A stretch of DNA of 64,000 nucleotides, taken from positions 1 to 64,000 of the IMG/VR virus record IMGVR_UViG_3300033075_001233. One strand, given 5' to 3'. The DNA comes from a virus (taxonomy: Duplodnaviria; Heunggongvirae; Uroviricota; Caudoviricetes). The notes beneath the pieces were generated by a model. It had not been told where the DNA came from. It saw nothing but the letters and a program-made list of their open reading frames with translations, and did not search any database. The translations under genes were made by a program, and so were the position numbers. Positions 1 through 64,000 of the stretch are shown here, in pieces (within the stretch, counting starts at the first letter, position 1; every line of letters starts with the position of its first letter).

Positions 1-365
1 TCCCTTAAAATCTTCCCTTGTTCAAACCTTGTAGACTTCCACTGATGCGCATTTACAAACCCCATCACTTCGTCAAGCTCTTCACCTAAAAGAACTATAT
101 ACTCATTTAGTGCGCCCAGCAAATTATTAGCCATCTCACGCTCTTTGGCTACCTCCTGTTTATAAAACTCCGCTGCTTTCTCATTAAGCATTTCAACCAT
201 TCTGGAATAACTAATTTCTTCCTTATCCCATAGATCGGTTATCTCCCGTACATTGGCTACTATGAAAGCCTTAGTCATGCTCTGTTGTGTACCGTGGTTT
301 ACCTCCCGTCCACCTACTCCATCTGATTTGTCACGGCCATTGTTGAAGCCGTTATATTTTTTATC
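1..365 (-). CDS. hypothetical early protein, partial; start ATG at 365 and the ORF runs off the left edge of the window
   Basis: Read by eye on the minus strand: MDKKYNGFNNGRDKSDGVGG... with no stop before the window edge. It lies in the same orientation as the neighbouring minus-strand genes and is absent from the ORF track, presumably because it is truncated. Confidence 0.45.
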
Positions 366-481
366 CATTGTTCCCGTATTTTTCGGTGAGAAATATTGTT
401 AATTATTTTTTCGTCCCGCTGTGAAACCGATTGTAAAACCAAGTACCAACCCGCCAACCCATATTGATATATACACTGCTA

Positions 482-727
482 TCATTTCCCGTATTTTTCG
501 GTTAGGAATATTGTTAAAAGTTCTTCGGTGGTATAAGTTTTAGTATCATCACCGTACATGAAATACCATCCGTCCGATCCTTGATTGTAATTAAATCCTA
601 TCCAATCGGAAAAATCCTTCGCAATCTCAAGACCTTTGGTGAGGCCGTCACCATATATCTCTTTATCGAAGAACCCATACCCTTTCAATTCTTCACTCTC
701 CTTCTTTACAAAATCCTGTTGTGTCAT
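482..727 (-). CDS. hypothetical protein, 81 aa
   Basis: ORF in the track, in the minus-strand gene array. Its last 10 codons (LTIFLTEKYG) are duplicated in the downstream intergenic region at 368-400. Confidence 0.45.
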   Translation of the reverse strand: MTQQDFVKKESEELKGYGFFDKEIYGDGLTKGLEIAKDFSDWIGFNYNQGSDGWYFMYGDDTKTYTTEELLTIFLTEKYGK

Positions 728-911
728 TTTCTTTCAGTTTAATTGTTATCGTTTCTTGTTTTAGCGGGCAGGATGGGTGTAATTCTTTAATGATTATGTA
801 GTAGTGAACAGATTTTTTACCAAGTGGGATACATTGGTTGAAAACAGTTTTTAACGGGCAATCATGGCATCCGGTTACTTCTATTGTCATGGTGTTATAT
901 TTTACTTGCAA
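693..911 (-). CDS. small Cys-rich protein, 72 aa, possible zinc-binding
   Basis: Contains CHDCP...C...C...CP spacing consistent with a zinc finger or ribbon. It lies immediately downstream of, and overlaps, the RHH gene. Confidence 0.4.
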   Translation of the reverse strand: MQVKYNTMTIEVTGCHDCPLKTVFNQCIPLGKKSVHYYIIIKELHPSCPLKQETITIKLKENDTTGFCKEGE

Positions 912-1107
912 TTCGTTTTATTCTTTCCTCTTTTTCTGCGAATGCTTTTTCTTCAGCAGTTAATTTGGGGTCATTTTCTGATATATACCCCTCAAGTACA
1001 TTTATAATAAAATTACTAAGTGTTCTTTTTTCTGATTCGGCTATAAGTTGTAACCTATTTTTAAGATTTGGTGAAACTCTAAAAAATATTGTTTCAGTTT
1101 TATTCAT
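895..1107 (-). CDS. ribbon-helix-helix (CopG/Arc/MetJ-like) DNA-binding protein
   Basis: N-terminus IFFRVSPNLKNRLQLIAESEKRTLSNFIINVL matches the RHH beta-strand plus helix pattern of Arc/CopG repressors and antitoxins. Confidence 0.55.
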   Translation of the reverse strand: MNKTETIFFRVSPNLKNRLQLIAESEKRTLSNFIINVLEGYISENDPKLTAEEKAFAEKEERIKRIASKI

Positions 1108-1123
1108 AAAGCCTCCTTTTGTT

Positions 1124-1411
1124 TTAACAGTATTGGTAAAGGTTTAGTTTTTGGCAAATTGCGTTTACTTCCGGCTTATACTTGAATTGGTAAAGTTCTC
1201 CATCCTGCTTTGTAACGGAATCAATGTACTTTTCTCCTTTTAAAATCTTCCAACCATTAGCCTTTAATTTTGCTATTGTCCTAAGCTCGCCAAAAGTAAG
1301 TTCACCGCAGGTTCTAATATCAGAAAGGCACTCTCTTAACCAAACCCCTGCGCTGTCCTCATGGTCTTTTCTTGCAGTCCTTTCAACTGATGAAATAGTT
1401 TCTACCATCAC
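1124..1411 (-). CDS. hypothetical protein, 95 aa
   Basis: ORF preceded by an AAAGGAGGGG Shine-Dalgarno-like sequence and by the 21-nt repeat TAACCGGCTACGGCCACAAAA (minus-strand reading). Confidence 0.45.
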   Translation of the reverse strand: MMVETISSVERTARKDHEDSAGVWLRECLSDIRTCGELTFGELRTIAKLKANGWKILKGEKYIDSVTKQDGELYQFKYKPEVNAICQKLNLYQYC

Positions 1412-1421
1412 CCCTCCTTTT

Positions 1422-1442
1422 GTTTTGTGGCCGTAGCCGGTT
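1422..1442. repeat. 21-nt direct repeat copy A, TTTTGTGGCCGTAGCCGGTTA on the plus strand
   Basis: Perfect 21/21 identity with 1604-1624. It is a GC-rich island in AT-rich DNA, positioned about 10-30 nt upstream of the start codon of minus-strand gene 1124-1411. Confidence 0.6.
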
Positions 1443-1444
1443 AA

Positions 1445-1594
1445 TTAAATTCCAAAAGCGATAAACGTAAGCCCTAATCCTACTAGGATTCCAGAAGTAA
1501 AAAGTGAAAGTCTAAACCATATTGTATTTTCACTTTTACTTTTACTTACGATTAGATAAATTATGTTACCTGTAATAACAAAAAAAATGCCCAT
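1445..1594 (-). CDS. small hydrophobic protein, 49 aa, two predicted TM segments
   Basis: Hand translation: MGIFFVITGNIIYLIVSKSKSENTIWFRLSLFTSGILVGLGLTFIAFGI. It is below the 60-aa cutoff of the track and is flanked on both sides by the 21-nt repeat. Confidence 0.35.
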   Translation of the reverse strand: MGIFFVITGNIIYLIVSKSKSENTIWFRLSLFTSGILVGLGLTFIAFGI

Positions 1595-1603
1595 ATTATT
1601 TAT

Positions 1604-1624
1604 TTTTGTGGCCGTAGCCGGTTA
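1604..1624. repeat. 21-nt direct repeat copy B, TTTTGTGGCCGTAGCCGGTTA
   Basis: Identical to 1422-1442. It sits about 10 nt upstream of the ATG of the 49-aa small ORF on the minus strand. Confidence 0.6.
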
Positions 1625-1673
1625 TTTGTTTATTATGTTATAGATTATCAGTAATACATCGGTTAAAATATAG

Positions 1674-1904
1674 TTACTGAATATTATGTTCCATATATGT
1701 ACATTGAGAAGCAATGTGTTCAATACATGGAAATGTTAAAATTTCACAATCATTTTTAGGTAATTGTAATACAAATCCTATTATATCATCAGCAATTTGT
1801 TCAGCAATAAATTCTGATATATATGTAGGATGACCTTGCTTTTTGCTGTCATAGAGTACAGATTTATCATCTTTATTGATGATTTGAAAATAATAATGTT
1901 TCAT
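1674..1904 (-). CDS. hypothetical protein, 76 aa
   Basis: ORF in the minus-strand array. Confidence 0.4.
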   Translation of the reverse strand: MKHYYFQIINKDDKSVLYDSKKQGHPTYISEFIAEQIADDIIGFVLQLPKNDCEILTFPCIEHIASQCTYMEHNIQ

Positions 1905-1925
1905 AAATTGCTGATTTTTAATAAT

Positions 1926-2252
1926 TTAAACAGGTTTTGAGAAAAATTGAGGGATGTCTGTAACGATTGTTCTTTTTTTAGATTTGGAAGAATTTATTAT
2001 TATTGCATCTCCGTTATCTTCGTAATAGAACAAATCATAAGCATCTACACCATATCCACCTATTCTATAAGAATAATTATTACCAGTTAAGTTTTTACCA
2101 TTTTTATCAAACCAACTAACAACAACCCATCCTCTCGATGATAAATCTCTTTGAATAATACCATATATAGAACCTTTGTCCTGATCTCCCCATTCCCAAT
2201 CTCTACCTCTTACCACTTTTAATCCTTCAATGAACTCAGTGACTATTTTCAT
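1926..2252 (-). CDS. MIB/HERC2-like domain protein, 108 aa
   Basis: LKVVRGRDWEWGDQDKGSIYGIIQRDLSSRGWVVVSWFDKNGKNLTGNNYSYRIGGYGVDAYDL matches the MIB/HERC2 consensus (G.RVVRG.DW.W..QDGG.G..G.V ... W.NG....YR.G..G..DL). Confidence 0.6.
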   Translation of the reverse strand: MKIVTEFIEGLKVVRGRDWEWGDQDKGSIYGIIQRDLSSRGWVVVSWFDKNGKNLTGNNYSYRIGGYGVDAYDLFYYEDNGDAIIINSSKSKKRTIVTDIPQFFSKPV

Positions 2253-2258
2253 AATAAA

Positions 2259-2582
2259 TTAATTTAAGAAATCAATATCAACAGGTTGTTCAATTTTATC
2301 AATTAAATAACCTGAAGGATATTCAAATTCTGTTTTGGAAAATAATTTTTCATCTGCCTCTGTATATTTATTCTCTTTGATAGATAAACGTAAAGTTTCA
2401 GCTTGCCATTTTGTAGCTAATGTCCATGATTTTTGAGGTATAGTTCCCCCATTAGCATAAAAAACTTTTCCATTAAAATATTTATCGCAACTATGCATAT
2501 TACTAACTCTTGCTATATAATTATCGGCATAATTAACAATATCACCATCTTTAACATTTTCTCCGTAAATTAACTTTTCCAT
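2259..2582 (-). CDS. hypothetical protein, 107 aa
   Basis: ORF 6 nt upstream of the MIB/HERC2 gene on the same strand, so probably co-transcribed. Confidence 0.45.
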   Translation of the reverse strand: MEKLIYGENVKDGDIVNYADNYIARVSNMHSCDKYFNGKVFYANGGTIPQKSWTLATKWQAETLRLSIKENKYTEADEKLFSKTEFEYPSGYLIDKIEQPVDIDFLN

Positions 2583-2733
2583 AATTTAATTTTTTAAAAG
2601 ATTTAAAAAAGCTCTTATAGACATAAAAGCTGTCCTGCATTACCTAATAACCGGACTAATAACCAAAGGCCAAATGTATTTTGTTTAGTTATTAATAAAT
2701 ATTAAAAATCTGGCAGGTAGATTTTCAAAGTTT

Positions 2734-3477
2734 TTATTCTGGATAATTTTCCTCAAACCATTCTTTCAAATTAAATTCTCTTTCTTCAGCTATTGCTAAT
2801 GTTCTATCATTATATGATTTTGCAAGAGCTGCTTTTAATTCAGCTCTCGTATACATTCTCTCTTTTACAGGATGTACAACTACTGAACCATTTGGTTTGA
2901 TTTTTAAAAATTCTACCTGATATTTTTCAGTGTGATTACGGGTATTTGTTATACTGCCTACTTCAAGCAACACTTTAGTAATAGGATTACATTCATTATA
3001 AGCTTTTATATAAGCTTCAATAAAGGGAATATCTATTTTAGGAATACTCAAATCAATAAAATTGAAATCATGTACTGAACCTTGTATTTTACCTTTTTCT
3101 TTTTTAATCCATAAATCAGGATTAGTAGTAGCTACTATTTTCCTAACATTACTTCTATGCCAACCTCTTTCTCCTGCTTGTCCCTTTTTAGTAAATACCT
3201 CATTATGAGCATTTACTCCAGCACATTTCATTATAACACCTTGAGACTCAGTATTTTTATTAGTAGAGATAAAGAAATCACCTTCTTTTATTTCTTCATC
3301 TGTAGTAAAATACAAATGTTGAGGTTGATGACCCATTTGCAATCCTCTTCTAAATTCACCACCTGCTACATGGCTATAAAGCTTATTCTTTTGAGGCAAT
3401 CTCATTATTGATACCTGCGTAGGATTATCATTATCTGTAGCCAACAGATGTACTTTAGCTTTAATTGTTGTTCTCAT
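2734..3477 (-). CDS. hypothetical protein, 247 aa
   Basis: Largest ORF in the early block. No recognisable motif. Confidence 0.5.
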   Translation of the reverse strand: MRTTIKAKVHLLATDNDNPTQVSIMRLPQKNKLYSHVAGGEFRRGLQMGHQPQHLYFTTDEEIKEGDFFISTNKNTESQGVIMKCAGVNAHNEVFTKKGQAGERGWHRSNVRKIVATTNPDLWIKKEKGKIQGSVHDFNFIDLSIPKIDIPFIEAYIKAYNECNPITKVLLEVGSITNTRNHTEKYQVEFLKIKPNGSVVVHPVKERMYTRAELKAALAKSYNDRTLAIAEEREFNLKEWFEENYPE

Positions 3478-4044
3478 AACTAATTAATAGTTTTAGTGAG
3501 TGAATAAATAATTTTAAAAAAGGCTCCTAGGATAGAAATCCGGAGCCGTTGAATTTAACCAATTCATTTCGCTTATTGTTTAGCACCCATCTATATTACA
3601 GCTTGCCGTTTTAATCGAACGGTGCTATGACAATAGATTAGGGTCACGTAGTTATTACCGATGCTGTGTCATAACGGCTTTACCAGCATCCCGTTTACCT
3701 AATGCAGCAATCCGTTTACTCTGCATTCCTGATAGAGCATCTTCACTCTTCCTCATAACTACTTGCTGAGAACTCATTCGTGTTGTTGGTCAGTTACTAT
3801 TACGAGTTCTGATTACAATTAATTCCTTATCCTGTCAATTCAGGATTGTCATCTTTATTTAAAGTCGTGTCAATGTTTAACGACTATTCTATTTTTACTG
3901 GTCATTCAGTTCTGTCTCTTTTTATAACAGAGGTTTGTCCGAAAGCATAAACTGATCTAAAATTTAAGCTTTACTCCGATTCTCTGTAACTGTATCATAC
4001 CAATAGACCCATAGATGGGTATAATTATCAGCTAATTTACTGAT

Positions 4045-4305
4045 TTACAATTTGTTATACTCTTCTATGGCTTTTGCCATATATTGTCCACGATATTTTA
4101 CAACATCGTTTTGTGTAACAACAAAGCTAGAATCAATCATACCTTCATTTAATTTTGAATGAATATATAATCGTTTTGTTGCTATATCTATACCAGACCC
4201 ACTAGCCAATATTGTTTTACCTTCAAAATCTTCAATATCTGAAGGATCAATTACATGTTTTTTAGCCATAAAAATATGATTTTCAAAATGATTAATCGTT
4301 GTCAT
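4045..4305 (-). CDS. hypothetical protein, 86 aa
   Basis: ORF in the minus-strand array. Confidence 0.4.
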   Translation of the reverse strand: MTTINHFENHIFMAKKHVIDPSDIEDFEGKTILASGSGIDIATKRLYIHSKLNEGMIDSSFVVTQNDVVKYRGQYMAKAIEEYNKL

Positions 4306-4445
4306 AGTTATCTACAAATTTATTGCACTGTTTTTGAGTTCCCTCATAAATAGGTTCCATTGTAGCAGATAAATCGAGATATTTAGGACTATTCTTGCTT
4401 ACTACTTCAAGCGCATAGCCTAAATTAAACACCACATACATAATT

Positions 4446-4826
4446 TTAGATTTTAGGATTATTTAATTCTATATACAGGATATTTATACGTTTTTGGATG
4501 TTTTTATGTAATTCTTCATATGAATTACATTCATATAATGGTTTGCACCAATAACCAGAATAACAAATAGTATTTATACATATAGGTACTGCATGTCGTT
4601 TTATCCATTTTTCATCTGCTATTGATTTATCATGATTCCAATAAGATAAATAACATACACCCCATTCAAAATTACTCTCTAAATATCCATTTTTAAAATC
4701 CATAAAATCTGTCTTATGCATTTCTGCACAAATTACAGATTCGTGAAAATCATTATAATCATCAATTAATTTACGTATTAATTGACGTTTTTGACGGCGT
4801 TTATAAAGAAATTTAAAATAATTCAT
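4446..4826 (-). CDS. hypothetical Trp/Cys-rich protein, 126 aa
   Basis: ORF rich in W, C and Y residues. No recognisable family. Confidence 0.4.
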   Translation of the reverse strand: MNYFKFLYKRRQKRQLIRKLIDDYNDFHESVICAEMHKTDFMDFKNGYLESNFEWGVCYLSYWNHDKSIADEKWIKRHAVPICINTICYSGYWCKPLYECNSYEELHKNIQKRINILYIELNNPKI

Positions 4827-4837
4827 AATTGTTATAA

Positions 4838-5167
4838 TTAATTGATAAACAATGGATTGTGATCAATTTGATGAAATGGTACATATTCATCCATTTCTTC
4901 ACATATTTCAAAATGTCTGATTTCCTCATAAGTGGGTATTGAATATTCTTCAAATCCATTATCCGGTGACATATCTCCTGTATTACTACGAAAATGATTA
5001 TAATCATCATGAATATTTAAAAATGATTCATGTCCTCTGTTATTACGTCTGAATATATAAATACCTTGATCAGGATAAGATGTTTTGTATATTTGATTGT
5101 TAAGTAATTCATCATAATTCATAATACATAATTTTAGAAAATATCTATTATACTCTATAATTTTCAA
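4838..5167 (-). CDS. hypothetical protein, 109 aa
   Basis: ORF 12 nt from the previous gene. The overlapping ORF 4813-5010 on the same strand was rejected. Confidence 0.4.
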   Translation of the reverse strand: MKIIEYNRYFLKLCIMNYDELLNNQIYKTSYPDQGIYIFRRNNRGHESFLNIHDDYNHFRSNTGDMSPDNGFEEYSIPTYEEIRHFEICEEMDEYVPFHQIDHNPLFIN

Positions 5168-5214
5168 AGATAGAATATAATAGATATTATTATTAATGCT
5201 CAGGGTTTAATAAT

Positions 5215-5493
5215 CTAATGATATGGAGCTGTATCTGTTGTGGATGTGAACTTTTCAGGACTCATTCCTATCAATTTACGATATTTCTCAATATCCTCAA
5301 GAGATAATAATCCTTTATGTACACATATACCATCAATAAATAAGGCTCTTCCCGGTCTGTAGAATACATTGTATCCTATGTGCGTGAGGAGATTATATTC
5401 ACTCACTCCGTTTGTTACGATTTCTCCGTTTGGATATACACCAACAGAACTGTAAATTTTAGGCATAATTTTAAGATTTTGACATTTGACCAA
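5215..5493 (-). CDS. hypothetical protein, 92 aa
   Basis: ORF in the minus-strand array. Confidence 0.4.
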   Translation of the reverse strand: MVKCQNLKIMPKIYSSVGVYPNGEIVTNGVSEYNLLTHIGYNVFYRPGRALFIDGICVHKGLLSLEDIEKYRKLIGMSPEKFTSTTDTAPYH

Positions 5494-5746
5494 ATAATAC
5501 TTTATTTAACATATCTTCTTTAGGTAAATTTGATATATCACCTATTAAACAGCAAGAAGGTATTAATCTTTCTTTACCATCTGAACATTCAAACAAAGCT
5601 ATTCCAGGATCATTAGTCCATTTTTTAAATTTAGCTGTATATTTAGCCATTCCTTTTTTAGGTTGAACATAAAAACCATTATATTTAAAATTTTCAACTT
5701 TATATTCCATAATTTTAAGATTTAGTTTTATAATGAGGACTATCAA
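5471..5746 (-). CDS. hypothetical protein, 91 aa
   Basis: ORF overlapping the start of the previous gene by 23 nt on the same strand. Confidence 0.4.
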   Translation of the reverse strand: MIVLIIKLNLKIMEYKVENFKYNGFYVQPKKGMAKYTAKFKKWTNDPGIALFECSDGKERLIPSCCLIGDISNLPKEDMLNKVLFGQMSKS

Positions 5747-6392
5747 CCCATCTAACTATATGATTATCAATATAGTTTTTGGCTTTATCAATAGCCTCTC
5801 CCTACCTTATTGGCTTATTTGTTCTTTTTAAAACTAGTGCATTTGTCATAACACACAAATGCTAAGAGGCAAATTCATCATTCCTTTGCAAGTTAGGTGT
5901 AGAGAGTTCCCACCACATTATGTTTATAACACTAAACATACAAATGTGCTTTTCTTATTTTTTGCACTAATACCTTGATTATTAATTACTGGGAGTATGC
6001 CCACACCTTACGTTACTCATACAGCTATTTTACCGTCATGATGTGTAATTTATAATCAAGGATATAAGCCCCAAAGAGAATAAAATAACCGTGTGATTGC
6101 ATCATCTTTCTCCGGAGTCCGATGACATTTTCTTAGTTTTTTATTTTCATCAGCTAAAAGCGCTAACTGGCTAAACTGCTGATATACCCCACTTTCGGTA
6201 ATTGTTATTTATTTTCTCTTTGTCACTGATTCTCACAGTGATGAAAAACAAGTAATTATAATAGAACCTCAACGCTAAGTGATTGATATCCCTTTTTTAA
6301 GGTGCGTCCACCCTATAATTACTTATTTTCAAATGAATTGTCAGTCATCGGTTATATACGTATTGCAATATTGTAATGCTATATATAGCAGC

Positions 6393-6614
6393 TTATTCAG
6401 GACGATCCATATCTGCCCACATTTTAATATCTGAATCACTGAAATATTTATCTTTTAAATTATTTAATTTTAATAAATAATGTTCAAATATTTTAAAAGA
6501 TATAAACATTGGAATTGCCACCCAAAGATGATTATCTATAAAAGGTATCCATAAAATGGATATTAAAAACCAAATATTAATAAAAACATTTAGTTTTTGA
6601 ACAGATGTGTACAT
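6393..6614 (-). CDS. small membrane protein, 73 aa
   Basis: Hydrophobic stretch WFLISILWIPFIDNHLWVAIPMFISF, consistent with one or two TM helices. Confidence 0.4.
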   Translation of the reverse strand: MYTSVQKLNVFINIWFLISILWIPFIDNHLWVAIPMFISFKIFEHYLLKLNNLKDKYFSDSDIKMWADMDRPE

Positions 6615-6626
6615 AATTTAATGTTT

Positions 6627-6863
6627 TTAATCTATCTCAGGAGCTTTTCTCCAATTAGATAGCAGTTCTGAAAGCTTGTTTGCTGTTTTTTCGTCCAATT
6701 GGATATAAGCATCCATACCAATTGTGAGTTGTAATGAAACACCTCTGTCAACACCTCCATAGAACACTGTAAGATCAAGGGTTTGATCTACATATTCTAC
6801 TTTAGAAGCTGTTTTTTTGATAATTTCTTTTTTACCTTTAAATGATCCAATATTTCTACTCAT
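6627..6863 (-). CDS. hypothetical protein, 78 aa
   Basis: ORF in the minus-strand array. Confidence 0.4.
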   Translation of the reverse strand: MSRNIGSFKGKKEIIKKTASKVEYVDQTLDLTVFYGGVDRGVSLQLTIGMDAYIQLDEKTANKLSELLSNWRKAPEID

Positions 6864-6872
6864 AATTGATAA

Positions 6873-7094
6873 TTATTTATAAATGAATGATTTAAATATA
6901 TTCACCTTTTGTAATACGTAAAAGGCTAATCCAGAATATATTATTAAAATACAAGTTCTTTTGCAAACATCACCATATGTTCTAACTAGCCAACCACTGA
7001 ATTGATGCCATATTTTATGACATTTATTAATTCTGGCTAATTCTTTAGTCATTGATATAGATAATCCATCAAATGATTTATGTAATTTTTTCAT
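6873..7094 (-). CDS. hypothetical protein, 73 aa
   Basis: ORF in the minus-strand array. Confidence 0.35.
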   Translation of the reverse strand: MKKLHKSFDGLSISMTKELARINKCHKIWHQFSGWLVRTYGDVCKRTCILIIYSGLAFYVLQKVNIFKSFIYK

Positions 7095-7235
7095 AAGTAA
7101 TTGATTTATAATATAATATAGAAAGAGTAATATATCTAAGAAAATGAATGTAATTGATGTAGACAGCGTACATCACTCTAGCTGCCGAGATTACAAACTA
7201 ACTTAGAAATATTACTCTTTTTATAAATTTTTAAT

Positions 7236-7670
7236 TTGTTTCGACCCTCCAAAAATATAATTGTTAATACAATATATGTTTCGTATTTTTACAGCATGAA
7301 TAAAATATCATCATCAAGACGTTGGCAATTGAAATATCCTGATAAATATCGGGCTCAAAGAAAAGTTCAAAATGCTATACAAACAGGAAAAATTATTAGA
7401 GGTAATTGTAAAGAATGCAATATACCAAATGCTCATGCACATCACGAAGATTATTCTAAACCAATGGAAATCATATGGTTATGTGCTAAGTGTCATTCTA
7501 AACTTCACAATGAAGATAGAAAGAAATACTATGAGATAAATAAAAATCCCTTAATTTCAAAAGCAATTGAACTTCGTAATGAAAATAAGAGTTATGGAGA
7601 AATATCTAAACTCCTAAATATATCACGTAGCCAAGTCTATAAATGGATAAATAACCCACCATATAAATAA
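7236..7670 (+). CDS. HNH homing endonuclease with C-terminal helix-turn-helix
   Basis: CKECNIPNAHAHHEDYSKPMEIIWLCAKCHSKLH is an HNH motif (Cys pairs around HH...N...H). C-terminal NISRSQVYKWINN is HTH-like. It is the only plus-strand gene inside the minus-strand block. Confidence 0.65.
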   Translation: MFRPSKNIIVNTIYVSYFYSMNKISSSRRWQLKYPDKYRAQRKVQNAIQTGKIIRGNCKECNIPNAHAHHEDYSKPMEIIWLCAKCHSKLHNEDRKKYYEINKNPLISKAIELRNENKSYGEISKLLNISRSQVYKWINNPPYK

Positions 7671-7682
7671 TTAGGTCAATAA

Positions 7683-7752
7683 TAAAGAGAGCAAGGCATT
7701 AGCATCTACAATTGTAGGTTTTTATTAAACTACTTGCTCTTTTTATTATCTT
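7683..7752 (+). terminator. long stem-loop terminator after the HNH gene
   Basis: AAAGAGAGCAAG ...(38 nt)... CTTGCTCTTTTT followed by TTATTATC. The 12-bp stem has one mismatch and is followed by a T-run. Confidence 0.5.
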
Positions 7753-9014
7753 TTCATCAGCATGAACAATAGTCCATGTACAAATTTAATGTTAAACATA
7801 TTGATTATTAATATGTTACAAAACTTTCCCATTGCATTACATATATTGTATGGTAGGTTAGTCTTTGAATTATATTATATTAATAATCAATATGTTAAAG
7901 GACAGATTAATTGGCTGATGGTGCAGGAGCCATATCAATAATGTTAAGGACTTTAACAATATTGACAAAACTAGGAGCATCATCAACTAATGTCCAAATT
8001 ACAGGAACGAATACAAGATTATTCATAAATGATTGATTATCAATTAAAAGAATGAATCAACATAATCCCATAATTCCTCAAATCCTTCTACAGAATAGTC
8101 TGATATTGACATATTTATTTAATATTTACAAATAAATAATAATTTAAAAGGTTATCTATCCTACCTAGATTATATTAGATGATTGATAATGAGAACATTA
8201 TCATCATTTCTCTAACTCTCTTGCAGCCATCTCACCCTTACGAAGGAGTAATATACATATAGGAACCGCCCATAAGTATATCAAGGTGTCTATAGGTTGA
8301 CACCAATGGTTCAGTAGATAGATATTGGCTGCTTTTACAAGTCTTACCCTTGTTACCACGAGATAAGCAGCAAAAACCGTGGATTTATGCCTAGCCTTCA
8401 GAGCTAAACATTGAAAAATTAAAGATTGTGTGTCATAGTTAATAGAGAAATAGTAGAAAGGCTTTCATCAGAGAGCAATATGTTACGTCATATTGTAACT
8501 ACTCACCTTTCGTAATTAGAAATCACACACATAATTATCTCTCTGTTTATGTGTGCAAGCTGAGGCCCGGACAAAGGCTTATATATATTAATATGTCTGC
8601 GTAATCAATATTAACATAATCCTATCTCAACTTTCTTAAATTTACAATTCAAAGCAACAGGCTCCAAAATGTAAATATTTTTATTTACTAAATATTTGTA
8701 CAACGTATACTAAAATCAGCACAAATGAACGATATACAAATAAACCGTATTGTATGCACTGTATTATATAGATCAATTGAAATAGACGAAATAATAATCG
8801 TATATCTAAAAACAATATAAGAATAATACAGAGAATATATACTAATTTCATATTGTTTATTTAAAGCTATACAATAATATAGATTTTTGAAGAATAATTT
8901 GTACATTTGTAAAAATATCCATTAATCCACACTTATTCCTACACCATCACATATTCAATTGATTATCAATCACTTATAACAAATGTGCAGATATTATTTA
9001 CAACAATGTTGCAA

Positions 9015-9191
9015 TTATTCCACATCTTTTTCCCAATAATCAACAAATTTACCCTCAAATAAGTCCCTTATGAGTAGCTTATACGGTGTTATATCCCATA
9101 TCCAGAGTGAATAAAGCAAAGAAAACACCATTAATGGTAATGTAAACGAAAAGAATACAATCATTAAGCATCCAATGATAAAATTTCTCAT
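9015..9191 (-). CDS. small hydrophobic protein, 58 aa
   Basis: Hand translation: MRNFIIGCLMIVFFSFTLPLMVFSLLYSLWIWDITPYKLLIRDLFEGKFVDYWEKDVE. It is below the track cutoff and is the only plausible ORF in the ORF-poor 7.75-9.58 kb region. Confidence 0.3.
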   Translation of the reverse strand: MRNFIIGCLMIVFFSFTLPLMVFSLLYSLWIWDITPYKLLIRDLFEGKFVDYWEKDVE

Positions 9192-9540
9192 AATTTGTTA
9201 TTTATTATTAAACAATTGATTTCCAACATGTTATATTGATTATAAGGCTAAAGCCTAATATTGTTACATTATAAGGGTATATACTAATAAATACATCCTC
9301 CAATGAGTTATATATTATGATTATTTATATATGACAAATAATGACCAAAAAACACCCCTTTTGATCATCATTTTAGCCATATTAAATATTTATTATATAT
9401 GTAAGTGATTTTGACAATAATATTGATTGTGTATATACTATATATATTGTATAATATATATTGTATAGAGTGTTTTTTAATTGCACCCAAACCCCCAATT
9501 AAACTTATTGTTTAATCACCCACCCCTATATATATTAATA

Positions 9541-9580
9541 AGGAAAGGAGAGAGATTGTTAGTCTCTCCCCTTTTCAATA
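9541..9580 (-). terminator. stem-loop GGAGAGAGA/TCTCTCC downstream of gene 9581-9973
   Basis: Sequence ggaaaggagagagattgttagtctctcccctttt: a 7-8-bp GC-containing stem flanked by T/A-rich tracts on both strands, so it could act in either direction. Confidence 0.35.
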
Positions 9581-9973
9581 TTATTGAACTACACTGGTGC
9601 GCTGTACGCCTTTCATCAGTTTTTCGATGCTTACAGTAACCATCGGAGGACGGCTTGTAGGCTTCGGCCCAAAGGTGAACCACGCATTCCCACTGTACTT
9701 GTCAGGATCGCTTTCACCGTAGAAGATGCTGTAATCCCGGATCATTTCAGCAACAAGGTCTTCACCTTTATTATTGGTGCTGATTTTGCTGCTTACGCCA
9801 ATAGGAAAATACTCTGTTGTCTTGCTGTTCAGTACGTGAACGAAGTACTTTCCGGCTGCATTTTGTACCAGTCTGAACTCATCAGCACCAATAGCTTTGA
9901 TAAGGTCAGTAATTTCAACCGAAGGAAGCGGCTGGAATGGAGTGGCAACTCTTGCCATTTGTTTAAAATCCAT
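9581..9973 (-). CDS. hypothetical protein, 130 aa; first gene of the leftward block
   Basis: GC-richer ORF. An ORF of the same length on the opposite strand (9584-9988) has an implausible C/R-rich composition and was rejected. Confidence 0.5.
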   Translation of the reverse strand: MDFKQMARVATPFQPLPSVEITDLIKAIGADEFRLVQNAAGKYFVHVLNSKTTEYFPIGVSSKISTNNKGEDLVAEMIRDYSIFYGESDPDKYSGNAWFTFGPKPTSRPPMVTVSIEKLMKGVQRTSVVQ

Positions 9974-9989
9974 GTTTTATCGTTTTAAT

Positions 9990-10258
9990 GTTAATAATAA
10001 GGGGAGTGTACCCCCATCCACAAATTCAAGCGGGGGTGTTGAGTTAGAAGTGGACATTACTCCCCTATATATTTCACGAAAAAAAATTTTAGAAAAAAAA
10101 TTTTGATTCTTATTTCCTTGATTTTCAAAATAATAGGCTGCCAATTTCTACAGATGCCACAAAAATTTGAAAATAAATGTAAAAATATTTGGAAAATGTA
10201 CATTTCGGATGTATCTTTACACTGTTAAAACATTAAAAACAATAAAAAATAAAAAACA
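9990..10258. promoter_or_regulatory. divergent intergenic control region between the leftward and rightward gene blocks
   Basis: 269 bp without an ORF. It contains the tandem direct repeat GAAAAAAAATTTTAG / GAAAAAAAATTTTGA at 10078-10108, GGGG...CCCC hairpins at 10000-10045, and A/T-rich TTTG-containing tracts. Confidence 0.4.
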
Positions 10259-10570
10259 ATGTCAGACGTATTACAAAAAGAAGATTCAATTAAAGAATTA
10301 GATTGTGCATCAACAAAACCAGAAGTAGCAATTTATTCAGCTCAAATGGGAGAATCTGCTCCTGTAAAATTAGGTAAGGCTTTTCGTGTAGGATCAAAGG
10401 CTACAGCCTATGTTACAAGTTTTCCTAGAACATGGGAATTTAACGTTCCTCATGTGGATGTTCTTGTAAAAATTGGTGAAAGTCAAGTGGCTCATATTTT
10501 AATGACAAAAGACGCTTTTGATGCTCTTAATGAAGGACAGCCTGTAACATTTAACAATTTTAAGAAATAA
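10259..10570 (+). CDS. hypothetical protein, 103 aa
   Basis: First gene of the rightward block. Confidence 0.55.
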   Translation: MSDVLQKEDSIKELDCASTKPEVAIYSAQMGESAPVKLGKAFRVGSKATAYVTSFPRTWEFNVPHVDVLVKIGESQVAHILMTKDAFDALNEGQPVTFNNFKK

Positions 10571-10571
10571 T

Positions 10572-10928
10572 ATGGCAGAGGAAATAAGAGATTACAAAAC
10601 TGCCGTATTTCAGGAATTAGGTGAGGCTTCTATGATGTGGGAGCCTCACCCTTCCTCTCAAGTTTTTGACAGTAGTGGGACCAGAGAAATTGGAAATAGG
10701 CTTGTGGAAGAATTGGAGAACGATGTACCCCTAGCCATGGAAATTTTAAAAAAGGCTATGAATGATGAGAGCTATTATATAGCTTGGCAGGCAAATATTG
10801 CAATGGCGTTTTGTGATGAATTTACAAAACAACGCCCTGATTCAGATGAAGAATGTGAAGTGATACATAAAATTGCAAATCAAGCAGCTATGAATTTTTT
10901 AAATTTGTTATTTGAAAGAAATGAATAG
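10572..10928 (+). CDS. hypothetical acidic protein, 118 aa
   Basis: ORF starting 2 nt after the previous stop. Confidence 0.55.
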   Translation: MAEEIRDYKTAVFQELGEASMMWEPHPSSQVFDSSGTREIGNRLVEELENDVPLAMEILKKAMNDESYYIAWQANIAMAFCDEFTKQRPDSDEECEVIHKIANQAAMNFLNLLFERNE

Positions 10929-11220
10929 TATATCTTTACAAGACATGTTAGGAATGCATAAAAATGAAGTGAAGTTAAAATATGGTTTAAAAATGCAAGA
11001 AAAATATAAAGATTTAGATATTGAAGAATTTAAAAAAGTTTTTGACGATTATTTAAAAGAAAACCCTAAGTTACTGGATGATATTTCTGTAAAAGAAATA
11101 GCTCCCGGAGTATATAGATTGCCCGGAGGGGCAATTACAGGAGATGGAGGATTGAAACTATTTGAAGAAGTTATGGTGAAAGCAGCAAAAGAAAATGTTA
11201 AAAATTATGGAGCAAAATAA
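10921..11220 (+). CDS. hypothetical protein; start placed at ATG 10921 (track gives a TTG start at 10912)
   Basis: ATGAATAG overlap with the upstream stop codon. Confidence 0.5.
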   Translation: MNSISLQDMLGMHKNEVKLKYGLKMQEKYKDLDIEEFKKVFDDYLKENPKLLDDISVKEIAPGVYRLPGGAITGDGGLKLFEEVMVKAAKENVKNYGAK

Positions 11221-11662
11221 ATACTTCACCCCAAATATAGAAGACATGAGAGTGGGATATGAATGTGAAGCTAATCCTAAATTCTATAGTGAACAGGAGG
11301 ATGTGTGGAGTCCTATTATAATGAAAGGAATAGGACAGGAGGTTATACATTATCATTCTTTAGGAGTATATAGAACCCCCTATCTAACTAAAGAACAAAT
11401 AGAAGCTGAGGGATGGAAACCTGCTAATACCGGAGGATTAGAAAGAGGATGTATGAATGGTAGATGTGCTTTTACTAAAGGTAATTACTTTTTAATTATT
11501 CCTTCAGAACCAAATACTAAGCTTGGAGATAGAATAGAAATTGTAATGGCAGATGTTTTAAAAGATGAGTATCATGAATGGACTTCAAATGGAAGGATGT
11601 ATATTGGACAATGTAAAGATATAAACACATTCAGATACATCTGTAAATTATTAGGAATATGA
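11207..11662 (+). CDS. hypothetical protein; likely start MEQNKYF at 11207 (track start 11195)
   Basis: ORF overlapping the upstream gene end. Cys/His-containing: GRCAFTKGNY, CKDINTFRYICK. Confidence 0.5.
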   Translation: MEQNKYFTPNIEDMRVGYECEANPKFYSEQEDVWSPIIMKGIGQEVIHYHSLGVYRTPYLTKEQIEAEGWKPANTGGLERGCMNGRCAFTKGNYFLIIPSEPNTKLGDRIEIVMADVLKDEYHEWTSNGRMYIGQCKDINTFRYICKLLGI

Positions 11663-11778
11663 GACATAATAATGAAATATTGAATGAAAAAATAAAAGAC
11701 CTAGAAAGAAGCTATAGACAAGATAAAAATGTACGAATATTTATAGATTCTCTTTGTAAACTATTAAATATTAAATAA

Positions 11779-12372
11779 ATGCCAAATTGGATAAAATTAA
11801 TAATTATAGGAATTTTACTTGGAGGAATAATGGGTTTAATTGCTACTGATGGTAAGCAAACATCAAATTATAATTTTAATGATACATTAAAATATAATTT
11901 TAAAGATACTCTTTATTATATAAAAGAAAATAATTATATATTTATAGAAGCTGATATTCCTTTATATAGGGTAGAATGTGAACTATTAGTAACAGATAAT
12001 TTAAATTTGGCAGCAGGAGTATTAAATCTCAGAGGTGATGATTCTATAGATAGTGCGTATTTATCTTTATGTTCTGGTCTTACAGTGCATACACAAGGAG
12101 GATCACCTATTATATGGATAAGAAAATTTAATAATTCAGCAGAAGACATATCTGTTTTAAACCATGAGATATTACATGCTACATTCTGTATCCTCCTAGA
12201 TAGGGGATTAACTGTAAGTATTGATTCAGAAGAGGCGTTTACATATCTTTTACAATACATTTCTTTACAATTTTATACAAATCTATTAAACAATGAACAA
12301 CAAAATAAAGAATATACTAATGGGTACATTCGGAGTGTTATGTATTCTACTAATGCTGCGATCATGTTCTGA
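11779..12372 (+). CDS. membrane-anchored putative zinc metallopeptidase (HExxH), 197 aa
   Basis: N-terminal TM segment WIKLIIIGILLGGIMGLIA. HEILH motif within ISVLNHEILHATF. Confidence 0.5.
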   Translation: MPNWIKLIIIGILLGGIMGLIATDGKQTSNYNFNDTLKYNFKDTLYYIKENNYIFIEADIPLYRVECELLVTDNLNLAAGVLNLRGDDSIDSAYLSLCSGLTVHTQGGSPIIWIRKFNNSAEDISVLNHEILHATFCILLDRGLTVSIDSEEAFTYLLQYISLQFYTNLLNNEQQNKEYTNGYIRSVMYSTNAAIMF

Positions 12373-13030
12373 AAATGAAAAATATAATAAACTTGTCCTC
12401 AGTAGTGCAGAAGAAATTGATAGTATCAAGAATGTCTATAATCAGACAGTAGTGCTTAAAGATGTAGAAATTACAAATTCTAAGGAGGCTTTAAAAAAAG
12501 CTACAGATAGTTTGTTCAATCTCAAATCTTCTCAGGATAAGAAGATTAAGGATGTAATTGCTTTCTATAAATCCAAGGTGAAAATACGTATAGATTCAGT
12601 GGATGTTCCATATGAAGATACATTGGCTAAAAAGAAATGGGAGGATAGTGTACAATTAGCTTGTTCAAAAGTGATAGAATACTATGAAGCAAACACAATA
12701 TCTGTTCCCAGAACTGCCAGAGATAGCACTCAATATTATAAAGCTGATCTTACAGCTAATTTAAGTGGTATTTCTATAAATAATCTTGAACTTACTGATA
12801 ATCAATCTATTAGGTGGGTAGTATATAAAGGAGGACTTCTTAAAAAAGATATATCTGGAAAACGACATTTCTGGCTAAAGAAAAAAATAGGGGTACAGGT
12901 AATCCATACCAATCCTAATATTACTGTATTAGGTGTACAATCTGCAATATATCAGGCTCCTAAAAAACATAATTTGCTAGGAAAGGCTATATTAATTGGA
13001 ATTGGTGTATATTTGGGGTCTAAACTATAA
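12293..13030 (+). CDS. membrane or lipoprotein-like protein, 245 aa
   Basis: N-terminal signal or TM segment ILMGTFGVLCILLMLRSCS (possible lipobox) and C-terminal TM segment AILIGIGVYLGSKL. The start may be internal because it overlaps the previous gene. Confidence 0.5.
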   Translation: MNNKIKNILMGTFGVLCILLMLRSCSENEKYNKLVLSSAEEIDSIKNVYNQTVVLKDVEITNSKEALKKATDSLFNLKSSQDKKIKDVIAFYKSKVKIRIDSVDVPYEDTLAKKKWEDSVQLACSKVIEYYEANTISVPRTARDSTQYYKADLTANLSGISINNLELTDNQSIRWVVYKGGLLKKDISGKRHFWLKKKIGVQVIHTNPNITVLGVQSAIYQAPKKHNLLGKAILIGIGVYLGSKL

Positions 13031-13040
13031 AACAAGAAAT

Positions 13041-13415
13041 ATGAAATATTCAGAAAGATTTTTTAAGTTTCCTATACGAATTTATGACAGATTTTCAATA
13101 ATGAAATCTGAAGAAATTGAAAAAACTACAGATACTCCAAATGAAGGAGAGTGGATACAGGGATTTGTCAGACTTCCATATAATCAAATTACATCGTGGA
13201 CTGACTTCTTTGATAGTGTTCAGGGGGTAGATGGTGCAAGAGAAGATGGTTTTGAGGCCACTATGGTATATACACAAACAGAAGGTACATTTATCTGTAC
13301 ATTAGATAGAGAAACCTTTGAGCAATCTCTTGACGAATTTGTTGAAAAATATGATGCTTGGGTACAAAGTCGTGTAGATCAATTAAATAAAGAAACCAGT
13401 CATAAGCAACTATAA
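13041..13415 (+). CDS. hypothetical acidic protein; start chosen at MKYSERFF
   Basis: ORF 12996-13415 in the track. The ATG at 13041 follows the upstream stop at 13030. Confidence 0.5.
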   Translation: MKYSERFFKFPIRIYDRFSIMKSEEIEKTTDTPNEGEWIQGFVRLPYNQITSWTDFFDSVQGVDGAREDGFEATMVYTQTEGTFICTLDRETFEQSLDEFVEKYDAWVQSRVDQLNKETSHKQL

Positions 13416-13471
13416 TAGCATTAAATAATAAAAAACTTAGGGATTTTATTTTTTAGTACATTTTTAGTGTC

Positions 13472-13495
13472 TATATTTGCATAAAATAACTAAAT
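13472..13495 (+). promoter_or_regulatory. candidate promoter: TATATTTG (TAnnTTTG, Bacteroidota -7 type) plus conserved AAAATAACTAAAT box
   Basis: TATATTTG at 13472-13479 matches the Bacteroidota sigma-A -7 consensus. AAAATAACTAAAT at 13483-13495 recurs upstream of genes 20571 and 23566. Confidence 0.35.
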
Positions 13496-13496
13496 C

Positions 13497-13814
13497 GTGG
13501 AACCTACCCAAAAGCTAAGGAAAAAATTTGTTACTCCATTTGAAAAAGCGTCTGTTTATTACAAACTTCTTTCAGATATAAATAATCTGGGATTGGGGGA
13601 TAAACAGATTGCTCTTCTCTCTTATTTAGCAATAGGTGGTACAAAAAAGTCATTTTGTGAACAATTCGGAAGTAGTGCTGTAAATGCAGATAATTTACTT
13701 ATGCGACTTAGGAAAAAGGGGGTGATTCAAAAGGATAATACAATACATCCATCAATTCATCTTGATTTTGAATCTCCTTTAAATTTACAAATTTTTTTAG
13801 ATAATGAGTATTAA
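13497..13814 (+). CDS. hypothetical protein with a GTG start; possible small DNA-binding protein
   Basis: ORF in the track. IALLSYLAIGGTKKSFCEQFG... is a weak HTH-like segment. Confidence 0.45.
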   Translation: MEPTQKLRKKFVTPFEKASVYYKLLSDINNLGLGDKQIALLSYLAIGGTKKSFCEQFGSSAVNADNLLMRLRKKGVIQKDNTIHPSIHLDFESPLNLQIFLDNEY

Positions 13815-14199
13815 TAAACCTGAATATATGTCTATGAAGGACTGGTTGGTAGCAACTAAGTCTAAGGAGCATGGTATAGATGAAGATTTATATGACAAAG
13901 TGATTACGTGGAGTTATGTAAAAGCCAAGGCTGCTACAGAAACATGTAGATCAGTGGAACTTTCAGGATTTGGTACAATGGTGGTATCACCTGTAAAGCT
14001 AAAACGTAGATTAAATAAGCAGGATGCTATGATATGTAGACTTACTACAGCATTAGAATTAAATCCTACATTATCTCAAAAAAGCAGAGAAGACATTGAA
14101 AAGAAGCTATTGACGGCTATAAAAAATTTTGAATACCTAAAAAACAAAATGCCAGATGAGAATCGTATGGAAGGAGATACTGGAAGGTTGGAGAAATGA
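13804..14199 (+). CDS. hypothetical protein, 131 aa
   Basis: ORF overlapping the upstream gene by 11 nt. Confidence 0.5.
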   Translation: MSINKPEYMSMKDWLVATKSKEHGIDEDLYDKVITWSYVKAKAATETCRSVELSGFGTMVVSPVKLKRRLNKQDAMICRLTTALELNPTLSQKSREDIEKKLLTAIKNFEYLKNKMPDENRMEGDTGRLEK

Positions 14200-14443
14200 C
14201 CTTTTCCCTCCTGAAGAAATAAAAGAGAAAATAAGACTTACGCAGGAACAAAGATTGGAAATTTGTAAATCCTGTCCTCTTAATAGCACACCTAATAAAA
14301 TAAGAACTATTTCTTATTGTAAAGATTGTGGATGTCCTCTTAAAAAGAAATCAGCGTGTTTACATTGCGAATGCCCTCAAAAGAAATGGCTTGCAGAACT
14401 CACTGAAGATGAAGTGAAAACATTAAAAACCAAAAATATTTAA
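14156..14443 (+). CDS. Cys-rich putative zinc-binding protein, 95 aa
   Basis: CKSCP...YCKDCGCP...CLHCECP gives four or more Cys pairs. The start may be internal. Confidence 0.5.
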   Translation: MRIVWKEILEGWRNDLFPPEEIKEKIRLTQEQRLEICKSCPLNSTPNKIRTISYCKDCGCPLKKKSACLHCECPQKKWLAELTEDEVKTLKTKNI

Positions 14444-14444
14444 A

Positions 14445-14615
14445 ATGAACCCTATTAGTTTAGATGCAATTAAACTGCTGCTTGATATGCAAGCTTTATC
14501 CAATAAAGAAGAAGATAAGAGCAAATTTCAAAAAATGATAGATAGTCTTGTATTTATCATGGAGAAAGATATTGAGCAGGCATTTCAGAAATATAGCACT
14601 GTAAAACTTATGTAA
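14445..14615 (+). CDS. small ORF, 56 aa, below the track cutoff
   Basis: Hand translation: MNPISLDAIKLLLDMQALSNKEEDKSKFQKMIDSLVFIMEKDIEQAFQKYSTVKLM. It starts 2 nt after the upstream stop and its stop TAA overlaps the next ATG as TAATG. Confidence 0.35.
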   Translation: MNPISLDAIKLLLDMQALSNKEEDKSKFQKMIDSLVFIMEKDIEQAFQKYSTVKLM

Positions 14616-14905
14616 TGAGTAGACCTTTAGATTACGGGAAAAAATTTCCTGAACTACTTCTTCAATTAAAGAAAAAGTATCCCACCTTTTCGCATCCAAG
14701 AAATATATCCACAGCCTTTTCAGATTATGGAGATTTCTGGGGAATGTCAGATAGAGAAGCATGTTTTGCATTGGAAAAATATATTACAGAACTAGAACTT
14801 GACGCTTCAAATGTAGCCTCTGATGATTATGTAGATAAGATATTAGAGGATGGAAAACATCTATTTGATAATAAAGAAGAGGAGGAAGAGGATGGCGACT
14901 TCTAA
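14615..14905 (+). CDS. hypothetical protein with poly-Glu C-terminus, 96 aa
   Basis: ORF ending in the acidic tail EEEEEDGDF. Confidence 0.5.
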   Translation: MSRPLDYGKKFPELLLQLKKKYPTFSHPRNISTAFSDYGDFWGMSDREACFALEKYITELELDASNVASDDYVDKILEDGKHLFDNKEEEEEDGDF

Positions 14906-15218
14906 AAAGAAAAGTACATTTATTGATGTAGAGCTGGAATGGGCTGAAGAACAATTAGCTACATGGAAAGCCTATGTAGATGCTAATCCTTTTCATGAAT
15001 TGAAGGATAGGCTTTCATATAAAGAAACCAGAAACGGAGGAATGATTCCTATGGTGGTGGCATCTATAGAACAACAAGGTAAATTTCTTCAAGAAACAAT
15101 GAAGAACTATCTTGCTCTTTTAAAAGAGGTGGATGCTATGCGTGAAAAAGAAGCATCTAAATTATCAGTGATGGGAGATCACACACTTAGCCCTATGGAA
15201 AGTGGTGAAATAATCTAA
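14892..15218 (+). CDS. putative small terminase subunit by position; start chosen at MATSKKKS
   Basis: Lies immediately upstream of the large terminase. The track ORF begins at 14850, but the ATG at 14892 overlaps the upstream stop. There is no diagnostic motif, so the call is positional only. Confidence 0.3.
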   Translation: MATSKKKSTFIDVELEWAEEQLATWKAYVDANPFHELKDRLSYKETRNGGMIPMVVASIEQQGKFLQETMKNYLALLKEVDAMREKEASKLSVMGDHTLSPMESGEII

Positions 15219-15219
15219 A

Positions 15220-17331
15220 ATGAGTGAATTTCAACTAGATACATACAATATTTGGTTCCCGGATCAAAAAGAACCCGCATATGACCCCTCTGATGAAGAG
15301 GGTATTCGTGTTTTTAAAACATATTGGGCAAGAGAAAGAGAACGATGTATGAATGGGTTCTTTCTTGGTGATGGTCAAGTAAAGATTCCCGGAAGGTTAT
15401 ATTTTCATACGGTGTATTGGAAAATTGCTGCTTATTTAGAGAAGAAAATTGCAGGAAAGGAAAAAAAGATACGTGAAATAATAACACCATATCTACTTGA
15501 TACAGTGTGGGATATATTTAACGACCTTGAGGTGGCCTCTGATAATGGTAATTTCTATGAACTTGTAGGTAGTCGTGACTTTGGTAAATCAATTACAGCA
15601 GCCTCTTGCGCAGGATGGCAATATACATTTTTTCCTAAATCTGAGAGTGTTATATCTGGTGGAGCAACCAGTTATATAAAACTCGCTACAGATAAAATTG
15701 AGGATGGACTCCTTAATATACATCCAGTTTTTAGAAAGCAGAGGCTTACATCTGACTGGAAAAAGGAAATAGTAGCAGGTTGGAAAGATAAGAAAACCAA
15801 ACTTGCTGATCCAAAATCTTCATTCTCATCTATAAAAGTGAGAAACTATGAGAATGGAACAAATACAATGGCTGCGAATGGTACAAGGCCGGGATTCCAC
15901 CTTATAGATGAAATTGGTACTCTTCAGAATCTTATCGGTTGTGTAAAAGACTCTGATGGATGTTGGTGGTCTGGTGGTGGTGATAAACCTTCTTGTCTTG
16001 TAATGCTTGCAGGAACAGGTGGTGATATGGAAGTGGGTAAAGAAGCAGGTGAAATCTTCTTTAATCCTATAGCTTACAATATGTTAGCTTTCGATAATCC
16101 TGAAGTACCCGGTGGAAAAATGGGTAGATTTATTTCAGCATTACGGGCTAAGATGAAATATAAAGATGAGTGGACTCTTTATAGATATCTCACTGAGAAA
16201 TGCGGGATGACACTCAATCCTCATCCTGATCTCGAAAGAGTAAAAATCCTCGTATCTGATGAAGAACGAGCATTAAAAGAATGGTGGGAACCAGAATATG
16301 CAAAAGCTTTAAAATCAGGTAATTCCAAAACAGTACTTAAATTTAAAGCATACTGGCCACTTAAAGCATCTGATAGTTTTCTTGTTCTTACAAAGAATGA
16401 CTATAATATAGATGCTGCTAAAACACAACAACAACGACTTCGTGCTATAGGTGTAACAGGTTCATTATTAGAGCTTTATCATGATGGTGATAAAATCACA
16501 CATAAGTTTTCTAATAAACTTCCAGTTACAGAGTTTCCTGTAAAGACACAAAGTAAGGATGCTCCTATTCAGGTGTGGGAATTCCCCATTGAAGAACTTC
16601 CACCATTTGGATTGTACGTTGCAGGAGTAGACAACTATAGACAAGGTAAAGCAGAATACTCTGATTCTCTGGGTGTTGTATATATCTTTAAAAGGATGCA
16701 CGATATACAGAGTGAGAAATTTCAGGATATGTTAGTAGCAGCATACGCAGCTCGTCCTGAGAATCCTGAGAAATGGAATGAACAGGCAAGAATGCTTATT
16801 AAATGGTATAATGCCAGAACGCTTTGTGAAAATGATGATATGACCTTTATTAACTATATGATAAGTAAAGGAGACGGTCATTACCTTGAGGATCAACCAC
16901 AATGGTTAAAATTATATGTCCCCAATACAACAGTACAGAGGGATAAAGGTATACATAGGTCATCAGAGAAAATAAGGGATATGCTCAGAGCATGTTCTAA
17001 GAAGTATCTGGATGATGTAATTTTAGAAGAAAAAGACGAAACAGGATCAGTGATAAAACAGGTGCTTGGTGTAACAAGAATTCCTGATCCAATGTTACTG
17101 GATGAAATTATTAATTTTAGTGAGGATGATGGTAACTTTGACCGTGAAGTGGCATTCTCATTAGCTATGGCTCTGGCTCAGCATCTTGATCCAATTATTG
17201 GCAGGGTGAGTGGATCATCTGATCCAAGGGTGACAGAAATGTACAAAAAAAATAAGATAAAATCATCTAGGTTGTTTACACATTCAAATACACTATTTAC
17301 GCAGAAAAAAAGAAAACTGTTTGCAAAATGA
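15220..17331 (+). CDS. terL: terminase large subunit, 703 aa
   Basis: Walker A LVGSRDFGKSITAA near residue 115. Its size and its position directly upstream of a portal-sized gene support the call, as does a C-terminal region with conserved acidic residues (VAGVDNYRQGKAEYSDSLGVVYIF) typical of the nuclease domain. Confidence 0.8.
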   Translation: MSEFQLDTYNIWFPDQKEPAYDPSDEEGIRVFKTYWARERERCMNGFFLGDGQVKIPGRLYFHTVYWKIAAYLEKKIAGKEKKIREIITPYLLDTVWDIFNDLEVASDNGNFYELVGSRDFGKSITAASCAGWQYTFFPKSESVISGGATSYIKLATDKIEDGLLNIHPVFRKQRLTSDWKKEIVAGWKDKKTKLADPKSSFSSIKVRNYENGTNTMAANGTRPGFHLIDEIGTLQNLIGCVKDSDGCWWSGGGDKPSCLVMLAGTGGDMEVGKEAGEIFFNPIAYNMLAFDNPEVPGGKMGRFISALRAKMKYKDEWTLYRYLTEKCGMTLNPHPDLERVKILVSDEERALKEWWEPEYAKALKSGNSKTVLKFKAYWPLKASDSFLVLTKNDYNIDAAKTQQQRLRAIGVTGSLLELYHDGDKITHKFSNKLPVTEFPVKTQSKDAPIQVWEFPIEELPPFGLYVAGVDNYRQGKAEYSDSLGVVYIFKRMHDIQSEKFQDMLVAAYAARPENPEKWNEQARMLIKWYNARTLCENDDMTFINYMISKGDGHYLEDQPQWLKLYVPNTTVQRDKGIHRSSEKIRDMLRACSKKYLDDVILEEKDETGSVIKQVLGVTRIPDPMLLDEIINFSEDDGNFDREVAFSLAMALAQHLDPIIGRVSGSSDPRVTEMYKKNKIKSSRLFTHSNTLFTQKKRKLFAK

Positions 17332-19922
17332 TAATCACACGAGCTAGTAGTGACGTTAATTTGGGGTATTCCTATCTTAATAACTACCCAGACCCATTTA
17401 AGAGCGAAGAAGAAAAGCTTACAAATGAATCATATATAAAGAATACACTGGATTACTTTGCTAATCTGGCCTACACTCAATATAAGCAGAATAAGGAAAC
17501 ATTTGTTAAGAATTATGACTTAATGAAGGGTATTATAAAACCTGAAGATTTCTATCAAGATAGCGGTACAGAAGTAAAGGATTTTATAGAAACCCTCAAA
17601 GCCTCAGAGTCACTTCCTTCATATGTTAAACACTATCCGATTATTAATCCTCCCGTAAATACAATGGTGGGAGAATTATCAAAACGTCCTGATATTCATA
17701 AAGTTAAGGCATTTGATGATGATAGTAGATCAGAAGAATTACAATATAAGACAGAAATAATTCAACAGGCAATTCTTCAGCAAGCCAGACAAACCATTCT
17801 TAATAGAATGGCAATCAGAGGCGAGGATTCAAATGACGTATCTGATGAGGATATGCAAAAAATGATTATAGAGAGTGTAAAAGATGAACTTACAGAATAC
17901 ACATCACTCGCTGAAAGGTGGGCCAATCATACCCTTACAGCTTTAAAAGCTCAATTTAATACAAAAGAGAAATCTGAAGATGCTTTCCGGGACCTACTCG
18001 TTTGTTCCAGAGAGTTTTATCATATATATGAAGATAATTCTAAATTAGGATTTAATGTAAAAACTGAAAATCCTAAGAATGTATGGTTTAAAGGTACTCC
18101 TGATAATAAGTATATGTCTGGATTATCTGGAGAGCCAAACGTACCGTATGCTATTGGTACTGTATATGTTAAGGAAATTTCAGAAATAATTGAAGAATTC
18201 CCAGATTTAACTGAAGAAGAGATTAAACACCTTCAGAAGTCTATGCAGAATTCTATATTTCTGGATGGCAGGGAATCTAATCTGTTTACAGATAAAACTG
18301 GTATTGATACGATTAAGTATGATACATACAATCGTTTGATTTATCAGGAAAGAATGATTCTTCAGGCTGAACTTGGTAATGAGTTTAGGGACGATCTTCA
18401 ACAATGGCTTGGTGCTAATAACGCATTCTCATTTGGTTATAAGTATGTGGTTATCAGGTCTTACTGGAATTCTAAGAAAAAAGTAGGTAAGCTTGAATAT
18501 TATGATGAAGATGGTGAACCACAAGTAACCCTTGTGGATGAAACATATAAAGAAGGTAGTCCCGGTGAAATTTCAATAGAATGGGGATGGGTGAACCAGT
18601 GGTATCAAGGTGTTAAAATTGGCCCTGATATTTATTTCATAAAACCATTCACATTATTTGATTATTCCCCCATCATAGGACTTATCCACGATGCTAAGAA
18701 TACTCTCCCTAAATCTCTGATTGATCTGATGAAGCCCTATCAGGTGCTTTATAATATTTGCATGAATCAGCTTTACGAACTCCTCGAAAAGGAAATTGGT
18801 AATGTGGGAGCTGTAAACCTCAGAAGAATTCCTCGTCCAAAAGATGGAGATACAAATGATGCTATAGATGTATGGGAAGATGAAGCTAGAACAAGGGGTA
18901 TTATATTTGATGATGACAGCCCTGAAAATACAAAAGGAGCTGTTCAAAATCAGACAATTGCAAGAAACGTAGACCTCACCAGAACTAATGAGATTCAATC
19001 TAGGTACAGCCTAGCCGTTCAATTAAAAAATGAGTGTTGGGAGCTTATTGGTATGAATCGTCAAAGGTTGGGTAGTCCACTAGCCACTGAGACGGCTACA
19101 GCTAATCAAAACGCTCTGGTTCAATCATTTGCACAAACAGAACCATACTTTGCTGCGCATGGATATGTACTTAACCAGCTTTATCAGGCAATCCTCGATG
19201 CTGCTCAATATATAGAATCTAAAAAACCTGTATCCACTGTAAACTATATTACCTCCCAAGGAGATAGTGCATTTGTTCAGGTGACAGGATCAGATATTCG
19301 TCTTAAAGACTTGAAGGTGTTTGTAACCTCCAAAGCTGAAGACCAGCAGTTATTTAATGAATTCCGTCAGCTCTCTCAAGCTATGCTTCAAAATGGTGCA
19401 TCTATATATGATGTATCCGTATTGTATTCTACAAATTCCATCAGGGAAATGCAGAAAGTATTTAAAGATTTGAAGAATAAGCAAGAAGAAATGATGGGTG
19501 CTGAACAACAGCAAAAACAACAAGAACTCCAACAGAATCAAGAAGTTGCAATGGCTACTCTTGAACAAGCAGAGCGTCATCACCAAGATAACATGAAGCT
19601 TGAAAAATATAAAGTGGATGTCAAAGCTAATACAGATTTGGCAAAAGCTGAAATTCAGACATTCTTCCAAGCTCCGGGTACAGATAGTGATGGAGATGGT
19701 ACGCCTGATATAATGGAAATAGCCAATCATCAACTTGATTTGCAGGATTCAATTGCTAAAAGGGATTTAGAAAATAAGAAGTTAGCCCTTGATTATCAAC
19801 AGTTTCAGGCTGATCAGAAAAATAAGAAAATAGAATTTGAGCAAAATATTCAGAAAATGAAAATTGATAGAGAAAAGATAAAAGCTCAAAAACAAAAAGC
19901 TAAACAAAAACCCAAAAAATAA
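17328..19922 (+). CDS. portal protein (putative), 864 aa, with coiled-coil/Q-rich and basic C-terminal extension
   Basis: Immediately downstream of terL with an ATGA overlap. Its size is typical of crAss-like and large podophage portals. C-terminus reads QQQKQQELQQNQE...KAQKQKAKQKPKK. Confidence 0.6.
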   Translation: MIITRASSDVNLGYSYLNNYPDPFKSEEEKLTNESYIKNTLDYFANLAYTQYKQNKETFVKNYDLMKGIIKPEDFYQDSGTEVKDFIETLKASESLPSYVKHYPIINPPVNTMVGELSKRPDIHKVKAFDDDSRSEELQYKTEIIQQAILQQARQTILNRMAIRGEDSNDVSDEDMQKMIIESVKDELTEYTSLAERWANHTLTALKAQFNTKEKSEDAFRDLLVCSREFYHIYEDNSKLGFNVKTENPKNVWFKGTPDNKYMSGLSGEPNVPYAIGTVYVKEISEIIEEFPDLTEEEIKHLQKSMQNSIFLDGRESNLFTDKTGIDTIKYDTYNRLIYQERMILQAELGNEFRDDLQQWLGANNAFSFGYKYVVIRSYWNSKKKVGKLEYYDEDGEPQVTLVDETYKEGSPGEISIEWGWVNQWYQGVKIGPDIYFIKPFTLFDYSPIIGLIHDAKNTLPKSLIDLMKPYQVLYNICMNQLYELLEKEIGNVGAVNLRRIPRPKDGDTNDAIDVWEDEARTRGIIFDDDSPENTKGAVQNQTIARNVDLTRTNEIQSRYSLAVQLKNECWELIGMNRQRLGSPLATETATANQNALVQSFAQTEPYFAAHGYVLNQLYQAILDAAQYIESKKPVSTVNYITSQGDSAFVQVTGSDIRLKDLKVFVTSKAEDQQLFNEFRQLSQAMLQNGASIYDVSVLYSTNSIREMQKVFKDLKNKQEEMMGAEQQQKQQELQQNQEVAMATLEQAERHHQDNMKLEKYKVDVKANTDLAKAEIQTFFQAPGTDSDGDGTPDIMEIANHQLDLQDSIAKRDLENKKLALDYQQFQADQKNKKIEFEQNIQKMKIDREKIKAQKQKAKQKPKK

Positions 19923-20467
19923 TGTTTGACGGACTAGGCGAATGGCTAAAAACAAAAATAGACACGTATTCTGATTATTTAAAATTCTGGGTGCTGGTAG
20001 AACACTTCGAGGAAGCCCTGATTTTAAGAAATGGTGTATATCATCGTACCCTGAAAAAAGGACTATGGCCAAAATTTCCAATTTTTGAATATTTCTATAC
20101 GGTGAGTATTAAACATGAAACTATAAATATACCACCTATCGCTGTAACCACCTCTGATGGCAGGACGGTGATAGCTGGTATAATGATAGAATATGAAATA
20201 GTGGATTCTAAATTATTCGTTTTGGAGAATAATGATTCTATTTCTAATGCAAAAGATATAGTGATGGGTAAACTATCTGATCTATTAGAAGATATCACTT
20301 TAGAAGAAATAGGTAAAAAAACCACAAAAAATAAACTAGAGAAATCAATCCGTCCAAAATTTGAAGAAATGGGAATGAAGATATTAGGTATTGATTTTAC
20401 CCATAAATATCAAACAACAGCGTATAATTTCCTCTCAGGAATGGATGGAAATAAGTTAATGCTATAA
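19922..20467 (+). CDS. hypothetical head-morphogenesis-region protein, 181 aa
   Basis: TAATG overlap with the portal stop. Confidence 0.5.
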   Translation: MFDGLGEWLKTKIDTYSDYLKFWVLVEHFEEALILRNGVYHRTLKKGLWPKFPIFEYFYTVSIKHETINIPPIAVTTSDGRTVIAGIMIEYEIVDSKLFVLENNDSISNAKDIVMGKLSDLLEDITLEEIGKKTTKNKLEKSIRPKFEEMGMKILGIDFTHKYQTTAYNFLSGMDGNKLML

Positions 20468-20545
20468 TAGCCTGACTACCATTCAAATATATAGTATTTC
20501 TCTTGGTTATTTAAATTTCTATATATAATTTTACATTCCAATAAC

Positions 20546-20570
20546 AAACCAATCGAAAAATAACTAAAAT
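20546..20570 (+). promoter_or_regulatory. conserved upstream box AAACCAATCGAAAAATAACTAAAAT abutting the ATG
   Basis: Shares AAACCAAT...AAAAATAACTAAAT with 23534-23558 and AAAATAACTAAAT with 13483-13495. Confidence 0.35.
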
Positions 20571-21830
20571 ATGGCTGAAAATCTATTTTCAATAGAGGAC
20601 TCTTTCTCTGAAACGGAAGAAGTCACTAACACTTTATTTTCTGATGATGATCCAGATAAACTTGAAGAAATCAAGAAACTGGAAGAAGAAAAGAAAAAGA
20701 AAGACGAGAAAGAAAAGGAAGACAAACTCAAAGCAGATGCCGCTGCAAAAGCTGCTGCCGCTGCTAAGACTAAAGTTACTCCAAATAAACAACAAATAAC
20801 TACTCCTAAAAAGGAAGATGATCCTACGGAAGAGGTAGAAGATGTTGAGAATCATTTATTTGGAGAAGGTGAAGGTGAAGATGATCCTGCTAAAACTAAT
20901 ACTGAAACAGATGATGACGATGATGATCCTAATAAGCAGGATGATAATCTTAATCAATTTGAAGTACTTTCAAAAGAGTTATATACATTAGGTGTATTTA
21001 ATCCTGAATTCGATGAGGAAGGAAATGAGATTCCTGTAATTGCAAAATCTGGTCAAGAATTTAAAGATTTATTTGAATCTCAAATTCAAACTGGAATGTA
21101 CGCAATGCTTGAAAATCACCTCTCAAGATTCGGAGAAGACAGACTTCAGTTATTTGATGCCATATTTACAAAAGGTGTTGATCCTAAACAATACCTGCCC
21201 ACCTACAATCAAGTTCAAGATTTAAAAAGTTTATCTCTTGATGATGAATCTGCTCAGGAATTAGTAGTTCGTGAGTTCTATAAAAGAGCAGGATTATCTG
21301 ATGAAAAGGTAAATGCTAAAATACAACGTTTAAAAGATACTGCTGAACTGCAAGGAGACGCAGAAGAGTTTCATCCTCAGCTAGTTGCGCAAGATGAAGC
21401 AAAACTTAAAAAACAGGAAGAAGACAGAGAACAGGAAATAAAGATGGAAGAACAGCGTGATGCTGCATATAAAGCTTCAATCGTTAAAATCCTGTCTGAA
21501 AAAATAAAGGCGAAAGATTTCGATGGTATTTCTGTAAATGATAAAGTAGCTCGTGAAACATTCGATTTCTTATATAATAAGAAATGGAAAGGAGCAGATG
21601 GTAAGAAATTTACAGATTTTGATAAATTCGTTTTAGAATTGAACAAACCTGAAAATCATGCGCTTAAAGTAAAAGTGGGATTGCTTGCTAAACAGAATTT
21701 TGATTTAAGTAAGGTGCAGAAAAAAGCCGTATCTGAAGAATCATCTGAGTTATTTAAAGAGCTTGCATCCAAGAAAAAGAAAGCAAAAGCAGTTGCTGCC
21801 ACATCAGGTGGGTCTGCTTGGAATCTATAA
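20571..21830 (+). CDS. scaffolding-like protein, 419 aa, highly acidic
   Basis: Low-complexity Asp/Glu/Lys-rich sequence (DDDDDDPNKQDD, KKEEDREQEIKMEEQRD) lying between the portal and the putative capsid gene. Confidence 0.5.
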   Translation: MAENLFSIEDSFSETEEVTNTLFSDDDPDKLEEIKKLEEEKKKKDEKEKEDKLKADAAAKAAAAAKTKVTPNKQQITTPKKEDDPTEEVEDVENHLFGEGEGEDDPAKTNTETDDDDDDPNKQDDNLNQFEVLSKELYTLGVFNPEFDEEGNEIPVIAKSGQEFKDLFESQIQTGMYAMLENHLSRFGEDRLQLFDAIFTKGVDPKQYLPTYNQVQDLKSLSLDDESAQELVVREFYKRAGLSDEKVNAKIQRLKDTAELQGDAEEFHPQLVAQDEAKLKKQEEDREQEIKMEEQRDAAYKASIVKILSEKIKAKDFDGISVNDKVARETFDFLYNKKWKGADGKKFTDFDKFVLELNKPENHALKVKVGLLAKQNFDLSKVQKKAVSEESSELFKELASKKKKAKAVAATSGGSAWNL

Positions 21831-21855
21831 AATTTAATAAAAATTAACAATTAAT

Positions 21856-23415
21856 ATGGCTCAACAGTTTGTACCGGGATTTACTGGTTTATACGCAGGT
21901 AGAATATCCCAAATGGATAAACGTGCTATTGGTAAACTTACTGATAGTAACCACTTGGAGAGTTTCCATAGGGATACTCCTTCGGATTATGATAAGAAAA
22001 TCATATCCCTCTACACCCAAACGTCTTTGTATAAAAATGACTTCCTCCAGATGCTGGATAAGTCTACTCCTTACTATCTTGATGGTATGAGTGACACATG
22101 GCGTTGGGAAATAGAAAAACCCTATCAGTTCCCCCGTATTATAGATATCCCTCAATCCACCTTGGATCAAACATCCATCGGTATTGATGGTAAAGAGTTT
22201 GAAATCGTATTCGATACTAAAATTAGTAAGAATGCAATTATCAGCCTTGGTTCTAGGATTTATGGTCAGCAGTTCTTGCTTACTTCCGATCCTATTCCTT
22301 ATAATAGTGGTTGGTTGAACAGGGCAACCCTCGTATCTGATAATCCCACTGTGGATAGTGTAGATCGTAGCCGTTTTGTTCCCGGTGTTGATGTTGAAGT
22401 GATTAACGCATCTATTGGTGAGTTTGATCAAGACTTGCTTGGTCTGGATAGGCTGGCAGAACGCCTTGAAATGTTTGAAACCCTTGGTAGTGGTTATTCT
22501 AAAGAACACACCATTACTGGTTGGGCTGATGACAAACGTATCTCTAATGGTAAAAAAGACATCTGGGGTAATCCTCTGGATATCATATACTACGCAAATG
22601 TACGTAACGGTAAGATCGAATCTCGTTCTGATGTTAAGTGGGAACCCTTCATCGAGTTCTTGATGCGTAAAGAAATGTTGGAATTGAAAGTGAATCGTAT
22701 GTTCTTTGCTAAACCCGGATTTGCTCGTACAAATGGTGGTAAGCAAGAATTGAAGAAAATCTCAGCAGGTATCATCCACCGTATGCGTACCTCTGGTAAC
22801 TATGTTCCTTACAACCGTGGTGAATTCTCTGTAAACCTGTTACGTACAGTGTTTGGTGATCTGTTCTACCGCCGTGTAAATGTAGGCAAACGTAGGGTGA
22901 AACTCTACACCAATGAAGCAGGGTTTGACGCTTTCCAACAAGCTGTTAAAATTGATGCTCTGGCTTCTGGTCTTAACTTCACTGTTGGTGATAATGAAAA
23001 ATTCATCAAAGGTAGTGGTCAGAACCTCCGTTTGGATTATGCGTTCGATAGCTTTGTAACCCGTGAAACTGGTGTTGTTAGCTTGATTCACCTCACTGAG
23101 CTTGACCTTCCTCAAACTAACTTGGAGTTTGGTCAGAATAAAAAATCCACCCCAATATTCATCGTGTTTGACGTAAGCCCCACTTCCAGTGGTGATCTTA
23201 CCAATAACATCCGTGAGGTACGCCGTCAAGGTAGACCTAACATGACTTGGGGTTATATTGATGGTCGCCGTCACCACTTAGGGGCAATGGCTTCTCAAGG
23301 TCACTCTGCTGCTAATAAAATGGATGCCTATACAATCTTTATGGATGATCGTTGTGATGCCTTCATTGAAGACATGTCCCGCACCGTATTGATTGAAGAA
23401 CTGCCATTCTGGTAA
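21856..23415 (+). CDS. major capsid protein (putative, by position and size), 519 aa
   Basis: Follows the scaffold-like gene and is followed by a strongly structured intergenic region. No motif-level proof. Confidence 0.5.
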   Translation: MAQQFVPGFTGLYAGRISQMDKRAIGKLTDSNHLESFHRDTPSDYDKKIISLYTQTSLYKNDFLQMLDKSTPYYLDGMSDTWRWEIEKPYQFPRIIDIPQSTLDQTSIGIDGKEFEIVFDTKISKNAIISLGSRIYGQQFLLTSDPIPYNSGWLNRATLVSDNPTVDSVDRSRFVPGVDVEVINASIGEFDQDLLGLDRLAERLEMFETLGSGYSKEHTITGWADDKRISNGKKDIWGNPLDIIYYANVRNGKIESRSDVKWEPFIEFLMRKEMLELKVNRMFFAKPGFARTNGGKQELKKISAGIIHRMRTSGNYVPYNRGEFSVNLLRTVFGDLFYRRVNVGKRRVKLYTNEAGFDAFQQAVKIDALASGLNFTVGDNEKFIKGSGQNLRLDYAFDSFVTRETGVVSLIHLTELDLPQTNLEFGQNKKSTPIFIVFDVSPTSSGDLTNNIREVRRQGRPNMTWGYIDGRRHHLGAMASQGHSAANKMDAYTIFMDDRCDAFIEDMSRTVLIEELPFW

Positions 23416-23424
23416 TATACTTCC

Positions 23425-23533
23425 GGGGGGATGAGAACAAAAGTCCTACCTAGTTTGAATCCCCCCAAAATACTTTAGAATGTTGGATTGGAGTGTCTCC
23501 GGTTGCTATCCCTTCGGTGGGAAACATTCTCAA
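23425..23533 (+). terminator. structured intergenic element after the putative capsid gene (two long stem-loops)
   Basis: GGGGGGAT...(26 nt)...ATCCCCCC followed by AGAATGTT...(about 40 nt with an internal GC hairpin)...AACATTCT. Confidence 0.35.
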
Positions 23534-23558
23534 AAACCAATTAAAAAAATAACTAAAT
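23534..23558 (+). promoter_or_regulatory. conserved upstream box AAAACCAATTAAAAAAATAACTAAAT, 7 nt before the ATG
   Basis: Second copy of the AAACCAAT...AAAAATAACTAAAT element. Confidence 0.35.
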
Positions 23559-23565
23559 ATTCATC

Positions 23566-24516
23566 ATGGGTAAGATAGTAAAAATCAATCCTATCAAGAA
23601 GGATTATCCTTCTAATTTTAAGACAATGGAAAGCTCTTTAGCATCTAAGGGTTATGTACGTAGCCCCGGAACTAAACGGTATCTGATGCCTAAAATGGAA
23701 GCAGATGGTAGATATAGAACAGGATTAGATGATAAAGCTCTTTATTTGAAAAATCTATCTGAAGAAGATAGGGCTGCTGAAATCGAATTTATCAAAGAAA
23801 CTTTGAAAAAATTAAAAGATTCATATCCTGATACAGATTTCGGGCCTCGTTCTAAAGTATGGAATGCATTCAGTGAGAGTCCTATAAAAGTTTCACATAT
23901 TACATTTGGTAATGAAACATTTATATTGAACGTAGATGAGTCTCTTGAAGATTTACTTACATACTGTTGGGTGAGAGTTCATCCTAGTGTAGCAAGGTCT
24001 GTGGAAGCTTTTCAACGTGGAGAATGTCCTGATTGTCAATATTATATGGCAAACGAAGAAGCTGAAAATAGGGCAGTATTTGCTAAGAAAAAACAAATAA
24101 ATAAAGCAATCTCTACCTTTGAATCTCTTAGTCCTACTAAGAAAAAACAAATTGGTCGCCTCATGGGTCTTCCAATTAGTGACGATAGTACAGACGAAGC
24201 GGTTTATAACATGATGGATAATACATTGAAGAAAGCTGAAATTGATGCTGGTGAATATAAAAATCTCCCTGCTCTTTCAATCTTCAACGAATTAGTAATA
24301 ATGACAGATGAACGCTTGAGAGTCAAAGACTTAATTGATCAAGCCATCCGATATAATGTTTACAGAAAAGGTGCGGGTGATGATATTAAAGAGGGTAATG
24401 AAGTGATTGCATCAGGTAAAGATTCTCTTGTTGATAGATTGTTAAAAGATGAAAATCAGCAAGAACTTATCGCTCTTGAAAGTAAACTTAAACAAAAGAA
24501 ATTTCAATACGCATAA
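23566..24516 (+). CDS. hypothetical structural-module protein, 316 aa
   Basis: Located after the capsid terminator. Confidence 0.5.
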   Translation: MGKIVKINPIKKDYPSNFKTMESSLASKGYVRSPGTKRYLMPKMEADGRYRTGLDDKALYLKNLSEEDRAAEIEFIKETLKKLKDSYPDTDFGPRSKVWNAFSESPIKVSHITFGNETFILNVDESLEDLLTYCWVRVHPSVARSVEAFQRGECPDCQYYMANEEAENRAVFAKKKQINKAISTFESLSPTKKKQIGRLMGLPISDDSTDEAVYNMMDNTLKKAEIDAGEYKNLPALSIFNELVIMTDERLRVKDLIDQAIRYNVYRKGAGDDIKEGNEVIASGKDSLVDRLLKDENQQELIALESKLKQKKFQYA

Positions 24517-25241
24517 TGATTTCCGCAGAGAGACTATCATATAAACTTGATCAAAGATTAAATAAACTCTCTACGAATGATCATCAGCAAATTCAGAGGG
24601 AAGATAAAGTATTAGCCTTAAATGAAGCTCAGATAAAGCTAATCAAACTAAAAGTGGATGGTAATAATGTACATAGGTTGGGATTAGATGGATTTAAGAA
24701 AAGATATCAAGATTTACAATTCTTGGTTGAAAATCCAGAAGATCATCCGCTCAATGTAACTTTGTCAGATAAATATCTAAACAAATATATTACTACTACT
24801 CCTATATCCCCAAGATTCATGTTCTATTTAGATAGCTACATGATTGCTGATAAAGGAAGTTGTAAAAATAGGGTGTTATATTCAAATGGTGATTTAATCA
24901 AACATGCAGATATTACACTTTTATTAAATAATGATAATTACAAACCATCTTTTGAATATCAGGAAATTCTGGTAGATATTTCTTCAGACGAACTTCATTA
25001 TTATACAGATGGTACGTTCACTCCTAAAAAAGTTTATTTATCTTATTTACGATATCCTATTGAAATTGACTTAGAAGGATATGTTAAATTTGATGGTACA
25101 GACTCAGTAACAGTTGATTGTGAACTTGAGGAATACTTAGAAGATGAACTTTTGGATTTAGCAGTACAGTCATTAGCAATGTATACAGAAAATAATTCTG
25201 CTGTAGTTTACGCAGAAAAAAGAATACAAAATAACGAATAA
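24516..25241 (+). CDS. hypothetical structural-module protein, 241 aa
   Basis: TAATG overlap with the previous gene. Confidence 0.5.
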   Translation: MISAERLSYKLDQRLNKLSTNDHQQIQREDKVLALNEAQIKLIKLKVDGNNVHRLGLDGFKKRYQDLQFLVENPEDHPLNVTLSDKYLNKYITTTPISPRFMFYLDSYMIADKGSCKNRVLYSNGDLIKHADITLLLNNDNYKPSFEYQEILVDISSDELHYYTDGTFTPKKVYLSYLRYPIEIDLEGYVKFDGTDSVTVDCELEEYLEDELLDLAVQSLAMYTENNSAVVYAEKRIQNNE

Positions 25242-25261
25242 CATAAAAATCAGAAAATAAT

Positions 25262-26398
25262 ATGGATTTTTCTTTAACAACCTTGTTTGTTGTACCCGTA
25301 GGTAACTCTCTTCCCACCGTTGGAAGTACAGAATCTTTAACTGCTGGCCAATTTGGTATCTTTAAAGATAGGGCTAGAACTGCCGCTACAGCAGGTAATA
25401 TTGGTAGTGCGTCCTTTATCCAATTCGGGCAAGGTCGTCCTACAAGCTATCTTGGTACAAAAGTATCAGACTATGTAAAAGCTTCTAAAGTTAAGAAGTG
25501 GTATAAGGTAACAGGTAGTGCTACAGCAGCTAATGAAATTTGGGAGTTTTCCGGTTTCTCAGCTAAATGCGATCAAGATGTAAGTCTTACATTGCGTGGC
25601 CACTCTCAATATCTTGATACAATTTCATATAATGGCTTTACTCGTTCTATTACAGTGAAAATGCCATGTTGTGATTGCGGTGATGATCCTTGTGTTGATG
25701 TAGCAAATGAAACAATTGTTGATTTGCTCATGGAGAAACTCAACCAAATTGATGCAGTACAGGATGGTCCCACTGCATTGAATCTCACCACATTCTGGAC
25801 TTTTACTAAAGTAGGTACTGGAGCAAATGCAAAAATTGTAGTTGAAAGCAAACCTATTACTAAATATGGTAAGTTCTGCGACATTGCATTGAACCCCTAC
25901 GAATATGACAGGATTTGGTTCCGTGGTTGGGTGTATGTTAATCCTGATACCACTGTAGACTTCTTGGTATATGATCGTTGTGAACAAGCTGCCACCGCAA
26001 CTCTTACCCAACGTAGTACATATCCTCGTGGTACTTCCGATCAGGTGTATCAAGAACAAATTAACTACTACAGTTACCAAAGTGCTTACAAACATTTATT
26101 CCGTCTTTCTCAATATAACCAGCAATTTGAAGATTTCGTAACTGATGGTACAGTGTACGATCAATATGTTCTTCAATTTGACGAAATGGAACAAGATGAT
26201 AGCTTTACAGCTAATCTTAAACAAGACGAGCGTGTAATCTTCTATGTACCACAATCTCTATCTGCTGGTTTTGAAGCAGTTGCAAATGTATATCTTGGAA
26301 CCCCTGTTAATGAATCTGGTGCTACAGTGACTACCACTACTACTACCACTTCGACAACTTCCACAACTACTACTACAACTACTACATTAGTTCCGTAA
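25262..26398 (+). CDS. structural protein with Cys motif and poly-Thr C-terminal tail (decoration or fiber-like)
   Basis: MPCCDCGDDPC motif. C-terminus TTTTTTSTTSTTTTTTTTLVP. Followed by a strong terminator. Confidence 0.5.
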   Translation: MDFSLTTLFVVPVGNSLPTVGSTESLTAGQFGIFKDRARTAATAGNIGSASFIQFGQGRPTSYLGTKVSDYVKASKVKKWYKVTGSATAANEIWEFSGFSAKCDQDVSLTLRGHSQYLDTISYNGFTRSITVKMPCCDCGDDPCVDVANETIVDLLMEKLNQIDAVQDGPTALNLTTFWTFTKVGTGANAKIVVESKPITKYGKFCDIALNPYEYDRIWFRGWVYVNPDTTVDFLVYDRCEQAATATLTQRSTYPRGTSDQVYQEQINYYSYQSAYKHLFRLSQYNQQFEDFVTDGTVYDQYVLQFDEMEQDDSFTANLKQDERVIFYVPQSLSAGFEAVANVYLGTPVNESGATVTTTTTTTSTTSTTTTTTTTLVP

Positions 26399-26419
26399 TA
26401 GAATTTCTTAAAAATACCG

Positions 26420-26462
26420 AAAAGGGAAGGGGAGTAATTGATTCTTCCTTTCCCTTTTTTCA
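26420..26462 (+). terminator. rho-independent terminator
   Basis: AAAGGGAAGGGG...CCTTTCCCTTTTTT: a GC stem followed by a T6 run. Confidence 0.55.
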
Positions 26463-26468
26463 TTTGAC

Positions 26469-26729
26469 ATGGCAGTAAAACAAAACATATTAAAAGGTTG
26501 GGCAACCACAATAATAGGCATTGCTACAATGTGTATTACTTTATTTCTTATATGGAATGGTACATTCGATTTCGTATGGGAAGGAATTGGTGGTTTAACA
26601 ATTGGTACAATTCTTTTACTTGTCCCAAAAAGTATTGAAAAAATAATCTTAGAAGCTATTCGTGCTTGGGGTAAAAAAGGTAATTCTTATGATAACTATA
26701 TACCCGAAGATAAAGGAGGAGATATATAA
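26469..26729 (+). CDS. holin-like small membrane protein, 86 aa
   Basis: Two TM segments (WATTIIGIATMCITLFLIW and GIGGLTIGTILLLVP) and a charged C-terminus. It lies directly upstream of the amidase. Confidence 0.5.
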   Translation: MAVKQNILKGWATTIIGIATMCITLFLIWNGTFDFVWEGIGGLTIGTILLLVPKSIEKIILEAIRAWGKKGNSYDNYIPEDKGGDI

Positions 26730-27283
26730 TGATTTTTATTAGCGCAGGACATAATAGTAAATCTCAAACAATTAAACAAGACCCCGGAGCCATGAATTCT
26801 CATGGACTTAAAGAGGGAGATGTCACTATTGAATTTAGAGATTTGGTAAGTTATGAACTTACATTAATGGATGTACCTCATAAAAAAGATAGTGATGAAG
26901 AATCTCTTCAACAATATGTAGATAGAATCCAAACTGGTACGGGTTCTGTAGTATGTGAATTTCATTTGGATGCTGCTAGTCCTGAAGCTACTGGTACAAC
27001 TACCCTTGTAGAAGTAGATGCTGATAGATTAGATATGGCTTGTGCTAAAGAAATTGTAAATATTACAGCTTCTATTCTTGGAATTGCAAATAGAGGAGTA
27101 AAATCTGAAGCAGATACTCGCCATAAAAGATTAGCACTGATGCGTGAGAATGGTGTAGTGGTACTTCATGAAATTTGTTTTATTACGAACGATAACGACA
27201 TGTTAAGGTATCAGGCGAAAAAGAAAGAGCTGGCAAAGGCCGTTGCTCAAATATTATTCAAATATGAACAAATCATTCCATAA
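26729..27283 (+). CDS. N-acetylmuramoyl-L-alanine amidase (Amidase_3/MurNAc-LAA), endolysin
   Basis: MIFISAGHNSK...DPGA matches the IDAGHGG..DPGA motif. EFHLDAASPEATG matches SIHANA...G. RGVKSEADTRHKRLALMRENGVVVLHEICFITND matches RGVK...VLR....AVLVELGFISN. Confidence 0.8.
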   Translation: MIFISAGHNSKSQTIKQDPGAMNSHGLKEGDVTIEFRDLVSYELTLMDVPHKKDSDEESLQQYVDRIQTGTGSVVCEFHLDAASPEATGTTTLVEVDADRLDMACAKEIVNITASILGIANRGVKSEADTRHKRLALMRENGVVVLHEICFITNDNDMLRYQAKKKELAKAVAQILFKYEQIIP

Positions 27284-27822
27284 TGGCAGCACCTACTCCT
27301 GAGTTAAATATAACAATATTTGATAGCCACGATAGACGGCTATTAGTTATAGGGGATTCGAGCTACTACCCTACTGGATGGAATATTGTTACTCCCACAT
27401 TGGCGATTACAATTCCCGGATATCCAGAAAAACAAATAGAATTTGATGCTCAGAATATAAATATATTCAATTCAAATGCTTTAGGTATAACATGTGATGT
27501 GGATAATTGCGATCTTGAAAATTTACCTGATGGTATTTATAAAATTAAATACGCAATCTATCCATCCTATAAATATAATATAACAAAAACATTCTTACGT
27601 GTTGATTCATTATATGCTAAATTTGATGAAGTTTTCTTAAATTTAGAATTATTTGAATGTGATGGACAAATAAAAAGAAACCAAAGGATGCAATTAGATG
27701 AAATTGAATTTTATATTCAAGGGGCTATTGCAGCAGGAAATAGATGTGCTACAAAATTAGCCAAAGAACTATACGATAAAGCATCCTTACTTTTAAATAG
27801 ATTAACAAAAAGTTGTAAATAA
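27283..27822 (+). CDS. hypothetical Cys-containing protein, 179 aa
   Basis: TAATG overlap with the amidase stop. Confidence 0.5.
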   Translation: MAAPTPELNITIFDSHDRRLLVIGDSSYYPTGWNIVTPTLAITIPGYPEKQIEFDAQNINIFNSNALGITCDVDNCDLENLPDGIYKIKYAIYPSYKYNITKTFLRVDSLYAKFDEVFLNLELFECDGQIKRNQRMQLDEIEFYIQGAIAAGNRCATKLAKELYDKASLLLNRLTKSCK

Positions 27823-27920
27823 TGGGATGTCAAGCTTCTAAATGTGTGCAATGTGGTACGCCCAAAAAAGCGTGTCAGCTTGTTGATGGAAAATGTTCAA
27901 ACTGTAGAGCTAAGAAATAA
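27822..27920 (+). CDS. Cys-rich zinc-ribbon-like microprotein, 32 aa, not in the ORF track
   Basis: Hand translation: MGCQASKCVQCGTPKKACQLVDGKCSNCRAKK, with 7 Cys. TAATG overlaps at both its start and its stop with the neighbouring genes. Confidence 0.4.
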   Translation: MGCQASKCVQCGTPKKACQLVDGKCSNCRAKK

Positions 27921-28273
27921 TGCAAATACCTCAATTTAAAGAATGTACTTCCTGTGGAACATTGCAGGAATTATATAATAAAATTAATTGTTCTATATAC
28001 CAACTCATTAGAAACAAATGGGTAGGGCACACCTATAATGTAGATGAATTTTTTGATGCTGGTATGTATAAAGCCCTTTTACGTCTTAAACGAATTGTAT
28101 ATAAGAGGTTATATAATCCAGATTATCCTAATGAGTGTTTTGATACACAAGATATTATATCAAAACTTACAAAAATAATGTATAAATCATCATCTTGCCC
28201 AGATTGTCCATGTGAAGATTTATCATATTTAGTGCCCACAACTACTACCACAACAACAACCATAGCTCCTTAA
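27920..28273 (+). CDS. hypothetical protein ending in CPDCPCED plus a poly-Thr tail, 117 aa
   Basis: C-terminus SSSCPDCPCEDLSYLVPTTTTTTTTIAP. Confidence 0.5.
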   Translation: MQIPQFKECTSCGTLQELYNKINCSIYQLIRNKWVGHTYNVDEFFDAGMYKALLRLKRIVYKRLYNPDYPNECFDTQDIISKLTKIMYKSSSCPDCPCEDLSYLVPTTTTTTTTIAP

Positions 28274-28282
28274 ATTTATAAT

Positions 28283-29332
28283 ATGCCTTGTACAGATTGT
28301 TTTGAAAATTGTTTTGATAAAAGAACCACTGATAGATGTGTCCAATATACAGGTGATGATATTCCTTTGTTAGGTATATGTAATGGAGATTCATTATATC
28401 AGGTGGAAGTAATAATTCTGGAAAAACTTCAAGAAGCACTCGATGGTACAGGTATTGTACTTTCTGATGTCACTCTTGAAAACTGTCCTGAATTACTTAC
28501 ATTATTTGGTACTCAGGAAAAAACACTGGTAAATCTTCTGCAAATGTTGATTGATTATCAGTGTACATTAAAGTCTTTAATTGATGCACTTACACCATCA
28601 CCTGTATCTTTTGATACAGCATGTTTAACTGGACTTCCTACAAATCCCACTGCCACTGATATTCTCCAAGCTGCTGTAACTAAATTATGTAGTGTTTCTA
28701 CAGATGTTGCTACAATAAAAGCTGATTATGTTAAATCATCTCAGCTTTGTTCAATGGTAACAGCTTGCTTATCAGGTAGTTCTTCTACACAAGAATATAC
28801 AAAAATGCCAAAATATGTCCCTATGGCATATCTTGGGCCTCTTTCTGTATTTGATGCTACAGGTAAGGGATTAAGTGCTTCTGGATATGATAAAGTGTAT
28901 ATATGTAATGGTAATAATGGTACACAAGACCTTAGAGGTAGAACTCTGGTAGGTGCAAATACAAACGTAGTAGGACCAACATTAGGAACAGCCGTTGATC
29001 CTGCTCAACCTCAGAATGCAGGATATAATTTTGCACAAAATACACAAAAAGGTGCATATACAGATACTCTGACAACTAATACAATTCCTTCTCACTCTCA
29101 CACTGTAACTGATCCGGGCCATAGACACGAAGTAGATTTAACACATGGTTATGGATATACAGGAACACCAAACAGTTCTGTGTTTGGAAATGGTGCAAAT
29201 TCACCAGCTTCTTATTCATATAATTCAGATGTGAATACAACAGGTATCACTGTTAATTCTACAGGTGCTGGACAACCTCACAACAATACACAACCTTCTC
29301 ATGGTGTTGTTTGGATAATGTATATTCCCTAA
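28283..29332 (+). CDS. tail fiber protein with phage tail-collar domain
   Basis: IPSHSHTVTDPGHRHEV and the C-terminal NTQPSHGVVWIMYIP resemble the tail-collar (Mdp-like) H-x-H motifs and the terminal QPY..NYII box. N-terminus MPCTDC. Confidence 0.65.
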   Translation: MPCTDCFENCFDKRTTDRCVQYTGDDIPLLGICNGDSLYQVEVIILEKLQEALDGTGIVLSDVTLENCPELLTLFGTQEKTLVNLLQMLIDYQCTLKSLIDALTPSPVSFDTACLTGLPTNPTATDILQAAVTKLCSVSTDVATIKADYVKSSQLCSMVTACLSGSSSTQEYTKMPKYVPMAYLGPLSVFDATGKGLSASGYDKVYICNGNNGTQDLRGRTLVGANTNVVGPTLGTAVDPAQPQNAGYNFAQNTQKGAYTDTLTTNTIPSHSHTVTDPGHRHEVDLTHGYGYTGTPNSSVFGNGANSPASYSYNSDVNTTGITVNSTGAGQPHNNTQPSHGVVWIMYIP

Positions 29333-29353
29333 TAAAAATCAATAAATATAATT

Positions 29354-31255
29354 ATGTCTTGTCAAGATTGCAATAATTCGAGTATCTCATTAACAGGAAG
29401 TTGGTATCCGGGCAGTCCCTGCTCAGAAAACACTGAATGTGGAGGTACTTCATATAATGCTCAATGTGTCTACTATAATGGGCCAAATTTACCATGCTCA
29501 GGAGTAAATACATTAGATAGTTTAGAATATGCTCTTCAGAAAATAGATGAGCAAATTTGTGCTATTTCTGGAGATTATAGTACATATAATATGAATTGTT
29601 TGAATACATGGTATGGTTCAACAATTTCTACACAAGCTGAATTTGTAGATGCTATAACAGGGTATGCTTGTGCAATTGCTACAAATTTATCAACATTTAT
29701 AAATACCACTTATACTGCCAATCAAGCAACATTAGATGATAGAATTTCATCATTAGAACTTCCTGATATCACTTGTGTATCTGCCTCAGTAACAGATGCT
29801 GATGATTTACAGACAGTGCTGGCTAAATATTGTTCAAAATTTGAAGATATTGATGATAAGTTAAGTATATCTGGAATTACATGGAATTCCTGTCTTACAG
29901 TGGTAGGAACACCCACCACTATAGCTCAAGGTTTTCAATTACTTGCAGATCAGATTTGTGATGTTTATGACTTAGTAGGTGCTGGAGGTATTCTTCCTAC
30001 ATTCAACAACTCTCTTTCCTGTATATCTGGTACATCAAACGATACTCTTGTAGAGACAATAGAACTTATAAAAACAAGACTTTGTGAAACTCCCACTTAT
30101 GATTTTAGCCTCATATCATGGGGATGTTGGGGCACACAACCTGCTAGTTTTCAAGAATTTATAGCTAAAACTGTAAGTTATTTGAATTCATTAAATTCGG
30201 TTAAATACCAATTTGATAATTCTGACTTTACACTTACAGCAGTAGACCCAATGAATCCTTGTGATGGTCAAGTAGTATCTTTAGCCACGCCTCTTAATGT
30301 AGATAGATTTGTAGCATCGAATGCTTCTGATTTATCACCATCTACACTTGTTGATAAATTAACATCAGTAGGAAGTATATCTCTTGATGATAGTTCAAAT
30401 ACAGATATATCAATTGATGTGACCGATAAAGATTACGGTGACATCACTGTTACAGGATCAGGAAATACATGGACTATTGATAATGACGCAGTTACATTTG
30501 CAAAAATGCAAAATATTAGTACATCTACTCTATTAGGTAGAAGTACAGCAGGAACAGGGGATGTAGAACAAGTTAGTATTGGAGGTAACTTAGTATTATC
30601 TGGCGGTGTTTTATCTGTACCCGGAAAAACCCTTATAGGTGTCACTAAATTCTCATCAAGTGGTACTTGGACAAAACCTGCAAACTGTACTGCTGTACTT
30701 ACATATGTAGTAGCAGCAGGTGGTGGTGGGGCTGGTGCTCTATCAGATGCAGCAGAATCTGCTGTAGGATCAGGTGGTGGAGCAGGTGGTTATAGTATAA
30801 ATTATATTACTACAGGGCTAGGTTCTACTGAGACAGTCGTAGTGGGTATAGGTGGTGATCCCGGTAATCTTGGTAACAGTTGGGCAGGTCAACCCGGAAC
30901 AAATAGTTCATTTGGTAGCCACGTAACTGCGTATGGTGGATTAGGGGGTGAAACTCTTGCATCTGGTACATCTATAGCAAAAGCAGATGGCGGTTTAGGA
31001 GGTGCTCCATCTATTTCATCTGGAACCACTATAATTACCAGCTCAGGTGAATGTGGTAATGAAGCAATTAGATTTTCAGCATCCGTTGGAACATTTGCAA
31101 AAGGAGGTTCTTCAATATTTGGTAGTTCATATAATGGAGGCGTTACAGGGATAGGTGCTGGTGGATATGGAAATGTTGAATATAATGCAGTATCTGGTGG
31201 AGCAGAGGGATATGAAGGTGGAGATGGATATGTAATTGTCTATGAATATAGTTAA
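29354..31255 (+). CDS. tail fiber or receptor-binding protein with Gly-rich C-terminal repeats, 633 aa
   Basis: N-terminus MSCQDC. C-terminal GGGGAGALSDAAESAVGSGGGAGGYS...GIGGDPGNLGNSWAGQPG...GGLGGAPS is beta-helix or fiber-like low complexity. Confidence 0.6.
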   Translation: MSCQDCNNSSISLTGSWYPGSPCSENTECGGTSYNAQCVYYNGPNLPCSGVNTLDSLEYALQKIDEQICAISGDYSTYNMNCLNTWYGSTISTQAEFVDAITGYACAIATNLSTFINTTYTANQATLDDRISSLELPDITCVSASVTDADDLQTVLAKYCSKFEDIDDKLSISGITWNSCLTVVGTPTTIAQGFQLLADQICDVYDLVGAGGILPTFNNSLSCISGTSNDTLVETIELIKTRLCETPTYDFSLISWGCWGTQPASFQEFIAKTVSYLNSLNSVKYQFDNSDFTLTAVDPMNPCDGQVVSLATPLNVDRFVASNASDLSPSTLVDKLTSVGSISLDDSSNTDISIDVTDKDYGDITVTGSGNTWTIDNDAVTFAKMQNISTSTLLGRSTAGTGDVEQVSIGGNLVLSGGVLSVPGKTLIGVTKFSSSGTWTKPANCTAVLTYVVAAGGGGAGALSDAAESAVGSGGGAGGYSINYITTGLGSTETVVVGIGGDPGNLGNSWAGQPGTNSSFGSHVTAYGGLGGETLASGTSIAKADGGLGGAPSISSGTTIITSSGECGNEAIRFSASVGTFAKGGSSIFGSSYNGGVTGIGAGGYGNVEYNAVSGGAEGYEGGDGYVIVYEYS

Positions 31256-31285
31256 TAGATAGGATTTTATTGGTTTTTCCTATCG

Positions 31286-31318
31286 AGAAGGGCTTGAAAT
31301 ATAGCCCTTTTTTTATAA
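31286..31318 (+). terminator. rho-independent terminator after the fiber genes
   Basis: GAAGGGCT-tgaaatat-AGCCCTT followed by TTTTTT. Confidence 0.6.
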
Positions 31319-31499
31319 TTTACAATATTATTAAATAATTTCAAAAATTATGTTAAAATATTTGGCAGTATCAAATATTATATTTAGCTTTGTGTCTTAT
31401 TATTGGGGTAATTATAAGTATCATTCAGAGCTAAAATTTAATTTGATTCTTTCAAATAAAAATACTATCTTTGTGAGAGATTTCCATCTCTGTGAAAGA

Positions 31500-31558
31500 C
31501 CAAGCCTCGGTATGATACTCGATAACCCCAATAATCGAAATCCGAGGCTTTTTTTATT
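31500..31558 (+). terminator. second rho-independent terminator
   Basis: AAGCCTCGG...(31 nt)...CCGAGGCTT followed by TTTTTTT. Confidence 0.55.
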
Positions 31559-31883
31559 TTTATAAAGCCAACGAAACCACACGGAGTTTTCCGTATCACC
31601 TCTGAAAGGTAACTCAAGGTAGGAGGTCAGAAGTCGGGTTGAAATTGTCCCCGATAGTGGTGAAAACATTCCATTGTACGAACACGTACAGTTTGAATTC
31701 TGAGGGTTAAAATGTAGGAATTCTGGGTAGGTGAGACGATCATCATCGGCACTGGCTGTACATAAGTTTTGGAATAAAACCTCTCTAAAGGGCCATAGTG
31801 TGTCTTGTTGAAAATAAATTTGGAAAATTCAATTTTTTTACTTACCTTTGCCTTCATAAATATTTTTTTATTAAAACAAAAAT

Positions 31884-33116
31884 ATGGCAGAAAATACTAA
31901 AGACAAAACATTAACTCAGTTGGAAGATTTACTTAAACATAAAAAAAGTAAGTCTTATTATGCATCCAAACTGAATATATCAGTGGAAGAAGTTAATGAT
32001 GTGTTAAGAGAACTAAGACAAACAGGAGCATACTACGTACATGCTACTGATTATGTAGTACCTTCATTTACCGTAACATATTCATCATCAGTTGATTGTG
32101 ACAAAGGAACGAAGAAATCAGAAGTGATTTCAGATTTTGAACCAAAAACCATAGAAGAATTAGTAGAATTACATAAGGTGGATACAGACAGATATAAAGT
32201 GAGTAATTACTGGACAAAGCAAAAAGGAGACAAATTCTACTCTAGTTTGCTTTGTTCGCTTATAAAGCCCACTGAACTTGATATTGAAAGATTTGCAGAA
32301 TATGTAAAGTCATATAAATCAGACTTTAAACCAGTAAATGTCACCTTTGCTGGTGGTGATAAGGTGGACATTGAAATTTCAATTGCAGACTTTCACCTTG
32401 ATAAGCTCACTCTGGATAAAGAGAAAATAGAAGAAAGGGTAAAAAGATATGAAGAAATTGTAAATAGTTTAGTTTCTTCAGTAGATAGAGTGTATCAGAT
32501 AAATAAAATAGTGTATGTCATAGGTAATGACTTCTTTCATACAGATAACTATTCCAACTCTACAACCAACCTTACACCCCAAGATGTAGCAGTAAGTTAC
32601 AACGAAGCCTATGAAATAGGATTTGATCTGATGGTGAGGACAATCTCTCAACTTAGAGCATATTGTTCAGAAATGGATGTTATCTTAATTCAGGGTAATC
32701 ATGATAGAACAAAATCTTACTATCTTGCTCATGCACTTGAGGTATATTTTAAAGCAGATAAACACATTAAATTTGATAGAGAGCATTCTGTAACAAAATA
32801 TATAAAATTAGGAAATACATTTATTGGCTACCATCATGGTAATACAAAAATTGATGATCTTCCTCTTTTATTCGCCACTTCTCCTGATTCATGTGTAGAT
32901 TTTGGTACATCCAAATACAGAGAAGTGCACACTGGAGATAAACACTTTTATATGGCAAAAGACATAAAAGGAGTAAGAGTTCAACAACTCCCATCCCTTT
33001 CAGGTGTAGATAGATGGCATCTTGATAATAACTATGTAAATAGTGTACGAGCAGCAATTGTTACAGTGTATCATCCTGAAGAAGGAAAAATTGCAGAATT
33101 TGAAAAACGAGTATAA
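31884..33116 (+). CDS. calcineurin-like metallophosphoesterase (SbcD/Mre11-like nuclease fold)
   Basis: Motifs IADFHLD (D-x-H), VIGNDFFHTDN, LIQGNHDRT (GNHD), IGYHHGN and HTGDKH, in the order expected for the Mre11/SbcD phosphoesterase family. Confidence 0.7.
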   Translation: MAENTKDKTLTQLEDLLKHKKSKSYYASKLNISVEEVNDVLRELRQTGAYYVHATDYVVPSFTVTYSSSVDCDKGTKKSEVISDFEPKTIEELVELHKVDTDRYKVSNYWTKQKGDKFYSSLLCSLIKPTELDIERFAEYVKSYKSDFKPVNVTFAGGDKVDIEISIADFHLDKLTLDKEKIEERVKRYEEIVNSLVSSVDRVYQINKIVYVIGNDFFHTDNYSNSTTNLTPQDVAVSYNEAYEIGFDLMVRTISQLRAYCSEMDVILIQGNHDRTKSYYLAHALEVYFKADKHIKFDREHSVTKYIKLGNTFIGYHHGNTKIDDLPLLFATSPDSCVDFGTSKYREVHTGDKHFYMAKDIKGVRVQQLPSLSGVDRWHLDNNYVNSVRAAIVTVYHPEEGKIAEFEKRV

Positions 33117-33817
33117 TGACATATAGAAATATAGTTTCTGATATAAGAGGTATGAATAAATTATTATCATCCGATGGTTTAATAAATGATCGTGTGATAA
33201 TGAATGAAGTACGTAGTGCTGCCAACATGATTGTTGGTCAAGCTCTACAGAAACGTAAATATTGGCAAAGTCCTACATTATTTACACCTATTCTCTGCTT
33301 AGATATGGAACAAGTTCCCCTTCGTGAGTGTTGTGAATACACTGGAGATAAATATGTTGCAATTTCCAAGAAATCTCTTCCTAAAGTAGGAGAGGGTATT
33401 TTTGGATTAGCAGTGCAAGGAGTATTTGGACTTGATTGGTCTGTTAAATTCAAACCTACAAATCCTAATAGATATAGTAATTTATTAAAACTTAAAGTTC
33501 CGAACTCAGAGTCTTATTTCTGGATCACTCAAGATGGCAGGGTGGTAGTTACAAATGAAGATACAAAACAAATTGATGTATTTGCATATTTTACAGAACC
33601 TGTACCAAATGATTTGCTTTATCCCGGAAAGGACTGTGATTGTAAAGTGAAGCCATCAATAACAAATTTATGTACAAATCCATTAGATCAGAGATTTCCA
33701 TTTATTGAAGAACGTATTTTTGATTTAAAACAAATGGTGTATAAAAATCTATTATCTACATATTTTAATCTACCTTACGATAAAACATCAAACCAATTAG
33801 ATGAAACGAGCAAATAA
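33116..33817 (+). CDS. hypothetical protein, 233 aa
   Basis: TAATG overlap with the upstream stop. Confidence 0.5.
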   Translation: MTYRNIVSDIRGMNKLLSSDGLINDRVIMNEVRSAANMIVGQALQKRKYWQSPTLFTPILCLDMEQVPLRECCEYTGDKYVAISKKSLPKVGEGIFGLAVQGVFGLDWSVKFKPTNPNRYSNLLKLKVPNSESYFWITQDGRVVVTNEDTKQIDVFAYFTEPVPNDLLYPGKDCDCKVKPSITNLCTNPLDQRFPFIEERIFDLKQMVYKNLLSTYFNLPYDKTSNQLDETSK

Positions 33818-33977
33818 ACTAACTATAGATCAGCATATACGAGAAGGGTATAGAGTGTATAAAGGAGATGAAATCTTTAAAACCAAACCTAAACAACACA
33901 TGTTGGATATTTTATCCAAATATTTTGATGCTGATATTTTTTATGATTATAAACTAAATTTATTTTTTATAAAATGA
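33801..33977 (+). CDS. small ORF, 58 aa, below the track cutoff
   Basis: Hand translation: MKRANKLTIDQHIREGYRVYKGDEIFKTKPKQHMLDILSKYFDADIFYDYKLNLFFIK. Its stop TGA overlaps the ATG of the next gene as ATGA. Confidence 0.3.
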   Translation: MKRANKLTIDQHIREGYRVYKGDEIFKTKPKQHMLDILSKYFDADIFYDYKLNLFFIK

Positions 33978-34468
33978 GAGTAAAAGTAGAATACTCACAA
34001 ACGAGTAGGAAAACATACAATCAGTTTTGTGCTGAACATCCTGATATAAAAATCTCATATTTAGATTTTATAAATATAATTTATACATTCAACTACGGAT
34101 TCAGGGATTATTTATTAGAAACAGGAATGAAAGCAAAACTACCATATGGATTTGGTGATTTTGCTGTAAGTAAACGAAAACAAAGACTTACACGTAAAAT
34201 AAAAGATGGTGGATATGAGGTGACTGCTCTACCTATAGATTGGAAAAAAACTAAACAGCATAAGAAATATATCTATCATATGAACGCACATACTGATGGA
34301 TTTAAATTCAGATTGAAATGGTTTTGTTCATCATCACGATTATTTAAATGGGCAGAAATATGGAATTTTAAACCATCTCGTGTAACATCTCGACTTATAA
34401 AACACTATGTCGTAGATTTAAAACAATTCGAGAGGTATTATCAATGGGACATTTTTAGAAAAATTTAA
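33974..34468 (+). CDS. hypothetical basic protein, 164 aa
   Basis: ORF. Lys/Arg-rich. Confidence 0.5.
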   Translation: MRVKVEYSQTSRKTYNQFCAEHPDIKISYLDFINIIYTFNYGFRDYLLETGMKAKLPYGFGDFAVSKRKQRLTRKIKDGGYEVTALPIDWKKTKQHKKYIYHMNAHTDGFKFRLKWFCSSSRLFKWAEIWNFKPSRVTSRLIKHYVVDLKQFERYYQWDIFRKI

Positions 34469-34479
34469 AATAAAAAAAC

Positions 34480-34833
34480 ATGGACTTATTAAACATTTTG
34501 TATGCATTCACAAAAGATGCATTTATTGTAACAGCAGTGCTCACTGTATTATTTGGTTTAGGAATTGCTTATTTTTTATCATATTCTATCAAGTCTACAA
34601 AGACTGGGGGTGAACAACAAACCCCTGAAGGTATAGTATATGATAATAATAAAACAAAATTATTTAAAGTACATTCTATGAAATTTGTAGTGGCACTTGT
34701 AGTATTATATATTGGTGCATTAATATGGGTGGGTTGGGATTATACACCGTATAATGCAAAAAAAGATGGTGTTGCTAAAGAACAAACAGATAGTACCCGT
34801 AGTGCAGCAGAAGATATGATTCCTAAGAAATAA
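34480..34833 (+). CDS. membrane protein, 117 aa
   Basis: TM segments IVTAVLTVLFGLGIAYFLSY and FVVALVVLYIGALIWVGW. Confidence 0.5.
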   Translation: MDLLNILYAFTKDAFIVTAVLTVLFGLGIAYFLSYSIKSTKTGGEQQTPEGIVYDNNKTKLFKVHSMKFVVALVVLYIGALIWVGWDYTPYNAKKDGVAKEQTDSTRSAAEDMIPKK

Positions 34834-35279
34834 TGTTATTTCCAATAATTAATATAATAATTGCTACTATATTGTTTTATAGAATATTGAAGAAAGATGT
34901 TCTTTCTGATTTTACCAAATGGGATAATAATATTTCTATAAAACATAAAAAAGAGTGGGCGATAAGAGCATTTCATCTTATCCCCACATTGCTATTTTTA
35001 ATATTACCTGTTTATACATTGTCTCTCAACACTTTGTATAAATTTTTATCTGCGTGTTCTCTGGTTGCTTTTACATATCTCATTCTATTTAATGGGTGGT
35101 TTAATACAAAAAGAAACTATCCATACTGGTCTACAGGATCAGATGATGAGGATGATGCAATCACTGACAATATTTTACAATCCTTACCTAAATGGTCAAG
35201 AATACCATTACAAATACTATTAGTTGCAGTTAGTCTATTCTTCTATATAAAATTCCAACTTCATGAGTGTCTATTATAA
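34833..35279 (+). CDS. membrane protein, 148 aa
   Basis: Multiple hydrophobic segments. TAATG overlap with the upstream stop. Confidence 0.5.
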   Translation: MLFPIINIIIATILFYRILKKDVLSDFTKWDNNISIKHKKEWAIRAFHLIPTLLFLILPVYTLSLNTLYKFLSACSLVAFTYLILFNGWFNTKRNYPYWSTGSDDEDDAITDNILQSLPKWSRIPLQILLVAVSLFFYIKFQLHECLL

Positions 35280-36117
35280 ACAAGATTTTGTAAGTCCTGA
35301 ACAAACATTTGCTCTTGTAAAAGAGGAATTAAAATCGTATTTTGATACAGGAGCTGTAGATGATAGTCTATTTCCAATATGGACAGATCAGTGTATTAAG
35401 AAATTAGGAAAAGCATCCTATCCTATCAATCAAACACTTCTTTGTTTAGATGGATACGAGGCTCGTCTACCTGATGATTTTTATAAAGTGAGAGAAGCAT
35501 GGGCTTGTACAGAATATGAAAAAGATTATCAATTACCAAATGCTACGTACACTCAGGTAAAACAGGAATCTACAAGAATTGATGATCCTGATGTATATTG
35601 TAAACAATGTGCAAATTGTGAATTTCCAGATATAATTCAGGCAGTGTATAAAACAACAAATACTGTTGTATTTCAATATAGAAAGCAATATTTACTCACT
35701 CCCGGAAATATATATACAGCATGTCCTCAAGACCTATATTGTGCAAACTATAATTCAGCTACAGATGAAAGTTATGATATTCGTGACAATAAGTTTGTAG
35801 TGACATTTAGAACAGGTACAGTGTATTTACAGTATTATTCTACACAATTTGATTGCGTTAATCAACTTGTTCCTGATGAATATAGAACTCTGAAATTCAT
35901 TGAATTATACATAAAACAGAAAATATTTGAACAATTATTCAATCAGTGTACAGATGAGACATATAACCAATTGAGAGAAAAATCAATGTTATATAAACAA
36001 ATGGCAGATGAAGCCTACATTATGGCCGATACAGAGAATAAAAAAGAGGACGTATATAGGAAACAAAGAGCAATTAAACGAGTACAGAATAGATTTAAAG
36101 GATACGATATACGATAA
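35263..36117 (+). CDS. hypothetical protein, 284 aa
   Basis: ORF. Cys-containing: CKQCANCEFPD. Confidence 0.5.
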   Translation: MSVYYKQDFVSPEQTFALVKEELKSYFDTGAVDDSLFPIWTDQCIKKLGKASYPINQTLLCLDGYEARLPDDFYKVREAWACTEYEKDYQLPNATYTQVKQESTRIDDPDVYCKQCANCEFPDIIQAVYKTTNTVVFQYRKQYLLTPGNIYTACPQDLYCANYNSATDESYDIRDNKFVVTFRTGTVYLQYYSTQFDCVNQLVPDEYRTLKFIELYIKQKIFEQLFNQCTDETYNQLREKSMLYKQMADEAYIMADTENKKEDVYRKQRAIKRVQNRFKGYDIR

Positions 36118-36126
36118 AATTAACAA

Positions 36127-39100
36127 ATGGCAGACCAAGAATCTTCAAATATATCTCCAAATACCAAACAAGCATATATTGGTTTAAACCTAAACTCAGT
36201 GAGTTCCCAAATAAAAAATGGAGAACTCTCTTGGGCATTAAATGCTGTTGTTGAAAATTTCGATGGTAATGAGGTGAGCTATCAAAATGAGCAGGCCAAT
36301 ATATTATGTTCAAATTTTCCTTCTGGATATACAGTGATAGGGAAATTGAATATAATTGAAGATAATATAAAGATATTTTGGCTTGCTAATGAATCTACAG
36401 GACAATCTGAAATCGGTAAAATAGTAGATTGTGAATACTCCACTGTAATAAATCCAGATTGTTTAAATCTTGATGTAAATCATCCTATTCTTAAATCAGT
36501 ATATAGAAAGAATGAATGTGGAGAAATAGAGATTTATTGGGTGGATGGATATAATAGAACCAGATACATAAATTTATCCCAACTTCCATATAAAGTGGAG
36601 GAGGGCACTGTAGTATGTGAAGATGTAATTACTACAGAAATAGATTGTAATAAACTTAATTTACAACCAAATTTCAAAATTCCTCAATTAGATATAATTG
36701 ATGTTAATTCTGATGGTGAGCTTGAAGCAGGTACATATCAATTTGCTGTGCAATATGCAGATGCTGAAGGTAATCCTTATACGTCATTCTATTCTGTTAC
36801 TAATCCTCTTCCTATATTCGATCCTACAAAAATTACCCAAAACTTTAACTACAAAGTGGGTAAATCTATCGTTATAGATATATCAAACATTGATAGAACA
36901 GGATTATATGAATTTATTAATCTCGCAGTGATAAAAACTGTAAATAATATTTCTACTCCTGAACTTGTAGGAACATATGATATAACAAATGGAGAAATAA
37001 AAATAACCTATACAGGTCAAAATAAAACAGGAATTCAATTATCAATGGAAGATATATTTCTGAAATATGAAATATATGACACTGCTGATGATATAACTAC
37101 TGCTCAGGATACTCTTATATTAAAAGGACTTACAACAAACGAGAGAATATCCTATCAATCTATTGCCAACCAAATTAAGCTTTATTGGCAAACTTGGAGA
37201 ATTCCTCAAGATAGGTATAAAGATGAGCTTGTAGCTACATATCTCAAAGGATATATGGGTGATGAGGTATATCCCTATGAAATAGCTTTTCTTATCGAAA
37301 ATGGAGTGGAAACTGATGGTTTTCATATACCGGGAAGAACAGCAATTCCTTCAGATTTAGTACCTGTATCAAACGATGATGTTGTAGATACAGACGCTGA
37401 AGTGTGTGAACCTCAAAATACAACACTTCCTTATTGGCAAGTGTATAATACAGCATCTTTATTAGGATATGAACAAGTATATTTGGATTTCTTAAATGGA
37501 ATCAGATATGCTGATTGTCCTAATCCTAAAGTATGTGGTGTAATTGATATTGATCCCACTGACCCCGCATGTTATTCTGGGCCATTTCAGTATGGTGAAT
37601 TTGCATATTGGGAATCTACAGATACATATCCTTGTAATGATATTTATGGAGAATTATCAGGTAAACCTATAAGATTTCATAAATTTCCTGATAGTACAAT
37701 AGCGCATATACATGACAATCAAGGGTTTATATATCCCAAAGGATTAAAGATTGATGTTAATCAGATAGTACAACTTATTAATAATTCTGATCTTACACCT
37801 GAACAAAAATCTCAAATTAAAGGATTTAAAATACTCAGAGGCAATAGGGCAAATAATAAATCTATTGTTGCCAAAGGATTATTATATAATGTAGGAAAAT
37901 ACAGAAAAGATAATAAAGGATACTACTATCCTAATTATCCATTTAATGATTTAAGGGAAGACCCCTTTATCACTGTAAATTCAAACTATGTTGAACCTAA
38001 TGATAGTAATGGACAATCAGGAACGTCTAATTGTTTTGAATATGAAATATCAACAGCATTAGGTCCAGTTACAGCACAATATACAAATTGTGAGACAGGA
38101 CAAGTAGAATATGTTCCTGTTCAAACAGGGCTTCCTGTAACTATATGTTCTTCTACATTACCATTTTTTACAGCAGGTGGCGTAGGTGTAATTACTCAAA
38201 AGTCATATTGTTCATCAGGAGATGAACCTTCAGATGTAGTGGAAGGTAAAGCTCAACTTAAAGGATTCGAGACAGATGATAGTAAGCAGAGATATACATT
38301 TCATTCACCTGATACACATTTCTACCAACCTTATATAGGTAATATACTAAAGCTCGAAACTGCTGAATATGGAAAAGCGGAAAGTCATTTTACAGAAGTA
38401 AAAAATCACGCAAAATATAAATTTTTATCTGATACTGCTGTTTCAGTGGCACTTCTCACCGCAGTAGGTATAGGTTTTGCATCGAATACATTTGGTGTAA
38501 GTACCAATGTATTTAATGGTACTGCTGCATATACATCATTCCAGATAATGCTTGATATAATGGAAAAACTTATTCCAAATAAGAATTTCACATATCAGCA
38601 AACAGCTCTAGGAGAGTATAAACAATATAAAATTGTACAAAATAATACAGGTAATAAGCAAAGAAAGATTGATTTAGGAGTATATTTACAGCCCGGAATG
38701 GTAAATATTGGTGATGAAAATACAATTAATAATTACCAAAGAGAATCATCTGTATATTTAAGAACAACAAAAACGCTCCCTTATGTATCTGATGTACCGG
38801 GAGTAGCTGAGGATAATACAAGGTACACCTTATCGCAAGTGGATAAATGTTCATCTCCTTCTGATATTTCAGAGGTAGATATATCTGCATATTATAGCTC
38901 AATAAAGAAGAATATACCTAATCAATATGGTCAATTATATTCATATGAAACAATAGATACAGGATTTCAATTTACACTTGATCTGACACAAAGCTATCCT
39001 AATGGATGGTATTCAGTATTTGGAGGTGATGTATTTATTAACAGATTTGCATTAAAGCGTAAATATCCTTTCTTTATTGATAATAGGGTGAGTCCAGAAA

Positions 39101-40899
39101 GAACAAATATGTTTCCAAATAACAGTGATGTTTTCTATAATTTTCTTGGAAATGTAGGTTATCCTAAATATTGGTTTAGTACAGACATTAGGCGTGGTAG
39201 TTTCTTTGGTTTATTTGGTGTAAAAGATACAGCCTTTGATTGTAAAGAAAATAAGTTTTTCTACGATTCAGGTAAAATTTATCTTTTTTCCTATGGTATT
39301 CCATATTATTTTTGTGAATCAGAAGTAAATGTAGATTTAAGACAAGCATATAACGATAAAGAGGGAGATTTCTTCCCTAGGGTGTCATCTGATATTCCTG
39401 ATGATTGGTTGCAAGAGACATATGTTACGATTAAGAATGATAATACTTATTACTACAACAAAACATATTCAAAACAAAATAAAGAAAATTATTTTTCACA
39501 CCTACCGAATAGCTGGACAGGAGACGAATGTACTACAAATTATCCGTATAGGGCTATATTTTCTGAGCAGATAAGTGATAATAAAAGAAGTTTGAATAAG
39601 AGTGCTTGGAAGATATTTAAACCTTCTGCTAGATTTGATTTTCCTCAGAATTATGGAAAACTCATATCTCTGGATGGTATTGAAAATAGACAGGTGCTTG
39701 CAAGATTTGAGCAAAAAAGCCTGCTTTATAATGCAATGCTTACTGCCCCCACCTCTGCTGCAAATGTATATTTAGGCCAAAGCTTATTCAATCAGCAGGT
39801 TCCCCCTCTTGATTATGCAGATGTTGATCTTGGATATATGGGTAGCCAGCATAAGTTCCTACTTAAAACAGAGTATGGACATGTTAGCGCAGATGCTAAA
39901 CGAGGTCAGATATTCCTTATAAATGGTCAACAAACAAAGGATATTACAAATAATAATGCATCAAAATTCTTTACAGAATTCTTAGATTTCCAAATAAAGA
40001 AGAGTTTCCCAGATATAGATATAGATAATCACTTCAAAGGAATAGGACTACATGGTGTATTTGATAGTAAATATAATAGATTAATAATCACTAAGTTAGA
40101 TTATAAACCTATAAAAGGAGTCACTTATGAAAATGGAGTATTTAAATATGGCGGAGTAGAGGTACAACTAACAGATACAGATTATTTCTGTAATTATTCA
40201 TTTACAGCTAGTTATGATTTCGATAATCAGGCATGGATAAGTTTACATACATATATTCCAAATTACTATGTAGGTGACGCTAATTACTTCTATTCTGGGA
40301 TTAATGGTGCTATAAGTAGTATATGGGAACATAATACAGCAATAAATAAATTTAATAATTTCTACGGTGAGATTCATCCATATATAATTGAATATCCTTA
40401 TGCATATGGTCCAAACGATCAGATATTACAGAACATAAAGGATTACTCCAGAGTATATCAATACACGGATTTTCGTGAATTTGTAGAAACAGATGACTAT
40501 TATTTTAATAAATTGATCGCTTATTCTACACAACAATGTAGTGGGATATTGAATTTATTCAAAAAACCAGCTAATAATTTAAAAGAATATAGCACATATC
40601 CTAAATATAACACTGATAGTAAAGACATTACATTTACAAAATCGAATAGTTTCTATCAGATTAATACATTCTGGGATATGGTGAAATCTGTTAAATCACC
40701 AATATGGACAAAATCTTGTGAAAACATATCCATATATAAAGAACTGAATCAATCTAATTTAGACTATTCTAAACGTAGCTTTAAAAAAGCCCCACTTAGA
40801 AGTAAAGAATTGAAACTCAGATTGATATTAGATAATAGAGATGATATAAAAATCATATCATCATTCATAATTTCTCCAACAATGCAATCTTATAAATAA
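36127..40899 (+). CDS. large virion structural protein, 1590 aa (tail or vertex-associated, putative)
   Basis: Very large ORF in the structural module, upstream of the lytic-transglycosylase protein. No diagnostic motif. Confidence 0.55.
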   Translation: MADQESSNISPNTKQAYIGLNLNSVSSQIKNGELSWALNAVVENFDGNEVSYQNEQANILCSNFPSGYTVIGKLNIIEDNIKIFWLANESTGQSEIGKIVDCEYSTVINPDCLNLDVNHPILKSVYRKNECGEIEIYWVDGYNRTRYINLSQLPYKVEEGTVVCEDVITTEIDCNKLNLQPNFKIPQLDIIDVNSDGELEAGTYQFAVQYADAEGNPYTSFYSVTNPLPIFDPTKITQNFNYKVGKSIVIDISNIDRTGLYEFINLAVIKTVNNISTPELVGTYDITNGEIKITYTGQNKTGIQLSMEDIFLKYEIYDTADDITTAQDTLILKGLTTNERISYQSIANQIKLYWQTWRIPQDRYKDELVATYLKGYMGDEVYPYEIAFLIENGVETDGFHIPGRTAIPSDLVPVSNDDVVDTDAEVCEPQNTTLPYWQVYNTASLLGYEQVYLDFLNGIRYADCPNPKVCGVIDIDPTDPACYSGPFQYGEFAYWESTDTYPCNDIYGELSGKPIRFHKFPDSTIAHIHDNQGFIYPKGLKIDVNQIVQLINNSDLTPEQKSQIKGFKILRGNRANNKSIVAKGLLYNVGKYRKDNKGYYYPNYPFNDLREDPFITVNSNYVEPNDSNGQSGTSNCFEYEISTALGPVTAQYTNCETGQVEYVPVQTGLPVTICSSTLPFFTAGGVGVITQKSYCSSGDEPSDVVEGKAQLKGFETDDSKQRYTFHSPDTHFYQPYIGNILKLETAEYGKAESHFTEVKNHAKYKFLSDTAVSVALLTAVGIGFASNTFGVSTNVFNGTAAYTSFQIMLDIMEKLIPNKNFTYQQTALGEYKQYKIVQNNTGNKQRKIDLGVYLQPGMVNIGDENTINNYQRESSVYLRTTKTLPYVSDVPGVAEDNTRYTLSQVDKCSSPSDISEVDISAYYSSIKKNIPNQYGQLYSYETIDTGFQFTLDLTQSYPNGWYSVFGGDVFINRFALKRKYPFFIDNRVSPERTNMFPNNSDVFYNFLGNVGYPKYWFSTDIRRGSFFGLFGVKDTAFDCKENKFFYDSGKIYLFSYGIPYYFCESEVNVDLRQAYNDKEGDFFPRVSSDIPDDWLQETYVTIKNDNTYYYNKTYSKQNKENYFSHLPNSWTGDECTTNYPYRAIFSEQISDNKRSLNKSAWKIFKPSARFDFPQNYGKLISLDGIENRQVLARFEQKSLLYNAMLTAPTSAANVYLGQSLFNQQVPPLDYADVDLGYMGSQHKFLLKTEYGHVSADAKRGQIFLINGQQTKDITNNNASKFFTEFLDFQIKKSFPDIDIDNHFKGIGLHGVFDSKYNRLIITKLDYKPIKGVTYENGVFKYGGVEVQLTDTDYFCNYSFTASYDFDNQAWISLHTYIPNYYVGDANYFYSGINGAISSIWEHNTAINKFNNFYGEIHPYIIEYPYAYGPNDQILQNIKDYSRVYQYTDFREFVETDDYYFNKLIAYSTQQCSGILNLFKKPANNLKEYSTYPKYNTDSKDITFTKSNSFYQINTFWDMVKSVKSPIWTKSCENISIYKELNQSNLDYSKRSFKKAPLRSKELKLRLILDNRDDIKIISSFIISPTMQSYK

Positions 40900-43800
40900 T
40901 GGCAAAAAAGTACAAATCTAAAAAATTAAAGAAAGTTCAACAGGGTGATACATTACCAATGAAGTTTGCAGACACGCAAGCAGTCGATCCTGATTCCATG
41001 TCAGAGATGATTGATGAAATATCTATATCAAAGCTTCCTAAAATACCTCTTAACCCAAGAGTAAAAAAGGTAAGTAATGATCTTAGACCCCAAGGAATGT
41101 TGAAACCTATAGATTTAAATAGTAAGATTGCAGCTATCGGTGAAGGTAGAGATTTATCTCATCCTACAGCACTTGCTACCCCTAAGAATAAAAAACCTTT
41201 AAACTGGTCAAATATTGCTACCACCACACTTGCTGCTGTAGATATGTTAATTCCTGAAGAACGCCCGGAATGGCCAGTGGTACAACCTACTAATTCCTAT
41301 AATCAATATCAATATGGTACTGGTTCTCAGGCAATTGCAAAACATGGTGTTACTATATCCAAAACAGGATATAGCAAGAATTCAAAGGATAAGAATAAAT
41401 CAAAACTCAGAATTCCTTCCAATAACATAACAATGGAGGATGTAGAGTTTCCTATTCTCGGAAAAGGATCAGATGGCACAACCGTGGTTATGCAACCCGG
41501 AGAAAATTATATATTCCCCAATGCTGAATATGTAGACGAAACTCCTGTAATGCAACAAGGGGGTAATGTAAAAAAACCACAAACAAAAATAGTTTATACA
41601 GATTCTAAGTTTGTTAAACTGACTCCCCCTAAAAAGAAACAGCAAGAACCTCTAAAAAAGGAACCTATCATAGTCGATGATAAGAATGACCCTAGATTAA
41701 GAGCTTATAATGATAGTCTATTAATATCTGGTAATAAAATACCTCCAGAAGTAAAAAAATACAACTTAAATTATAAAGGTGTAGATAAAACTCAAAATGT
41801 AAACAATTATAAATCTAAAAATGGAATTGCACCAATGTATGTAAATCATTGGAGTAAACAAATGTCTCAAAATGTAAATGATGATTTAATAGATGTATGG
41901 AGTGGTGTTTATAAAAAACCAGTACAACCAGTAATATATCAGGAAGAAAAGAAATTGGAAAAACCAAGTGCTATTCCAAGACAAGCTCTTGATTTTAGTA
42001 CGGGAAACAGACCTCAAGTAGGACAACAAAATCTTCCTCAACCTTATGAGTGGGATAATACCAAACCTACTAAGTATTCATTCAGCTATCCTACAGGAAA
42101 ATATAATGAACAGAAAACTGTATATTTTCCAGATGCAGGAACATGGAAACAATTTATTGGTAGTCAGAAGCTTATAAACTCTGATGAAGGTCAAGGTTAT
42201 GGTACTGCTACAGGATATATGCAAAAAGGAGGAAAAATGACAGCAAATAAAGGATTAAGTATAGAAGATAATAAATTCACACCCATCTCAGATAAGACGT
42301 TAATGATTAATGGGAATAGCCATGAAGATGGTGGAACTTTCGTACAATATGGTGATAATGTGGTAGAAGCCGAAAAAGGTGAACCTCTTTCTATAAATAT
42401 GAAAGGAGAAGCTGTAATATTTGGAAATATGAAGAACCCTATCACTGGTAACAAATTTAAAAAAGATGCTGAAATGATAGCAAAAAAAGAAAAAAAAGTA
42501 GGAAAATTGATGGATTATTCGACATCAATTGTAAATAATGTTGATCCATTCGACAAATGGGGTTCTTTAAAATTCAATGCTGCTAAGATGATGATGATGG
42601 GGGCAAAGAAAAAAGAGAAAGAATTAATGTCAGCCAAAGAACATCTCGGTGATTTACAGGATGCTCTCTTGTCTATTAATGAAGAACAGACTATAGCTAG
42701 GAATGGTAAAACAATTAAAGCTCAAGACGGGTCTATATTAGAAGCAAGACGACATAGATCAAAATCTAATAAACAAACTAATATATATACAACTATTGCA
42801 AATATACCTGAAATTAAAAATTTATCAGAATCAGATAAAGAAATATTACTTACTTCTCTTGATTTTAATTATGATTTCTTTAATGATGGCACAAATGCCA
42901 AAGGCGATGGTGAAAATCTTACATTTAGAAATAAGAAATTAATTAACCCTAGTAAAATGAATCCACAATTATTAAAAGTATATAATAAAGCAGCAGCTAT
43001 TGCAGATAAACATTATGGTATTCATACTGATCCGTATGAAATAAAATCTGAAAAACAATCTACTTTTGATTTCTATAATACCGATGCAAAAAAACTTGAT
43101 CCTGATAAATTTCTGTCTGCTATTTATTCAAATGAAGGTGGTGAAACAGGAGTAAATCCTCCAATTAAAGGAAATGCATCTGGTAAGTATGCATTAATGC
43201 CTGCTACTCAACAGGATATGTATAATAAATATTATAAATCCAAAATGAGTTGGGATGCATTTAAAAAGAGTTATGATACAGATGCTACATTTGAATATGA
43301 AGTAGCTAAAGCATTAGCCATTGAAAAAATAAATCAATATAAAACAGCAGCGGAGGCAATCGGTAGTTGGTATAATCCTAAATCAGTAAAAGATAAAAAG
43401 TGGGATGAAGTTCCTTTTCCTGAATATGGAAATAAAATATCAATTAGGCAGTATGTAGACAAAGCTGCTAATAATTATTTCAATGGTAAAAATTCTGCTA
43501 GTCCGACTAGTATATATAAATCGGAGCCAGCTAAAGTAAGTAAGTCAGAGATAAGACCCACTAATCTTCAAGATGTACAATTTTCAAAATTTCAACAATC
43601 TCCTATAAAATCTGAAAATAATAGGCAAGTCGGTGATTATCAATATAACTGGAATTTAGAAACTCCTAAAGATATTCCTGTTGAGTCAGATGCAAAAGGT
43701 CTTGATTTTCAACAAGTTATGGGTGAAGTGTATGCAGGTGCTACAAACAGAGAAGACCCCGTATGGCTTCAACAATACAATCCTGAATTATTCCAAGACT

Positions 43801-44444
43801 ATGAAATGAGTCTTCAGGATAGACGTAATAGAATAACTTCACAAGGAAGAGCTTCTCGTCAATATTTATCAGACAATGCAGGTGCTCAAGCTGTATTAGC
43901 TGCTGAAGAATACAATGCAATTGGTGGTGTAGATGCCGAAGAGTTCAGAATTAATCAACAAATATCTAATGATATTGTAAATAAAAACAAAGCTTTGTTA
44001 AATGAAGCTCAAGGCAAGAATTTACAACTTGCTGATCAACAATATGTTAGACAATCTACAGCTAGAAGTAAAACAAAAGCTACAAATCAAGCTATTTTGA
44101 ATTCTGTATCCTCCAAACTTCTTCAGAATAAACTTGAAAATTCAATACTTCAGGTGTATGAAAATCTATATCCTCATTTTAGATATAATGATCAATATCA
44201 ACTGAAGAAAGAAGGTAATCCCGGTCAGGACTATCTTAATACTGCTGGTCTTCAACCCTTATCTACTAATACAAATACAGCAGTAAAAACTAAAAGAGAT
44301 GCTTCTGGTACAGTGTTATCCATTGAAGAAAACAATCCCGGATGGCTTAAAACCCAGAAGGATATGGAAGAACTTACTAGATATAAAAACAGATCAATTT
44401 CACAAATTTTAAATTCCAAGAAAGCTAACCTCTGGGAAAAATAA
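40899..44444 (+). CDS. internal virion or ejection protein with SLT lytic-transglycosylase domain, 1181 aa
   Basis: SNEGGETGVNPPIKGNASGKYALMPATQ aligns to the Slt catalytic region ESAFNPMARSPVGASGLMQIMPGTA, and ...AIGSWYNP aligns to the AYNAG motif. TAATG overlap with the upstream gene. Confidence 0.65.
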   Translation: MAKKYKSKKLKKVQQGDTLPMKFADTQAVDPDSMSEMIDEISISKLPKIPLNPRVKKVSNDLRPQGMLKPIDLNSKIAAIGEGRDLSHPTALATPKNKKPLNWSNIATTTLAAVDMLIPEERPEWPVVQPTNSYNQYQYGTGSQAIAKHGVTISKTGYSKNSKDKNKSKLRIPSNNITMEDVEFPILGKGSDGTTVVMQPGENYIFPNAEYVDETPVMQQGGNVKKPQTKIVYTDSKFVKLTPPKKKQQEPLKKEPIIVDDKNDPRLRAYNDSLLISGNKIPPEVKKYNLNYKGVDKTQNVNNYKSKNGIAPMYVNHWSKQMSQNVNDDLIDVWSGVYKKPVQPVIYQEEKKLEKPSAIPRQALDFSTGNRPQVGQQNLPQPYEWDNTKPTKYSFSYPTGKYNEQKTVYFPDAGTWKQFIGSQKLINSDEGQGYGTATGYMQKGGKMTANKGLSIEDNKFTPISDKTLMINGNSHEDGGTFVQYGDNVVEAEKGEPLSINMKGEAVIFGNMKNPITGNKFKKDAEMIAKKEKKVGKLMDYSTSIVNNVDPFDKWGSLKFNAAKMMMMGAKKKEKELMSAKEHLGDLQDALLSINEEQTIARNGKTIKAQDGSILEARRHRSKSNKQTNIYTTIANIPEIKNLSESDKEILLTSLDFNYDFFNDGTNAKGDGENLTFRNKKLINPSKMNPQLLKVYNKAAAIADKHYGIHTDPYEIKSEKQSTFDFYNTDAKKLDPDKFLSAIYSNEGGETGVNPPIKGNASGKYALMPATQQDMYNKYYKSKMSWDAFKKSYDTDATFEYEVAKALAIEKINQYKTAAEAIGSWYNPKSVKDKKWDEVPFPEYGNKISIRQYVDKAANNYFNGKNSASPTSIYKSEPAKVSKSEIRPTNLQDVQFSKFQQSPIKSENNRQVGDYQYNWNLETPKDIPVESDAKGLDFQQVMGEVYAGATNREDPVWLQQYNPELFQDYEMSLQDRRNRITSQGRASRQYLSDNAGAQAVLAAEEYNAIGGVDAEEFRINQQISNDIVNKNKALLNEAQGKNLQLADQQYVRQSTARSKTKATNQAILNSVSSKLLQNKLENSILQVYENLYPHFRYNDQYQLKKEGNPGQDYLNTAGLQPLSTNTNTAVKTKRDASGTVLSIEENNPGWLKTQKDMEELTRYKNRSISQILNSKKANLWEK

Positions 44445-44497
44445 ATTTGGAAATCTCATAATCATTTCATAAATTTGCAACACTCAAAATATTAATA

Positions 44498-46984
44498 ATG
44501 AGTTCATTTACAGACGAAATACCTCAATTTACACCATATGTTCAACAACAACCCATAGATGCTATGGCAAGGGTTGGTATGCAAAGGGAGGCTGAATTTG
44601 AGAAAGGTATTCAGACAGTTCAAGGATACTACGATGCATTGTTAAATCTCCCTATAGCTAAAGGTGTCACTCAGGAATATGTAAAATCCAAAGTGGGACA
44701 ATTAAATAATGCTGTAAAGCAGAGCGTTTCTGGAGATTTCTCAGATCATAGGCTTATTAATCAGATTGGTGGGCTTGCCTCACAAATATCTAATGACCCC
44801 ATTGTAGAAAATGGAATACAATCTACAGCTAGAATTCAAGCAGGAATGACCAAAATGAAGGCTGATCAGGAAAGAGCGTTGAAAGAAGGTAAAAATCCTA
44901 TACAGAACATAGAGTGGTATAATAACAAAGTGAACGAGTTCCTTGGAGATAATGACGTAAAGACCTCATTCTCAACAGATTATACACCATATGTAGATAA
45001 GCAGGAAAGGTTTCAGAAAATACTGAAAGATGTACATCCTGATGCTATCCTTACACAAGGAGATATGAATGCTCTTTCAAGGATACAAAATGGAGAATCT
45101 GTACCTAATGAAATTCTCCAAGAATTGGGTAAAAAAGGTATAGATGCTGGTAAGATACAGAATATCATTAACTTAGTGGAGGCCCAACCTGATGTCCAAC
45201 AACAAAATAGGATAGATGGTTGGTATAGATTTAGAGGATTAGATGCTACCCAAATGGGTGAATATCTTACAAAATCTACAAATTCATATATCAAAATGTA
45301 TGAAGATGCTATTACTAATCTTGGTTTGCAGAAAGCAACAGATGCGTCTGTAAATCCTGCTGATATTGACAAATCCATAAAACTCTATAAAGAACAATAC
45401 ACTAAACTTGTAGAAAAATATAACGCTACAATTGGTAAATTGGAGAAAGACCCAGAGGGAGTAAAAGCCGATCTGGTCACTGAAGAATTTGCAAATGATA
45501 TTATAGGTGCTTTTTCTTATAGCGAAACAGAATCCAAATGGATAGAAAATCCTCTTTGGAATCAAATGGATAAAGAGAGAAAATATCAATTAGATTTATA
45601 CAAACAGAAATATCAGGAAACAAAAGATAAAGAAGCCACTGAACCAATTGCTGTAGAAGGATATGTAAATGAGGATCAGGGAAAAGCTGGTGAAGGAACA
45701 ATGTTAGAAATGCAAAGTACTACACAAGCTAAATACAATGCTTTACATAGTAGATTTTCAAATTCTATAGCAGCATCTATAGGTATGAAAGAACCATTTA
45801 AAGAAGTAGATGGTCAATGGGTATATAATGTTGGATCAGGGGGCTATGCCTCACAAAAAGAAGCAATGGATGCAGTATCTAAAGTGATGCAATCCGTGGA
45901 ACAAGCTAAAACAACAGGTATTCCTCAAGCTCAAACCGCAGATTATATTAAATATGTTCTTCCTGTAGCAGATGAACTCGATCAGATAAATCAAACTATT
46001 ATTTCTTTAAATAATAAGTTTAAACCTCAAATAGAGAAAATAATTGAAAAGATTGGAGATGAGGATTTGGCCGCATACTACATTGTAAAAAATCAATTAC
46101 CGGGATGGCAAGCATATGAAAAAAAATTACAAGTAAAGTATAATGTTAATGATTATTCATATTTTCATAAAATGGGATTAAACACCCCAGAAGGAGCAGA
46201 AAGGTATGCAAAAGCATACAGAGCAGTTAATCCTGATATTTTATCTGTATTAGCTGCAAAAGAAAAAGCATTTAAAGATGTACAATCTACATTTGTAAAT
46301 AAATCGTTTTCTCTTCCATCTAATGAACCTAAATTAGCTAAACAAAATGCTACTTTATTCTCTACAATTTTAGGGGTTTATACAGATGCGTCACAATCAG
46401 CAGGTGATAAAACAGATTACGGAGAATTACAAGCATGGCTTGCTGATAAAGATGTTGATAAAAATCAGTATGAATTCAGATATGACAATAATAAAAAACA
46501 AGGATATATAGGTATTCGTAGAGGTAATAAATTTAGAGAAGTAAGCATTAAAGATAGTCACTATATGTCTATTCCCGGAGCAAATATAAATAATGAATTT
46601 TGGAGTAGATATGGTAGTAGATTACAAGTAAGTGGAGATAAGACTACTGGAACATTTGATTTCTCAAAGCCTGAAACTACGGACGTAAGGCAAACAGGTA
46701 TATCATCAGCTCTACCTGTAAAGTCTAGGACTATGAATAACAAATATATAGTGAAACATCATCTTGAAAAAAGTATAGATGATAAATACTATATAAAAGT
46801 ATGGATACAAGAGAAAACGCCTAGCGGTTTAAAACTTGTAACTTCTCCAGAAGGACAATATTTTGATCCAATTGGTGAAGGTAGCTATAACCGAGCACAA
46901 ATTTTGAAAACAATAGACGATGTTTTATCAGATGACCAATCTGTATTAGGATATTTAAAACAATTAAATCCGAATTATAAGTAA
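44498..46984 (+). CDS. hypothetical virion or cargo protein, 828 aa
   Basis: Large ORF between the SLT protein and the giant ORF. Confidence 0.5.
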   Translation: MSSFTDEIPQFTPYVQQQPIDAMARVGMQREAEFEKGIQTVQGYYDALLNLPIAKGVTQEYVKSKVGQLNNAVKQSVSGDFSDHRLINQIGGLASQISNDPIVENGIQSTARIQAGMTKMKADQERALKEGKNPIQNIEWYNNKVNEFLGDNDVKTSFSTDYTPYVDKQERFQKILKDVHPDAILTQGDMNALSRIQNGESVPNEILQELGKKGIDAGKIQNIINLVEAQPDVQQQNRIDGWYRFRGLDATQMGEYLTKSTNSYIKMYEDAITNLGLQKATDASVNPADIDKSIKLYKEQYTKLVEKYNATIGKLEKDPEGVKADLVTEEFANDIIGAFSYSETESKWIENPLWNQMDKERKYQLDLYKQKYQETKDKEATEPIAVEGYVNEDQGKAGEGTMLEMQSTTQAKYNALHSRFSNSIAASIGMKEPFKEVDGQWVYNVGSGGYASQKEAMDAVSKVMQSVEQAKTTGIPQAQTADYIKYVLPVADELDQINQTIISLNNKFKPQIEKIIEKIGDEDLAAYYIVKNQLPGWQAYEKKLQVKYNVNDYSYFHKMGLNTPEGAERYAKAYRAVNPDILSVLAAKEKAFKDVQSTFVNKSFSLPSNEPKLAKQNATLFSTILGVYTDASQSAGDKTDYGELQAWLADKDVDKNQYEFRYDNNKKQGYIGIRRGNKFREVSIKDSHYMSIPGANINNEFWSRYGSRLQVSGDKTTGTFDFSKPETTDVRQTGISSALPVKSRTMNNKYIVKHHLEKSIDDKYYIKVWIQEKTPSGLKLVTSPEGQYFDPIGEGSYNRAQILKTIDDVLSDDQSVLGYLKQLNPNYK

Positions 46985-49900
46985 TGCCTGAAGATCAATT
47001 ACCAAATATAAATAGTCCATTAGAGGACAAATTGGCAAGTATACAAAACGATTGGACAAAATCACAATTTTCTGGAAATGGAAACTCTCAAGGAGGCGAT
47101 CCTACATCAACTCTCTTAAAAAAGATGAATGGTGTAATGTCTGCTAAAGAGTCATATAGCATCCCAGATATTGTATCTCCTAATGTAGTAGACGTATCAG
47201 GAAGATATCCTAAACAATTAGTAGGTTGGGATAATGAAGACCTTTATGGAGATGCTCAATCTGGATGGAGCCAAGCTTGGAGAGGTGTTGTAAAGGGAGT
47301 AGCTCTTGCAGGAACTACCTTCTTACAAGGTACTTTAGGATTGGTATATGGATTAGGTGCAGCAGCCGGAACAGGTGAATTGAATAAATTGTTTAATAAT
47401 GATTTTTCAAATGCTATAGATGATTTCAATAAAACGCTCGAAAATCAATACTTACAGAATTATTACACTAAAAGAGAAAGAGATGCTAAATGGTATGAAC
47501 CAGCTAATCTTTTTTCTACAAATTTTATTTTTGATAAATTTGTAAAAAACCTTGGATTTTCTATAGGTGCTATATATTCAGGTGCTGTTGTAGCAAAAGC
47601 CCTTAGAATGGTTCCAGCAATAAGTTCTCTATTTACAGGCGAAAAAGCTGCTGCTACATTAGCTCAAATAGAAAGTAAATTGTCTACTGTTCCTGCATTA
47701 CAGAGAACAGATGAGATGTATAATATGCTTATAAAAGCATCCGATGCTGCTACAAAAGCTGCTAAATTTGGATCAGGCGTAGAAAGAACAGTGATAGGTA
47801 CATTAGGTGCTGTAACAGAAGGTGGTATAGAAGCCCTTCAAGGACTCAATGAGTATAGAAATTCTTTAATAGATAACTATATAGCTACCAATGGTGTAGC
47901 TCCGGTAGGAGACGAACTTGATAAAATCAATGATTTATCCAGTAGTTTAGGTAATAGTAGATTTCTTCTTAATATTGGATTATTGTCTGCTACCAACTAT
48001 ATAATGCTTCCTAAAATATTAGGATCATCTTATAAAACTTCTAAATCTCTTGCAAATAGAGAGATAAATAATATTGTAAAAAATCAAGAAGGTAAATGGG
48101 TAAGTGCATTATCTCAAGCTCCAAGAGTTGAAAAATTTATTAGAAAATCTACAAATGTTGCAGAACTCTTTTTCTCTCCTACAGAAGGATTTGAAGAACT
48201 TTCTCAATATGCAATTGAGCGTGGTGTAAATGATTATTACTCAAAGGCTTATAAAGGTGAAGGTAGAAGTTTTGCAAACTCTATGCTTGCAGGATACGAC
48301 CAAGCTATAAACAGTAATGAAGGAATGGAACAGTTCCTGCTTGGTGCTTTATCTGGTGGTATGCAACAAGCAGGGATTGTAGGTACATATCAAAATGAAA
48401 AAGGACAAACTAAGGTAGTTATTGGTAAATCAGGTAATATAGGTGAGCGTGGTATTACAGGAACAGGCGGAGAACGTGGTAGAAACACAACATCATTTCT
48501 TGCTCAAATGAATGATCCTAAAAATCAGATGAGATTTAAATCTGATACTTGGGTGAAAGACATGGTAGATGCTACAGCAAGGGGTATAAATCTGCAAAAA
48601 GAAGGTGAAGCTTTTATTCGTCAAGGTGATGTTCTTGAAGCAAAAGATAACGAAGCAGATTACATGCATAACTATCTTGCTGTTCGTATTAAACACGGTA
48701 GATATGATTTAGTGCAGGATGATATAGATAATTTTAAACAACAGGCTTCTACTGACGAAGGACTTAATGTGCTGAAACAACAAGGGTATGCTAATGAGAA
48801 TGATACTCGACAGACATTCCTTGCTCGTGTCAATAACTTTGAAAAACATGCTAAAAACATAGATTCTCTGCATCAATCACTTAATATGGTGTATGGTGCA
48901 AAGATTAACCAAGACGGACAGCGTGTATATTCAGATGAAGTAATTGATAAGATGGTGTATGTTGGCTCAAAAATAGCTGACTATGAACAGCGTATTCCTG
49001 AATTATCTCAACAACTACTTAGTAATCAAATAGTTCTAGGAGATGCATTGAGTAATATCTATAAAAATGGAGTTCCTTCTGCTGATGCTGTAAAAGATGC
49101 TATCAAACAGATAGATGATCTTAGTGTAATTGATAGTAAGAAGGATGAGCTTAAACAATCTCTCCGTGATGTAATAGAATTAACAGGTAGAAGAAAAGAA
49201 TTTCTTGATGAATTTAAAAAACTTAAAACCTCTCCTGAGTCTTTTACTGCTACAGAACCTACTACTGCCGTAGCTACCACTGACAAAAAGAAGATTAAAC
49301 TCAAAACAAAAGATGGTGAAGAAGAACTGGAAATAGGCACTGATTACTATCTTGGTAAAGTGGTTGAGAAAGATAAAGATGGAAACGAAGTGTATCGTTT
49401 TCCTCAAATCACTATTGTAGGGGAAAATGAAGATGGAACAATCAAAGTAAAAACCTCTACAGGGCTTATAAAAGATATAAATCCCTCAGTATTAGAGGAT
49501 TATAAACTTGGAAAAGTATCTGATCTTCAGAATAATAAGAAAGCTAAATTCTATTTTGATCATATTAATGATGTCGTAGAATTCAATTTTGGAAAAGGTA
49601 AAAAACAAAGAGGCAGACTTCAATTCTCTCCTAAAGAGGGAGTGCTGAATTTTGTATATAAAGATGCTAAAGGTAAGATAAGATCAATAGAAGTAACAGG
49701 TGATCAGTTTGTCCCCAAAAAAGGATATACTAATCCTATGATTTCTTTTGTTCGTACTCTTACACCGCAAGAACAATCAGATATAGACAATCTAGCTAAA
49801 GAAGTAGATGCTCGTATTGAAGCAAAACGTGAGGCTAGACTTAAAATCATCTCTGAACTCAGAGAAGCTGCTTATGGTAGGCTTGATAAATTAACAGATA

Positions 49901-52900
49901 AGATTTCTCAAAAGAGAGATCAACTTGAAGGAGTTGAGAAAAACCTTAAAGAACTCGAAGAAAAGCTTCAAAAAGATGACAATTTCCGTAAAGATGGAAA
50001 AGGATTCAAAAAAGCTGGTAAAGAGGTAATCCGTCAGTTGAATATTCTGAGTGGAATGAGAACCCTTTTGAGTAGAGAAATAGAAGAACTCACTGCTGAA
50101 CAAGAAGAGGTTGAATTTAACATATCCTATTTTGAGGATATGGGTCAAAATATTGATGAACTTCCTACAGATAGTAAAGACTTCATAGAAGAACTTAATA
50201 ATCAAGTGCTTGATCTTCAGATACTTCATGAAGAAACAGGTAAACAAATCAATTACTTATCTGGTATATTGAGTAAGGTGGAAGATGCATTAAAAACAGC
50301 AGTTGATTTTGCTCTCAATCTTATTCAAAAATTTGAGAAAAAATATCCCGGATTACCTGTAGCACCTGAATCTCTTAGAAGTTTCTTAAATAAGGATTTA
50401 GAATTCAAAGGAACATGGCCTGATTATCAATCATATCTTGCCACTAATCCTAATCTTTTATCTGATTTACAACAATTTGATAGAGAGTTAGCAGATATTG
50501 ATGAGTTAGATGTTACTCCTAATGAGCGTTCTGTACAAGAACTTAAAGATAATATCGCAAATCTTAATAAAGACCTTGCTCAATATGAGAAAGAAATAAA
50601 AGCAAAATCTGCAATTCTTGATAAATTTGAGGATATAGCTAATGAGTATAAACGTAGAGAAGCGGCTAAACGTCAATATGAGCAGGATAAAGTGCTCCAT
50701 GACGCATTGTTTAAAGCTCAATCTCAATTAGTTGAACAGCCGTCAGATGATAGTACAGATGACGAAATTGCTAAAATAGAAACAAAAGATAAAGAAGCTT
50801 CTAAAAAGAAAGACCTTTCTATCTATCCTATTTCTACAATAGCACCATCAAGGGAAACTGATCCTGAATTTGAGAATAAACCTCATCTTTTAAGAGAGGA
50901 AAAATTTTTAAATAATTACGCTGCTTGTCTTCTTAAAGATGAAAATGGTAATGATATTACTCCTGATTTAAGAGTGCTTGTTATACATAGAAATAATCAA
51001 GCAAAATATGGACTTGACGGACTTGTAGAATTACGTAATCCCAAACAAGCTGATGAATCAGAAGAAGCATATGATAAAAGACTTACAAATGCTGAAAATG
51101 GAACAATTCTTTATTTATACATAAAGAAAGGTGAAGGTGAATGGGAAGTAATAGATGAAAATGGTAAGAAAATAGGAAGCTTTGATAACGAGTTTAATCC
51201 TTCAGGAATTGATATAAATAAGGTGGTAACATCTACAGCTCCGGCAGCTAAAATATCACTTAAAGCAGGATCATTCACTAATAAAGATAATCTTAATTTA
51301 GCTGAAATTGAAAAAGCTTGGCTTGAAAAAAGAAAACAATTATTAGAAGAGGGTGATTTACTCACTGTATCAGGAGTATCTCGTGGCGTAAAACAAGTAA
51401 CAAGTACATCCGATAAGAATCCTATTACCCCCACTCTAACAGATTCAAAAACAGTTGATAAACAGCAAGTTATATTTGTATCTACTTCGGATGTAATTAA
51501 TACACCTAATGATACTATATATTATAAAGCAGGTAGACCCTATTTCCAAATAGGAGATAACGTTATTCTTTTAAATAATAGAAACATTAATGAAAAAGAA
51601 GCAGATGCTATATTTTTAGTATTAAAAGAAGTAGCTACTAAATTCCAAGAATCAATCAAAGCAAATCGTCCTAATCTGGATAAGCAATTAGTCGATTGGT
51701 TAAATTCTATAATCTATTGGTATAGCCCATCTGAGAAAAATCCTACAGCACACAACCATCAGATTTATGTAAAATCTGGTAAATTATTCATATCCGGTGT
51801 AGACACTGGTATATATTTCAATCCTGATAGCTTAGAAGCTAATAGGAAACCTATTATCGAAACATTCCTTAAAGGAAATACCGCAGGACGGGGTACATAT
51901 CACCATGTATCTCATAAGAACTTATCCTCAGATCAGCCCTATATTGAGTACTACACTGAAGACGGTAAAACCTTAAAAACCAGAGAACATAAATCATATC
52001 AGCATTATCTGATCGCTAATAATGTAGTGTCTACAAATGTAAGACCTCAAATGAGCGATACGGATAGCAACATTCGTGGTAGATATGCTATCACTGATAT
52101 GGAACTCTCTCTTCCTAAAGAGGATGTTAAACCTCCCAAAGTTGAAAAAAAGGAAGCAGTACAATCCTCTGGAAAACCTGATAAACTTGCAGAAGCAATG
52201 GCTGCTCTTGCCACTAATAAAGCTAGTAAACAAGGTGGTAATAAAGAACAACCTAAAGCAGGTAGTGTTGGTGTAGGGGGAGAGGTTAGGAGTGTTAATG
52301 ATTTTGCAAATGAGAATGAATCATATAGGGTTATAGTAGGGGATGAAGCGTTTAATGATATAGTAGAAAGTGGAACGGTTAGAACTAACGCAGGAAACAA
52401 GGGAGGGGAAAGTTTATCAGACAAACTAAAAAATCGCCCAACCCTATTCCCGTCTTTCAGCAAAGGGAAAGCGTCTATGGAGTATGCGGCTGAAAACCCA
52501 AACAACTATATAATAGTCACAGAAGATGCAAGCATACAACCATCAAAAGCCGGAAGGCATGGCAAGGGAACGACAATGTTCCCAACTGATGAAAATGGTA
52601 ATCATTTAAAAGAATTAAGCGGTGAAAAAGTAAAAGTGTATAAGCATATTGGGGAAGGTCAATATGTATTAGTTTATGCTAACGGAAAGGTTGTAGAACA
52701 ATCCATCAAAGAACAACCCAAAGCTTCTGTTGCTACACCAGTAATGTCTAAAGGATTAAAACCTACAGATAATGTAAAAGCTAGTATAAAAATTGACGAT
52801 CTTCTTAATAAATTTAAAGATCAAGGTATTACAGGGGATATTTCCAATGATGAAGAATATAGAAGAATTGTAGAAAAGAGTATAGATAATGTAAAAAAAG

Positions 52901-55900
52901 AAGATATTACTGCTGTAAAAGCGTGGTTTGCTAAAAATCTTCCGAATGTACCTCTCAATATTGTAGAGCATATCCTTAAAACTACAGATGGTGGTTTTGC
53001 TTGGGGTAAGTTTTCAAGTGTGGGTGTTACAATGTATGAAAAAGCAAAAGAGGGTACAGGATACCACGAAGCATTTGAAGCAGTATGGAAAATGTTTATA
53101 CCTGTTGAAGATAAACAGAAAATAACATCTGAAATGAGACGTAGGAAAGGCTCATTCTATGATGTTATTACTGGTCAAAATACGGAATATAAATCAGCTA
53201 CAGATACACAATTAAAGGAAAAACTGGCAGATGAATTTGCAGAATACGTGCAAACAAATGGTGCTATTTCTGAAAAAATAAAAGGTCAACCTTGGATAAT
53301 CAGAATATTCAGGGCTTTAAAAGAACTTTTTGAAAAACTTATTTCTCCACAAAACAATATAGATCAATTATTTAAGAATATAAATAGTGGTCAATATGCT
53401 ACAAAACCAGTTAATTTGGAATCAGTGGTGGGGGATGAATATAGTAGGGTGGCGGATTTATCACATCAGCTTACAAAAGAACTGATGGAAGATATTACAT
53501 CAAAGATTTTAAATAATTTCTTTGGTGCTAATGCTACATTATCTTTAGCTAATTTATCAGATAATAAGGAAATACCCCTTGATGCTTATTATGATGCTAT
53601 TAAACCAATGCTACTTAATAGATTAATGTCATTAGCAAATATTTCACTTGGGAAAGGTGAAGAAGAACTTGCTCTTAATTATCTTACTATTTTAGATAAT
53701 GTAAATGATAATTGGGAAGATGTTGTCAAATTAAATAAAGAATATTTAAAAACATTTGGTCTTACAAGCAGTCATGAACAAGCCTCTGATAATCTTCCTG
53801 AAAAGGTGAAAGAAGCAAAACAGGCTGAATTTGAAGATGATAATGATGGTATTCAAGATGATGATGAACCTGAATTTGAACAGGAGAATAAATCTCAATT
53901 AGAATATGATAGGGATATATTTACAATTTCTGGTAAGAAAAACGCTTCTGCCGGAATAAGGTTATTATTTGCTACACTTAGGGATGCTAAATTTATTCGT
54001 CAGTCTAAAGATGATGTGTCCGTAATTCCAGCTATAGAATTTGAAAGATCATCACTTAATGGATTCAAATTTGTGCAATATGCAAGAGTATTCAATCAAG
54101 TAGCAAACGCATTAGTTAATACTAATAAGATGGAAAATCTTATTAAAAAGCTTGTCAACCATGCTAAAACAAATGCTCCTATTGTAGACCTTTTAAGTCC
54201 TAATAAATTAAATATAAATAGAACAACAGGTAAAATAAATTACAATTCATTATCATATAATGAATGGAGAATACTCTTGGATTTTGTAAAAACCATGAGT
54301 AAACAATCCCCTACTGCCCTCATATATGATATGAAAGGTAATACAGCCAAGCTTATTCCCGGTAATAAATATTCAGGAATTGAACAAATTAAGAGGAATT
54401 TTGTAAAGAATGTAAAAAATAACAAAGAGTTGTTCTCTTTTGATAAAAAGAAAAAGACATTTGTTGTCAATCCTGAATTCTTTAAAAAGAACCCAACACC
54501 AACCAATGACAAAGCATATATAGATTTTGCAAATTCTATAGGTATTAAAACTGTAGACGGTGAATTATTATCGCTGGCTATGTTAAAAGCTATGCCTTTA
54601 TTTCAAAAAGCAAAATTCAAAAGTGCTTTATCTAGGGTGTATACTCAATTAAAAAAACAAGACCCTTTATTTGATACATCAAATAAGGCATTACAGATTG
54701 AAACTCCTCTGAATGAAATAAGTATTGCTATCATTTCCGCAACAAAAGATGACGGTTCTAACACCTTCTTAAACGTACTGAGAAAACCAGTACAGTCAGT
54801 GGTGTTGAATAACCCTCTGTCTACTTTCTTTAATAATTTTAATTCTGTTTCCTCCCTTGACGATCTACAAAAAGAGGAGCAAGGACTTACCGATGGATTT
54901 TCTAAAAATTCAGTGATATTACAAAGAGGTGGTAAATTCTTTAACGAAGATGGTGATCGTACAGATGAGAAGATTGAAGTGGGATATATTGACGGTATAA
55001 AAACTCCAAGAAACTCTAAACAATCTTCTAAATTATCCCTTATTCAAAGAAGACTCCTTTCTTTCAATCTTAATTTACAAGGTTGGTTTGTTCCTATTAC
55101 CAATGGTGATAAGAAAACAGAATGGGTATTATCTTTAGGTAATCATATATCCTTCAATCAAGTAGTTGCTGGAACACATTGGGATTCAATATATTCTACA
55201 TTCCATAACTATCTGAAAACAGAAATGGAAGTAGCGCAAGTAGATGATGCTAATACACTATCTGTTCTGGATAAACAAAAAAGGCGTGGAAATCTTAGGT
55301 TTTTCCTTAATATTCTTCCTGAAAATATTACAAAAAAAGCAAAAGTTGTAATAGATAATCTCGGGGATATTGATGAATTTATTGAAGAAAATGAGAAAAA
55401 CATCAATAGCGCAATACGTAAATTCCTAGAAAAAGAAGCCAGTAGAACACGTACAGAATTCCAAATATATAATATATTATCAGCAGATGATAATGGAAAT
55501 TATATATTTGATGGAATTGATGAGAAATTCGTAATGGATAACATCAACGATCAAGGTGTAAATAAATTCAGCGAAGAGCAAGTTGATAATGTAATTCTCT
55601 ATAGAACTGTTAATCAGGTGATTAACAATATAGAAATGCATAAACTTGTTATTGGTGATCCTGCATTTATGTCCGATCCTGCAAAACGTATTCCCGGAGC
55701 AATGGGTGGTATAAATCAGACTACCTACGGATCACATGAATTTAATACGCATTTTTCAACATTAGCAAATAGAACTGATGTTAATTCTAGCTCAATACAA
55801 TTAGAACCTACTGATTTAGGATATACTCCTTTCTCAGATGATGTTTCTATTGTAATATATCAAGACGTTATCGTAGAAGGTAGGGTAGAAGGTAGTGATT

Positions 55901-58900
55901 ATAAGAACACAAATGAGGTGGATGGTGGCTCAAAAATGAACCTTTCTGCATATAGAGAATTGAAAATGAGATCAGCAGAATGGACCGATGAACAGGAAAA
56001 ACAATATCAATATCAAATGGCATTCTTCAGAGATAGAATGTCAAAACAGGGAAAATATGACTATTCTTCAAAAGAATTAAAAGAACATGACGTTAACCTT
56101 TTAAAACAAGGTCAGCCTCAAGAAGGTATTTTTGAAATTATCAAACCTAAAGGATGGGGTCAGAATACAGCATCTCCATATAAAGATATAGTGTTCCTGA
56201 AAACATCAGCTCAACCTATTATCCCCACTGTAGCAAAAGACACAAACGATGAACTCCTTCTTCTGAAAATGATGAATGAAGGTATAAAAATTGCAGCTTT
56301 TGAATCAGCAGTAAAAGTAGGGGTACGTAGCACTGAACCAGCATATGTAGATGGTAAATTTAACGAAAATAAATACAACCCTGATGCAATACTCTATCCT
56401 TCTTGGAAAGATTTAGGTATTCAGGTGGAAACCCAATTCTCTCAAGGTAAGAATAAACTGACATTAGGTAGTCAGCTTACAACACTCGCTACACTTAACT
56501 TGTTATCTGGCGGCGTACCTCAAGGATTTACAGCTACAGAATGGAGCAAACTTTCTGAAGAAGAAAGAATGGCAAAATCTGAAATATACAGAGAGGTAGT
56601 TACAAATAATCAGATTCTTGTAGAACTTACAAATAATGGATATGTAGAACTTCTCGATAAATTAGGAATAGAAGAAGATGAAGATGGAAATTATGAAATA
56701 GTTGATTATCAACGAGTTGTAGATTTCCTTAAAGAACAGGCTCGTGACATGGATGATAATACAAAAGCTGCTCTTAAAGTGGACGATGTATTAAATTCAT
56801 TAGCAGTACCTCTTGAGGCTATTCCTACATACACTCAGTTGAAAGCAATTCTTTATTCTATTGTAGATAAAAACATAGCATCCCCTAAAACATCAGGTAT
56901 TGGTTTAGTGCAGATGCCATCTACATTTACAGAAAATGAAGCAAGAACTACCCTTGTTGGTAATTCCACTTATAAATTCTACACTAAAGAAGAATCTTGG
57001 ATTGAGGTAAGTTTACCTGCATGGTTTAGAGATCAGCTTGAGAAATTTTATATAAATAATAAAAAACCAATTCCTTCAGAAGAAGAGTTGCTTAAATTAT
57101 TGAATGATGCTGATATATTAAATGGTATAGGTTTCCGTATCCCCACTCAGGAAATGAACTCTGTAGAGGTATTTAAAATTAAGAGTTTTCTTCCTAAAGT
57201 GATGGGTAACACTATTATTGTACCTTCAGAAATCACCACAAAAGCAGGTAGTGACTTTGACATTGATAAACTTAATGCATATCTTAAAAATGTTGTAATT
57301 ACCAAAACAGGTAAAATATCTAAAGTGGCATCATTTAATTCTCAGGAAGAAGCCGCTGATCATTTTGGAAGTGAATATGAAAACAGTATTCAAAAAGAGA
57401 TTGACAAAATTGAAAAATATGATGATTTCCGTGAAACTCTTTTAGCTGTATTCAACGCAATAGAAAATATCAAGGGTGATATTACATTAGATAAAATCAA
57501 AAAAGCACTCACTGAAGACCTGAAAGAATTCTATGATGTGCATATGACTCTTCTTAATGAAATTATAGATCAAGCTGCTGAAGAACAATTAAATCCTTCA
57601 CAATATATTCAAAATCAGATAGATAAGCTTTCCCGTAAAAAAGGAAAACTGAATGCTAAGTTATTTAATGAACTGGCTAAAGAAATGTACATTAAAAAAT
57701 ATACAAGAAAATCTCTTGAGAACGCATACTACGAATCTCTCGAAAGGCTTGTTCAGCTTCCTGAAAACTTTGAAAGGTTAATACAAATCAACACTACAAA
57801 AAATCTTGAAGAAATTAAGAATAACCTTAATAAGGCATTATTCACTGAGGATGAAATTAAACAAAACAACATCAATACAGGTGAAAAACTTGCATTGAAC
57901 TATCTTCCTATTATCTCTCCTTACACTCTTGATGAAATCAGGCATAATCTGGTTACAGGTAAGGATGGTGTTGGTATTGCTGCTGCTGCTCAAAAGAGCA
58001 ACTCAATTATGCAACGTACTCAGGTGGTGATTGATTCAAGCAGAGTAAATCTTCTTAATGATATTGATCCATTAAGAACAGAATTAATAGGTGATGGCGT
58101 TATACGTTTTCCTCATAATAAAATTAATGGAAAACCCACTATATCAATGTCTAAAACCGCAGATGGTAAGAAGTATATTTCAGATATTATTTCTGAGTAT
58201 ATTAACGGATTTGTGGACGTTGTAAAGAATACATTTATCATTGAGATGGGTGTTACCACTCGTACAGCAGGTACGTTCTTATTTATGGATAGGCTTGGTA
58301 ATAACACTGAACATACTACGTTTTTCATGAATCAGCCTATTATCAGGCAATATTTAAAATTCCTTGATGCAAATAAGATAAACCCAATTAGAAACGAAAA
58401 AACAATAAAACAAATTTATTCTATCTGGGGTAATGTTAAATATACAGGAAAAGACACGCTTCCTACAGCTAATCAATTACTGGATAATATTAAAGAATAT
58501 AAAGTAAAAAATAGGGATTTTAATAATTTATCTAAAGATTTCGTAGAAGAGCAATCTAAAATATTTAATGAATTCCTGAAATATCAGGAGATGGCATCTG
58601 ATTTATTTACCCTTATGCAGGGTATAAATTGGGATACAGCCCATATGTCTGATCCTGAACAATTCCTTCTGAAGGATGTTAAATATGATAAGGCAAATAA
58701 TACATTATTTACTCCTGCTTCAGAGATATTGAAGAATGTATTTATTGGAAATACACGCCAAAAATTGATGGATTCTAGGGATGCAATAGGTGGTTTTATA
58801 GCCATAGAACATCCTAATGTACGTGAAGTGCTGGATACATTAAAGCGTAAATTCATTAGTATGAGCTTCTTCCCTAAGCCTGATGTATATAGTGCTATTG

Positions 58901-60000
58901 CTAAACGTATAAATAACTCCTTCTTAAACTATATCTTACAGGTAAAAGGTGGATATAATAGAACTCAGATTGAGCAAGTTCTTTTGGATGAGCAAAATGG
59001 AGCAGCTTCCCTGCTTGAAGATTTACAAATTGCCACTAAAAAAGATTCTGTTTTACATTCAATTCTGAAGCAATTCTCCATTGAAAGAAGAGGTAATGAT
59101 GCTAATAGTGTGAAAGCAATTATCTTTAAGAAAAGTGGAAATGATAAATATGACAGAGATACTGATATTGACAATTTTAGAATTTTAAAAGAAAATGCAT
59201 ACACTCAGGAATTATATAAAAAACTGGTGAGAGCAGCTCTTTTACAATCTGGTGTGCAGTATTCTCCTATCTCATACTCACATTTAATACCTTCTGAAGA
59301 CTATGCAAAAGCATTATCTAGTCTTGTGAATAATCTGTCTACATACACTGATCTGGATAAATTCCTCACATCTAAATCATTTGCTAGAAACAACTGGAGC
59401 AATTCAGATGTAGCTAAACCATTGATGATCAGCGAAAAAAGAAAGGGTATATCAGATATGGGTAGAGTGTGGGCTATTCCTTTTATTCTTCCTAAACAGC
59501 TTTCTAAGTTCCCAAAAGGAGCAATAATGAAATCAACAATGTTCTTAGGAGAATACGCTAAGTATCAACCACTTAACTCAATGGGTAGAATGGTTTTTGT
59601 ACCTGATCTTACATATATGATAAATAAAAAGGATGCGTTTGAGAAAAACAATCCTATTTTAACAAAAACATATCTGTATGAACTTGTCAAGGATGAAACG
59701 GGAAAACCTCTTACAATTACAGAAAATTACAAAAATAAGAAAGATGAAGAGGTACAAAGCGTAAGTTATCTGTATAAAGCAATTAATGCTTGGGGAGACG
59801 GTATGTATGCACAAGAGTATTATGATGCTGAACGTTCTTCACAAATTGAAAACAATACATTCAAAGTGGATGAAACAGTTGTAAATGATACAGCTATTTA
59901 TACAGCATTACGTGGAAAATCTGTATCTTTACAGGATAAAAAGACAAAGACTTCTGATAATAAATCAACTCAGGATAAAATAAACGACTGTTTAGGATAA
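46984..60000 (+). CDS. giant protein, 4338 aa, with a C-terminal DPBB-RNAP-like DFDID motif (candidate virion RNA polymerase fused to a large N-terminal region)
   Basis: Uninterrupted 13-kb ORF. SDFDIDKLNAY near residue 3420 gives a DxDxD triad. The N-terminal region has a Gly-zipper hydrophobic segment GVALAGTTFLQGTLGLVYGLGAAAG and there are long coiled-coil tracts in the middle. Confidence 0.6.
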   Translation: MPEDQLPNINSPLEDKLASIQNDWTKSQFSGNGNSQGGDPTSTLLKKMNGVMSAKESYSIPDIVSPNVVDVSGRYPKQLVGWDNEDLYGDAQSGWSQAWRGVVKGVALAGTTFLQGTLGLVYGLGAAAGTGELNKLFNNDFSNAIDDFNKTLENQYLQNYYTKRERDAKWYEPANLFSTNFIFDKFVKNLGFSIGAIYSGAVVAKALRMVPAISSLFTGEKAAATLAQIESKLSTVPALQRTDEMYNMLIKASDAATKAAKFGSGVERTVIGTLGAVTEGGIEALQGLNEYRNSLIDNYIATNGVAPVGDELDKINDLSSSLGNSRFLLNIGLLSATNYIMLPKILGSSYKTSKSLANREINNIVKNQEGKWVSALSQAPRVEKFIRKSTNVAELFFSPTEGFEELSQYAIERGVNDYYSKAYKGEGRSFANSMLAGYDQAINSNEGMEQFLLGALSGGMQQAGIVGTYQNEKGQTKVVIGKSGNIGERGITGTGGERGRNTTSFLAQMNDPKNQMRFKSDTWVKDMVDATARGINLQKEGEAFIRQGDVLEAKDNEADYMHNYLAVRIKHGRYDLVQDDIDNFKQQASTDEGLNVLKQQGYANENDTRQTFLARVNNFEKHAKNIDSLHQSLNMVYGAKINQDGQRVYSDEVIDKMVYVGSKIADYEQRIPELSQQLLSNQIVLGDALSNIYKNGVPSADAVKDAIKQIDDLSVIDSKKDELKQSLRDVIELTGRRKEFLDEFKKLKTSPESFTATEPTTAVATTDKKKIKLKTKDGEEELEIGTDYYLGKVVEKDKDGNEVYRFPQITIVGENEDGTIKVKTSTGLIKDINPSVLEDYKLGKVSDLQNNKKAKFYFDHINDVVEFNFGKGKKQRGRLQFSPKEGVLNFVYKDAKGKIRSIEVTGDQFVPKKGYTNPMISFVRTLTPQEQSDIDNLAKEVDARIEAKREARLKIISELREAAYGRLDKLTDKISQKRDQLEGVEKNLKELEEKLQKDDNFRKDGKGFKKAGKEVIRQLNILSGMRTLLSREIEELTAEQEEVEFNISYFEDMGQNIDELPTDSKDFIEELNNQVLDLQILHEETGKQINYLSGILSKVEDALKTAVDFALNLIQKFEKKYPGLPVAPESLRSFLNKDLEFKGTWPDYQSYLATNPNLLSDLQQFDRELADIDELDVTPNERSVQELKDNIANLNKDLAQYEKEIKAKSAILDKFEDIANEYKRREAAKRQYEQDKVLHDALFKAQSQLVEQPSDDSTDDEIAKIETKDKEASKKKDLSIYPISTIAPSRETDPEFENKPHLLREEKFLNNYAACLLKDENGNDITPDLRVLVIHRNNQAKYGLDGLVELRNPKQADESEEAYDKRLTNAENGTILYLYIKKGEGEWEVIDENGKKIGSFDNEFNPSGIDINKVVTSTAPAAKISLKAGSFTNKDNLNLAEIEKAWLEKRKQLLEEGDLLTVSGVSRGVKQVTSTSDKNPITPTLTDSKTVDKQQVIFVSTSDVINTPNDTIYYKAGRPYFQIGDNVILLNNRNINEKEADAIFLVLKEVATKFQESIKANRPNLDKQLVDWLNSIIYWYSPSEKNPTAHNHQIYVKSGKLFISGVDTGIYFNPDSLEANRKPIIETFLKGNTAGRGTYHHVSHKNLSSDQPYIEYYTEDGKTLKTREHKSYQHYLIANNVVSTNVRPQMSDTDSNIRGRYAITDMELSLPKEDVKPPKVEKKEAVQSSGKPDKLAEAMAALATNKASKQGGNKEQPKAGSVGVGGEVRSVNDFANENESYRVIVGDEAFNDIVESGTVRTNAGNKGGESLSDKLKNRPTLFPSFSKGKASMEYAAENPNNYIIVTEDASIQPSKAGRHGKGTTMFPTDENGNHLKELSGEKVKVYKHIGEGQYVLVYANGKVVEQSIKEQPKASVATPVMSKGLKPTDNVKASIKIDDLLNKFKDQGITGDISNDEEYRRIVEKSIDNVKKEDITAVKAWFAKNLPNVPLNIVEHILKTTDGGFAWGKFSSVGVTMYEKAKEGTGYHEAFEAVWKMFIPVEDKQKITSEMRRRKGSFYDVITGQNTEYKSATDTQLKEKLADEFAEYVQTNGAISEKIKGQPWIIRIFRALKELFEKLISPQNNIDQLFKNINSGQYATKPVNLESVVGDEYSRVADLSHQLTKELMEDITSKILNNFFGANATLSLANLSDNKEIPLDAYYDAIKPMLLNRLMSLANISLGKGEEELALNYLTILDNVNDNWEDVVKLNKEYLKTFGLTSSHEQASDNLPEKVKEAKQAEFEDDNDGIQDDDEPEFEQENKSQLEYDRDIFTISGKKNASAGIRLLFATLRDAKFIRQSKDDVSVIPAIEFERSSLNGFKFVQYARVFNQVANALVNTNKMENLIKKLVNHAKTNAPIVDLLSPNKLNINRTTGKINYNSLSYNEWRILLDFVKTMSKQSPTALIYDMKGNTAKLIPGNKYSGIEQIKRNFVKNVKNNKELFSFDKKKKTFVVNPEFFKKNPTPTNDKAYIDFANSIGIKTVDGELLSLAMLKAMPLFQKAKFKSALSRVYTQLKKQDPLFDTSNKALQIETPLNEISIAIISATKDDGSNTFLNVLRKPVQSVVLNNPLSTFFNNFNSVSSLDDLQKEEQGLTDGFSKNSVILQRGGKFFNEDGDRTDEKIEVGYIDGIKTPRNSKQSSKLSLIQRRLLSFNLNLQGWFVPITNGDKKTEWVLSLGNHISFNQVVAGTHWDSIYSTFHNYLKTEMEVAQVDDANTLSVLDKQKRRGNLRFFLNILPENITKKAKVVIDNLGDIDEFIEENEKNINSAIRKFLEKEASRTRTEFQIYNILSADDNGNYIFDGIDEKFVMDNINDQGVNKFSEEQVDNVILYRTVNQVINNIEMHKLVIGDPAFMSDPAKRIPGAMGGINQTTYGSHEFNTHFSTLANRTDVNSSSIQLEPTDLGYTPFSDDVSIVIYQDVIVEGRVEGSDYKNTNEVDGGSKMNLSAYRELKMRSAEWTDEQEKQYQYQMAFFRDRMSKQGKYDYSSKELKEHDVNLLKQGQPQEGIFEIIKPKGWGQNTASPYKDIVFLKTSAQPIIPTVAKDTNDELLLLKMMNEGIKIAAFESAVKVGVRSTEPAYVDGKFNENKYNPDAILYPSWKDLGIQVETQFSQGKNKLTLGSQLTTLATLNLLSGGVPQGFTATEWSKLSEEERMAKSEIYREVVTNNQILVELTNNGYVELLDKLGIEEDEDGNYEIVDYQRVVDFLKEQARDMDDNTKAALKVDDVLNSLAVPLEAIPTYTQLKAILYSIVDKNIASPKTSGIGLVQMPSTFTENEARTTLVGNSTYKFYTKEESWIEVSLPAWFRDQLEKFYINNKKPIPSEEELLKLLNDADILNGIGFRIPTQEMNSVEVFKIKSFLPKVMGNTIIVPSEITTKAGSDFDIDKLNAYLKNVVITKTGKISKVASFNSQEEAADHFGSEYENSIQKEIDKIEKYDDFRETLLAVFNAIENIKGDITLDKIKKALTEDLKEFYDVHMTLLNEIIDQAAEEQLNPSQYIQNQIDKLSRKKGKLNAKLFNELAKEMYIKKYTRKSLENAYYESLERLVQLPENFERLIQINTTKNLEEIKNNLNKALFTEDEIKQNNINTGEKLALNYLPIISPYTLDEIRHNLVTGKDGVGIAAAAQKSNSIMQRTQVVIDSSRVNLLNDIDPLRTELIGDGVIRFPHNKINGKPTISMSKTADGKKYISDIISEYINGFVDVVKNTFIIEMGVTTRTAGTFLFMDRLGNNTEHTTFFMNQPIIRQYLKFLDANKINPIRNEKTIKQIYSIWGNVKYTGKDTLPTANQLLDNIKEYKVKNRDFNNLSKDFVEEQSKIFNEFLKYQEMASDLFTLMQGINWDTAHMSDPEQFLLKDVKYDKANNTLFTPASEILKNVFIGNTRQKLMDSRDAIGGFIAIEHPNVREVLDTLKRKFISMSFFPKPDVYSAIAKRINNSFLNYILQVKGGYNRTQIEQVLLDEQNGAASLLEDLQIATKKDSVLHSILKQFSIERRGNDANSVKAIIFKKSGNDKYDRDTDIDNFRILKENAYTQELYKKLVRAALLQSGVQYSPISYSHLIPSEDYAKALSSLVNNLSTYTDLDKFLTSKSFARNNWSNSDVAKPLMISEKRKGISDMGRVWAIPFILPKQLSKFPKGAIMKSTMFLGEYAKYQPLNSMGRMVFVPDLTYMINKKDAFEKNNPILTKTYLYELVKDETGKPLTITENYKNKKDEEVQSVSYLYKAINAWGDGMYAQEYYDAERSSQIENNTFKVDETVVNDTAIYTALRGKSVSLQDKKTKTSDNKSTQDKINDCLG

Positions 60001-60015
60001 AACAATAAAATAATT

Positions 60016-63000
60016 ATGGCCTGTCCCAATATAAACTCTCCTCAGTGGAAGGATTTAGTAAGTAAAATAGGTGTATTTGAAGCAATGAGGGAATTCATCA
60101 AAAATGGTGAAGAAATTCCAGATGCTGCAAATTATCAAGAAACATTTTCAGGTATTAATGCTACGTTAACAGTAGTAGGAGCACTCCAGAAAATGACAAG
60201 AAACTCGTATCCTTCTAATCAGGTACAAGGATTTTATAATGACTTGATAAAATTAGGCACACCTAAGAACCAATTAGATTTATTAAAAGACCATATAGAA
60301 AGGAATAATATAAAACAAATCAATGTTAATGATTTGATTGTCAGTATTTTATCTGAAATGAACTACACAATTGAAATTAATACTGCTAAAGAAACACAAA
60401 TTTTACCAACAAGAAAATTAACTGAAGAAGAAGAGTTGGCTGCTCAATATGTAGACCCCTATATGATGGGTGTTCCAAGTAAAGAACAGCAAGTTCCTAC
60501 ACAACACCATGCTAATTTAACTGTACCGGGGGGTACTAATTATACAGAAAATGAAATAGCTACACCAGCTATTGTTCCTTCTATTAAAGGTCATGCACAA
60601 TTTAGTACAGATAATGGTATAGGTTGGTTTAGAAGTGATGATAGGTTGGCTGAAGATACAAAAACTGATAATATTGATGGCACAATAACAGATTATACAG
60701 GATATAATGTAAATAAAATTCCTTCAGGATATACTATATATAATAAAAATAGAGGATGGCTTAGGGATGCTACTGGTAAACCTTTAGATTTTAAAACTGA
60801 AAAAGAAGCAAGTGATTATCTTAATAAGTTAATTAATCAAGGTATAACTAATAATAGTTCTATTATAACTAAAAATGATAAGATTATATTTGGACACCCT
60901 ACTATTGGAAAAAGTTATTTAAAACAAAAAGGAAGTAATGATTTTATAACTTTAGATGATGATTATGCAGATGAAGTAAATGCTTTTATAGATGCTAATA
61001 GAGGTTCTGAAACAAGACAAGAATACAAAGGTAGAAAACCTAAAGAGTATAATGAATTTATGCTTAATCTATTTGATAGATTAAAATTACAAGCAAAAAA
61101 AGAAGGTAAAAGATTATTTGTTTCAAATACTAATATTCTTAAAGAAAGAATGTCTGAATTTGATAAAGTAATTACTATACCTAAAGATGAATTTAAGAAA
61201 AGATTTGATGCTAGGGGAGCTACTTATGGATTTGAAGATTGGAAATCAGATATAGATACTACTATAGCTAAAGTAGATAAATCTAAAGTAATTAGTACAA
61301 CAGGATATTTATCTGATTTATTAGAAGGAAATCCTAAAACTCGTAGAATATTAGAAGTACAATCTGATTTATTTCAAAAAGGTAGAGATAGGGAAGATTT
61401 ATCAAAAGATGCTTGGATAGCTGGAACTAAAGATGGATATTCTGTTTGGGAAAAAGGAAAAGGAAAGATATCTAAAGATTTTACAACTGAAGATGAAGCA
61501 AGAACATTTTTGAAAAATAGTTCTCTAAATTCTGAAAATCAATTCCTACAGCTCCTAAACAAAGACAATAACTGGGTAACATTCTTTGTTAAATCTATTA
61601 TACAAGATAGTGCTAAGAAAGGTTATGAAAAAGTGTTGTTCCCTTCTGGAAATACTGCTGCAAAAGTAGAAGGGCATAGTACATTAGAAACTTTAAAAGA
61701 AATTACACAAGATAGAATTAAAGAATTAAAAAATAATCTTGAACGTACTAAAGATGATGAATGGATTAAAGGAGTTATAGAATATGAATATGAAAATAAT
61801 GAATATGATCCTGAAACAGGTCCAGTAAGGTCTTCCGTTGAACATATTAGAAAAACTCTTGTAAATCGCTATACTTATGAATTAAAAGAAAAAGAAAGAG
61901 AATTAGATGATATTATAAATGGAAGAACTAAGTTAGGAGTTATTCATAGTTTTTATGAAAATACAATAACTAATATCCTTAAAAAAAAAGGATACAATCC
62001 TACTCAAATCACTGATGAATACGGTAATACATGGAATGAAGTAGAAATAAATGAACTTGCAAATAACACTATATTATTTCAAAAACAGGGAATAAAACAA
62101 TCTAAAGCATCTGCAAAAACGATAGCTAAGGTAAAAGAATTCCTCAAAAGAATAGGCGTAGACATACAAGCCCTCGATACAGAACGATATGGAGGTATTA
62201 ATGGTGTTGCCAATTTCTTAGAAGGATTCATACAACTTGCAGAAGGTAAAGAAGATGTTGCTATCACTGAAGAAGCAATGCACTTTCTTGTAGAAATATT
62301 AGAACTTACCAATCCTACATTATTCAAACAAATGATGAATAAGATAGGTAAGTATAACGTATTCTCAAAAGTGATGAAATTATATTCACAAGACTCTAAA
62401 TATCAAACAGATGGAAAACCTGATATTCTTAAGCTTAAAAAAGAAGCTATAGGTAAACTCCTTGCTGAATATTATATACAGTCTGAAGATGGTCAATCTG
62501 AAGCTCCTGATTTGATGATTCAAACAAAATCATGGTGGGAGCAGATCATTGACGCTATTAAGAAATTCCTGAAAATTGCAGATTTTAATCCTTTTCAAGA
62601 AGCATTAGATAGTTTTAATGACTTAAATAACACAAATTCACCTACAAAAATATTAGCTAAAAGGATATTAGATAGTTTGTCAGATGACAATATGTTTAAA
62701 AAAGCCATTAAAGATACATACGATAATGGTGATTATAAAGCTGTAGTAACAACCTTCTATCAACAACTTACAGATAAGTCAGTATTTGGTATGAGTCCTT
62801 ATGAATCTACTGTAAAAATGCTTGGTGGAAATGAAGAATTGGCTAAAGAGATTATATCTTTAGGTAATCCTTTTTATCAATTATCTGAAGAAAATAGAAA
62901 GAAACAAAAAGAAATTTCAGATAAACTTGATCAAAAAATTAAAGATTTTGAGATAAGGAAAGTGACAGGTAAAGCTGAATTTGAAGAGCAAGACGATATA

Positions 63001-64000
63001 AACTACTATGAGTGTAAAAAAGATGGTAAGATAGGTAAGGTGGCAAAGCGTGTAACGGATTTTGTTAAAGAAACAAAACGTCCGGATGTTCTTGCAAAAT
63101 TTGAAAATGCTTCAGCTAAAGAAAAGAACACATATAAGCAAAAAGCAGAACACGGTACAGCATTTCACAACGATGCTGAATCAATCATAAAAGCATCCCT
63201 CACTTCTGATGGATATTTAAAACCTATTGATCAGATTAATGTAGATGCTATCACTCCAAATCTTCCCCAAGCTGGATTTTTAGCATTAAAGAACTATCTC
63301 GTTGGTGAAATAGATAATGAGGGTAATATCATTCCGGGTATATTGTATACACAATTTCCAACAGGAACCCTCTTCAAAGTTGAGCAAATTATCTACGACG
63401 AAAAAAGAGACGTTGCTGGAACAATTGACCTTATGGGTATCACCCCCGAAGGTAAGATAATGATATATGATTGGAAAACCAAATTCCTTGATACAAAGAA
63501 ATTTGACGATGTTCCTTTCTATTCTCAGGCGGATTATAGAATACAGCTTGCTCAGTATAAAGCAATGATGTATAGATATGGATTAAAACCTAAAGAGGAC
63601 GTTATTGTAGCTCAGGCAATTCCTATCATATATAAAGGTAAAATAGACTCCCTAAATGGTGATGTCACCCTTACAGATATAATATTTCCAGAAATAGATA
63701 TAAAACAAGAAACTAGACGTTACCTTCTTCCTGTACCTATTGCTGAACAATCTTCAGGAAATACAAAAGTAGACCAATATATTGATGCACTTAACCAATT
63801 ATATCAGGTTTTGTACAAACAAAAAGATGTAAATAAAGAGCTTAAAAATGAGCAATTAAATGCAATTTCTGGTGCAATTCGTGAATTACAGGTGAAACAA
63901 GAATTTGGTCCTCTTGCAGAACAAGGACTTATTTTCTTAAAAAGTGCAGAACGTGTTATAGAAGATATAAACACTCAACTGAAAAATGAAGATGGTACTT
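60016..64000 (+). CDS. second giant protein (more than 1328 aa, truncated by the window) with P-loop kinase-like and RecB-family PD-(D/E)xK nuclease motifs
   Basis: Walker A IIFGHPTIGKSYLKQKG followed by LDDDYADE and RFDARG (nucleotide/polynucleotide-kinase-like layout). Later GTAFHNDAE, TIDLMGI, IMIYDWKTK and QLAQY map to motifs I, II, III and the QxxxY motif of the RecB/lambda-exo/Cas4 nuclease superfamily. Confidence 0.55.
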   Translation, partial: MACPNINSPQWKDLVSKIGVFEAMREFIKNGEEIPDAANYQETFSGINATLTVVGALQKMTRNSYPSNQVQGFYNDLIKLGTPKNQLDLLKDHIERNNIKQINVNDLIVSILSEMNYTIEINTAKETQILPTRKLTEEEELAAQYVDPYMMGVPSKEQQVPTQHHANLTVPGGTNYTENEIATPAIVPSIKGHAQFSTDNGIGWFRSDDRLAEDTKTDNIDGTITDYTGYNVNKIPSGYTIYNKNRGWLRDATGKPLDFKTEKEASDYLNKLINQGITNNSSIITKNDKIIFGHPTIGKSYLKQKGSNDFITLDDDYADEVNAFIDANRGSETRQEYKGRKPKEYNEFMLNLFDRLKLQAKKEGKRLFVSNTNILKERMSEFDKVITIPKDEFKKRFDARGATYGFEDWKSDIDTTIAKVDKSKVISTTGYLSDLLEGNPKTRRILEVQSDLFQKGRDREDLSKDAWIAGTKDGYSVWEKGKGKISKDFTTEDEARTFLKNSSLNSENQFLQLLNKDNNWVTFFVKSIIQDSAKKGYEKVLFPSGNTAAKVEGHSTLETLKEITQDRIKELKNNLERTKDDEWIKGVIEYEYENNEYDPETGPVRSSVEHIRKTLVNRYTYELKEKERELDDIINGRTKLGVIHSFYENTITNILKKKGYNPTQITDEYGNTWNEVEINELANNTILFQKQGIKQSKASAKTIAKVKEFLKRIGVDIQALDTERYGGINGVANFLEGFIQLAEGKEDVAITEEAMHFLVEILELTNPTLFKQMMNKIGKYNVFSKVMKLYSQDSKYQTDGKPDILKLKKEAIGKLLAEYYIQSEDGQSEAPDLMIQTKSWWEQIIDAIKKFLKIADFNPFQEALDSFNDLNNTNSPTKILAKRILDSLSDDNMFKKAIKDTYDNGDYKAVVTTFYQQLTDKSVFGMSPYESTVKMLGGNEELAKEIISLGNPFYQLSEENRKKQKEISDKLDQKIKDFEIRKVTGKAEFEEQDDINYYECKKDGKIGKVAKRVTDFVKETKRPDVLAKFENASAKEKNTYKQKAEHGTAFHNDAESIIKASLTSDGYLKPIDQINVDAITPNLPQAGFLALKNYLVGEIDNEGNIIPGILYTQFPTGTLFKVEQIIYDEKRDVAGTIDLMGITPEGKIMIYDWKTKFLDTKKFDDVPFYSQADYRIQLAQYKAMMYRYGLKPKEDVIVAQAIPIIYKGKIDSLNGDVTLTDIIFPEIDIKQETRRYLLPVPIAEQSSGNTKVDQYIDALNQLYQVLYKQKDVNKELKNEQLNAISGAIRELQVKQEFGPLAEQGLIFLKSAERVIEDINTQLKNEDGT

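Follow-up and report, generated by a model that had tools for sequence, protein, structure and literature searches.

The question raised by positions 25262–31255 of the window (the whole stretch of phage DNA analyzed, 64,000 nucleotides) is whether its adjacent Cys-rich genes form a single receptor-binding module, as proposed in an earlier note for five of them, or encode different parts of the virion. The region is probably a capsid-auxiliary, tail-hub and tail-fiber gene block of an uncultured crAss-like podophage. Fibers are encoded by genes 28283 and 29354 alone; gene 25262 encodes the capsid auxiliary protein (AUX), and genes 27283 and 27920 probably encode tail-hub proteins. The features of the block and its context are as follows.

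21856..23415, plus strand: major capsid protein (MCP, context), 519 aa with 1 Cys; Pfam Crass_capsid 6.6e-23, PHROG major head protein
23566..24516, plus strand: homolog of crAss001 gp33 (context); hhalign against the gp33 family, probability 77%, E 2e-5
24516..25241, plus strand: tail-barrel ring protein of the crAss001 gp34/gp35 type (R3/R4); hhalign probability 95%, E 2.8e-8, 212 columns
25262..26398, plus strand: AUX of the crAss001 gp36 type, 378 aa; AF2 model and Foldseek fold match
26419..26466, plus strand: intrinsic-terminator-like hairpin directly 3' of the AUX gene, GC-rich 16 bp stem and T-tract; MFE -22.2 kcal/mol, z = -3.3
26469..26729, plus strand: holin-like small membrane protein, 86 aa, lineage-specific; hydropathy scan
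26729..27283, plus strand: single-domain Amidase_3 endolysin, lineage-specific insert; Pfam 1.5e-15, PHROG endolysin 8e-31
27283..27822, plus strand: tail-hub protein A-like (fiber-docking hub, crAss001 gp38/THA type); synteny (between AUX and ring protein 2) and weak profile similarity
27822..27920, plus strand: zinc-ribbon-like microprotein, 32 aa, 6 Cys; its two CxxC knuckles lie 13 residues apart and its tail is basic
27920..28273, plus strand: tail-hub protein B-like (gp39/THB position and size), 117 aa; synteny and size only
28283..29332, plus strand: tail fiber 1 (fib349), 349 aa; PHROG tail fiber, PDB profile and BFVD matches
29354..31255, plus strand: tail fiber 2 (fib633), 633 aa; Pfam Gly_rich_2 and DUF5907
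31285..31312, plus strand: terminator-like hairpin closing the fiber genes, 10-bp stem and T-tract
33116..33817, plus strand: tail ring protein 2 (context); Pfam CrAss_Ring_2 4.9e-14

The order of these genes (MCP, gp33-like, ring protein, AUX, insert, hub A-like, microprotein, hub B-like, fiber 1, fiber 2, a nuclease-like gene, ring protein 2) is colinear with the virion block of Bacteroides phage crAss001 (Kehishuvirus primarius), where MCP, gp33, ring, AUX, a mobile insert, THA, THB and then ring 2 follow in the same sequence. The corresponding parts of the crAss001 particle are AUX gp36, THA gp38, THB gp39, the ring proteins and the trimeric fiber gp22 (PMC10172136). The identities of the MCP, ring proteins, AUX, amidase and fibers are directly supported. 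Sequence identity to crAss001 is about 12% or undetectable, and the layouts differ at several points: the window has the microprotein gene between its two hub-like genes, its fiber genes come directly after the hub genes, whereas ring protein 2 comes straight after THB in crAss001, and the insert after AUX is a lysis pair in place of a homing endonuclease. The only cultured phage with an MCP match was Leptolyngbya phage Lbo-JY46 (PP438436, 25% identity). It has the same layout of terminase, portal, MCP, and further on AUX-like, hub A-like, small CxxC protein and fibers, and three of its consecutive proteins open with the same Cys-rich anchor domain as the fibers of the window, including the EKID helix; its counterpart genes are all annotated as hypothetical. 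Its AUX-like protein differs in having 631 aa and 15 Cys and in lacking a poly-Thr tail.

The AF2 model of the gene 25262 product (pLDDT 78, pTM 0.70) matched chain 7qof_a, a crAss001 capsid chain of 333 aa, the length of gp36, in Foldseek (E 4.7e-11, prob 1.0). On this modeled fold the protein is a capsid auxiliary protein and is unrelated to the fibers. Its motif MPCCDCGDDPC lies at aa 135–145 (cluster PCCDCGDDPC at nt 25667–25693), and five Cys (C136, C139, C144, C206 and C240) are near-invariant, each at least 97% conserved across homologs. Because five Cys cannot all pair within one chain, one or more of them has to be unpaired, bonded to another chain or bound to metal. In crAss001 the AUX protein carries a single Cys and has no poly-Thr tail, while that of the window has five invariant Cys and ends in one. 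Two proteins do end in long Thr runs as the earlier note described, namely the 25262 protein (TTTTTTTSTTSTTTTTTTTLVP) and the 27920 protein (VPTTTTTTTTIAP), and these runs, with their mixed ACT/ACC/ACA codons, are not simple slippage tracts. The AUX run (nt 26330–26395, ending LVP) forms a C-terminal tail of constant length, about 22 residues, which is kept in 77 of 80 related loci; 142 of 175 homologs end in L[IVT]P. The proposal that these runs are linkers applies to the family, in which poly-Thr/Ser runs serve as such after the fiber anchor domain, but both runs found here are C-terminal and link nothing. By analogy, the AUX tail could be a candidate glycosylation substrate. A precedent for a sugar-modified capsid surface is given by mycobacteriophages such as Che8 (Freeman et al., 2023, cited in PMC11256854), which have glycosylated capsid proteins and encode glycosyltransferases, whereas the scan of window ORFs turned up no such enzyme.

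Downstream of the AUX terminator a holin-like gene and an Amidase_3 gene are present in mid-block as had been noted. The holin-like protein has hydrophobic spans at about aa 10–30 and 35–53 followed by a charged C-terminus; family searches gave no match to any holin or other family, and no homolog was present in the 80 related loci. The amidase scored 58 bits against a Pfam cut-off of 27, and its gene overlaps each neighbor by 1 nt. Such a lysis insert occurs in 4 of the 80 loci with two lysin types, the amidase in the window and L001 only, while L002 and L035 have a Peptidase_M15_4 gene at that site. The pair is a lineage-specific insert of a few close relatives and not an integral part of the module. 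The hairpin is conserved: a strong one was found at the matching site 3' of AUX in all 12 relatives printed, and a conservative hairpin plus T-tract pattern was met in 32 of 54 unique relatives. It is reasonably likely that a canonical cassette of a holin-like gene and a single-domain amidase was recently inserted 3' of a conserved terminator, and the insertion point would lie just downstream of the terminator that stands between the capsid genes and those for hub and fibers. That the amidase is instead a virion-associated lysin of the tail machinery, acting at entry, might be argued from its position among structural genes and its translational coupling to the hub A-like gene through the 1-nt overlap. 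This is highly improbable, given that the enzyme is a bare 184-aa catalytic domain without a structural or anchoring domain, is directly preceded by the holin-like gene, is missing from 78 of the 80 loci and is replaced by an unrelated M15 peptidase in two relatives; the lysis genes of crAss001 are likewise embedded in its structural block.

The product of gene 27283 (PHROG virion structural protein, 6.6e-5) is a probable tail-hub protein A, judging from its sequence and position. Comparison with the gp38 family by hhalign gave E 7e-4 to 2e-3 (probability 14–26%) against 0.2–0.5 for negative controls, and both have ECD and F.KNNC..C.C.G motifs. Its Cys 126, 155 and 178 are conserved, and its relatives end in a C-terminal CxC, as does the Cys-rich hub A of crAss001. 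The 27920 product gave no sequence signal when compared with gp39 and is a possible tail-hub protein B from synteny and size. It has conserved N-terminal Cys (C9, C12, C24) and a subclade-specific C-terminal extension in which CPDCPC (within CPDCPCED, aa 93–100) is followed by poly-Thr (nt 28238–28261) and IAP. In L001, L003, L005 and L039 there is an extra domain after this Thr run, which the window copy lacks. The microprotein between the two had been described as having seven Cys; it is indeed Cys-rich, but the count is six. This Cys pattern recurs at the equivalent place in 77 of the 78 related loci, the gene calls of a public assembly include the ORF, and a match to Pfam Zn_ribbon_RanBP is weak (17 bits, below the cut-off).

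The two fibers open with a common Cys-bearing domain of about 60 aa, confirming what had been noticed from their N-termini (MPCTDC in fiber 1 and MSCQDC in fiber 2). The N-termini matched by BLASTP at E 3e-5 and the fiber 1 N-terminal HMM matched fiber 2 at E 1e-4; C3, C6, C10 and C19 of fiber 1 do not vary in either of two alignments (42 and 76 sequences), whereas the N-terminus of crAss001 gp22 has no Cys. Fiber 1 (AF2 pLDDT 83) has the anchor at aa 1–60 (nt 28283–28462), a helical shaft that contains conserved Cys, and a T4 gp10/gp12-like C-terminal tail-collar domain with conserved HxH motifs (PDB profile matches 9qgo and 2fkk; tail-collar proteins in BFVD). Fiber 2 has its anchor at aa 1–75 (nt 29354–29578), a Cys-bearing helical shaft and a DUF5907 and Gly-rich C-terminal domain. 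The anchor domain had no Pfam or PDB match and was previously unannotated; its presence in both fibers fits a common docking function. Modular fibers and spikes, such as T7-like gp17 and the branched tailspike sets of Ackermannviridae, combine a conserved N-terminal anchor with exchangeable distal domains. The window resembles these in having one apparent docking domain across several fiber genes with distal receptor-binding parts that vary widely between relatives, and differs in that its anchor is Cys-rich and commonly followed by poly-Thr/Ser linkers.

The short Cys motifs recur at all the positions given in the earlier note. A count over the window's 37 tabulated ORFs (about 15,000 aa) gave five instances of C-x-D-C, all inside 23566–31255; the fifth, CPDC of gene 23566, had been overlooked. 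For the six module proteins there were four occurrences against 0.12 expected, with at least four in none of 20,000 residue shuffles, and seven of C-x-x-C against 2.4 expected (P = 0.005, within-protein residue shuffles). Cys accounts for 3.3% of the residues in the module proteins; by table count it reaches about 0.2% in the proteins from portal to MCP, and the three giant downstream proteins, presumed to be ejected, have 2 Cys in 6,347 aa. Across the family, conservation covers the Cys of AUX, the microprotein and the THA-like protein together with those at the N-termini of the THB-like protein and of the fibers, but does not extend to the Asp, which is usually Asn or Ser in homologs (CSNC in most fiber homologs), to the CPDCPC of gene 27920 (11% of homologs) or to Cys 154 and 157 in the CPDC of gene 23566 (5%). 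The clusters are separately conserved sites and not copies of one repeated motif. There is a fair probability that the conserved sites lie on the proteins forming the particle exterior, mostly near chain termini.

A disulfide or metal role for these Cys is plausible from the crAss001 precedent and from the variable Cys, which come and go as pairs: in AUX, 103/137 (154 both, 1 single, 20 neither) and 86/355 (45, 2 and 128); in the fiber, 156/162 (76, 0 and 86) and 29/50 (14, 0 and 148). This paired gain and loss points to disulfides, although shared ancestry confounds it and paired metal ligands would also fit. The crAss001 tail is disulfide-stabilized as seen by cryo-EM (Bayfield et al., 2023; PMC10172136), and its THA, with 11 Cys (5.1%), is the most Cys-rich of its structural proteins compared. 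The crAss001 AUX and fiber N-terminus, with one and no Cys, leave the AUX and fiber-tip sites of the window without a solved counterpart. Alternatively, the clusters could serve chiefly to bind metal (Zn, or an Fe-S cluster as in lambda gpL-type tail-tip proteins), with terminal knuckles folding in the cytoplasm and plugging the fibers into the hub. Phage assembly occurs in the reducing cytoplasm, where 30-aa proteins usually need metal for folding, and this favors metal, as do the knuckle-like spacing of the fiber tip (CxxC-x3-C-x8-C), the CxxC...CxxC of the microprotein with its weak Zn-ribbon match, and the conserved fiber HxH motifs, typical of metal-binding fiber tips. We regard this as rather unlikely, since the solved relative relies on disulfides, variable Cys are gained or lost strictly by twos and never fours, AUX has five invariant Cys, and no conserved His/Asp ligands accompany the clusters except fiber D17.

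A single Cys-x-Asp-Cys docking or adhesin module in five adjacent receptor-binding proteins with O-glycosylated Thr linkers, as first proposed, would agree with the strong over-representation of C-x-D-C limited to this block, with the domain common to both fibers and with the frequent Thr/Ser linkers of the family's fiber genes. It is very unlikely: Cys/Asp non-conservation and the capsid fold of AUX refute the five-gene version, the Thr runs of the window join nothing, and the scanned ORFs of the window yielded no glycosyltransferase. A version confined to the two fibers survives, with reasonable probability, inside the preferred reading of a capsid-auxiliary, hub and fiber block.

In crAss001, the hub is a THA2:THB trimer gripping residues 1–26 of the trimeric fiber (PMC10172136). 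By this analogy, we infer that the ends of the two hub proteins, of the microprotein and of the fibers meet at the tail hub. The outer virion parts of the phage appear to be joined by Cys cross-links, which would most likely form as disulfides after the particle leaves the reducing cytoplasm; the two-knuckle microprotein, and possibly also the fiber tip, would bind metal instead. The poly-Thr runs may act as extended hydrophilic segments of the linker type used by the family after such domains. Because both fibers carry the same N-terminal anchor, the fiber genes would be exchangeable, and various distal receptor-binding domains could be mounted on one hub. In line with the earlier suggestion of a hot spot of host-range evolution, the locus varies most in its downstream fiber genes.

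Of the phages known, crassviruses rank among the most abundant, and to our knowledge Bacteroides phage crAss001 is the only crassvirus for which the virion has been solved. The window represents a member of a large, unannotated, environmental crAss-like lineage. Its major capsid protein (MCP, 519 aa), encoded upstream of the Cys-rich block, matches the Pfam family Crass_capsid (6.6e-23), and the only cultured phage matched by this protein in a tblastn search was Leptolyngbya phage Lbo-JY46, with 25% identity. At the DNA level, a megablast search of 50,697 phage records gave no match to the region. There are at least 590 related loci in IMG/VR, 80 of which were retained for comparison, and, clustered at 90% identity, the relatives of the capsid auxiliary protein (AUX) fall into more than 2,500 groups, all of them lacking a functional name and any Pfam domain; many come from contigs of about 120 kb. 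The features of the block were identified as listed.

Features of the block and the evidence for their identity (start coordinate only where so marked)
21856-23415: MCP
23566 (start): crAss001 gp33-like protein; profile-profile probability 77%, E 2e-5
24516 (start): ring protein, gp34/gp35 type; profile-profile probability 95%, E 2.8e-8
25262-26398: AUX, gp36 type, 378 aa; AF2 model (pLDDT 78, pTM 0.70) with Foldseek match to 7qof_a
26419-26466: hairpin followed by a T-tract
26469-26729: holin-like protein
26729-27283: Amidase_3 protein
27283-27822: probable tail-hub protein A, gp38 type; synteny, profile comparison and shared motifs
27822-27920: microprotein, 32 aa
27920-28273: possible tail-hub protein B, gp39 type; position and size
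28283-29332: fibre 1, 349 aa
29354-31255: fibre 2, 633 aa
33116 (start): ring protein 2; Pfam CrAss_Ring_2, 4.9e-14

Given these identities, the order in the window (MCP, gp33-like, ring, AUX, lysis insert, 27283, 27822, 27920, fibres and, further on, ring protein 2) is colinear with that of crAss001 (MCP, gp33, gp34/35, gp36, gp37, gp38 or THA, gp39 or THB, gp40 or R2). The AF2 model of AUX has the two-domain fold (PH-like and FliD-like) of PDB 7QOF, matching chain 7qof_a with a Foldseek E of 4.7e-11, prob 1.0 and TM of 0.42-0.46, and its second match was a crAss001 unique-vertex chain. With 333 aa, the 7qof_a chain has the same length as crAss001 gp36, and the AUX gene is placed after the MCP and ring-protein genes, as expected of the gp36 type. 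At the sequence level AUX and gp36 were aligned by hhalign with an E of 0.026, and the AUX family profile matched no PDB sequence. We consider it fairly probable that the region is a crAss-type block of capsid-surface, hub and fibre genes, with extended conserved Cys sites and a shared fibre anchor.

Within this block, both the hub identities and the Cys chemistry are inferences. The product of the 27283 gene is probably tail-hub protein A, judging from its sequence and its location between AUX and the hub B-like and ring 2 genes, as for crAss001 gp38. Comparison with gp38 using hhalign gave weak E-values of 7.4e-4 (prob 26%) and 1.9e-3 (prob 14%) against 0.23-0.49 for controls, and the ECD and C-terminal 'F.KNNC..C.C.G' motifs of the two proteins align. 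The 27920 gene follows that of the hub A-like protein, with the microprotein gene between them, and its product of 117 aa (core about 87 aa) is close in size to the 114 aa of gp39; it is possibly tail-hub protein B, with no homology to gp39 found by hhalign (E 0.19-0.38). Profiles of both hub-like proteins matched nothing among PDB sequences. In crAss001, the hub that docks the fibres is a THA2:THB trimer accommodating residues 1-26 of the trimeric fibre, and the tail barrel and hubs are stabilised by disulfides (PMC10172136). Unlike the window, crAss001 has no gene at the place of the microprotein between its hub genes. The microprotein pattern CxxC-x5-CxC-x6-CxxC occurs at the same position in 77 of 78 loci, and its knuckles (C8xxC11 and C25xxC28) are spaced within the 10-20 residues of zinc ribbons, with a score against Zn_ribbon_RanBP of 17 bits, under the cut-off of 27. 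The microprotein may act as an additional part of the hub or as an assembly factor.

The 28283 and 29354 genes encode fibres. Fibre 1 has a C-terminal domain of the tail-collar type (T4 gp10/gp12), with matches to a PHROG tail fibre (2.5e-16), a tail-collar protein in BFVD (6.9e-27) and, by PDB profile, tail fibre 9qgo (0.0034) and gp10; the histidines of its HxH motifs (H271, H273, H280, H282) are at least 90% conserved. Fibre 2 possesses DUF5907 and Gly-rich domains. Nothing informative came from a Foldseek search of the PDB with a fibre model, since an elongated trimer is poorly represented by a model of the monomer. Homology between the N-termini of the two fibres was seen both by BLASTP (E 3e-5) and with an HMM built from residues 1-60 of fibre 1 homologs, which matches fibre 2 at 1e-4. 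This shared anchor domain consists of a Cys-rich leader followed by C-V-x-Y-T-G-x-x-L-P-x-x-G-I-x-T-G-D-x-L...QKID, and its C3, C6, C10 and C19 (fibre 1 numbering) do not vary in two alignments, of 42 and 76 homologs. The domain has no Pfam counterpart and none in the PDB by profile search, its profile recovered only short unannotated proteins, and it opens three consecutive genes of Lbo-JY46. Read-through or fusion of 27920, 28283 and 29354, which lie in the same reading frame, was also considered; it was dropped because both downstream genes start with a Met and anchor domain of their own, and because about one case in 9 would share a frame by chance.

The ORFs, Cys motifs and Thr runs on which an earlier note based its proposal of a single docking module were all recovered at the coordinates it gave, with the correction that the 32-aa protein contains 6 Cys rather than 7. 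A fifth C-x-D-C motif, overlooked at that time, is found in gene 23566, and all five among the 37 tabulated ORFs of the window fall within 23566-31255. Cys content is 3.3% in the module proteins vs. about 0.2% in the portal-to-MCP proteins, with just 2 Cys in the 6,347 aa of three giant downstream proteins. The six module proteins hold four C-x-D-C motifs where 0.12 are expected, a number reached in none of 20,000 residue shuffles, and seven C-x-x-C motifs where 2.4 are expected (P = 0.005, residue shuffles within proteins). These shuffles, together with conservation, reject a chance origin. Conserved positions include C136, C139, C144, C206 and C240 of AUX (each in at least 97% of homologs), C126, C155 and C178 of the hub A-like protein (to which relatives add one more C-terminal Cys), and C9, C12 and C24 at the N-terminus of the hub B-like protein, besides those of the microprotein and fibre N-terminus. 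The literal motif fares less well: CPDCPC at the 27920 C-terminus belongs to a subclade-specific extension found in only 11% of homologs, the CPDC of 23566 is not conserved (5%), and neither is the Asp, most fibre homologs having CSNC. The clusters are therefore separate sites and not copies of one C-x-D-C module, and the idea of a shared docking element is supported for the two fibre N-termini but not for the other Cys clusters.

Both disulfides and metal binding have to be weighed for these sites. Those Cys that vary among homologs do so in pairs.

Joint presence of paired Cys sites among homologs
AUX 103/137: both 154, one only 1, neither 20
AUX 86/355: both 45, one only 2, neither 128
AUX, two Cys in insertion: both 30, one only 0, neither 145
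Fibre 156/162: both 76, one only 0, neither 86
Fibre 29/50: both 14, one only 0, neither 148

Such paired variation is the expected signature of disulfide partners, though it is confounded by shared ancestry and is also compatible with paired metal ligands. This variation, the disulfides known in crAss001 and the scarcity of Cys in the proteins presumed to be ejected favour disulfides for most of the Cys sites; for the microprotein with its two knuckles, and perhaps also the fibre tip, a metal is favoured. As the AUX of crAss001 has one Cys, compared to five conserved in that of the window, and its fibre N-terminus has none, the AUX and fibre-tip sites go beyond the solved structures.

The holin-like gene and amidase gene are located amid the module, as the earlier note had remarked, but they are not part of it, and only 4 of the 80 relatives carry an insert between the AUX and hub A-like genes. 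The amidase consists of a catalytic domain and nothing else (Amidase_3; 58.1 bits, cut-off 27). The protein encoded upstream of it has two hydrophobic 19-residue windows (Kyte-Doolittle above 1.5) and a C-terminus rich in K, E and D, and matched no holin family. The same slot holds an amidase in locus L001 and Peptidase_M15_4 in the close relatives L002 (10770-11261) and L035 (14624-15106), a non-orthologous lysin replacement at one junction, and crAss001 differs in having a homing endonuclease there instead. Directly after AUX and just before the insert is the strong, GC-rich hairpin with its T-tract (-22.2 kcal/mol, z = -3.3), the position of which is conserved in relatives while its sequence differs between lineages. 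It probably acts as a terminator or attenuator where the highly expressed capsid genes end, separating them from the tail-hub genes, and lysis genes are probably inserted at this junction. The junction is an insertion hot spot and the pair a mobile lysis cassette, outside the virion module.

In relatives, Thr/Ser runs commonly follow the anchor domain of about 70 aa as interdomain linkers; in the window, both runs are at protein ends. Of the 80 loci, 77 have the AUX tail; it measures 22 residues in the median, including 18 Thr or Ser, and L-[IVT]-P closes it in 142 of 175 sequences. The 27920 run is followed by a further domain in L001, L003, L005 and L039, which is missing in the window. Many fibre and anchor ORFs of relatives likewise end in poly-Thr and hydrophobic-x-Pro. 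An ORF starting with the conserved 'MTVLITLT.AG.DTGPFNLYSD' domain is often found 10-20 nt downstream of poly-Thr-ended ORFs; in L008, L034, L053, L061, L064 and L072 it lies 10-20 nt beyond small anchor-domain and poly-Thr proteins encoded after fibre 1, and the fibre genes there seem to have been cut precisely at Thr linkers. Slippage-prone repeats were rejected as an explanation of the runs because the Thr codons are mixed. It is a speculative and rather unlikely proposal that the C-terminal tails, near-constant at about 22 residues with their hydrophobic-x-Pro end, are a virion-surface device of their own; if true, this would be a capsid and fibre decoration of a kind not known to have been described for tailed phages. 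They could serve as a threonine bristle, a glycan-bearing coat or a tethered docking peptide for the next-encoded protein, and by analogy with the T=9 capsid of crAss001 there would be roughly 500 AUX tails per particle. For the terminal tails, capsid glycosylation as known from mycobacteriophages offers one lead (PMC11256854). No glycosyltransferase was found among the scanned ORFs of the window, about 58 kb of the 122-kb genome lying outside it.

A number of other features surround the block. A 410-aa protein (31884-33116), matching the PHROG 'DNA repair exonuclease' (2.8e-54), is encoded between the fibres and ring protein 2 and occurs in 49 of the 80 loci. It is preceded by a 630-bp AT-rich stretch (31256-31883) with several promoter-like hexamers and no convincing ORF, after the fibre-gene terminator (31285-31312). 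An SPFH/Band 7 domain protein (19922-20467; Pfam 2.6e-12) is located between the portal and the 419-aa gene preceding the MCP, and a small protein with a MIB_HERC2-like domain (1926-2252, minus strand) scored 1.5e-07, slightly under the Pfam cut-off. No Pfam family matches the three giant ORFs (40899-60000; 1,181, 828 and 4,338 aa); by position they correspond to the cargo and virion RNA polymerase proteins of crAss001, and their lack of Cys fits proteins needing to unfold for ejection. In Lbo-JY46, on which a literature search found no publication, the protein at the AUX position (17299-19194) has 631 aa and 15 Cys and is without a poly-Thr tail. All structural genes of its block are annotated as hypothetical except one 'tail fiber protein', and could now be named by synteny.

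For the crassviruses, the group of the window is a very large, unannotated environmental sister group in which the notion of a Cys-stitched exterior goes further than in crAss001, reaching the capsid AUX, the shared anchor domain of the fibres and a dedicated microprotein of Zn-ribbon-like type. Three 'hypothetical' genes (gp33-like, ring protein and AUX) are given a function by fold or profile, and the two hub-like genes and the microprotein gain provisional roles. This account predicts, in a testable way, that the particles are sensitive to reductants or chelators, and the shared fibre anchor provides a defined plug-in point for host-range swapping.

Follow-up and report, generated by a model that had tools for sequence, protein, structure and literature searches.

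The stretch of DNA analysed here (the window) covers positions 1 to 64,000 of IMG/VR virus record IMGVR_UViG_3300033075_001233, and is assigned to a crAss-like phage because its capsid protein matches the Pfam family Crass_capsid (PF23898, E=6.6e-23); its terminase and portal match PHROG families. The genes are arranged in the order muzzle-like protein, two Cys-free proteins, a giant protein (the giant) and a gp49-like protein, in agreement with crAss001 gp44-gp50 and phi14:2 g071-g065, such that a polymerase gene in a Crassvirales genome adjoins other large cargo genes. The frame encoding the giant, which a sequence-only reading had described as uninterrupted over 13 kb, is indeed open from 46984 to 60000 on the + strand (4338 aa), and its ATG start overlaps the TAA stop of the preceding gene (TAATG). 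An identical protein, P0204, is encoded on a 122,240-bp JGI/IMG contig (clustered collection). The next ORF, at 60016, is homologous to crAss001 gp49 and to a 1702-aa protein of L003, and has a weak match to PDDEXK_1 (E=7e-4). A megablast of the giant ORF against GenBank phages gave no match, Pfam and PHROG scans with the complete giant, like phmmer against PDB, returned nothing, and a promoter/terminator scan gave counts equal to the shuffled expectation. The features of the locus are listed in Table 1.

Table 1. Features of the giant ORF and of the gene that follows it (nucleotide positions in the window).
Feature	Residues	Nucleotides	Strand	Basis or remark
Whole ORF	4338 aa	46984..60000	+	gp47-like cargo module and predicted virion RNA polymerase fused in frame
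Conserved N-terminal domain	about 60-850	47161..49533	+	strongest occupancy and identity in an alignment of 66 homologues
Two Gly/Ala-rich, weakly hydrophobic segments	106-124 and 186-210	47299..47613	+	sole Kyte-Doolittle peaks above 1.3 in the giant
Variable charged coiled-coil-like insert	about 851-1200	49534..50583	+	alignment occupancy 0.2-0.5, composition
Conserved middle region	about 1201-1720	50584..52143	+	alignment conservation
Variable linker	about 1721-1950	52144..52833	+	low occupancy
Zincin-like (anthrax-lethal-factor/PPEP-like) domain	about 1970-2145	52891..53418	+	HEAFE at 2028-2032 (nt 53065-53079), invariant E2079
Joint of the two modules (...TKPVNL/ESVVGDEY...)	2144/2145	53413..53418	+	split site of closest relatives
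Predicted virion RNA polymerase module	2145-4338	53416..59997	+	full-length counterpart of phi14:2 gp66 and crAss001 gp50
First double-psi beta-barrel region	about 3030-3141	56071..56406	+	invariant K3073, K3111, G3113; covered by AF2 model and Foldseek match
Connector domain	3142-3308	56407..56907	+	gp66 residues 1095-1238, HMM-based mapping
Catalytic metal-binding motif DFDID, second barrel	3424-3428	57253..57267	+	aligned with gp66 motif
Lineage-variable helical insertion after motif	about 3458-3575	57355..57708	+	low alignment occupancy
Bridge-helix equivalent	3645-3675	57916..58008	+	gp66 residues 1529-1559; coincides with long helix 696-727 of AF2 model
Trigger-loop equivalent	3731-3769	58174..58290	+	gp66 residues 1598-1636
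C-terminal cysteine C4336 (...NDCLG*)	4336	59989..59991	+	one of two Cys in 4338 aa
Next gene, gp49/gp65-like cargo protein	at least 1328 aa	60016..64000	+	runs past window end

Single-sequence searches with the polymerase part (Pfam, PHROGs, NCBIfam, phmmer against PDB) found nothing, NCBIfam on five segments of the giant gave noise only and Pfam on segments gave no credible match; the polymerase assignment is therefore based on profiles and on a comparison of folds. A profile built from residues 1950-4338 (alignment A1) matched phi14:2 gp66 (6vr4_A) with an E value of 7.1e-113, profile positions 29-1909 corresponding to chain residues 113-2042 and gp66 residue 113 to giant residue 2167, and tblastn reached the RNAP genes of phi14:2 and crAss001. 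An AF2 model of the polymerase region (pLDDT 84.1, pTM 0.83) had 6vr4_A as its top Foldseek match (E=3.3e-25, TM 0.62), followed only by two-barrel RNAPs, namely RNAP beta-prime and the phiKZ, AR9 and P23-45 polymerases, at E values above 0.05 that are not significant. Nearly all family-invariant residues are identical in gp66. The conserved lysines that the sequence-only reading expected in such an enzyme lie in the first barrel, where the invariant K3073, K3111 and G3113 correspond to gp66 K1027, K1065 and G1067, the two lysines being just upstream of the connector, the boundaries of which were mapped from those given for gp66 by Drobysheva et al. (preprint). The helical insertion is a point at which many homologues' BLAST alignments stop (residue 3457) and restart (residue 3575). 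Two barrels, connector, bridge helix and trigger loop were thus located in one chain by model, Foldseek and mapping, and residues from about 2145 to 4338 are, by sequence and structure, a full counterpart of gp66 and gp50, the two-barrel, single-chain DNA-dependent RNA polymerases. The proposal of a crAss-like virion RNAP made from the letters alone is borne out by the profile match, the motif alignment described below and the top Foldseek match, and its extent has to be revised: the suggested region of residues 2900-4338 is too short, as the module takes up all of about aa 2145-4338, and the 'about 3000 extra residues' are too many, the gp66-equivalent part being about 2200-2280 aa and the additional N-terminal part about 2050-2145 aa, close to the alternative figure of roughly 2000 given in the same reading.

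The giant contains GSDFDIDKLNAYLKN, which includes the DFDID motif. The bare DxDxD pattern is weak, with three occurrences in the giant versus 1.4 expected by chance, and a chance match was rejected on the exact alignment with the gp66 motif (D3424, D3426 and D3428 correspond to gp66 D1361, D1363 and D1365) and on the invariance of the motif in 30 aligned homologues. In the AF2 model, the DFDID loop has strands on either side and a pLDDT of about 65 (moderate confidence). The triad had been noticed near residue 3420, together with the statement that the phi14:2 enzyme uses exactly DFDID and has about 2200 residues; both points agree with the preprint, in which gp66 has 2180 aa, every Asp of DFDID is essential and D-to-A mutants are inactive (Drobysheva et al., preprint). 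Two other polymerase classes were considered and rejected: the cellular multisubunit RNAP beta-prime, of which the NADFDGD motif with Gly at position 4 is absent (Ile occupies this position, in a single chain with weak fold matches of E 0.06-0.3), and the N4-like (T7-type) polymerases, no significant sequence similarity having been found to the N4 enzyme or, equally, to P23-45 gp96.

The identity of the N-terminal module, which had been read as an ejection or channel-forming cargo protein, was established as to the cargo by homology: tblastn of this part found crAss001 gp47 (annotated 'RNA-polymerase subunit') at 1.9e-31, as well as structural proteins of phi17:2 and phi4:1, and mass spectrometry has shown gp47, gp49 and gp50 to be present in crAss001 virions, where they were placed in the capsid cargo zone. 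The stretch from residue 1 to about 2145 is accordingly, on homology, the counterpart of the gp47 virion cargo protein; a channel-forming role may be envisaged. The N-terminal domain is the one segment recognized by PHROGs, through phrog_32390, a family of unknown function (E=2.4e-19), the middle region has no Pfam, PHROG or NCBIfam match, and the profile of the whole module gave only coiled-coil noise against PDB, as did the insert at residues 851-1200, which is missing from most fused relatives of 3.7-3.9k aa. The linker is much longer in P0106, with about 590 aa between aligned blocks versus about 180 aa in the giant. Of the Gly-zipper membrane segment proposed earlier, the two Gly/Ala-rich hydrophobic stretches do exist, but their mean Kyte-Doolittle value (1.33) is under the usual transmembrane threshold, and they might at most be candidates for membrane insertion; the coiled coils proposed alongside were recovered as charged coiled-coil-like stretches at aa 931-1000 and 1221-1280.

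The GenBank label of gp47 implies a role in transcription, and the N-terminal 2100 residues could be a transcription subunit (for promoter recognition, DNA melting or processivity), the fusion then building a holoenzyme. In the loci examined, every crAss-type polymerase that was found came with homologues of gp47, gp49 and gp50 that are annotated as RNAP subunits and are either neighbours or parts of a fusion, and in the experiments described, recombinant gp66 on its own could transcribe DNA that was single-stranded or denatured. However, the N-terminal domain is present in phi17:2 and phi4:1, which belong to an Epsilon group reported to be without the transcription block, and in Leptolyngbya phage Lbo-JY46, in which no DFDxD polymerase was detected beside this domain; Pfam and NCBIfam searches detected no nucleic-acid-binding domain in the giant. 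A holoenzyme of this kind is, thus, improbable. Given that the N-terminal domain also occurs in phages in which no crAss-type polymerase was found (the Epsilon group including phi17:2, as reported, and Lbo-JY46, partly checked), the gp47-like part would have a delivery role, leading or anchoring the thread, rather than a catalytic one.

The two modules meet at a precise natural fission point. In the closest relatives (50-61% identity), they are encoded by two separate genes, split exactly at residue 2144/2145: real similarity to P0106, P0107 and P0108 stops near the joint, similarity to P0001 begins at aa 2145, and the halves are separated by seven small genes in L003. The existence of such split relatives might suggest that two genes were merged into the long ORF by an error of assembly or sequencing, or that the ORF is a decaying pseudogene. 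This possibility was rejected and has a very small probability, because the frame is open over 13 kb, all catalytic and family-invariant residues are intact, the joint is collinear in over 160 independent fused homologues, which come from many samples, and what sets the split relatives apart is added tails or leaders and a 4.6-kb gene insertion rather than a single stop codon. Forty-six fused homologues were aligned collinearly across the joint, and 120 of 139 further representatives of 50%-identity clusters measure 3400-5544 aa; metagenomic examples of this size number in the hundreds, and the fused architecture predominates in a large environmental clade. Fusions are also on record: in cr108_1, a gut crassvirus in GenBank, a gp47-like part is fused to the polymerase, a review gives a size of up to about 6000 aa for the RNAP genes, and the preprint by Drobysheva et al. 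mentions fused 'huge polyproteins' of the crAss transcription block, citing Yutin 2018. The giant is, therefore, a real but ordinary example of a fusion type common in metagenomes and already in the literature.

The gp47-like module ends in a zincin-like domain, the HMM of which matches crAss001 gp47 residues 2064-2214 (domain E=5e-41); against PDB, the profile of the domain reached only the active-site helices of FtsH/YME1, below threshold (E about 0.5). The motif in the giant is HEAFE, the second zinc-binding His of HExxH being replaced by Glu, and the domain was, for this reason, not filed as an active zincin; protease activity is doubtful, because the motif in the giant lacks this His. HExxH was found in 22 of 82 homologues and HExxE in 51, and HExxE also prevails in the second fused set (93/120). 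The variant does not track fusion, because the split proteins P0106, P0107 and P0108 have HExxE too. The domain itself moves between the three cargo proteins.

These observations bear on the possibility that the giant is a polyprotein precursor, cut near residue 2145 after translation or ejection, possibly by its own zincin-like domain, such that a gp47-like protein and a polymerase of about 2200 aa are freed and the fusion serves co-expression only. Drobysheva et al. (preprint) consider fused versions to be 'likely cleaved into individual components' and suggest that the zincin-like protease of the gene set may activate the polymerase; they describe gp66 as inhibiting itself through a segment that blocks the cleft and may be 'refolded or cleaved', and this segment is conserved in the giant at aa about 2290-2320. 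If fusions are cleaved as these authors expect, the giant would not work as a single chain inside the cell. A zincin-like domain does lie directly upstream of the natural fission point, but its second zinc-binding His is Glu in the giant and most fused homologues, the variant is shared by the split proteins, no conserved motif for cleavage could be recognized at the joint, and in phi14:2 the zincin domain is part of a different protein, gp65. A precursor of this type seems rather unlikely, although it deserves more weight than the holoenzyme. The giant is, instead, very probably a cargo protein that an uncultured crAss-like phage makes late and packages in its virion, and in which two conserved crassvirus proteins are joined by a peptide bond.

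The cargo proteins are nearly devoid of cysteine (about 0.03% Cys outside the last six residues), and the few cysteines that they contain are found at particular ends. Fused gp47-RNAP proteins have a Cys within the last six residues in 140 of 148 cases and an N-terminal Cys in none of 147, and gp47-like proteins have one at the C-terminus only (51/56). Database entries of the 'RNAP-only' kind are mostly ORFs truncated at the N-terminus, and the N-terminal Cys can be checked in about ten complete cases; the stand-alone RNAPs judged complete (gp66, gp50, P0001, P0005, P0055, P0101, P0206, cr128_1 and cr111_1) have Cys at both ends. Gp49-like proteins have a Cys at position 3-8 in 112 of 115 cases, and in 108 this is the sole Cys. 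Cys is entirely absent from a triple fusion of 5544 aa, and the closest relatives with a split gene have Cys on both new ends. Single cysteines therefore occur only at ends that, in the series gp47, RNAP, gp49, face an adjoining protein; in the window, the 60016 ORF begins with MAC and its Cys3 faces the C-terminal Cys of the giant in gene order. This pattern suggests end-to-end disulfide linking. A plausible reading, held tentatively and a little short of even confidence, is that gp47, RNAP and gp49 of Crassvirales are always joined head to tail, by a peptide bond or by a bond between C-terminal and N-terminal Cys (most simply a disulfide, possibly a shared metal site), and are packaged and ejected as one thread, the Cys joints of which open in the reducing cytoplasm. 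C4336 of the giant would then pair with Cys3 of the gp49-like protein, and the three cargo proteins would exit the capsid as a single chain, to come apart inside the cell. No mention of the terminal-Cys pattern was found in the literature searched; the fusion is already known.

Packaging, ejection, activity and virion integrity of the giant are extrapolated from phi14:2 and crAss001. By this analogy, the giant would be made late and stored in the capsid, threaded unfolded through portal and tail at infection, and refolded in the cell, where its polymerase part would transcribe early phage genes without the host polymerase; the fusion would guarantee 1:1 co-packaging and co-delivery. The giant thus adds one more well-preserved example of an injected crassvirus two-barrel RNA polymerase, and indicates that, in environmental crassviruses, this enzyme is usually translated in one chain with a gp47-like cargo protein, which bears on the packaging and tail threading of 0.5-MDa proteins. 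There is also value for annotation, as Pfam, PHROGs and NCBIfam recognize none of the roughly 2200 residues of the polymerase. The fission point, the mobile zincin-like domain and the terminal-Cys pattern are by-products of wider interest, none of them specific to the window, and the last provides a directly testable model of cargo order and release.

Among known systems, gp66 of phi14:2 (PDB 6VR4), which is ejected and transcribes early genes (Drobysheva et al., preprint), resembles the polymerase module over nearly its whole length, with an identical DFDID and flanks (TK(A/T)GSDFDIDK), common invariant residues, connector, bridge helix and trigger loop, a C-terminal Cys and Ile at motif position 4 (Ile or Val in crAss-like RNAPs). 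Identity is about 17% over aligned columns, and gp66 is a separate protein with an N-terminal Cys3, whereas about 2145 in-frame residues come before the polymerase of the giant, which also has the extra helical insertion after the motif; the zincin domain is located in gp65 in phi14:2 and at the end of the gp47-like module here. This domain, with its invariant H-E...E, may share its sheet, active-site helix and Glu-helix topology with zincins of the anthrax lethal factor or Pro-Pro endopeptidase type (M34-like) and ArdC. The virion RNAP of coliphage N4 and P23-45 gp96 are likewise giant virion-carried polymerases ejected with the DNA for early genes, with the catalytic part inside a longer delivery or structural polypeptide; the N4 enzyme is T7-like, unlike the two-barrel giant, and gp96 is a two-barrel enzyme, but fused to the tail tape measure, with DFDGD (Foldseek E=0.07). 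Classification with the polyvalent proteins (Iyer et al., 2017) was rejected, as no effector domain was detected in the giant; its relatives carry ART-PolyVal, PDDEXK, NADAR, AlkB and helicase domains. In terms of crAss001, the giant corresponds to gp47 (N-terminal domain and terminal zincin-like domain) followed by gp50, and the next gene to gp49; in crAss001, these are three separate genes, with gp47 on the opposite strand and a canonical HEAFH instead of HEAFE. An architectural parallel is found in the 'huge polyproteins' (Yutin 2018, as cited in the preprint; cr108_1), which also unite adjacent cargo and polymerase genes in one ORF; compared with these, the giant is a fusion of two proteins, not of three, belongs to an environmental lineage with contigs of 110-130 kb and has an extra insert of about 350 aa.

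The polymerase module of the giant protein is a complete RNA polymerase of the phi14:2 type. The DxDxD motif is unremarkable by count (three copies in the giant protein versus 1.4 expected), so homology was needed to validate it. Single-sequence searches with the polymerase part (Pfam, PHROGs, NCBIfam, and phmmer against the PDB) yielded no match; with residues 3001–4338 as the query, 105 homologues were found, and S-D-F-D-I-D-K is invariant in an alignment of residues 1950–4338 with 29 homologues. The profile of this alignment matches gp66, the virion RNA polymerase of phi14:2 (PDB 6VR4), over chain residues 113–2042 (E=7.1e-113), and gp66 1361-DFDID-1365 falls exactly on residues 3424–3428 when both proteins are aligned to the profile (TKTGSDFDIDKM against TKAGSDFDIDKL). 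The same mapping places the connector (gp66 1095–1238) at 3142–3308, the bridge helix (1529–1559) at 3645–3675 and the trigger loop (1598–1636) at 3731–3769. Family-invariant residues are almost all identical in gp66, and the invariant lysines of the first barrel, K3073 and K3111, correspond to gp66 K1027 and K1065. An AlphaFold2 model of residues 2951–4050 (pLDDT 84.1, pTM 0.83) had 6vr4_A as its sole significant Foldseek match in the PDB (E=3.3e-25, TM 0.62); the other matches listed, all non-significant, were two-barrel polymerases (bacterial and eukaryotic beta-prime-type subunits, the phiKZ and AR9 non-virion RNA polymerases, and P23-45 gp96). Both profile and structure thus show the similarity around DFDID expected of the candidate virion polymerase proposed in the sequence-only reading. 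The DFDID motif ascribed there to phi14:2 is indeed that of gp66, a protein of 2180 aa in which every aspartate of the motif is essential (Drobysheva et al.). The polymerase is not, however, limited to the last 1400 residues: the gp66-equivalent region spans about residues 2145–4338, the full length of the enzyme. In the uncultured phage cr108_1 (GenBank MT774385.1), the polymerase ORF as annotated ends within the motif (...AKAGSD), and the coding sequence picks up again about 290 nt further on (LYDIDKMY...; positions 16857–17148); DFDID there appears to be interrupted by an intron or another kind of insertion.

The window is from a crAss-like phage: a 519-aa protein (21856–23412) matches Pfam Crass_capsid (6.6e-23), and the adjoining genes match the PHROG families for the large terminase (3.5e-68) and portal (6.7e-103). 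The ATG of the giant ORF overlaps the stop codon of the upstream gene (TAATG). The one identical protein on record comes from a 122,240-bp JGI/IMG metagenome contig, and megablast against GenBank phages found no DNA similar enough to the giant ORF. The closest GenBank terminase (34.6%) is that of the 125-kb Leptolyngbya phage Lbo-JY46 (PP438436.1), classified only as Caudoviricetes. This phage also encodes a homologue of the muzzle-like protein of the window and a 1552-aa gp47-like protein ending in ...EVNC; its adjacent 2748-aa protein showed no DFDxD polymerase. Lbo-JY46 may be an unrecognised crass-like relative.

The N-terminal module is gp47-like. In tblastn searches, residues 83–460 match both crAss001-type gp47, labelled 'putative RNA-polymerase subunit', and structural proteins of phi17:2 and phi4:1. 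crAss001 gp47 itself matches residues 89–678 and 1980–2148, and the crAss001 polymerase gp50 matches residues 2973–3787. The only two hydrophobic peaks (residues 106–124 and 186–210, KD 1.33) both lie within the conserved N-terminal domain.

Coordinates of the giant ORF, its regions and motifs, and the downstream ORF
Feature	Residues	Window position (nt)	Strand	Basis or detail
Giant ORF	4338 aa	46984–60000	+	ORF reading, uninterrupted
Conserved N-terminal domain	60–850			66-sequence alignment
Variable coiled-coil insert	851–1200			66-sequence alignment
Conserved middle region	1201–1720			66-sequence alignment
Variable linker	1721–1950			66-sequence alignment
Conserved junction domain	1950–2200			66-sequence alignment
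HEAFE		53065–53079		junction domain
Polymerase	2200–4338			66-sequence alignment
DFDID motif	3424–3428	57253–57267	+	within GSDFDIDKLNAYLKN
Terminal cysteine	C4336	59989–59991		
gp49-like ORF		60016–64000		runs off window
Cysteine of gp49-like ORF	Cys3	60022–60024		

The fusion of the two modules is genuine and common. With residues 1–2250 as the query, 46 proteins of more than 3400 aa (most 3669–3938) are collinear with the giant protein across the joint. An exhaustive search with residues 1951–2450 gave 653 cluster representatives at E <=0.001; of the 139 listed representatives that were new, 120 reach 3400 aa or more (median 4240, maximum 5544), and DFDID or DFDVD is present in 109 of these 120. 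The gut crassvirus cr108_1 is fused too. The closest relatives are split (P0106, P0107 and P0108, 50–61%; P0001, 52%), and their similarity ends or begins at residues 2144/2145 (...TKPVNL|ESVVGDEY...), the upstream half having a tail of 60–100 aa and the polymerase a 92-aa leader. In the closest relative, contig L003 (Logan ERR3858120_285, 5414–9997), the halves are separated by seven small genes spanning about 4.6 kb, one of which matches Pfam Gp80, at the equivalent of window positions ~53413–53418; the added tail ends in cysteine and the 92-aa leader starts with MAINC. In other homologues, the break falls upstream of the zincin-like domain. Domains of kinds characteristic of phage 'polyvalent' proteins (NADAR, AlkB-type dioxygenase, SF1 helicase, ART-PolyVal, PDDEXK (PD-(D/E)XK nuclease) and DUF7831) are appended in relatives of both modules (P0002, P0016, P0069, P0171); none was detected in the giant protein. 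In the first three, the added domains follow the polymerase on its C-terminal side, and a cysteine remains at the end of the protein.

The giant protein has two cysteines in 4338 residues, one of them in the terminal ...NDCLG. Among the first 203 homologues, cysteine makes up 0.03% of the residues before the last six, and 182 have a cysteine within the last five (chance for the last six, ~0.2%). Cysteine occurs in the last six residues of 51/56 gp47-like-only and 140/148 fused proteins, and near the N-terminus of none (0/56 and 0/147). Stand-alone polymerases judged complete have cysteines at both ends (gp66, C3 and C2179; gp50, C5 and C2404; P0001, MAINC...KKDCP; also P0005, P0055, P0101, P0206, cr128_1 and cr111_1). 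Of 115 full-length gp49-like proteins, 112 have a cysteine at position 3–8, the sole one in 108, and none has a C-terminal cysteine; the downstream ORF of the window begins MAC. P0248 (5544 aa), a triple fusion whose sequence matches first the giant protein and then the downstream ORF, lacks cysteine altogether. In this comparison, which also took in loci L001, L002, L003 and L005–L007, the number of terminal cysteines is twice the number of peptide joints missing from the chain gp47, RNA polymerase, gp49. The sequence pattern suggests that the three proteins are joined end to end, most simply by a disulfide (or shared metal site) that would rebuild the polyprotein in the virion and open in the cytoplasm. 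The crassvirus literature consulted on these proteins makes no mention of it. The two putative cargo proteins upstream (1181 aa, 40899–44444; 828 aa, 44498–46984) are cysteine-free, and tail and muzzle-type proteins are cysteine-rich (10–22 each; 36127–40899, 29354–31255 and 35263–36117).

The junction domain probably has a zincin-like fold; it carries GTGYHEAFE (H2028, E2029, E2032) and an invariant E2079. It reads HEAFH in crAss001 gp47, whereas in the giant protein the second histidine is missing, and the domain is therefore not classed as an active zincin. Among 82 homologues, 22 have HExxH and 51 HExxE. In the environmental clade most members have HExxE (93/120 fused representatives), and gut-type gp47 proteins retain HExxH; the change shows no correlation with the fused or split state. 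In phi14:2, the zincin-like domain is located in gp65 (Drobysheva et al.), where HEIMH is present at residue 245; this domain is evidently mobile among the three cargo proteins. In the gp49-like ORF, about 686 N-terminal residues, including a Walker-A-like GHPTIGKS, have no match in the L003 homologue, and residues 1039–1194 show a weak, below-cutoff match to PDDEXK_1 (E=7e-4).

crAss001 virions contain gp47, gp49 and gp50, which have been assigned to the capsid cargo zone and need partial unfolding to exit via the tail. The giant protein would likewise be expressed late, stored in the capsid and threaded through the tail, and would then refold, its polymerase part transcribing early genes. 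The chain may be cleaved at the joint. A delivery role is favoured for the gp47-like part because its N-terminal domain is also found in Lbo-JY46 and in phages of the phi17:2 type (Epsilon group), from which the transcription block is reported to be absent. The order in the window (muzzle-like 1590-aa protein, the 1181-aa and 828-aa proteins, giant ORF, large ORF) parallels gp44-gp45-gp46-gp47/gp50/gp49 in crAss001, in which the cargo proteins gp45 and gp46 hold the positions of the cysteine-free pair, and g071...g067-g066-g065 in phi14:2. Given that fusion is common and that a review already quotes RNA polymerase genes of up to ~6000 aa, the giant ORF is not a new kind of protein; it adds one more case to the fused polymerases already known.

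What the first reader, a model, noticed from the sequence alone, without database searches (positions are those of the whole stretch)
60016..64000. Following giant ORF combines a P-loop kinase-like module with a RecB-family PD-(D/E)xK nuclease module
Read directly from the sequence: GHPTIGKS (Walker A), then LDDDYADE and an Arg-containing lid-like segment, as in polynucleotide or nucleoside kinases. About 800 residues later there is a complete RecB/Cas4/lambda-exo motif set: GTAFHNDAE (motif I), TIDLMGI (motif II Asp), IMIYDWKTK (D-x-K) and QLAQY (QxxxY). A kinase plus nuclease inside a probable virion cargo protein is unusual. It could process host or phage nucleic acid ends on entry, act in anti-defense, or degrade host DNA. 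The ORF continues past the window.
Basis: seen in the sequence. Interest (0 to 1): 0.75.

Follow-up and report, generated by a model that had tools for sequence, protein, structure and literature searches.

The report
Crass-like phage cargo protein: nuclease plus kinase cassette
The last giant gene of the injected-protein block of an uncultured crAss-like phage carries a conserved, apparently active RecB-type nuclease that was already noted for such proteins, plus a horizontally acquired kinase-fold cassette of an undescribed family, and the two modules look independent rather than a working pair.

Summary
Both modules are real. The ORF (60016 to beyond 64000; about 2,300 aa by comparison with a 97%-identical relative) is the last giant gene of a crAss-like phage cargo/transcription block. 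It follows a 4,338-aa protein carrying the RNA-polymerase DFDID motif.

Residues ~963-1260 are a RecB-like PD-(D/E)xK nuclease. It reaches Pfam PDDEXK_1 marginally and matches a PHROG exonuclease family. The AF2 model is closest to MGME1, Cas4, Exo5 and RecE. H1051, E1123, D1138, D1152, K1154, Q1177 and Y1181 are nearly invariant in 150 representatives of at least 303 clusters, almost all giant proteins. Yutin et al. 2021 already noted such a domain.

This module is a mobile cassette inserted in a loop. None of the 150 nuclease homologues has it. Its DNA is 92% identical to a cassette in an otherwise unrelated phage. Elsewhere it is fused to ART-PolyVal or stands alone between GIY-YIG homing endonucleases. 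Kinase-nuclease coupling is therefore unsupported.

Aside: these cargo proteins are almost cysteine-free except at their termini, which suggests head-to-tail disulfide linkage.

The parts
60016..64000 (+). Giant ORF, first 1,328 of about 2,306 codons. It is the last gene of the cargo/transcription block, of the gp49-type RNAP-associated cargo protein class.
60022..60024 (+). Cys3 (MAC...). This is the near-universal N-terminal cysteine of the family, and one of only two Cys in the 1,328 residues seen.
   Evidence: 115 of 125 full-length homologues have Cys at residues 2-7; in 92 it is the only Cys
60016..60645 (+). N-terminal domain, first half (residues 1-210, ending GIGWFRSDD). Function unknown. 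It is a separate 229-aa ORF in relative L003.
60646..61335 (+). Inserted segment (residues 211-440) between GWFRSDD and KTRRILEVQSD. Homologue P0014 has only about 22 residues here, and L003 has a GIY-YIG homing endonuclease gene and a gene split here.
60865..61335 (+). P-loop kinase-fold cassette (residues 284-440).
60892..60915 (+). Walker A GHPTIGKS. G293, H294, P295, G298 and K299 are invariant.
60952..60975 (+). LDDDYADE after strand 2 (DxD-type motif). D314 is invariant and Y317 is 41/42.
61201..61215 (+). Lid RFDAR (RxxxR). R396 is 46/46 and R400 is 45/45.
61336..62082 (+). Resumption of the interrupted N-terminal domain (KTRRILEVQSDLFQKGR...), followed by a variable helical region.
62083..62610 (+). 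Conserved region shared with crAss001 gp49 (residues ~690-865; 31% identity over 160 aa).
62902..63795 (+). RecB-like PD-(D/E)xK nuclease domain (residues ~963-1260).
   Evidence: PDDEXK_1 22.9 bits vs cut-off 22; phrog_298 5e-8; AF2 pLDDT 88; MGME1, Cas4, Exo5 and RecE fold matches
63154..63180 (+). Motif I GTAFHNDAE. G1047 is 146/148, H1051 is 148/148, E1055 is 110/148.
63382..63384 (+). E1123 on core strand 1 (146/150).
63421..63441 (+). Motif II TIDLMGI. D1138 is 150/150.
63457..63483 (+). Motif III IMIYDWKTK. D1152 is 149/151 and K1154 is 150/151.
63544..63558 (+). Motif IV QLAQY. Q1177 is 147/150 and Y1181 is 148/150.
46984..60000 (+). Preceding 4,338-aa cargo protein. It carries the RNAP-type DFDID motif (nt 57253-57267) and a Cys four residues from its C-terminus (nt 59989-59991).

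Best explanation
**What it is.** The ORF is the last gene of the giant-protein ('transcription' or cargo) block of an environmental crAss-like phage. It belongs to the class of crAss001 gp49 and cr108_1 gp052. These proteins are packed in the capsid and expelled into the cell with the DNA and the virion RNA polymerase.

**The nuclease.** The conserved enzymatic core is a RecB-like PD-(D/E)xK nuclease with an intact active site, without the Fe-S cluster of Cas4 and AddB. It is ancestral to a large family of 1,400-2,400-aa proteins.

**The kinase cassette.** The P-loop module is a separate, recently acquired cassette of an undescribed P-loop-kinase-fold family. It sits in a permissive loop of the N-terminal domain. 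In the closest relative the same spot holds a GIY-YIG homing endonuclease that splits the gene. The cassette moves between cargo proteins of different phages. Its invariant Lys, Asp and two Arg residues suggest an active kinase that phosphorylates a hydroxyl group on an unknown substrate. I read it as an accessory injected effector, not a partner of the nuclease.

**Inferred mechanism (not shown).** On entry the only free DNA ends are those of the phage genome. The nuclease most likely resects one strand. That would expose single-stranded DNA, which is the only template the crAss-type virion RNA polymerase uses efficiently in vitro. It could also expose terminal repeats for annealing.

**Terminal cysteine (inferred).** Cys3 probably forms a disulfide with the C-terminal Cys of the preceding RNAP protein. 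The cargo proteins would then leave the virion as one chain.
For: **Shown**
- Context. TerL and giant proteins match Crassvirales only distantly. The order muzzle-like protein (phrog_37948), Cys-free 1,181-aa and 828-aa proteins, DFDID giant, then this ORF mirrors crAss001 gp44-gp50. The same order is seen for homologue P0014 and for cr108_1.
- Nuclease. Supported. In one search, 11 of 28 members individually hit PDDEXK_1.
- Kinase fold and invariant residues.
- Insertion and mobility. P0014 bridges the site with about 22 aa. Window and L004 are 94-97% identical in the flanks but unrelated across 60631-61560. The 462-nt cassette is 92% identical to L005, where it follows a different protein.
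- Other partners of the cassette. ART-PolyVal fusions. Stand-alone copies between GIY-YIG genes. The same insertion site in P0165 and P0167.
- Independence. No cassette in 150 nuclease homologues. No nuclease in cr124_1 gp02, which carries the cassette.

**From the literature**
- gp49 is in virions (PMC10172136).
- gp66 RNAP transcribes ssDNA and denatured DNA but not dsDNA (10.1101/2020.03.07.982082).
- A PDDEXK domain occurs in large transcription-block proteins (PMC7886860).

**Terminal cysteines:**
Against: - No biochemical data exist for any family member.
- Homology to the virion-proven gp49 is limited to about 160 residues at 31% identity, and crAss001 gp49 itself lacks the nuclease.
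- PDDEXK_1 is only marginally above its cut-off for the isolated domain (22.9 vs 22 bits) and below it for the whole protein (20 bits).
- An exonuclease co-injected with a linear genome could be harmful, so its activity must be controlled in ways I cannot see.
- The ssDNA-template role is pure inference. Many crAss-like phages have the RNAP but no nuclease in these proteins.
- The kinase substrate is unknown.
Confidence: 0.6

Rival explanations
1. Kinase and nuclease form an end-processing pair. A PNK-like 5'-kinase phosphorylates 5'-OH ends so that a lambda-exo/RecE-like, 5'-phosphate-dependent exonuclease can digest them.
Against: None of 150 nuclease homologues carries the cassette. The cassette is found with ART-PolyVal, after a lysozyme-like protein, or alone. 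In close relatives the two modules lie in different polypeptides. The best fold matches are dephospho-CoA and shikimate kinases. No PNK or AAA_33 profile hit was found.
Confidence: 0.12
2. The injected nuclease is a host-takeover or competition weapon. It degrades the host chromosome, plasmids or superinfecting phage DNA.
For: It would be delivered before any phage gene expression. Injected DNases are proposed for polyvalent proteins (PMC5512222). The active site is strongly conserved.
Against: The closest folds (MGME1, Exo5, Cas4, RecE) are end-dependent exonucleases, and a circular chromosome offers no ends. The enzyme would meet the phage's own ends first. No immunity or inhibitor partner is evident.
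Confidence: 0.18
3. The protein is not cargo. The nuclease works in replication, recombination or packaging inside the infected cell.
For: crAss-like phages have other PDDEXK nucleases in replication and structural blocks. Virion presence was not shown for this family.
Against: The gene sits last in the cargo block directly after the RNAP giant in the window, P0014 and cr108_1. It shares a domain with virion protein gp49. It shows the extreme cysteine depletion and terminal-Cys pattern of the cargo proteins, unlike the neighbouring tail proteins.
Confidence: 0.08
4. The P-loop cassette is a selfish or decaying passenger that spreads with homing endonucleases and has no enzymatic role for the phage.
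For: It sits at a homing-endonuclease hotspot. It is patchily distributed. In L005 it follows an in-frame TAA and was called only as a fragment lacking the Walker A.
Against: Walker A Lys, D314, R396, R400 and W409-K410 are invariant across 42-51 homologues down to about 30% identity. That indicates purifying selection on a catalytic site.
Confidence: 0.1

Closest known systems
RNAP-associated cargo proteins of crassviruses (crAss001 gp49; phi14:2 gp67-type; cr108_1 gp052)
   Same: Same position at the end of the giant-gene block after the RNAP protein. Shares a helical region with gp49 (31% over 160 aa). Full-length but weak homology to cr108_1 gp052, including the nuclease. Single N-terminal Cys.
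   Different: crAss001 gp49 has no detectable nuclease. The window protein is about 950 aa longer and carries the extra N-terminal domain and the P-loop cassette.
[quoted passage not shown] 2021, PMC7886860)
   Same: Same kind of domain in the same kind of protein.
   Different: The paper only mentions it. This work adds the size of the family (at least 303 clusters at 50% identity), the invariant active site, and the closest folds.
RecB-like exonucleases MGME1, Exo5, Cas4, RecE, AddA/AdnA nuclease domains
   Same: Same core fold and the motifs GxxxH, D, DxK and QxxxY.
   Different: About 15% identity. No Fe-S cysteines (the module holds a single, non-conserved Cys at residue 1000). Embedded in a 2,300-aa phage protein. 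Activity and polarity are untested.
Polyvalent proteins of phages and conjugative elements (Iyer et al. 2017, PMC5512222)
   Same: Several unrelated effector-type domains in one large polypeptide delivered with the DNA. Homologues of the cassette are fused to ART-PolyVal. That paper records P-loop (zeta-like) kinases in such proteins.
   Different: That paper states that ParB-like DNases are not accompanied or displaced by other DNase domains. A PD-(D/E)xK nuclease and this kinase family are not in its catalogue as far as I could read.
P-loop kinases with an acidic motif after strand 2 (dephospho-CoA kinase, shikimate kinase, gluconate kinase, PNK, chloramphenicol phosphotransferase)
Phage genes split by free-standing homing endonucleases (for example nrdA/mobE of Aeromonas phage Aeh1; recalled from my own knowledge, not checked here)
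   Same: In relatives L003 and L007, GIY-YIG/NUMOD3 genes sit between fragments of the same protein.
   Different: Here each break is accompanied by a Cys near the new C-terminus and a Cys near the new N-terminus.

Membership tests
RecB-like PD-(D/E)xK nuclease (Pfam PDDEXK_1) | Profile match at or above the curated cut-off | tested here: inconclusive
   The isolated domain scores 22.9 bits against a cut-off of 22. The whole ORF scores 20 bits. Of 28 homologues, 11 hit at E<=0.01. phrog_298 exonuclease matches at 5e-8.
RecB-like PD-(D/E)xK nuclease (Pfam PDDEXK_1) | Alpha-beta-beta-beta-alpha-beta core with D on strand 2, (D/E)xK on strand 3 and QxxxY on the next helix | tested here: met
   In the AF2 model (numbering of the 321-aa module, ORF residues 940-1260) the strands are 180-189, 194-203 and 209-218 and the helix is 229-249. 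D1138, D1152, K1154, Q1177 and Y1181 are 98-100% conserved. Top folds are MGME1, Cas4, Exo5 and RecE.
RecB-like PD-(D/E)xK nuclease (Pfam PDDEXK_1) | Metal-dependent nuclease activity | not testable with these tools
   Needs biochemistry.
Cas4 / AddB subgroup | Four-cysteine Fe-S cluster flanking the nuclease core | tested here: not met
   The module has a single, non-conserved Cys (residue 1000). Family members usually have no Cys outside the N-terminus.
P-loop kinase class | Walker A GxxxxGK[ST] | tested here: met
   GHPTIGKS. G293, G298 and K299 are invariant.
P-loop kinase class | Lid with Rx(2-3)R | tested here: met
   RFDAR. R396 is 46/46 and R400 is 45/45, on the helix after strand 4.
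P-loop kinase class | Kinase-type fold (five-stranded sheet with an inserted substrate-binding helical region) | tested here: met
P-loop kinase class | Phosphotransfer activity | not testable with these tools
   Needs biochemistry.
AAA_33 / T4-type polynucleotide kinase / zeta toxin | Profile match to the family | tested here: not met
   For the module, P0004 and P0005, no Pfam kinase or P-loop family appears at E<=5; P0004 and P0005 give only unrelated chance-level hits. NCBIfam gives no hit at E<=1. A PDB profile search gives only chance hits.
Polyvalent / injected multi-effector proteins | Two or more unrelated effector domains in one large polypeptide of a phage | tested here: met
   Kinase-fold cassette and nuclease in one ORF. 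Homologues of the cassette are fused to ART-PolyVal.
Polyvalent / injected multi-effector proteins | Packaged in the virion and delivered into the host | not testable with these tools
   Inferred from synteny and from gp49 mass spectrometry in crAss001.
Crassvirus cargo/transcription block protein | Encoded in the giant-gene block next to the DxDxD RNAP protein, downstream of the muzzle gene | tested here: met
   DFDID lies at residue 3424 of the preceding ORF. A muzzle-like ORF matches phrog_37948. The same order is seen in L005, P0014 and cr108_1.

The most novel reading that the evidence does not exclude
The RecB-like nuclease of this cargo family may be the missing factor that gives the crAss-type virion RNA polymerase its template. 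Travelling linked to the polymerase, through a disulfide between the polymerase's C-terminal Cys and this protein's Cys3, it would resect the entering genome end. That would expose the single-stranded DNA which is the only template the polymerase transcribes efficiently in vitro. More generally, crassvirus cargo proteins may be ejected as a redox-cleavable chain held head-to-tail by terminal cysteines. This would explain why genes fragmented by homing endonucleases stay functional.
Probability: 0.2. Interest if true: 0.8.

Novelty: new variant of a known kind. Interest (0 to 1): 0.5.

Why it matters
Crassviruses are among the most abundant gut and environmental phages, yet what their huge injected proteins do is largely unknown.

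- **Nuclease.** A strictly conserved exonuclease-type active site in a large family of these proteins gives a concrete candidate for an open problem. That problem is how a virion RNA polymerase that prefers single-stranded DNA starts transcription on an incoming double-stranded genome.
- **Kinase cassette.** It adds an uncatalogued enzyme family to the injected effector repertoire. It also shows module shuffling at homing-endonuclease hotspots.
- **Terminal cysteines.** If the pattern reflects disulfide chaining, it bears directly on how megadalton amounts of protein are ordered and pulled through a phage tail.

Tried and rejected
**Searches that returned nothing useful**
- Megablast of the region against 50,697 phage records: no match.
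- Word-index protein search with the nuclease module: nothing at E<=1e-3, although relatives exist. The exhaustive search was needed.
- The search for related loci with the nuclease: only the one close relative.
- tblastn of the module and of the family consensus against phage records: only cr108_1.
- PDB sequence searches for the nuclease, the P-loop profile and the full relative: no meaningful hit.
- Exact-match scans for the window's own contig, to read the rest of the ORF: none in metagenome contigs. Viral contigs gave only another relative. The C-terminal 978 residues are therefore inferred from L003.

**Ideas tested and dropped**
- Group I intron around the GIY-YIG gene of the relative: no Rfam match, so I treat it as free-standing. 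There are no tRNAs in the window.
- Membrane-spanning segments in the C-terminal 1,000 residues: none by hydropathy.
- Identity of the N-terminal domain that hosts the insertion, and of the 4,338-aa protein: no Pfam family.
- Cas4-like Fe-S nuclease: rejected for lack of cysteines.
- Zeta-toxin or PNK membership: rejected for lack of any profile signal.


Full report
**Observation.** The frame opening at ATG 60016 stays open to the end of the window, giving 1,328 codons. A viral contig that is 94-97% identical in the flanks (IMGVR_UViG_3300033070_001161; loci L003 and L004) continues for 978 residues beyond the window end. The full protein is therefore about 2,306 aa.

**Context.**
- The window is AT-rich (about 32% GC).
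- Its terminase and giant proteins match Crassvirales only distantly.
- Upstream lie a muzzle-like structural protein (phrog_37948), then proteins of 1,181 and 828 aa, then a 4,338-aa protein with the RNA-polymerase-type DFDID motif at residue 3424.
- This order mirrors crAss001 gp44-gp50.
- In crAss001, gp45, gp46, gp47, gp49 and gp50 were detected in virions and are called cargo proteins (PMC10172136).
- Residues 705-864 of the ORF match crAss001 gp49 at 31% identity.
- cr108_1 gp052, the last gene of that phage's giant block, is a weak full-length homologue.
- Homologue P0014 also directly follows a 3,812-aa giant.

**Nuclease module (residues ~963-1260).**
- As an isolated domain it reaches Pfam PDDEXK_1 (22.9 bits, cut-off 22, E 1e-4) and PHROG 298 'exonuclease' (5e-8). 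In the whole ORF it scores just below the cut-off (20 bits). NCBIfam gives a weak match to the AddA nuclease region.
- An exhaustive HMMER search of 1.84 billion representatives found 303 proteins at E<=1e-3. Nearly all of the 150 listed are 1,400-2,400 aa, with the module embedded.
- Across those 150, Y998, G1047, H1051, E1123, D1138, D1152, W1153, K1154, Q1177 and Y1181 are 97-100% conserved. Eleven of 28 members individually hit PDDEXK_1.
- An AF2 model (pLDDT 88, pTM 0.85) places E1123, D1138 and D1152/K1154 on three consecutive strands and QxxxY on the following helix.
- The best Foldseek matches are MGME1 (probability 1.0), Cas4, Exo5, the Cas4-like ACE1, RecE and AdnA. TM-scores are moderate.
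- There are no Fe-S cysteines.
- Yutin et al. [quoted passage not shown] A 2023 review repeats this and says the function is unclear.
- Among 50,697 deposited phage genomes, only cr108_1 carries this version.

**P-loop module (residues 284-440).**
- No Pfam, NCBIfam or PDB-sequence profile recognises it. The only hit is a weak one to the function-unknown phrog_4182.
- An AF2 model from eight sequences is confident (pLDDT 86, pTM 0.81).
- All 50 listed Foldseek matches are P-loop kinases: dephospho-CoA kinase, AK6, dCK, adenylate, thymidylate and gluconate kinases.
- A profile search found 60 homologues. Across the 42-51 sequences that cover each site, G293, H294, P295, G298, K299, D314, R396, R400, W409 and K410 are invariant or nearly so.
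- From established knowledge of P-loop kinases, a Walker A plus an acidic motif after strand 2 plus an Rx(2-3)R lid is the signature of kinases that phosphorylate hydroxyl groups. The substrate cannot be named.

**The two modules are not a unit.**
- None of the 150 nuclease homologues has the cassette, even at E<=10.
- cr124_1 gp02 has the cassette but no nuclease.
- Homologue P0014 joins GWFRSDD to KTRRILEIQSD with about 22 residues. The window has 230 residues there, so the cassette is an insertion into a loop of an N-terminal domain of unknown function.
- At the same point the close relative L003 has a stop, a GIY-YIG/NUMOD3 homing endonuclease gene and a restart. Nucleotide identity drops from 94-97% to nil across 60631-61560. 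No intron was detected.
- The cassette's 462 nt are 92% identical to a 128-kb crAss-like contig (L005) whose flanks are unrelated. There it follows, through an in-frame TAA, a 1,115-aa lysozyme-like protein.
- Other copies are fused to ART-PolyVal (PF18760), stand alone between two GIY-YIG genes, or sit at the same insertion site in proteins that end before the nuclease.
- This is the behaviour of a shuffled effector cassette in polyvalent, injected proteins (PMC5512222). That paper lists zeta-like P-loop kinases, but not a PD-(D/E)xK nuclease.

**Mechanism.**
- Shown: domain identities, conservation of catalytic residues, the insertion and its mobility, and the gene context.
- Inferred: virion packaging and ejection.
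- Inferred: the nuclease acts on DNA ends. The phage's own genome ends are the only ends available at entry.
- Inferred: resection could supply the single-stranded template that phi14:2 gp66 requires in vitro, or expose terminal repeats.
- Rivals (kinase-nuclease end processing, host DNA destruction, an intracellular non-cargo role, an inert passenger cassette) are listed with their evidence in the rival explanations.

**Terminal cysteines (aside).**
- The window's cargo ORFs hold 4 Cys in 7,675 residues, against about 2% Cys in the neighbouring tail proteins.
- Two of those four are Cys4336, four residues from the end of the RNAP giant, and Cys3 of this ORF.
- Of 125 full-length homologues, 115 have a Cys at residues 2-7. 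In 92 it is the only Cys in about 1,900 residues.
- Proteins encoded just upstream end with a Cys 1-4 residues before the stop.
- Fragments created by homing-endonuclease splits typically have exactly two Cys, one at each end.
- In crAss001, gp47 has a single Cys at 2339 of 2341. gp50 has Cys5 and Cys2404 of 2412. gp49 has a single Cys5.
- This fits head-to-tail disulfide linkage of the cargo proteins. crAss001 virions are known to use structural disulfides. No statement about cargo linkage was found.

**Verdict.** The domain assignments are right. The functional pairing is unsupported. The nuclease part is already known in outline, while the kinase cassette is a new family in a known kind of protein. 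Interest is moderate.

Noticed in passing
window 59989-59991 (Cys4336 of ORF 46984-60000) and 60022-60024 (Cys3 of ORF 60016); also L001 (crAss001 gp47, gp50, gp49), L003, L005, L006, L007, L008, L009: The cargo proteins are almost free of cysteine (4 in 7,675 residues here; 0.02% outside the N-terminus in 125 homologues). The exceptions are a Cys at residues 2-7 and/or 1-9 residues from the C-terminus, in a complementary order along the gene block. In crAss001, gp47 has it at the C-terminus only, gp50 at both ends, and gp49 at the N-terminus only. This suggests head-to-tail disulfide chaining of ejected proteins. I found no report of it.
   Followed up: partly
L003 1150-1644; L007 87-701 and 1447-2127: Free-standing GIY-YIG/NUMOD3 homing endonuclease genes sit between fragments of the giant cargo proteins. 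In L003 the site is exactly where the window carries the P-loop cassette. Identity between window and relative falls near the site (88% and 85%, against 94-97% further away), as expected for homing-associated co-conversion.
   Followed up: partly
L005 9698-10378: The P-loop cassette continues in frame after the TAA stop of a 1,115-aa lysozyme-like cargo protein, inside an A-rich run (AGT AAA TAA AAA AGA). There is no start codon before the Walker A. This could be readthrough, slippage, a sequencing error or a fresh nonsense mutation.
   Followed up: no
L002 5755-6900 (cr124_1 gp02): The annotated gene has many in-frame stops under code 11, which fits the stop-codon reassignment reported for some crAss-like lineages. 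This also explains the many short 'fragment' proteins among database homologues of the cassette.
   Followed up: no
window 60016-60645 plus 61336-61700: The domain that hosts the insertion (GHAQFSTDNGIGWFRSDD ... KTRRILEVQSDLFQKGR ... NNWVTFFVKSIIQDSAKKGYEKVLFPSG) is conserved in the longer family members. It matches no Pfam family, even in the uninterrupted homologue P0014.
   Followed up: partly
L003 ORF 1647-7217, last ~15 residues, and homologues P0010-P0049: The family shares a conserved C-terminal tail (...AK[DE]LGI.V.T[EQ]SR..) at the very end of a conserved region of about 1,000 residues that has no recognisable domain and no hydrophobic segments. It may be a packaging or ejection signal.
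   Followed up: no
window 46984-60000: The 4,338-aa ORF carrying the DFDID RNAP motif has no Pfam match at all. It seems to unite, in one polypeptide, what crAss001 encodes as separate giant proteins.
   Followed up: no
window 28283-31255: Two adjacent structural-block ORFs start MPCTDC... and MSCQDC... and are cysteine-rich (12 and 19 Cys). This contrasts sharply with the Cys-free cargo proteins downstream.
   Followed up: no
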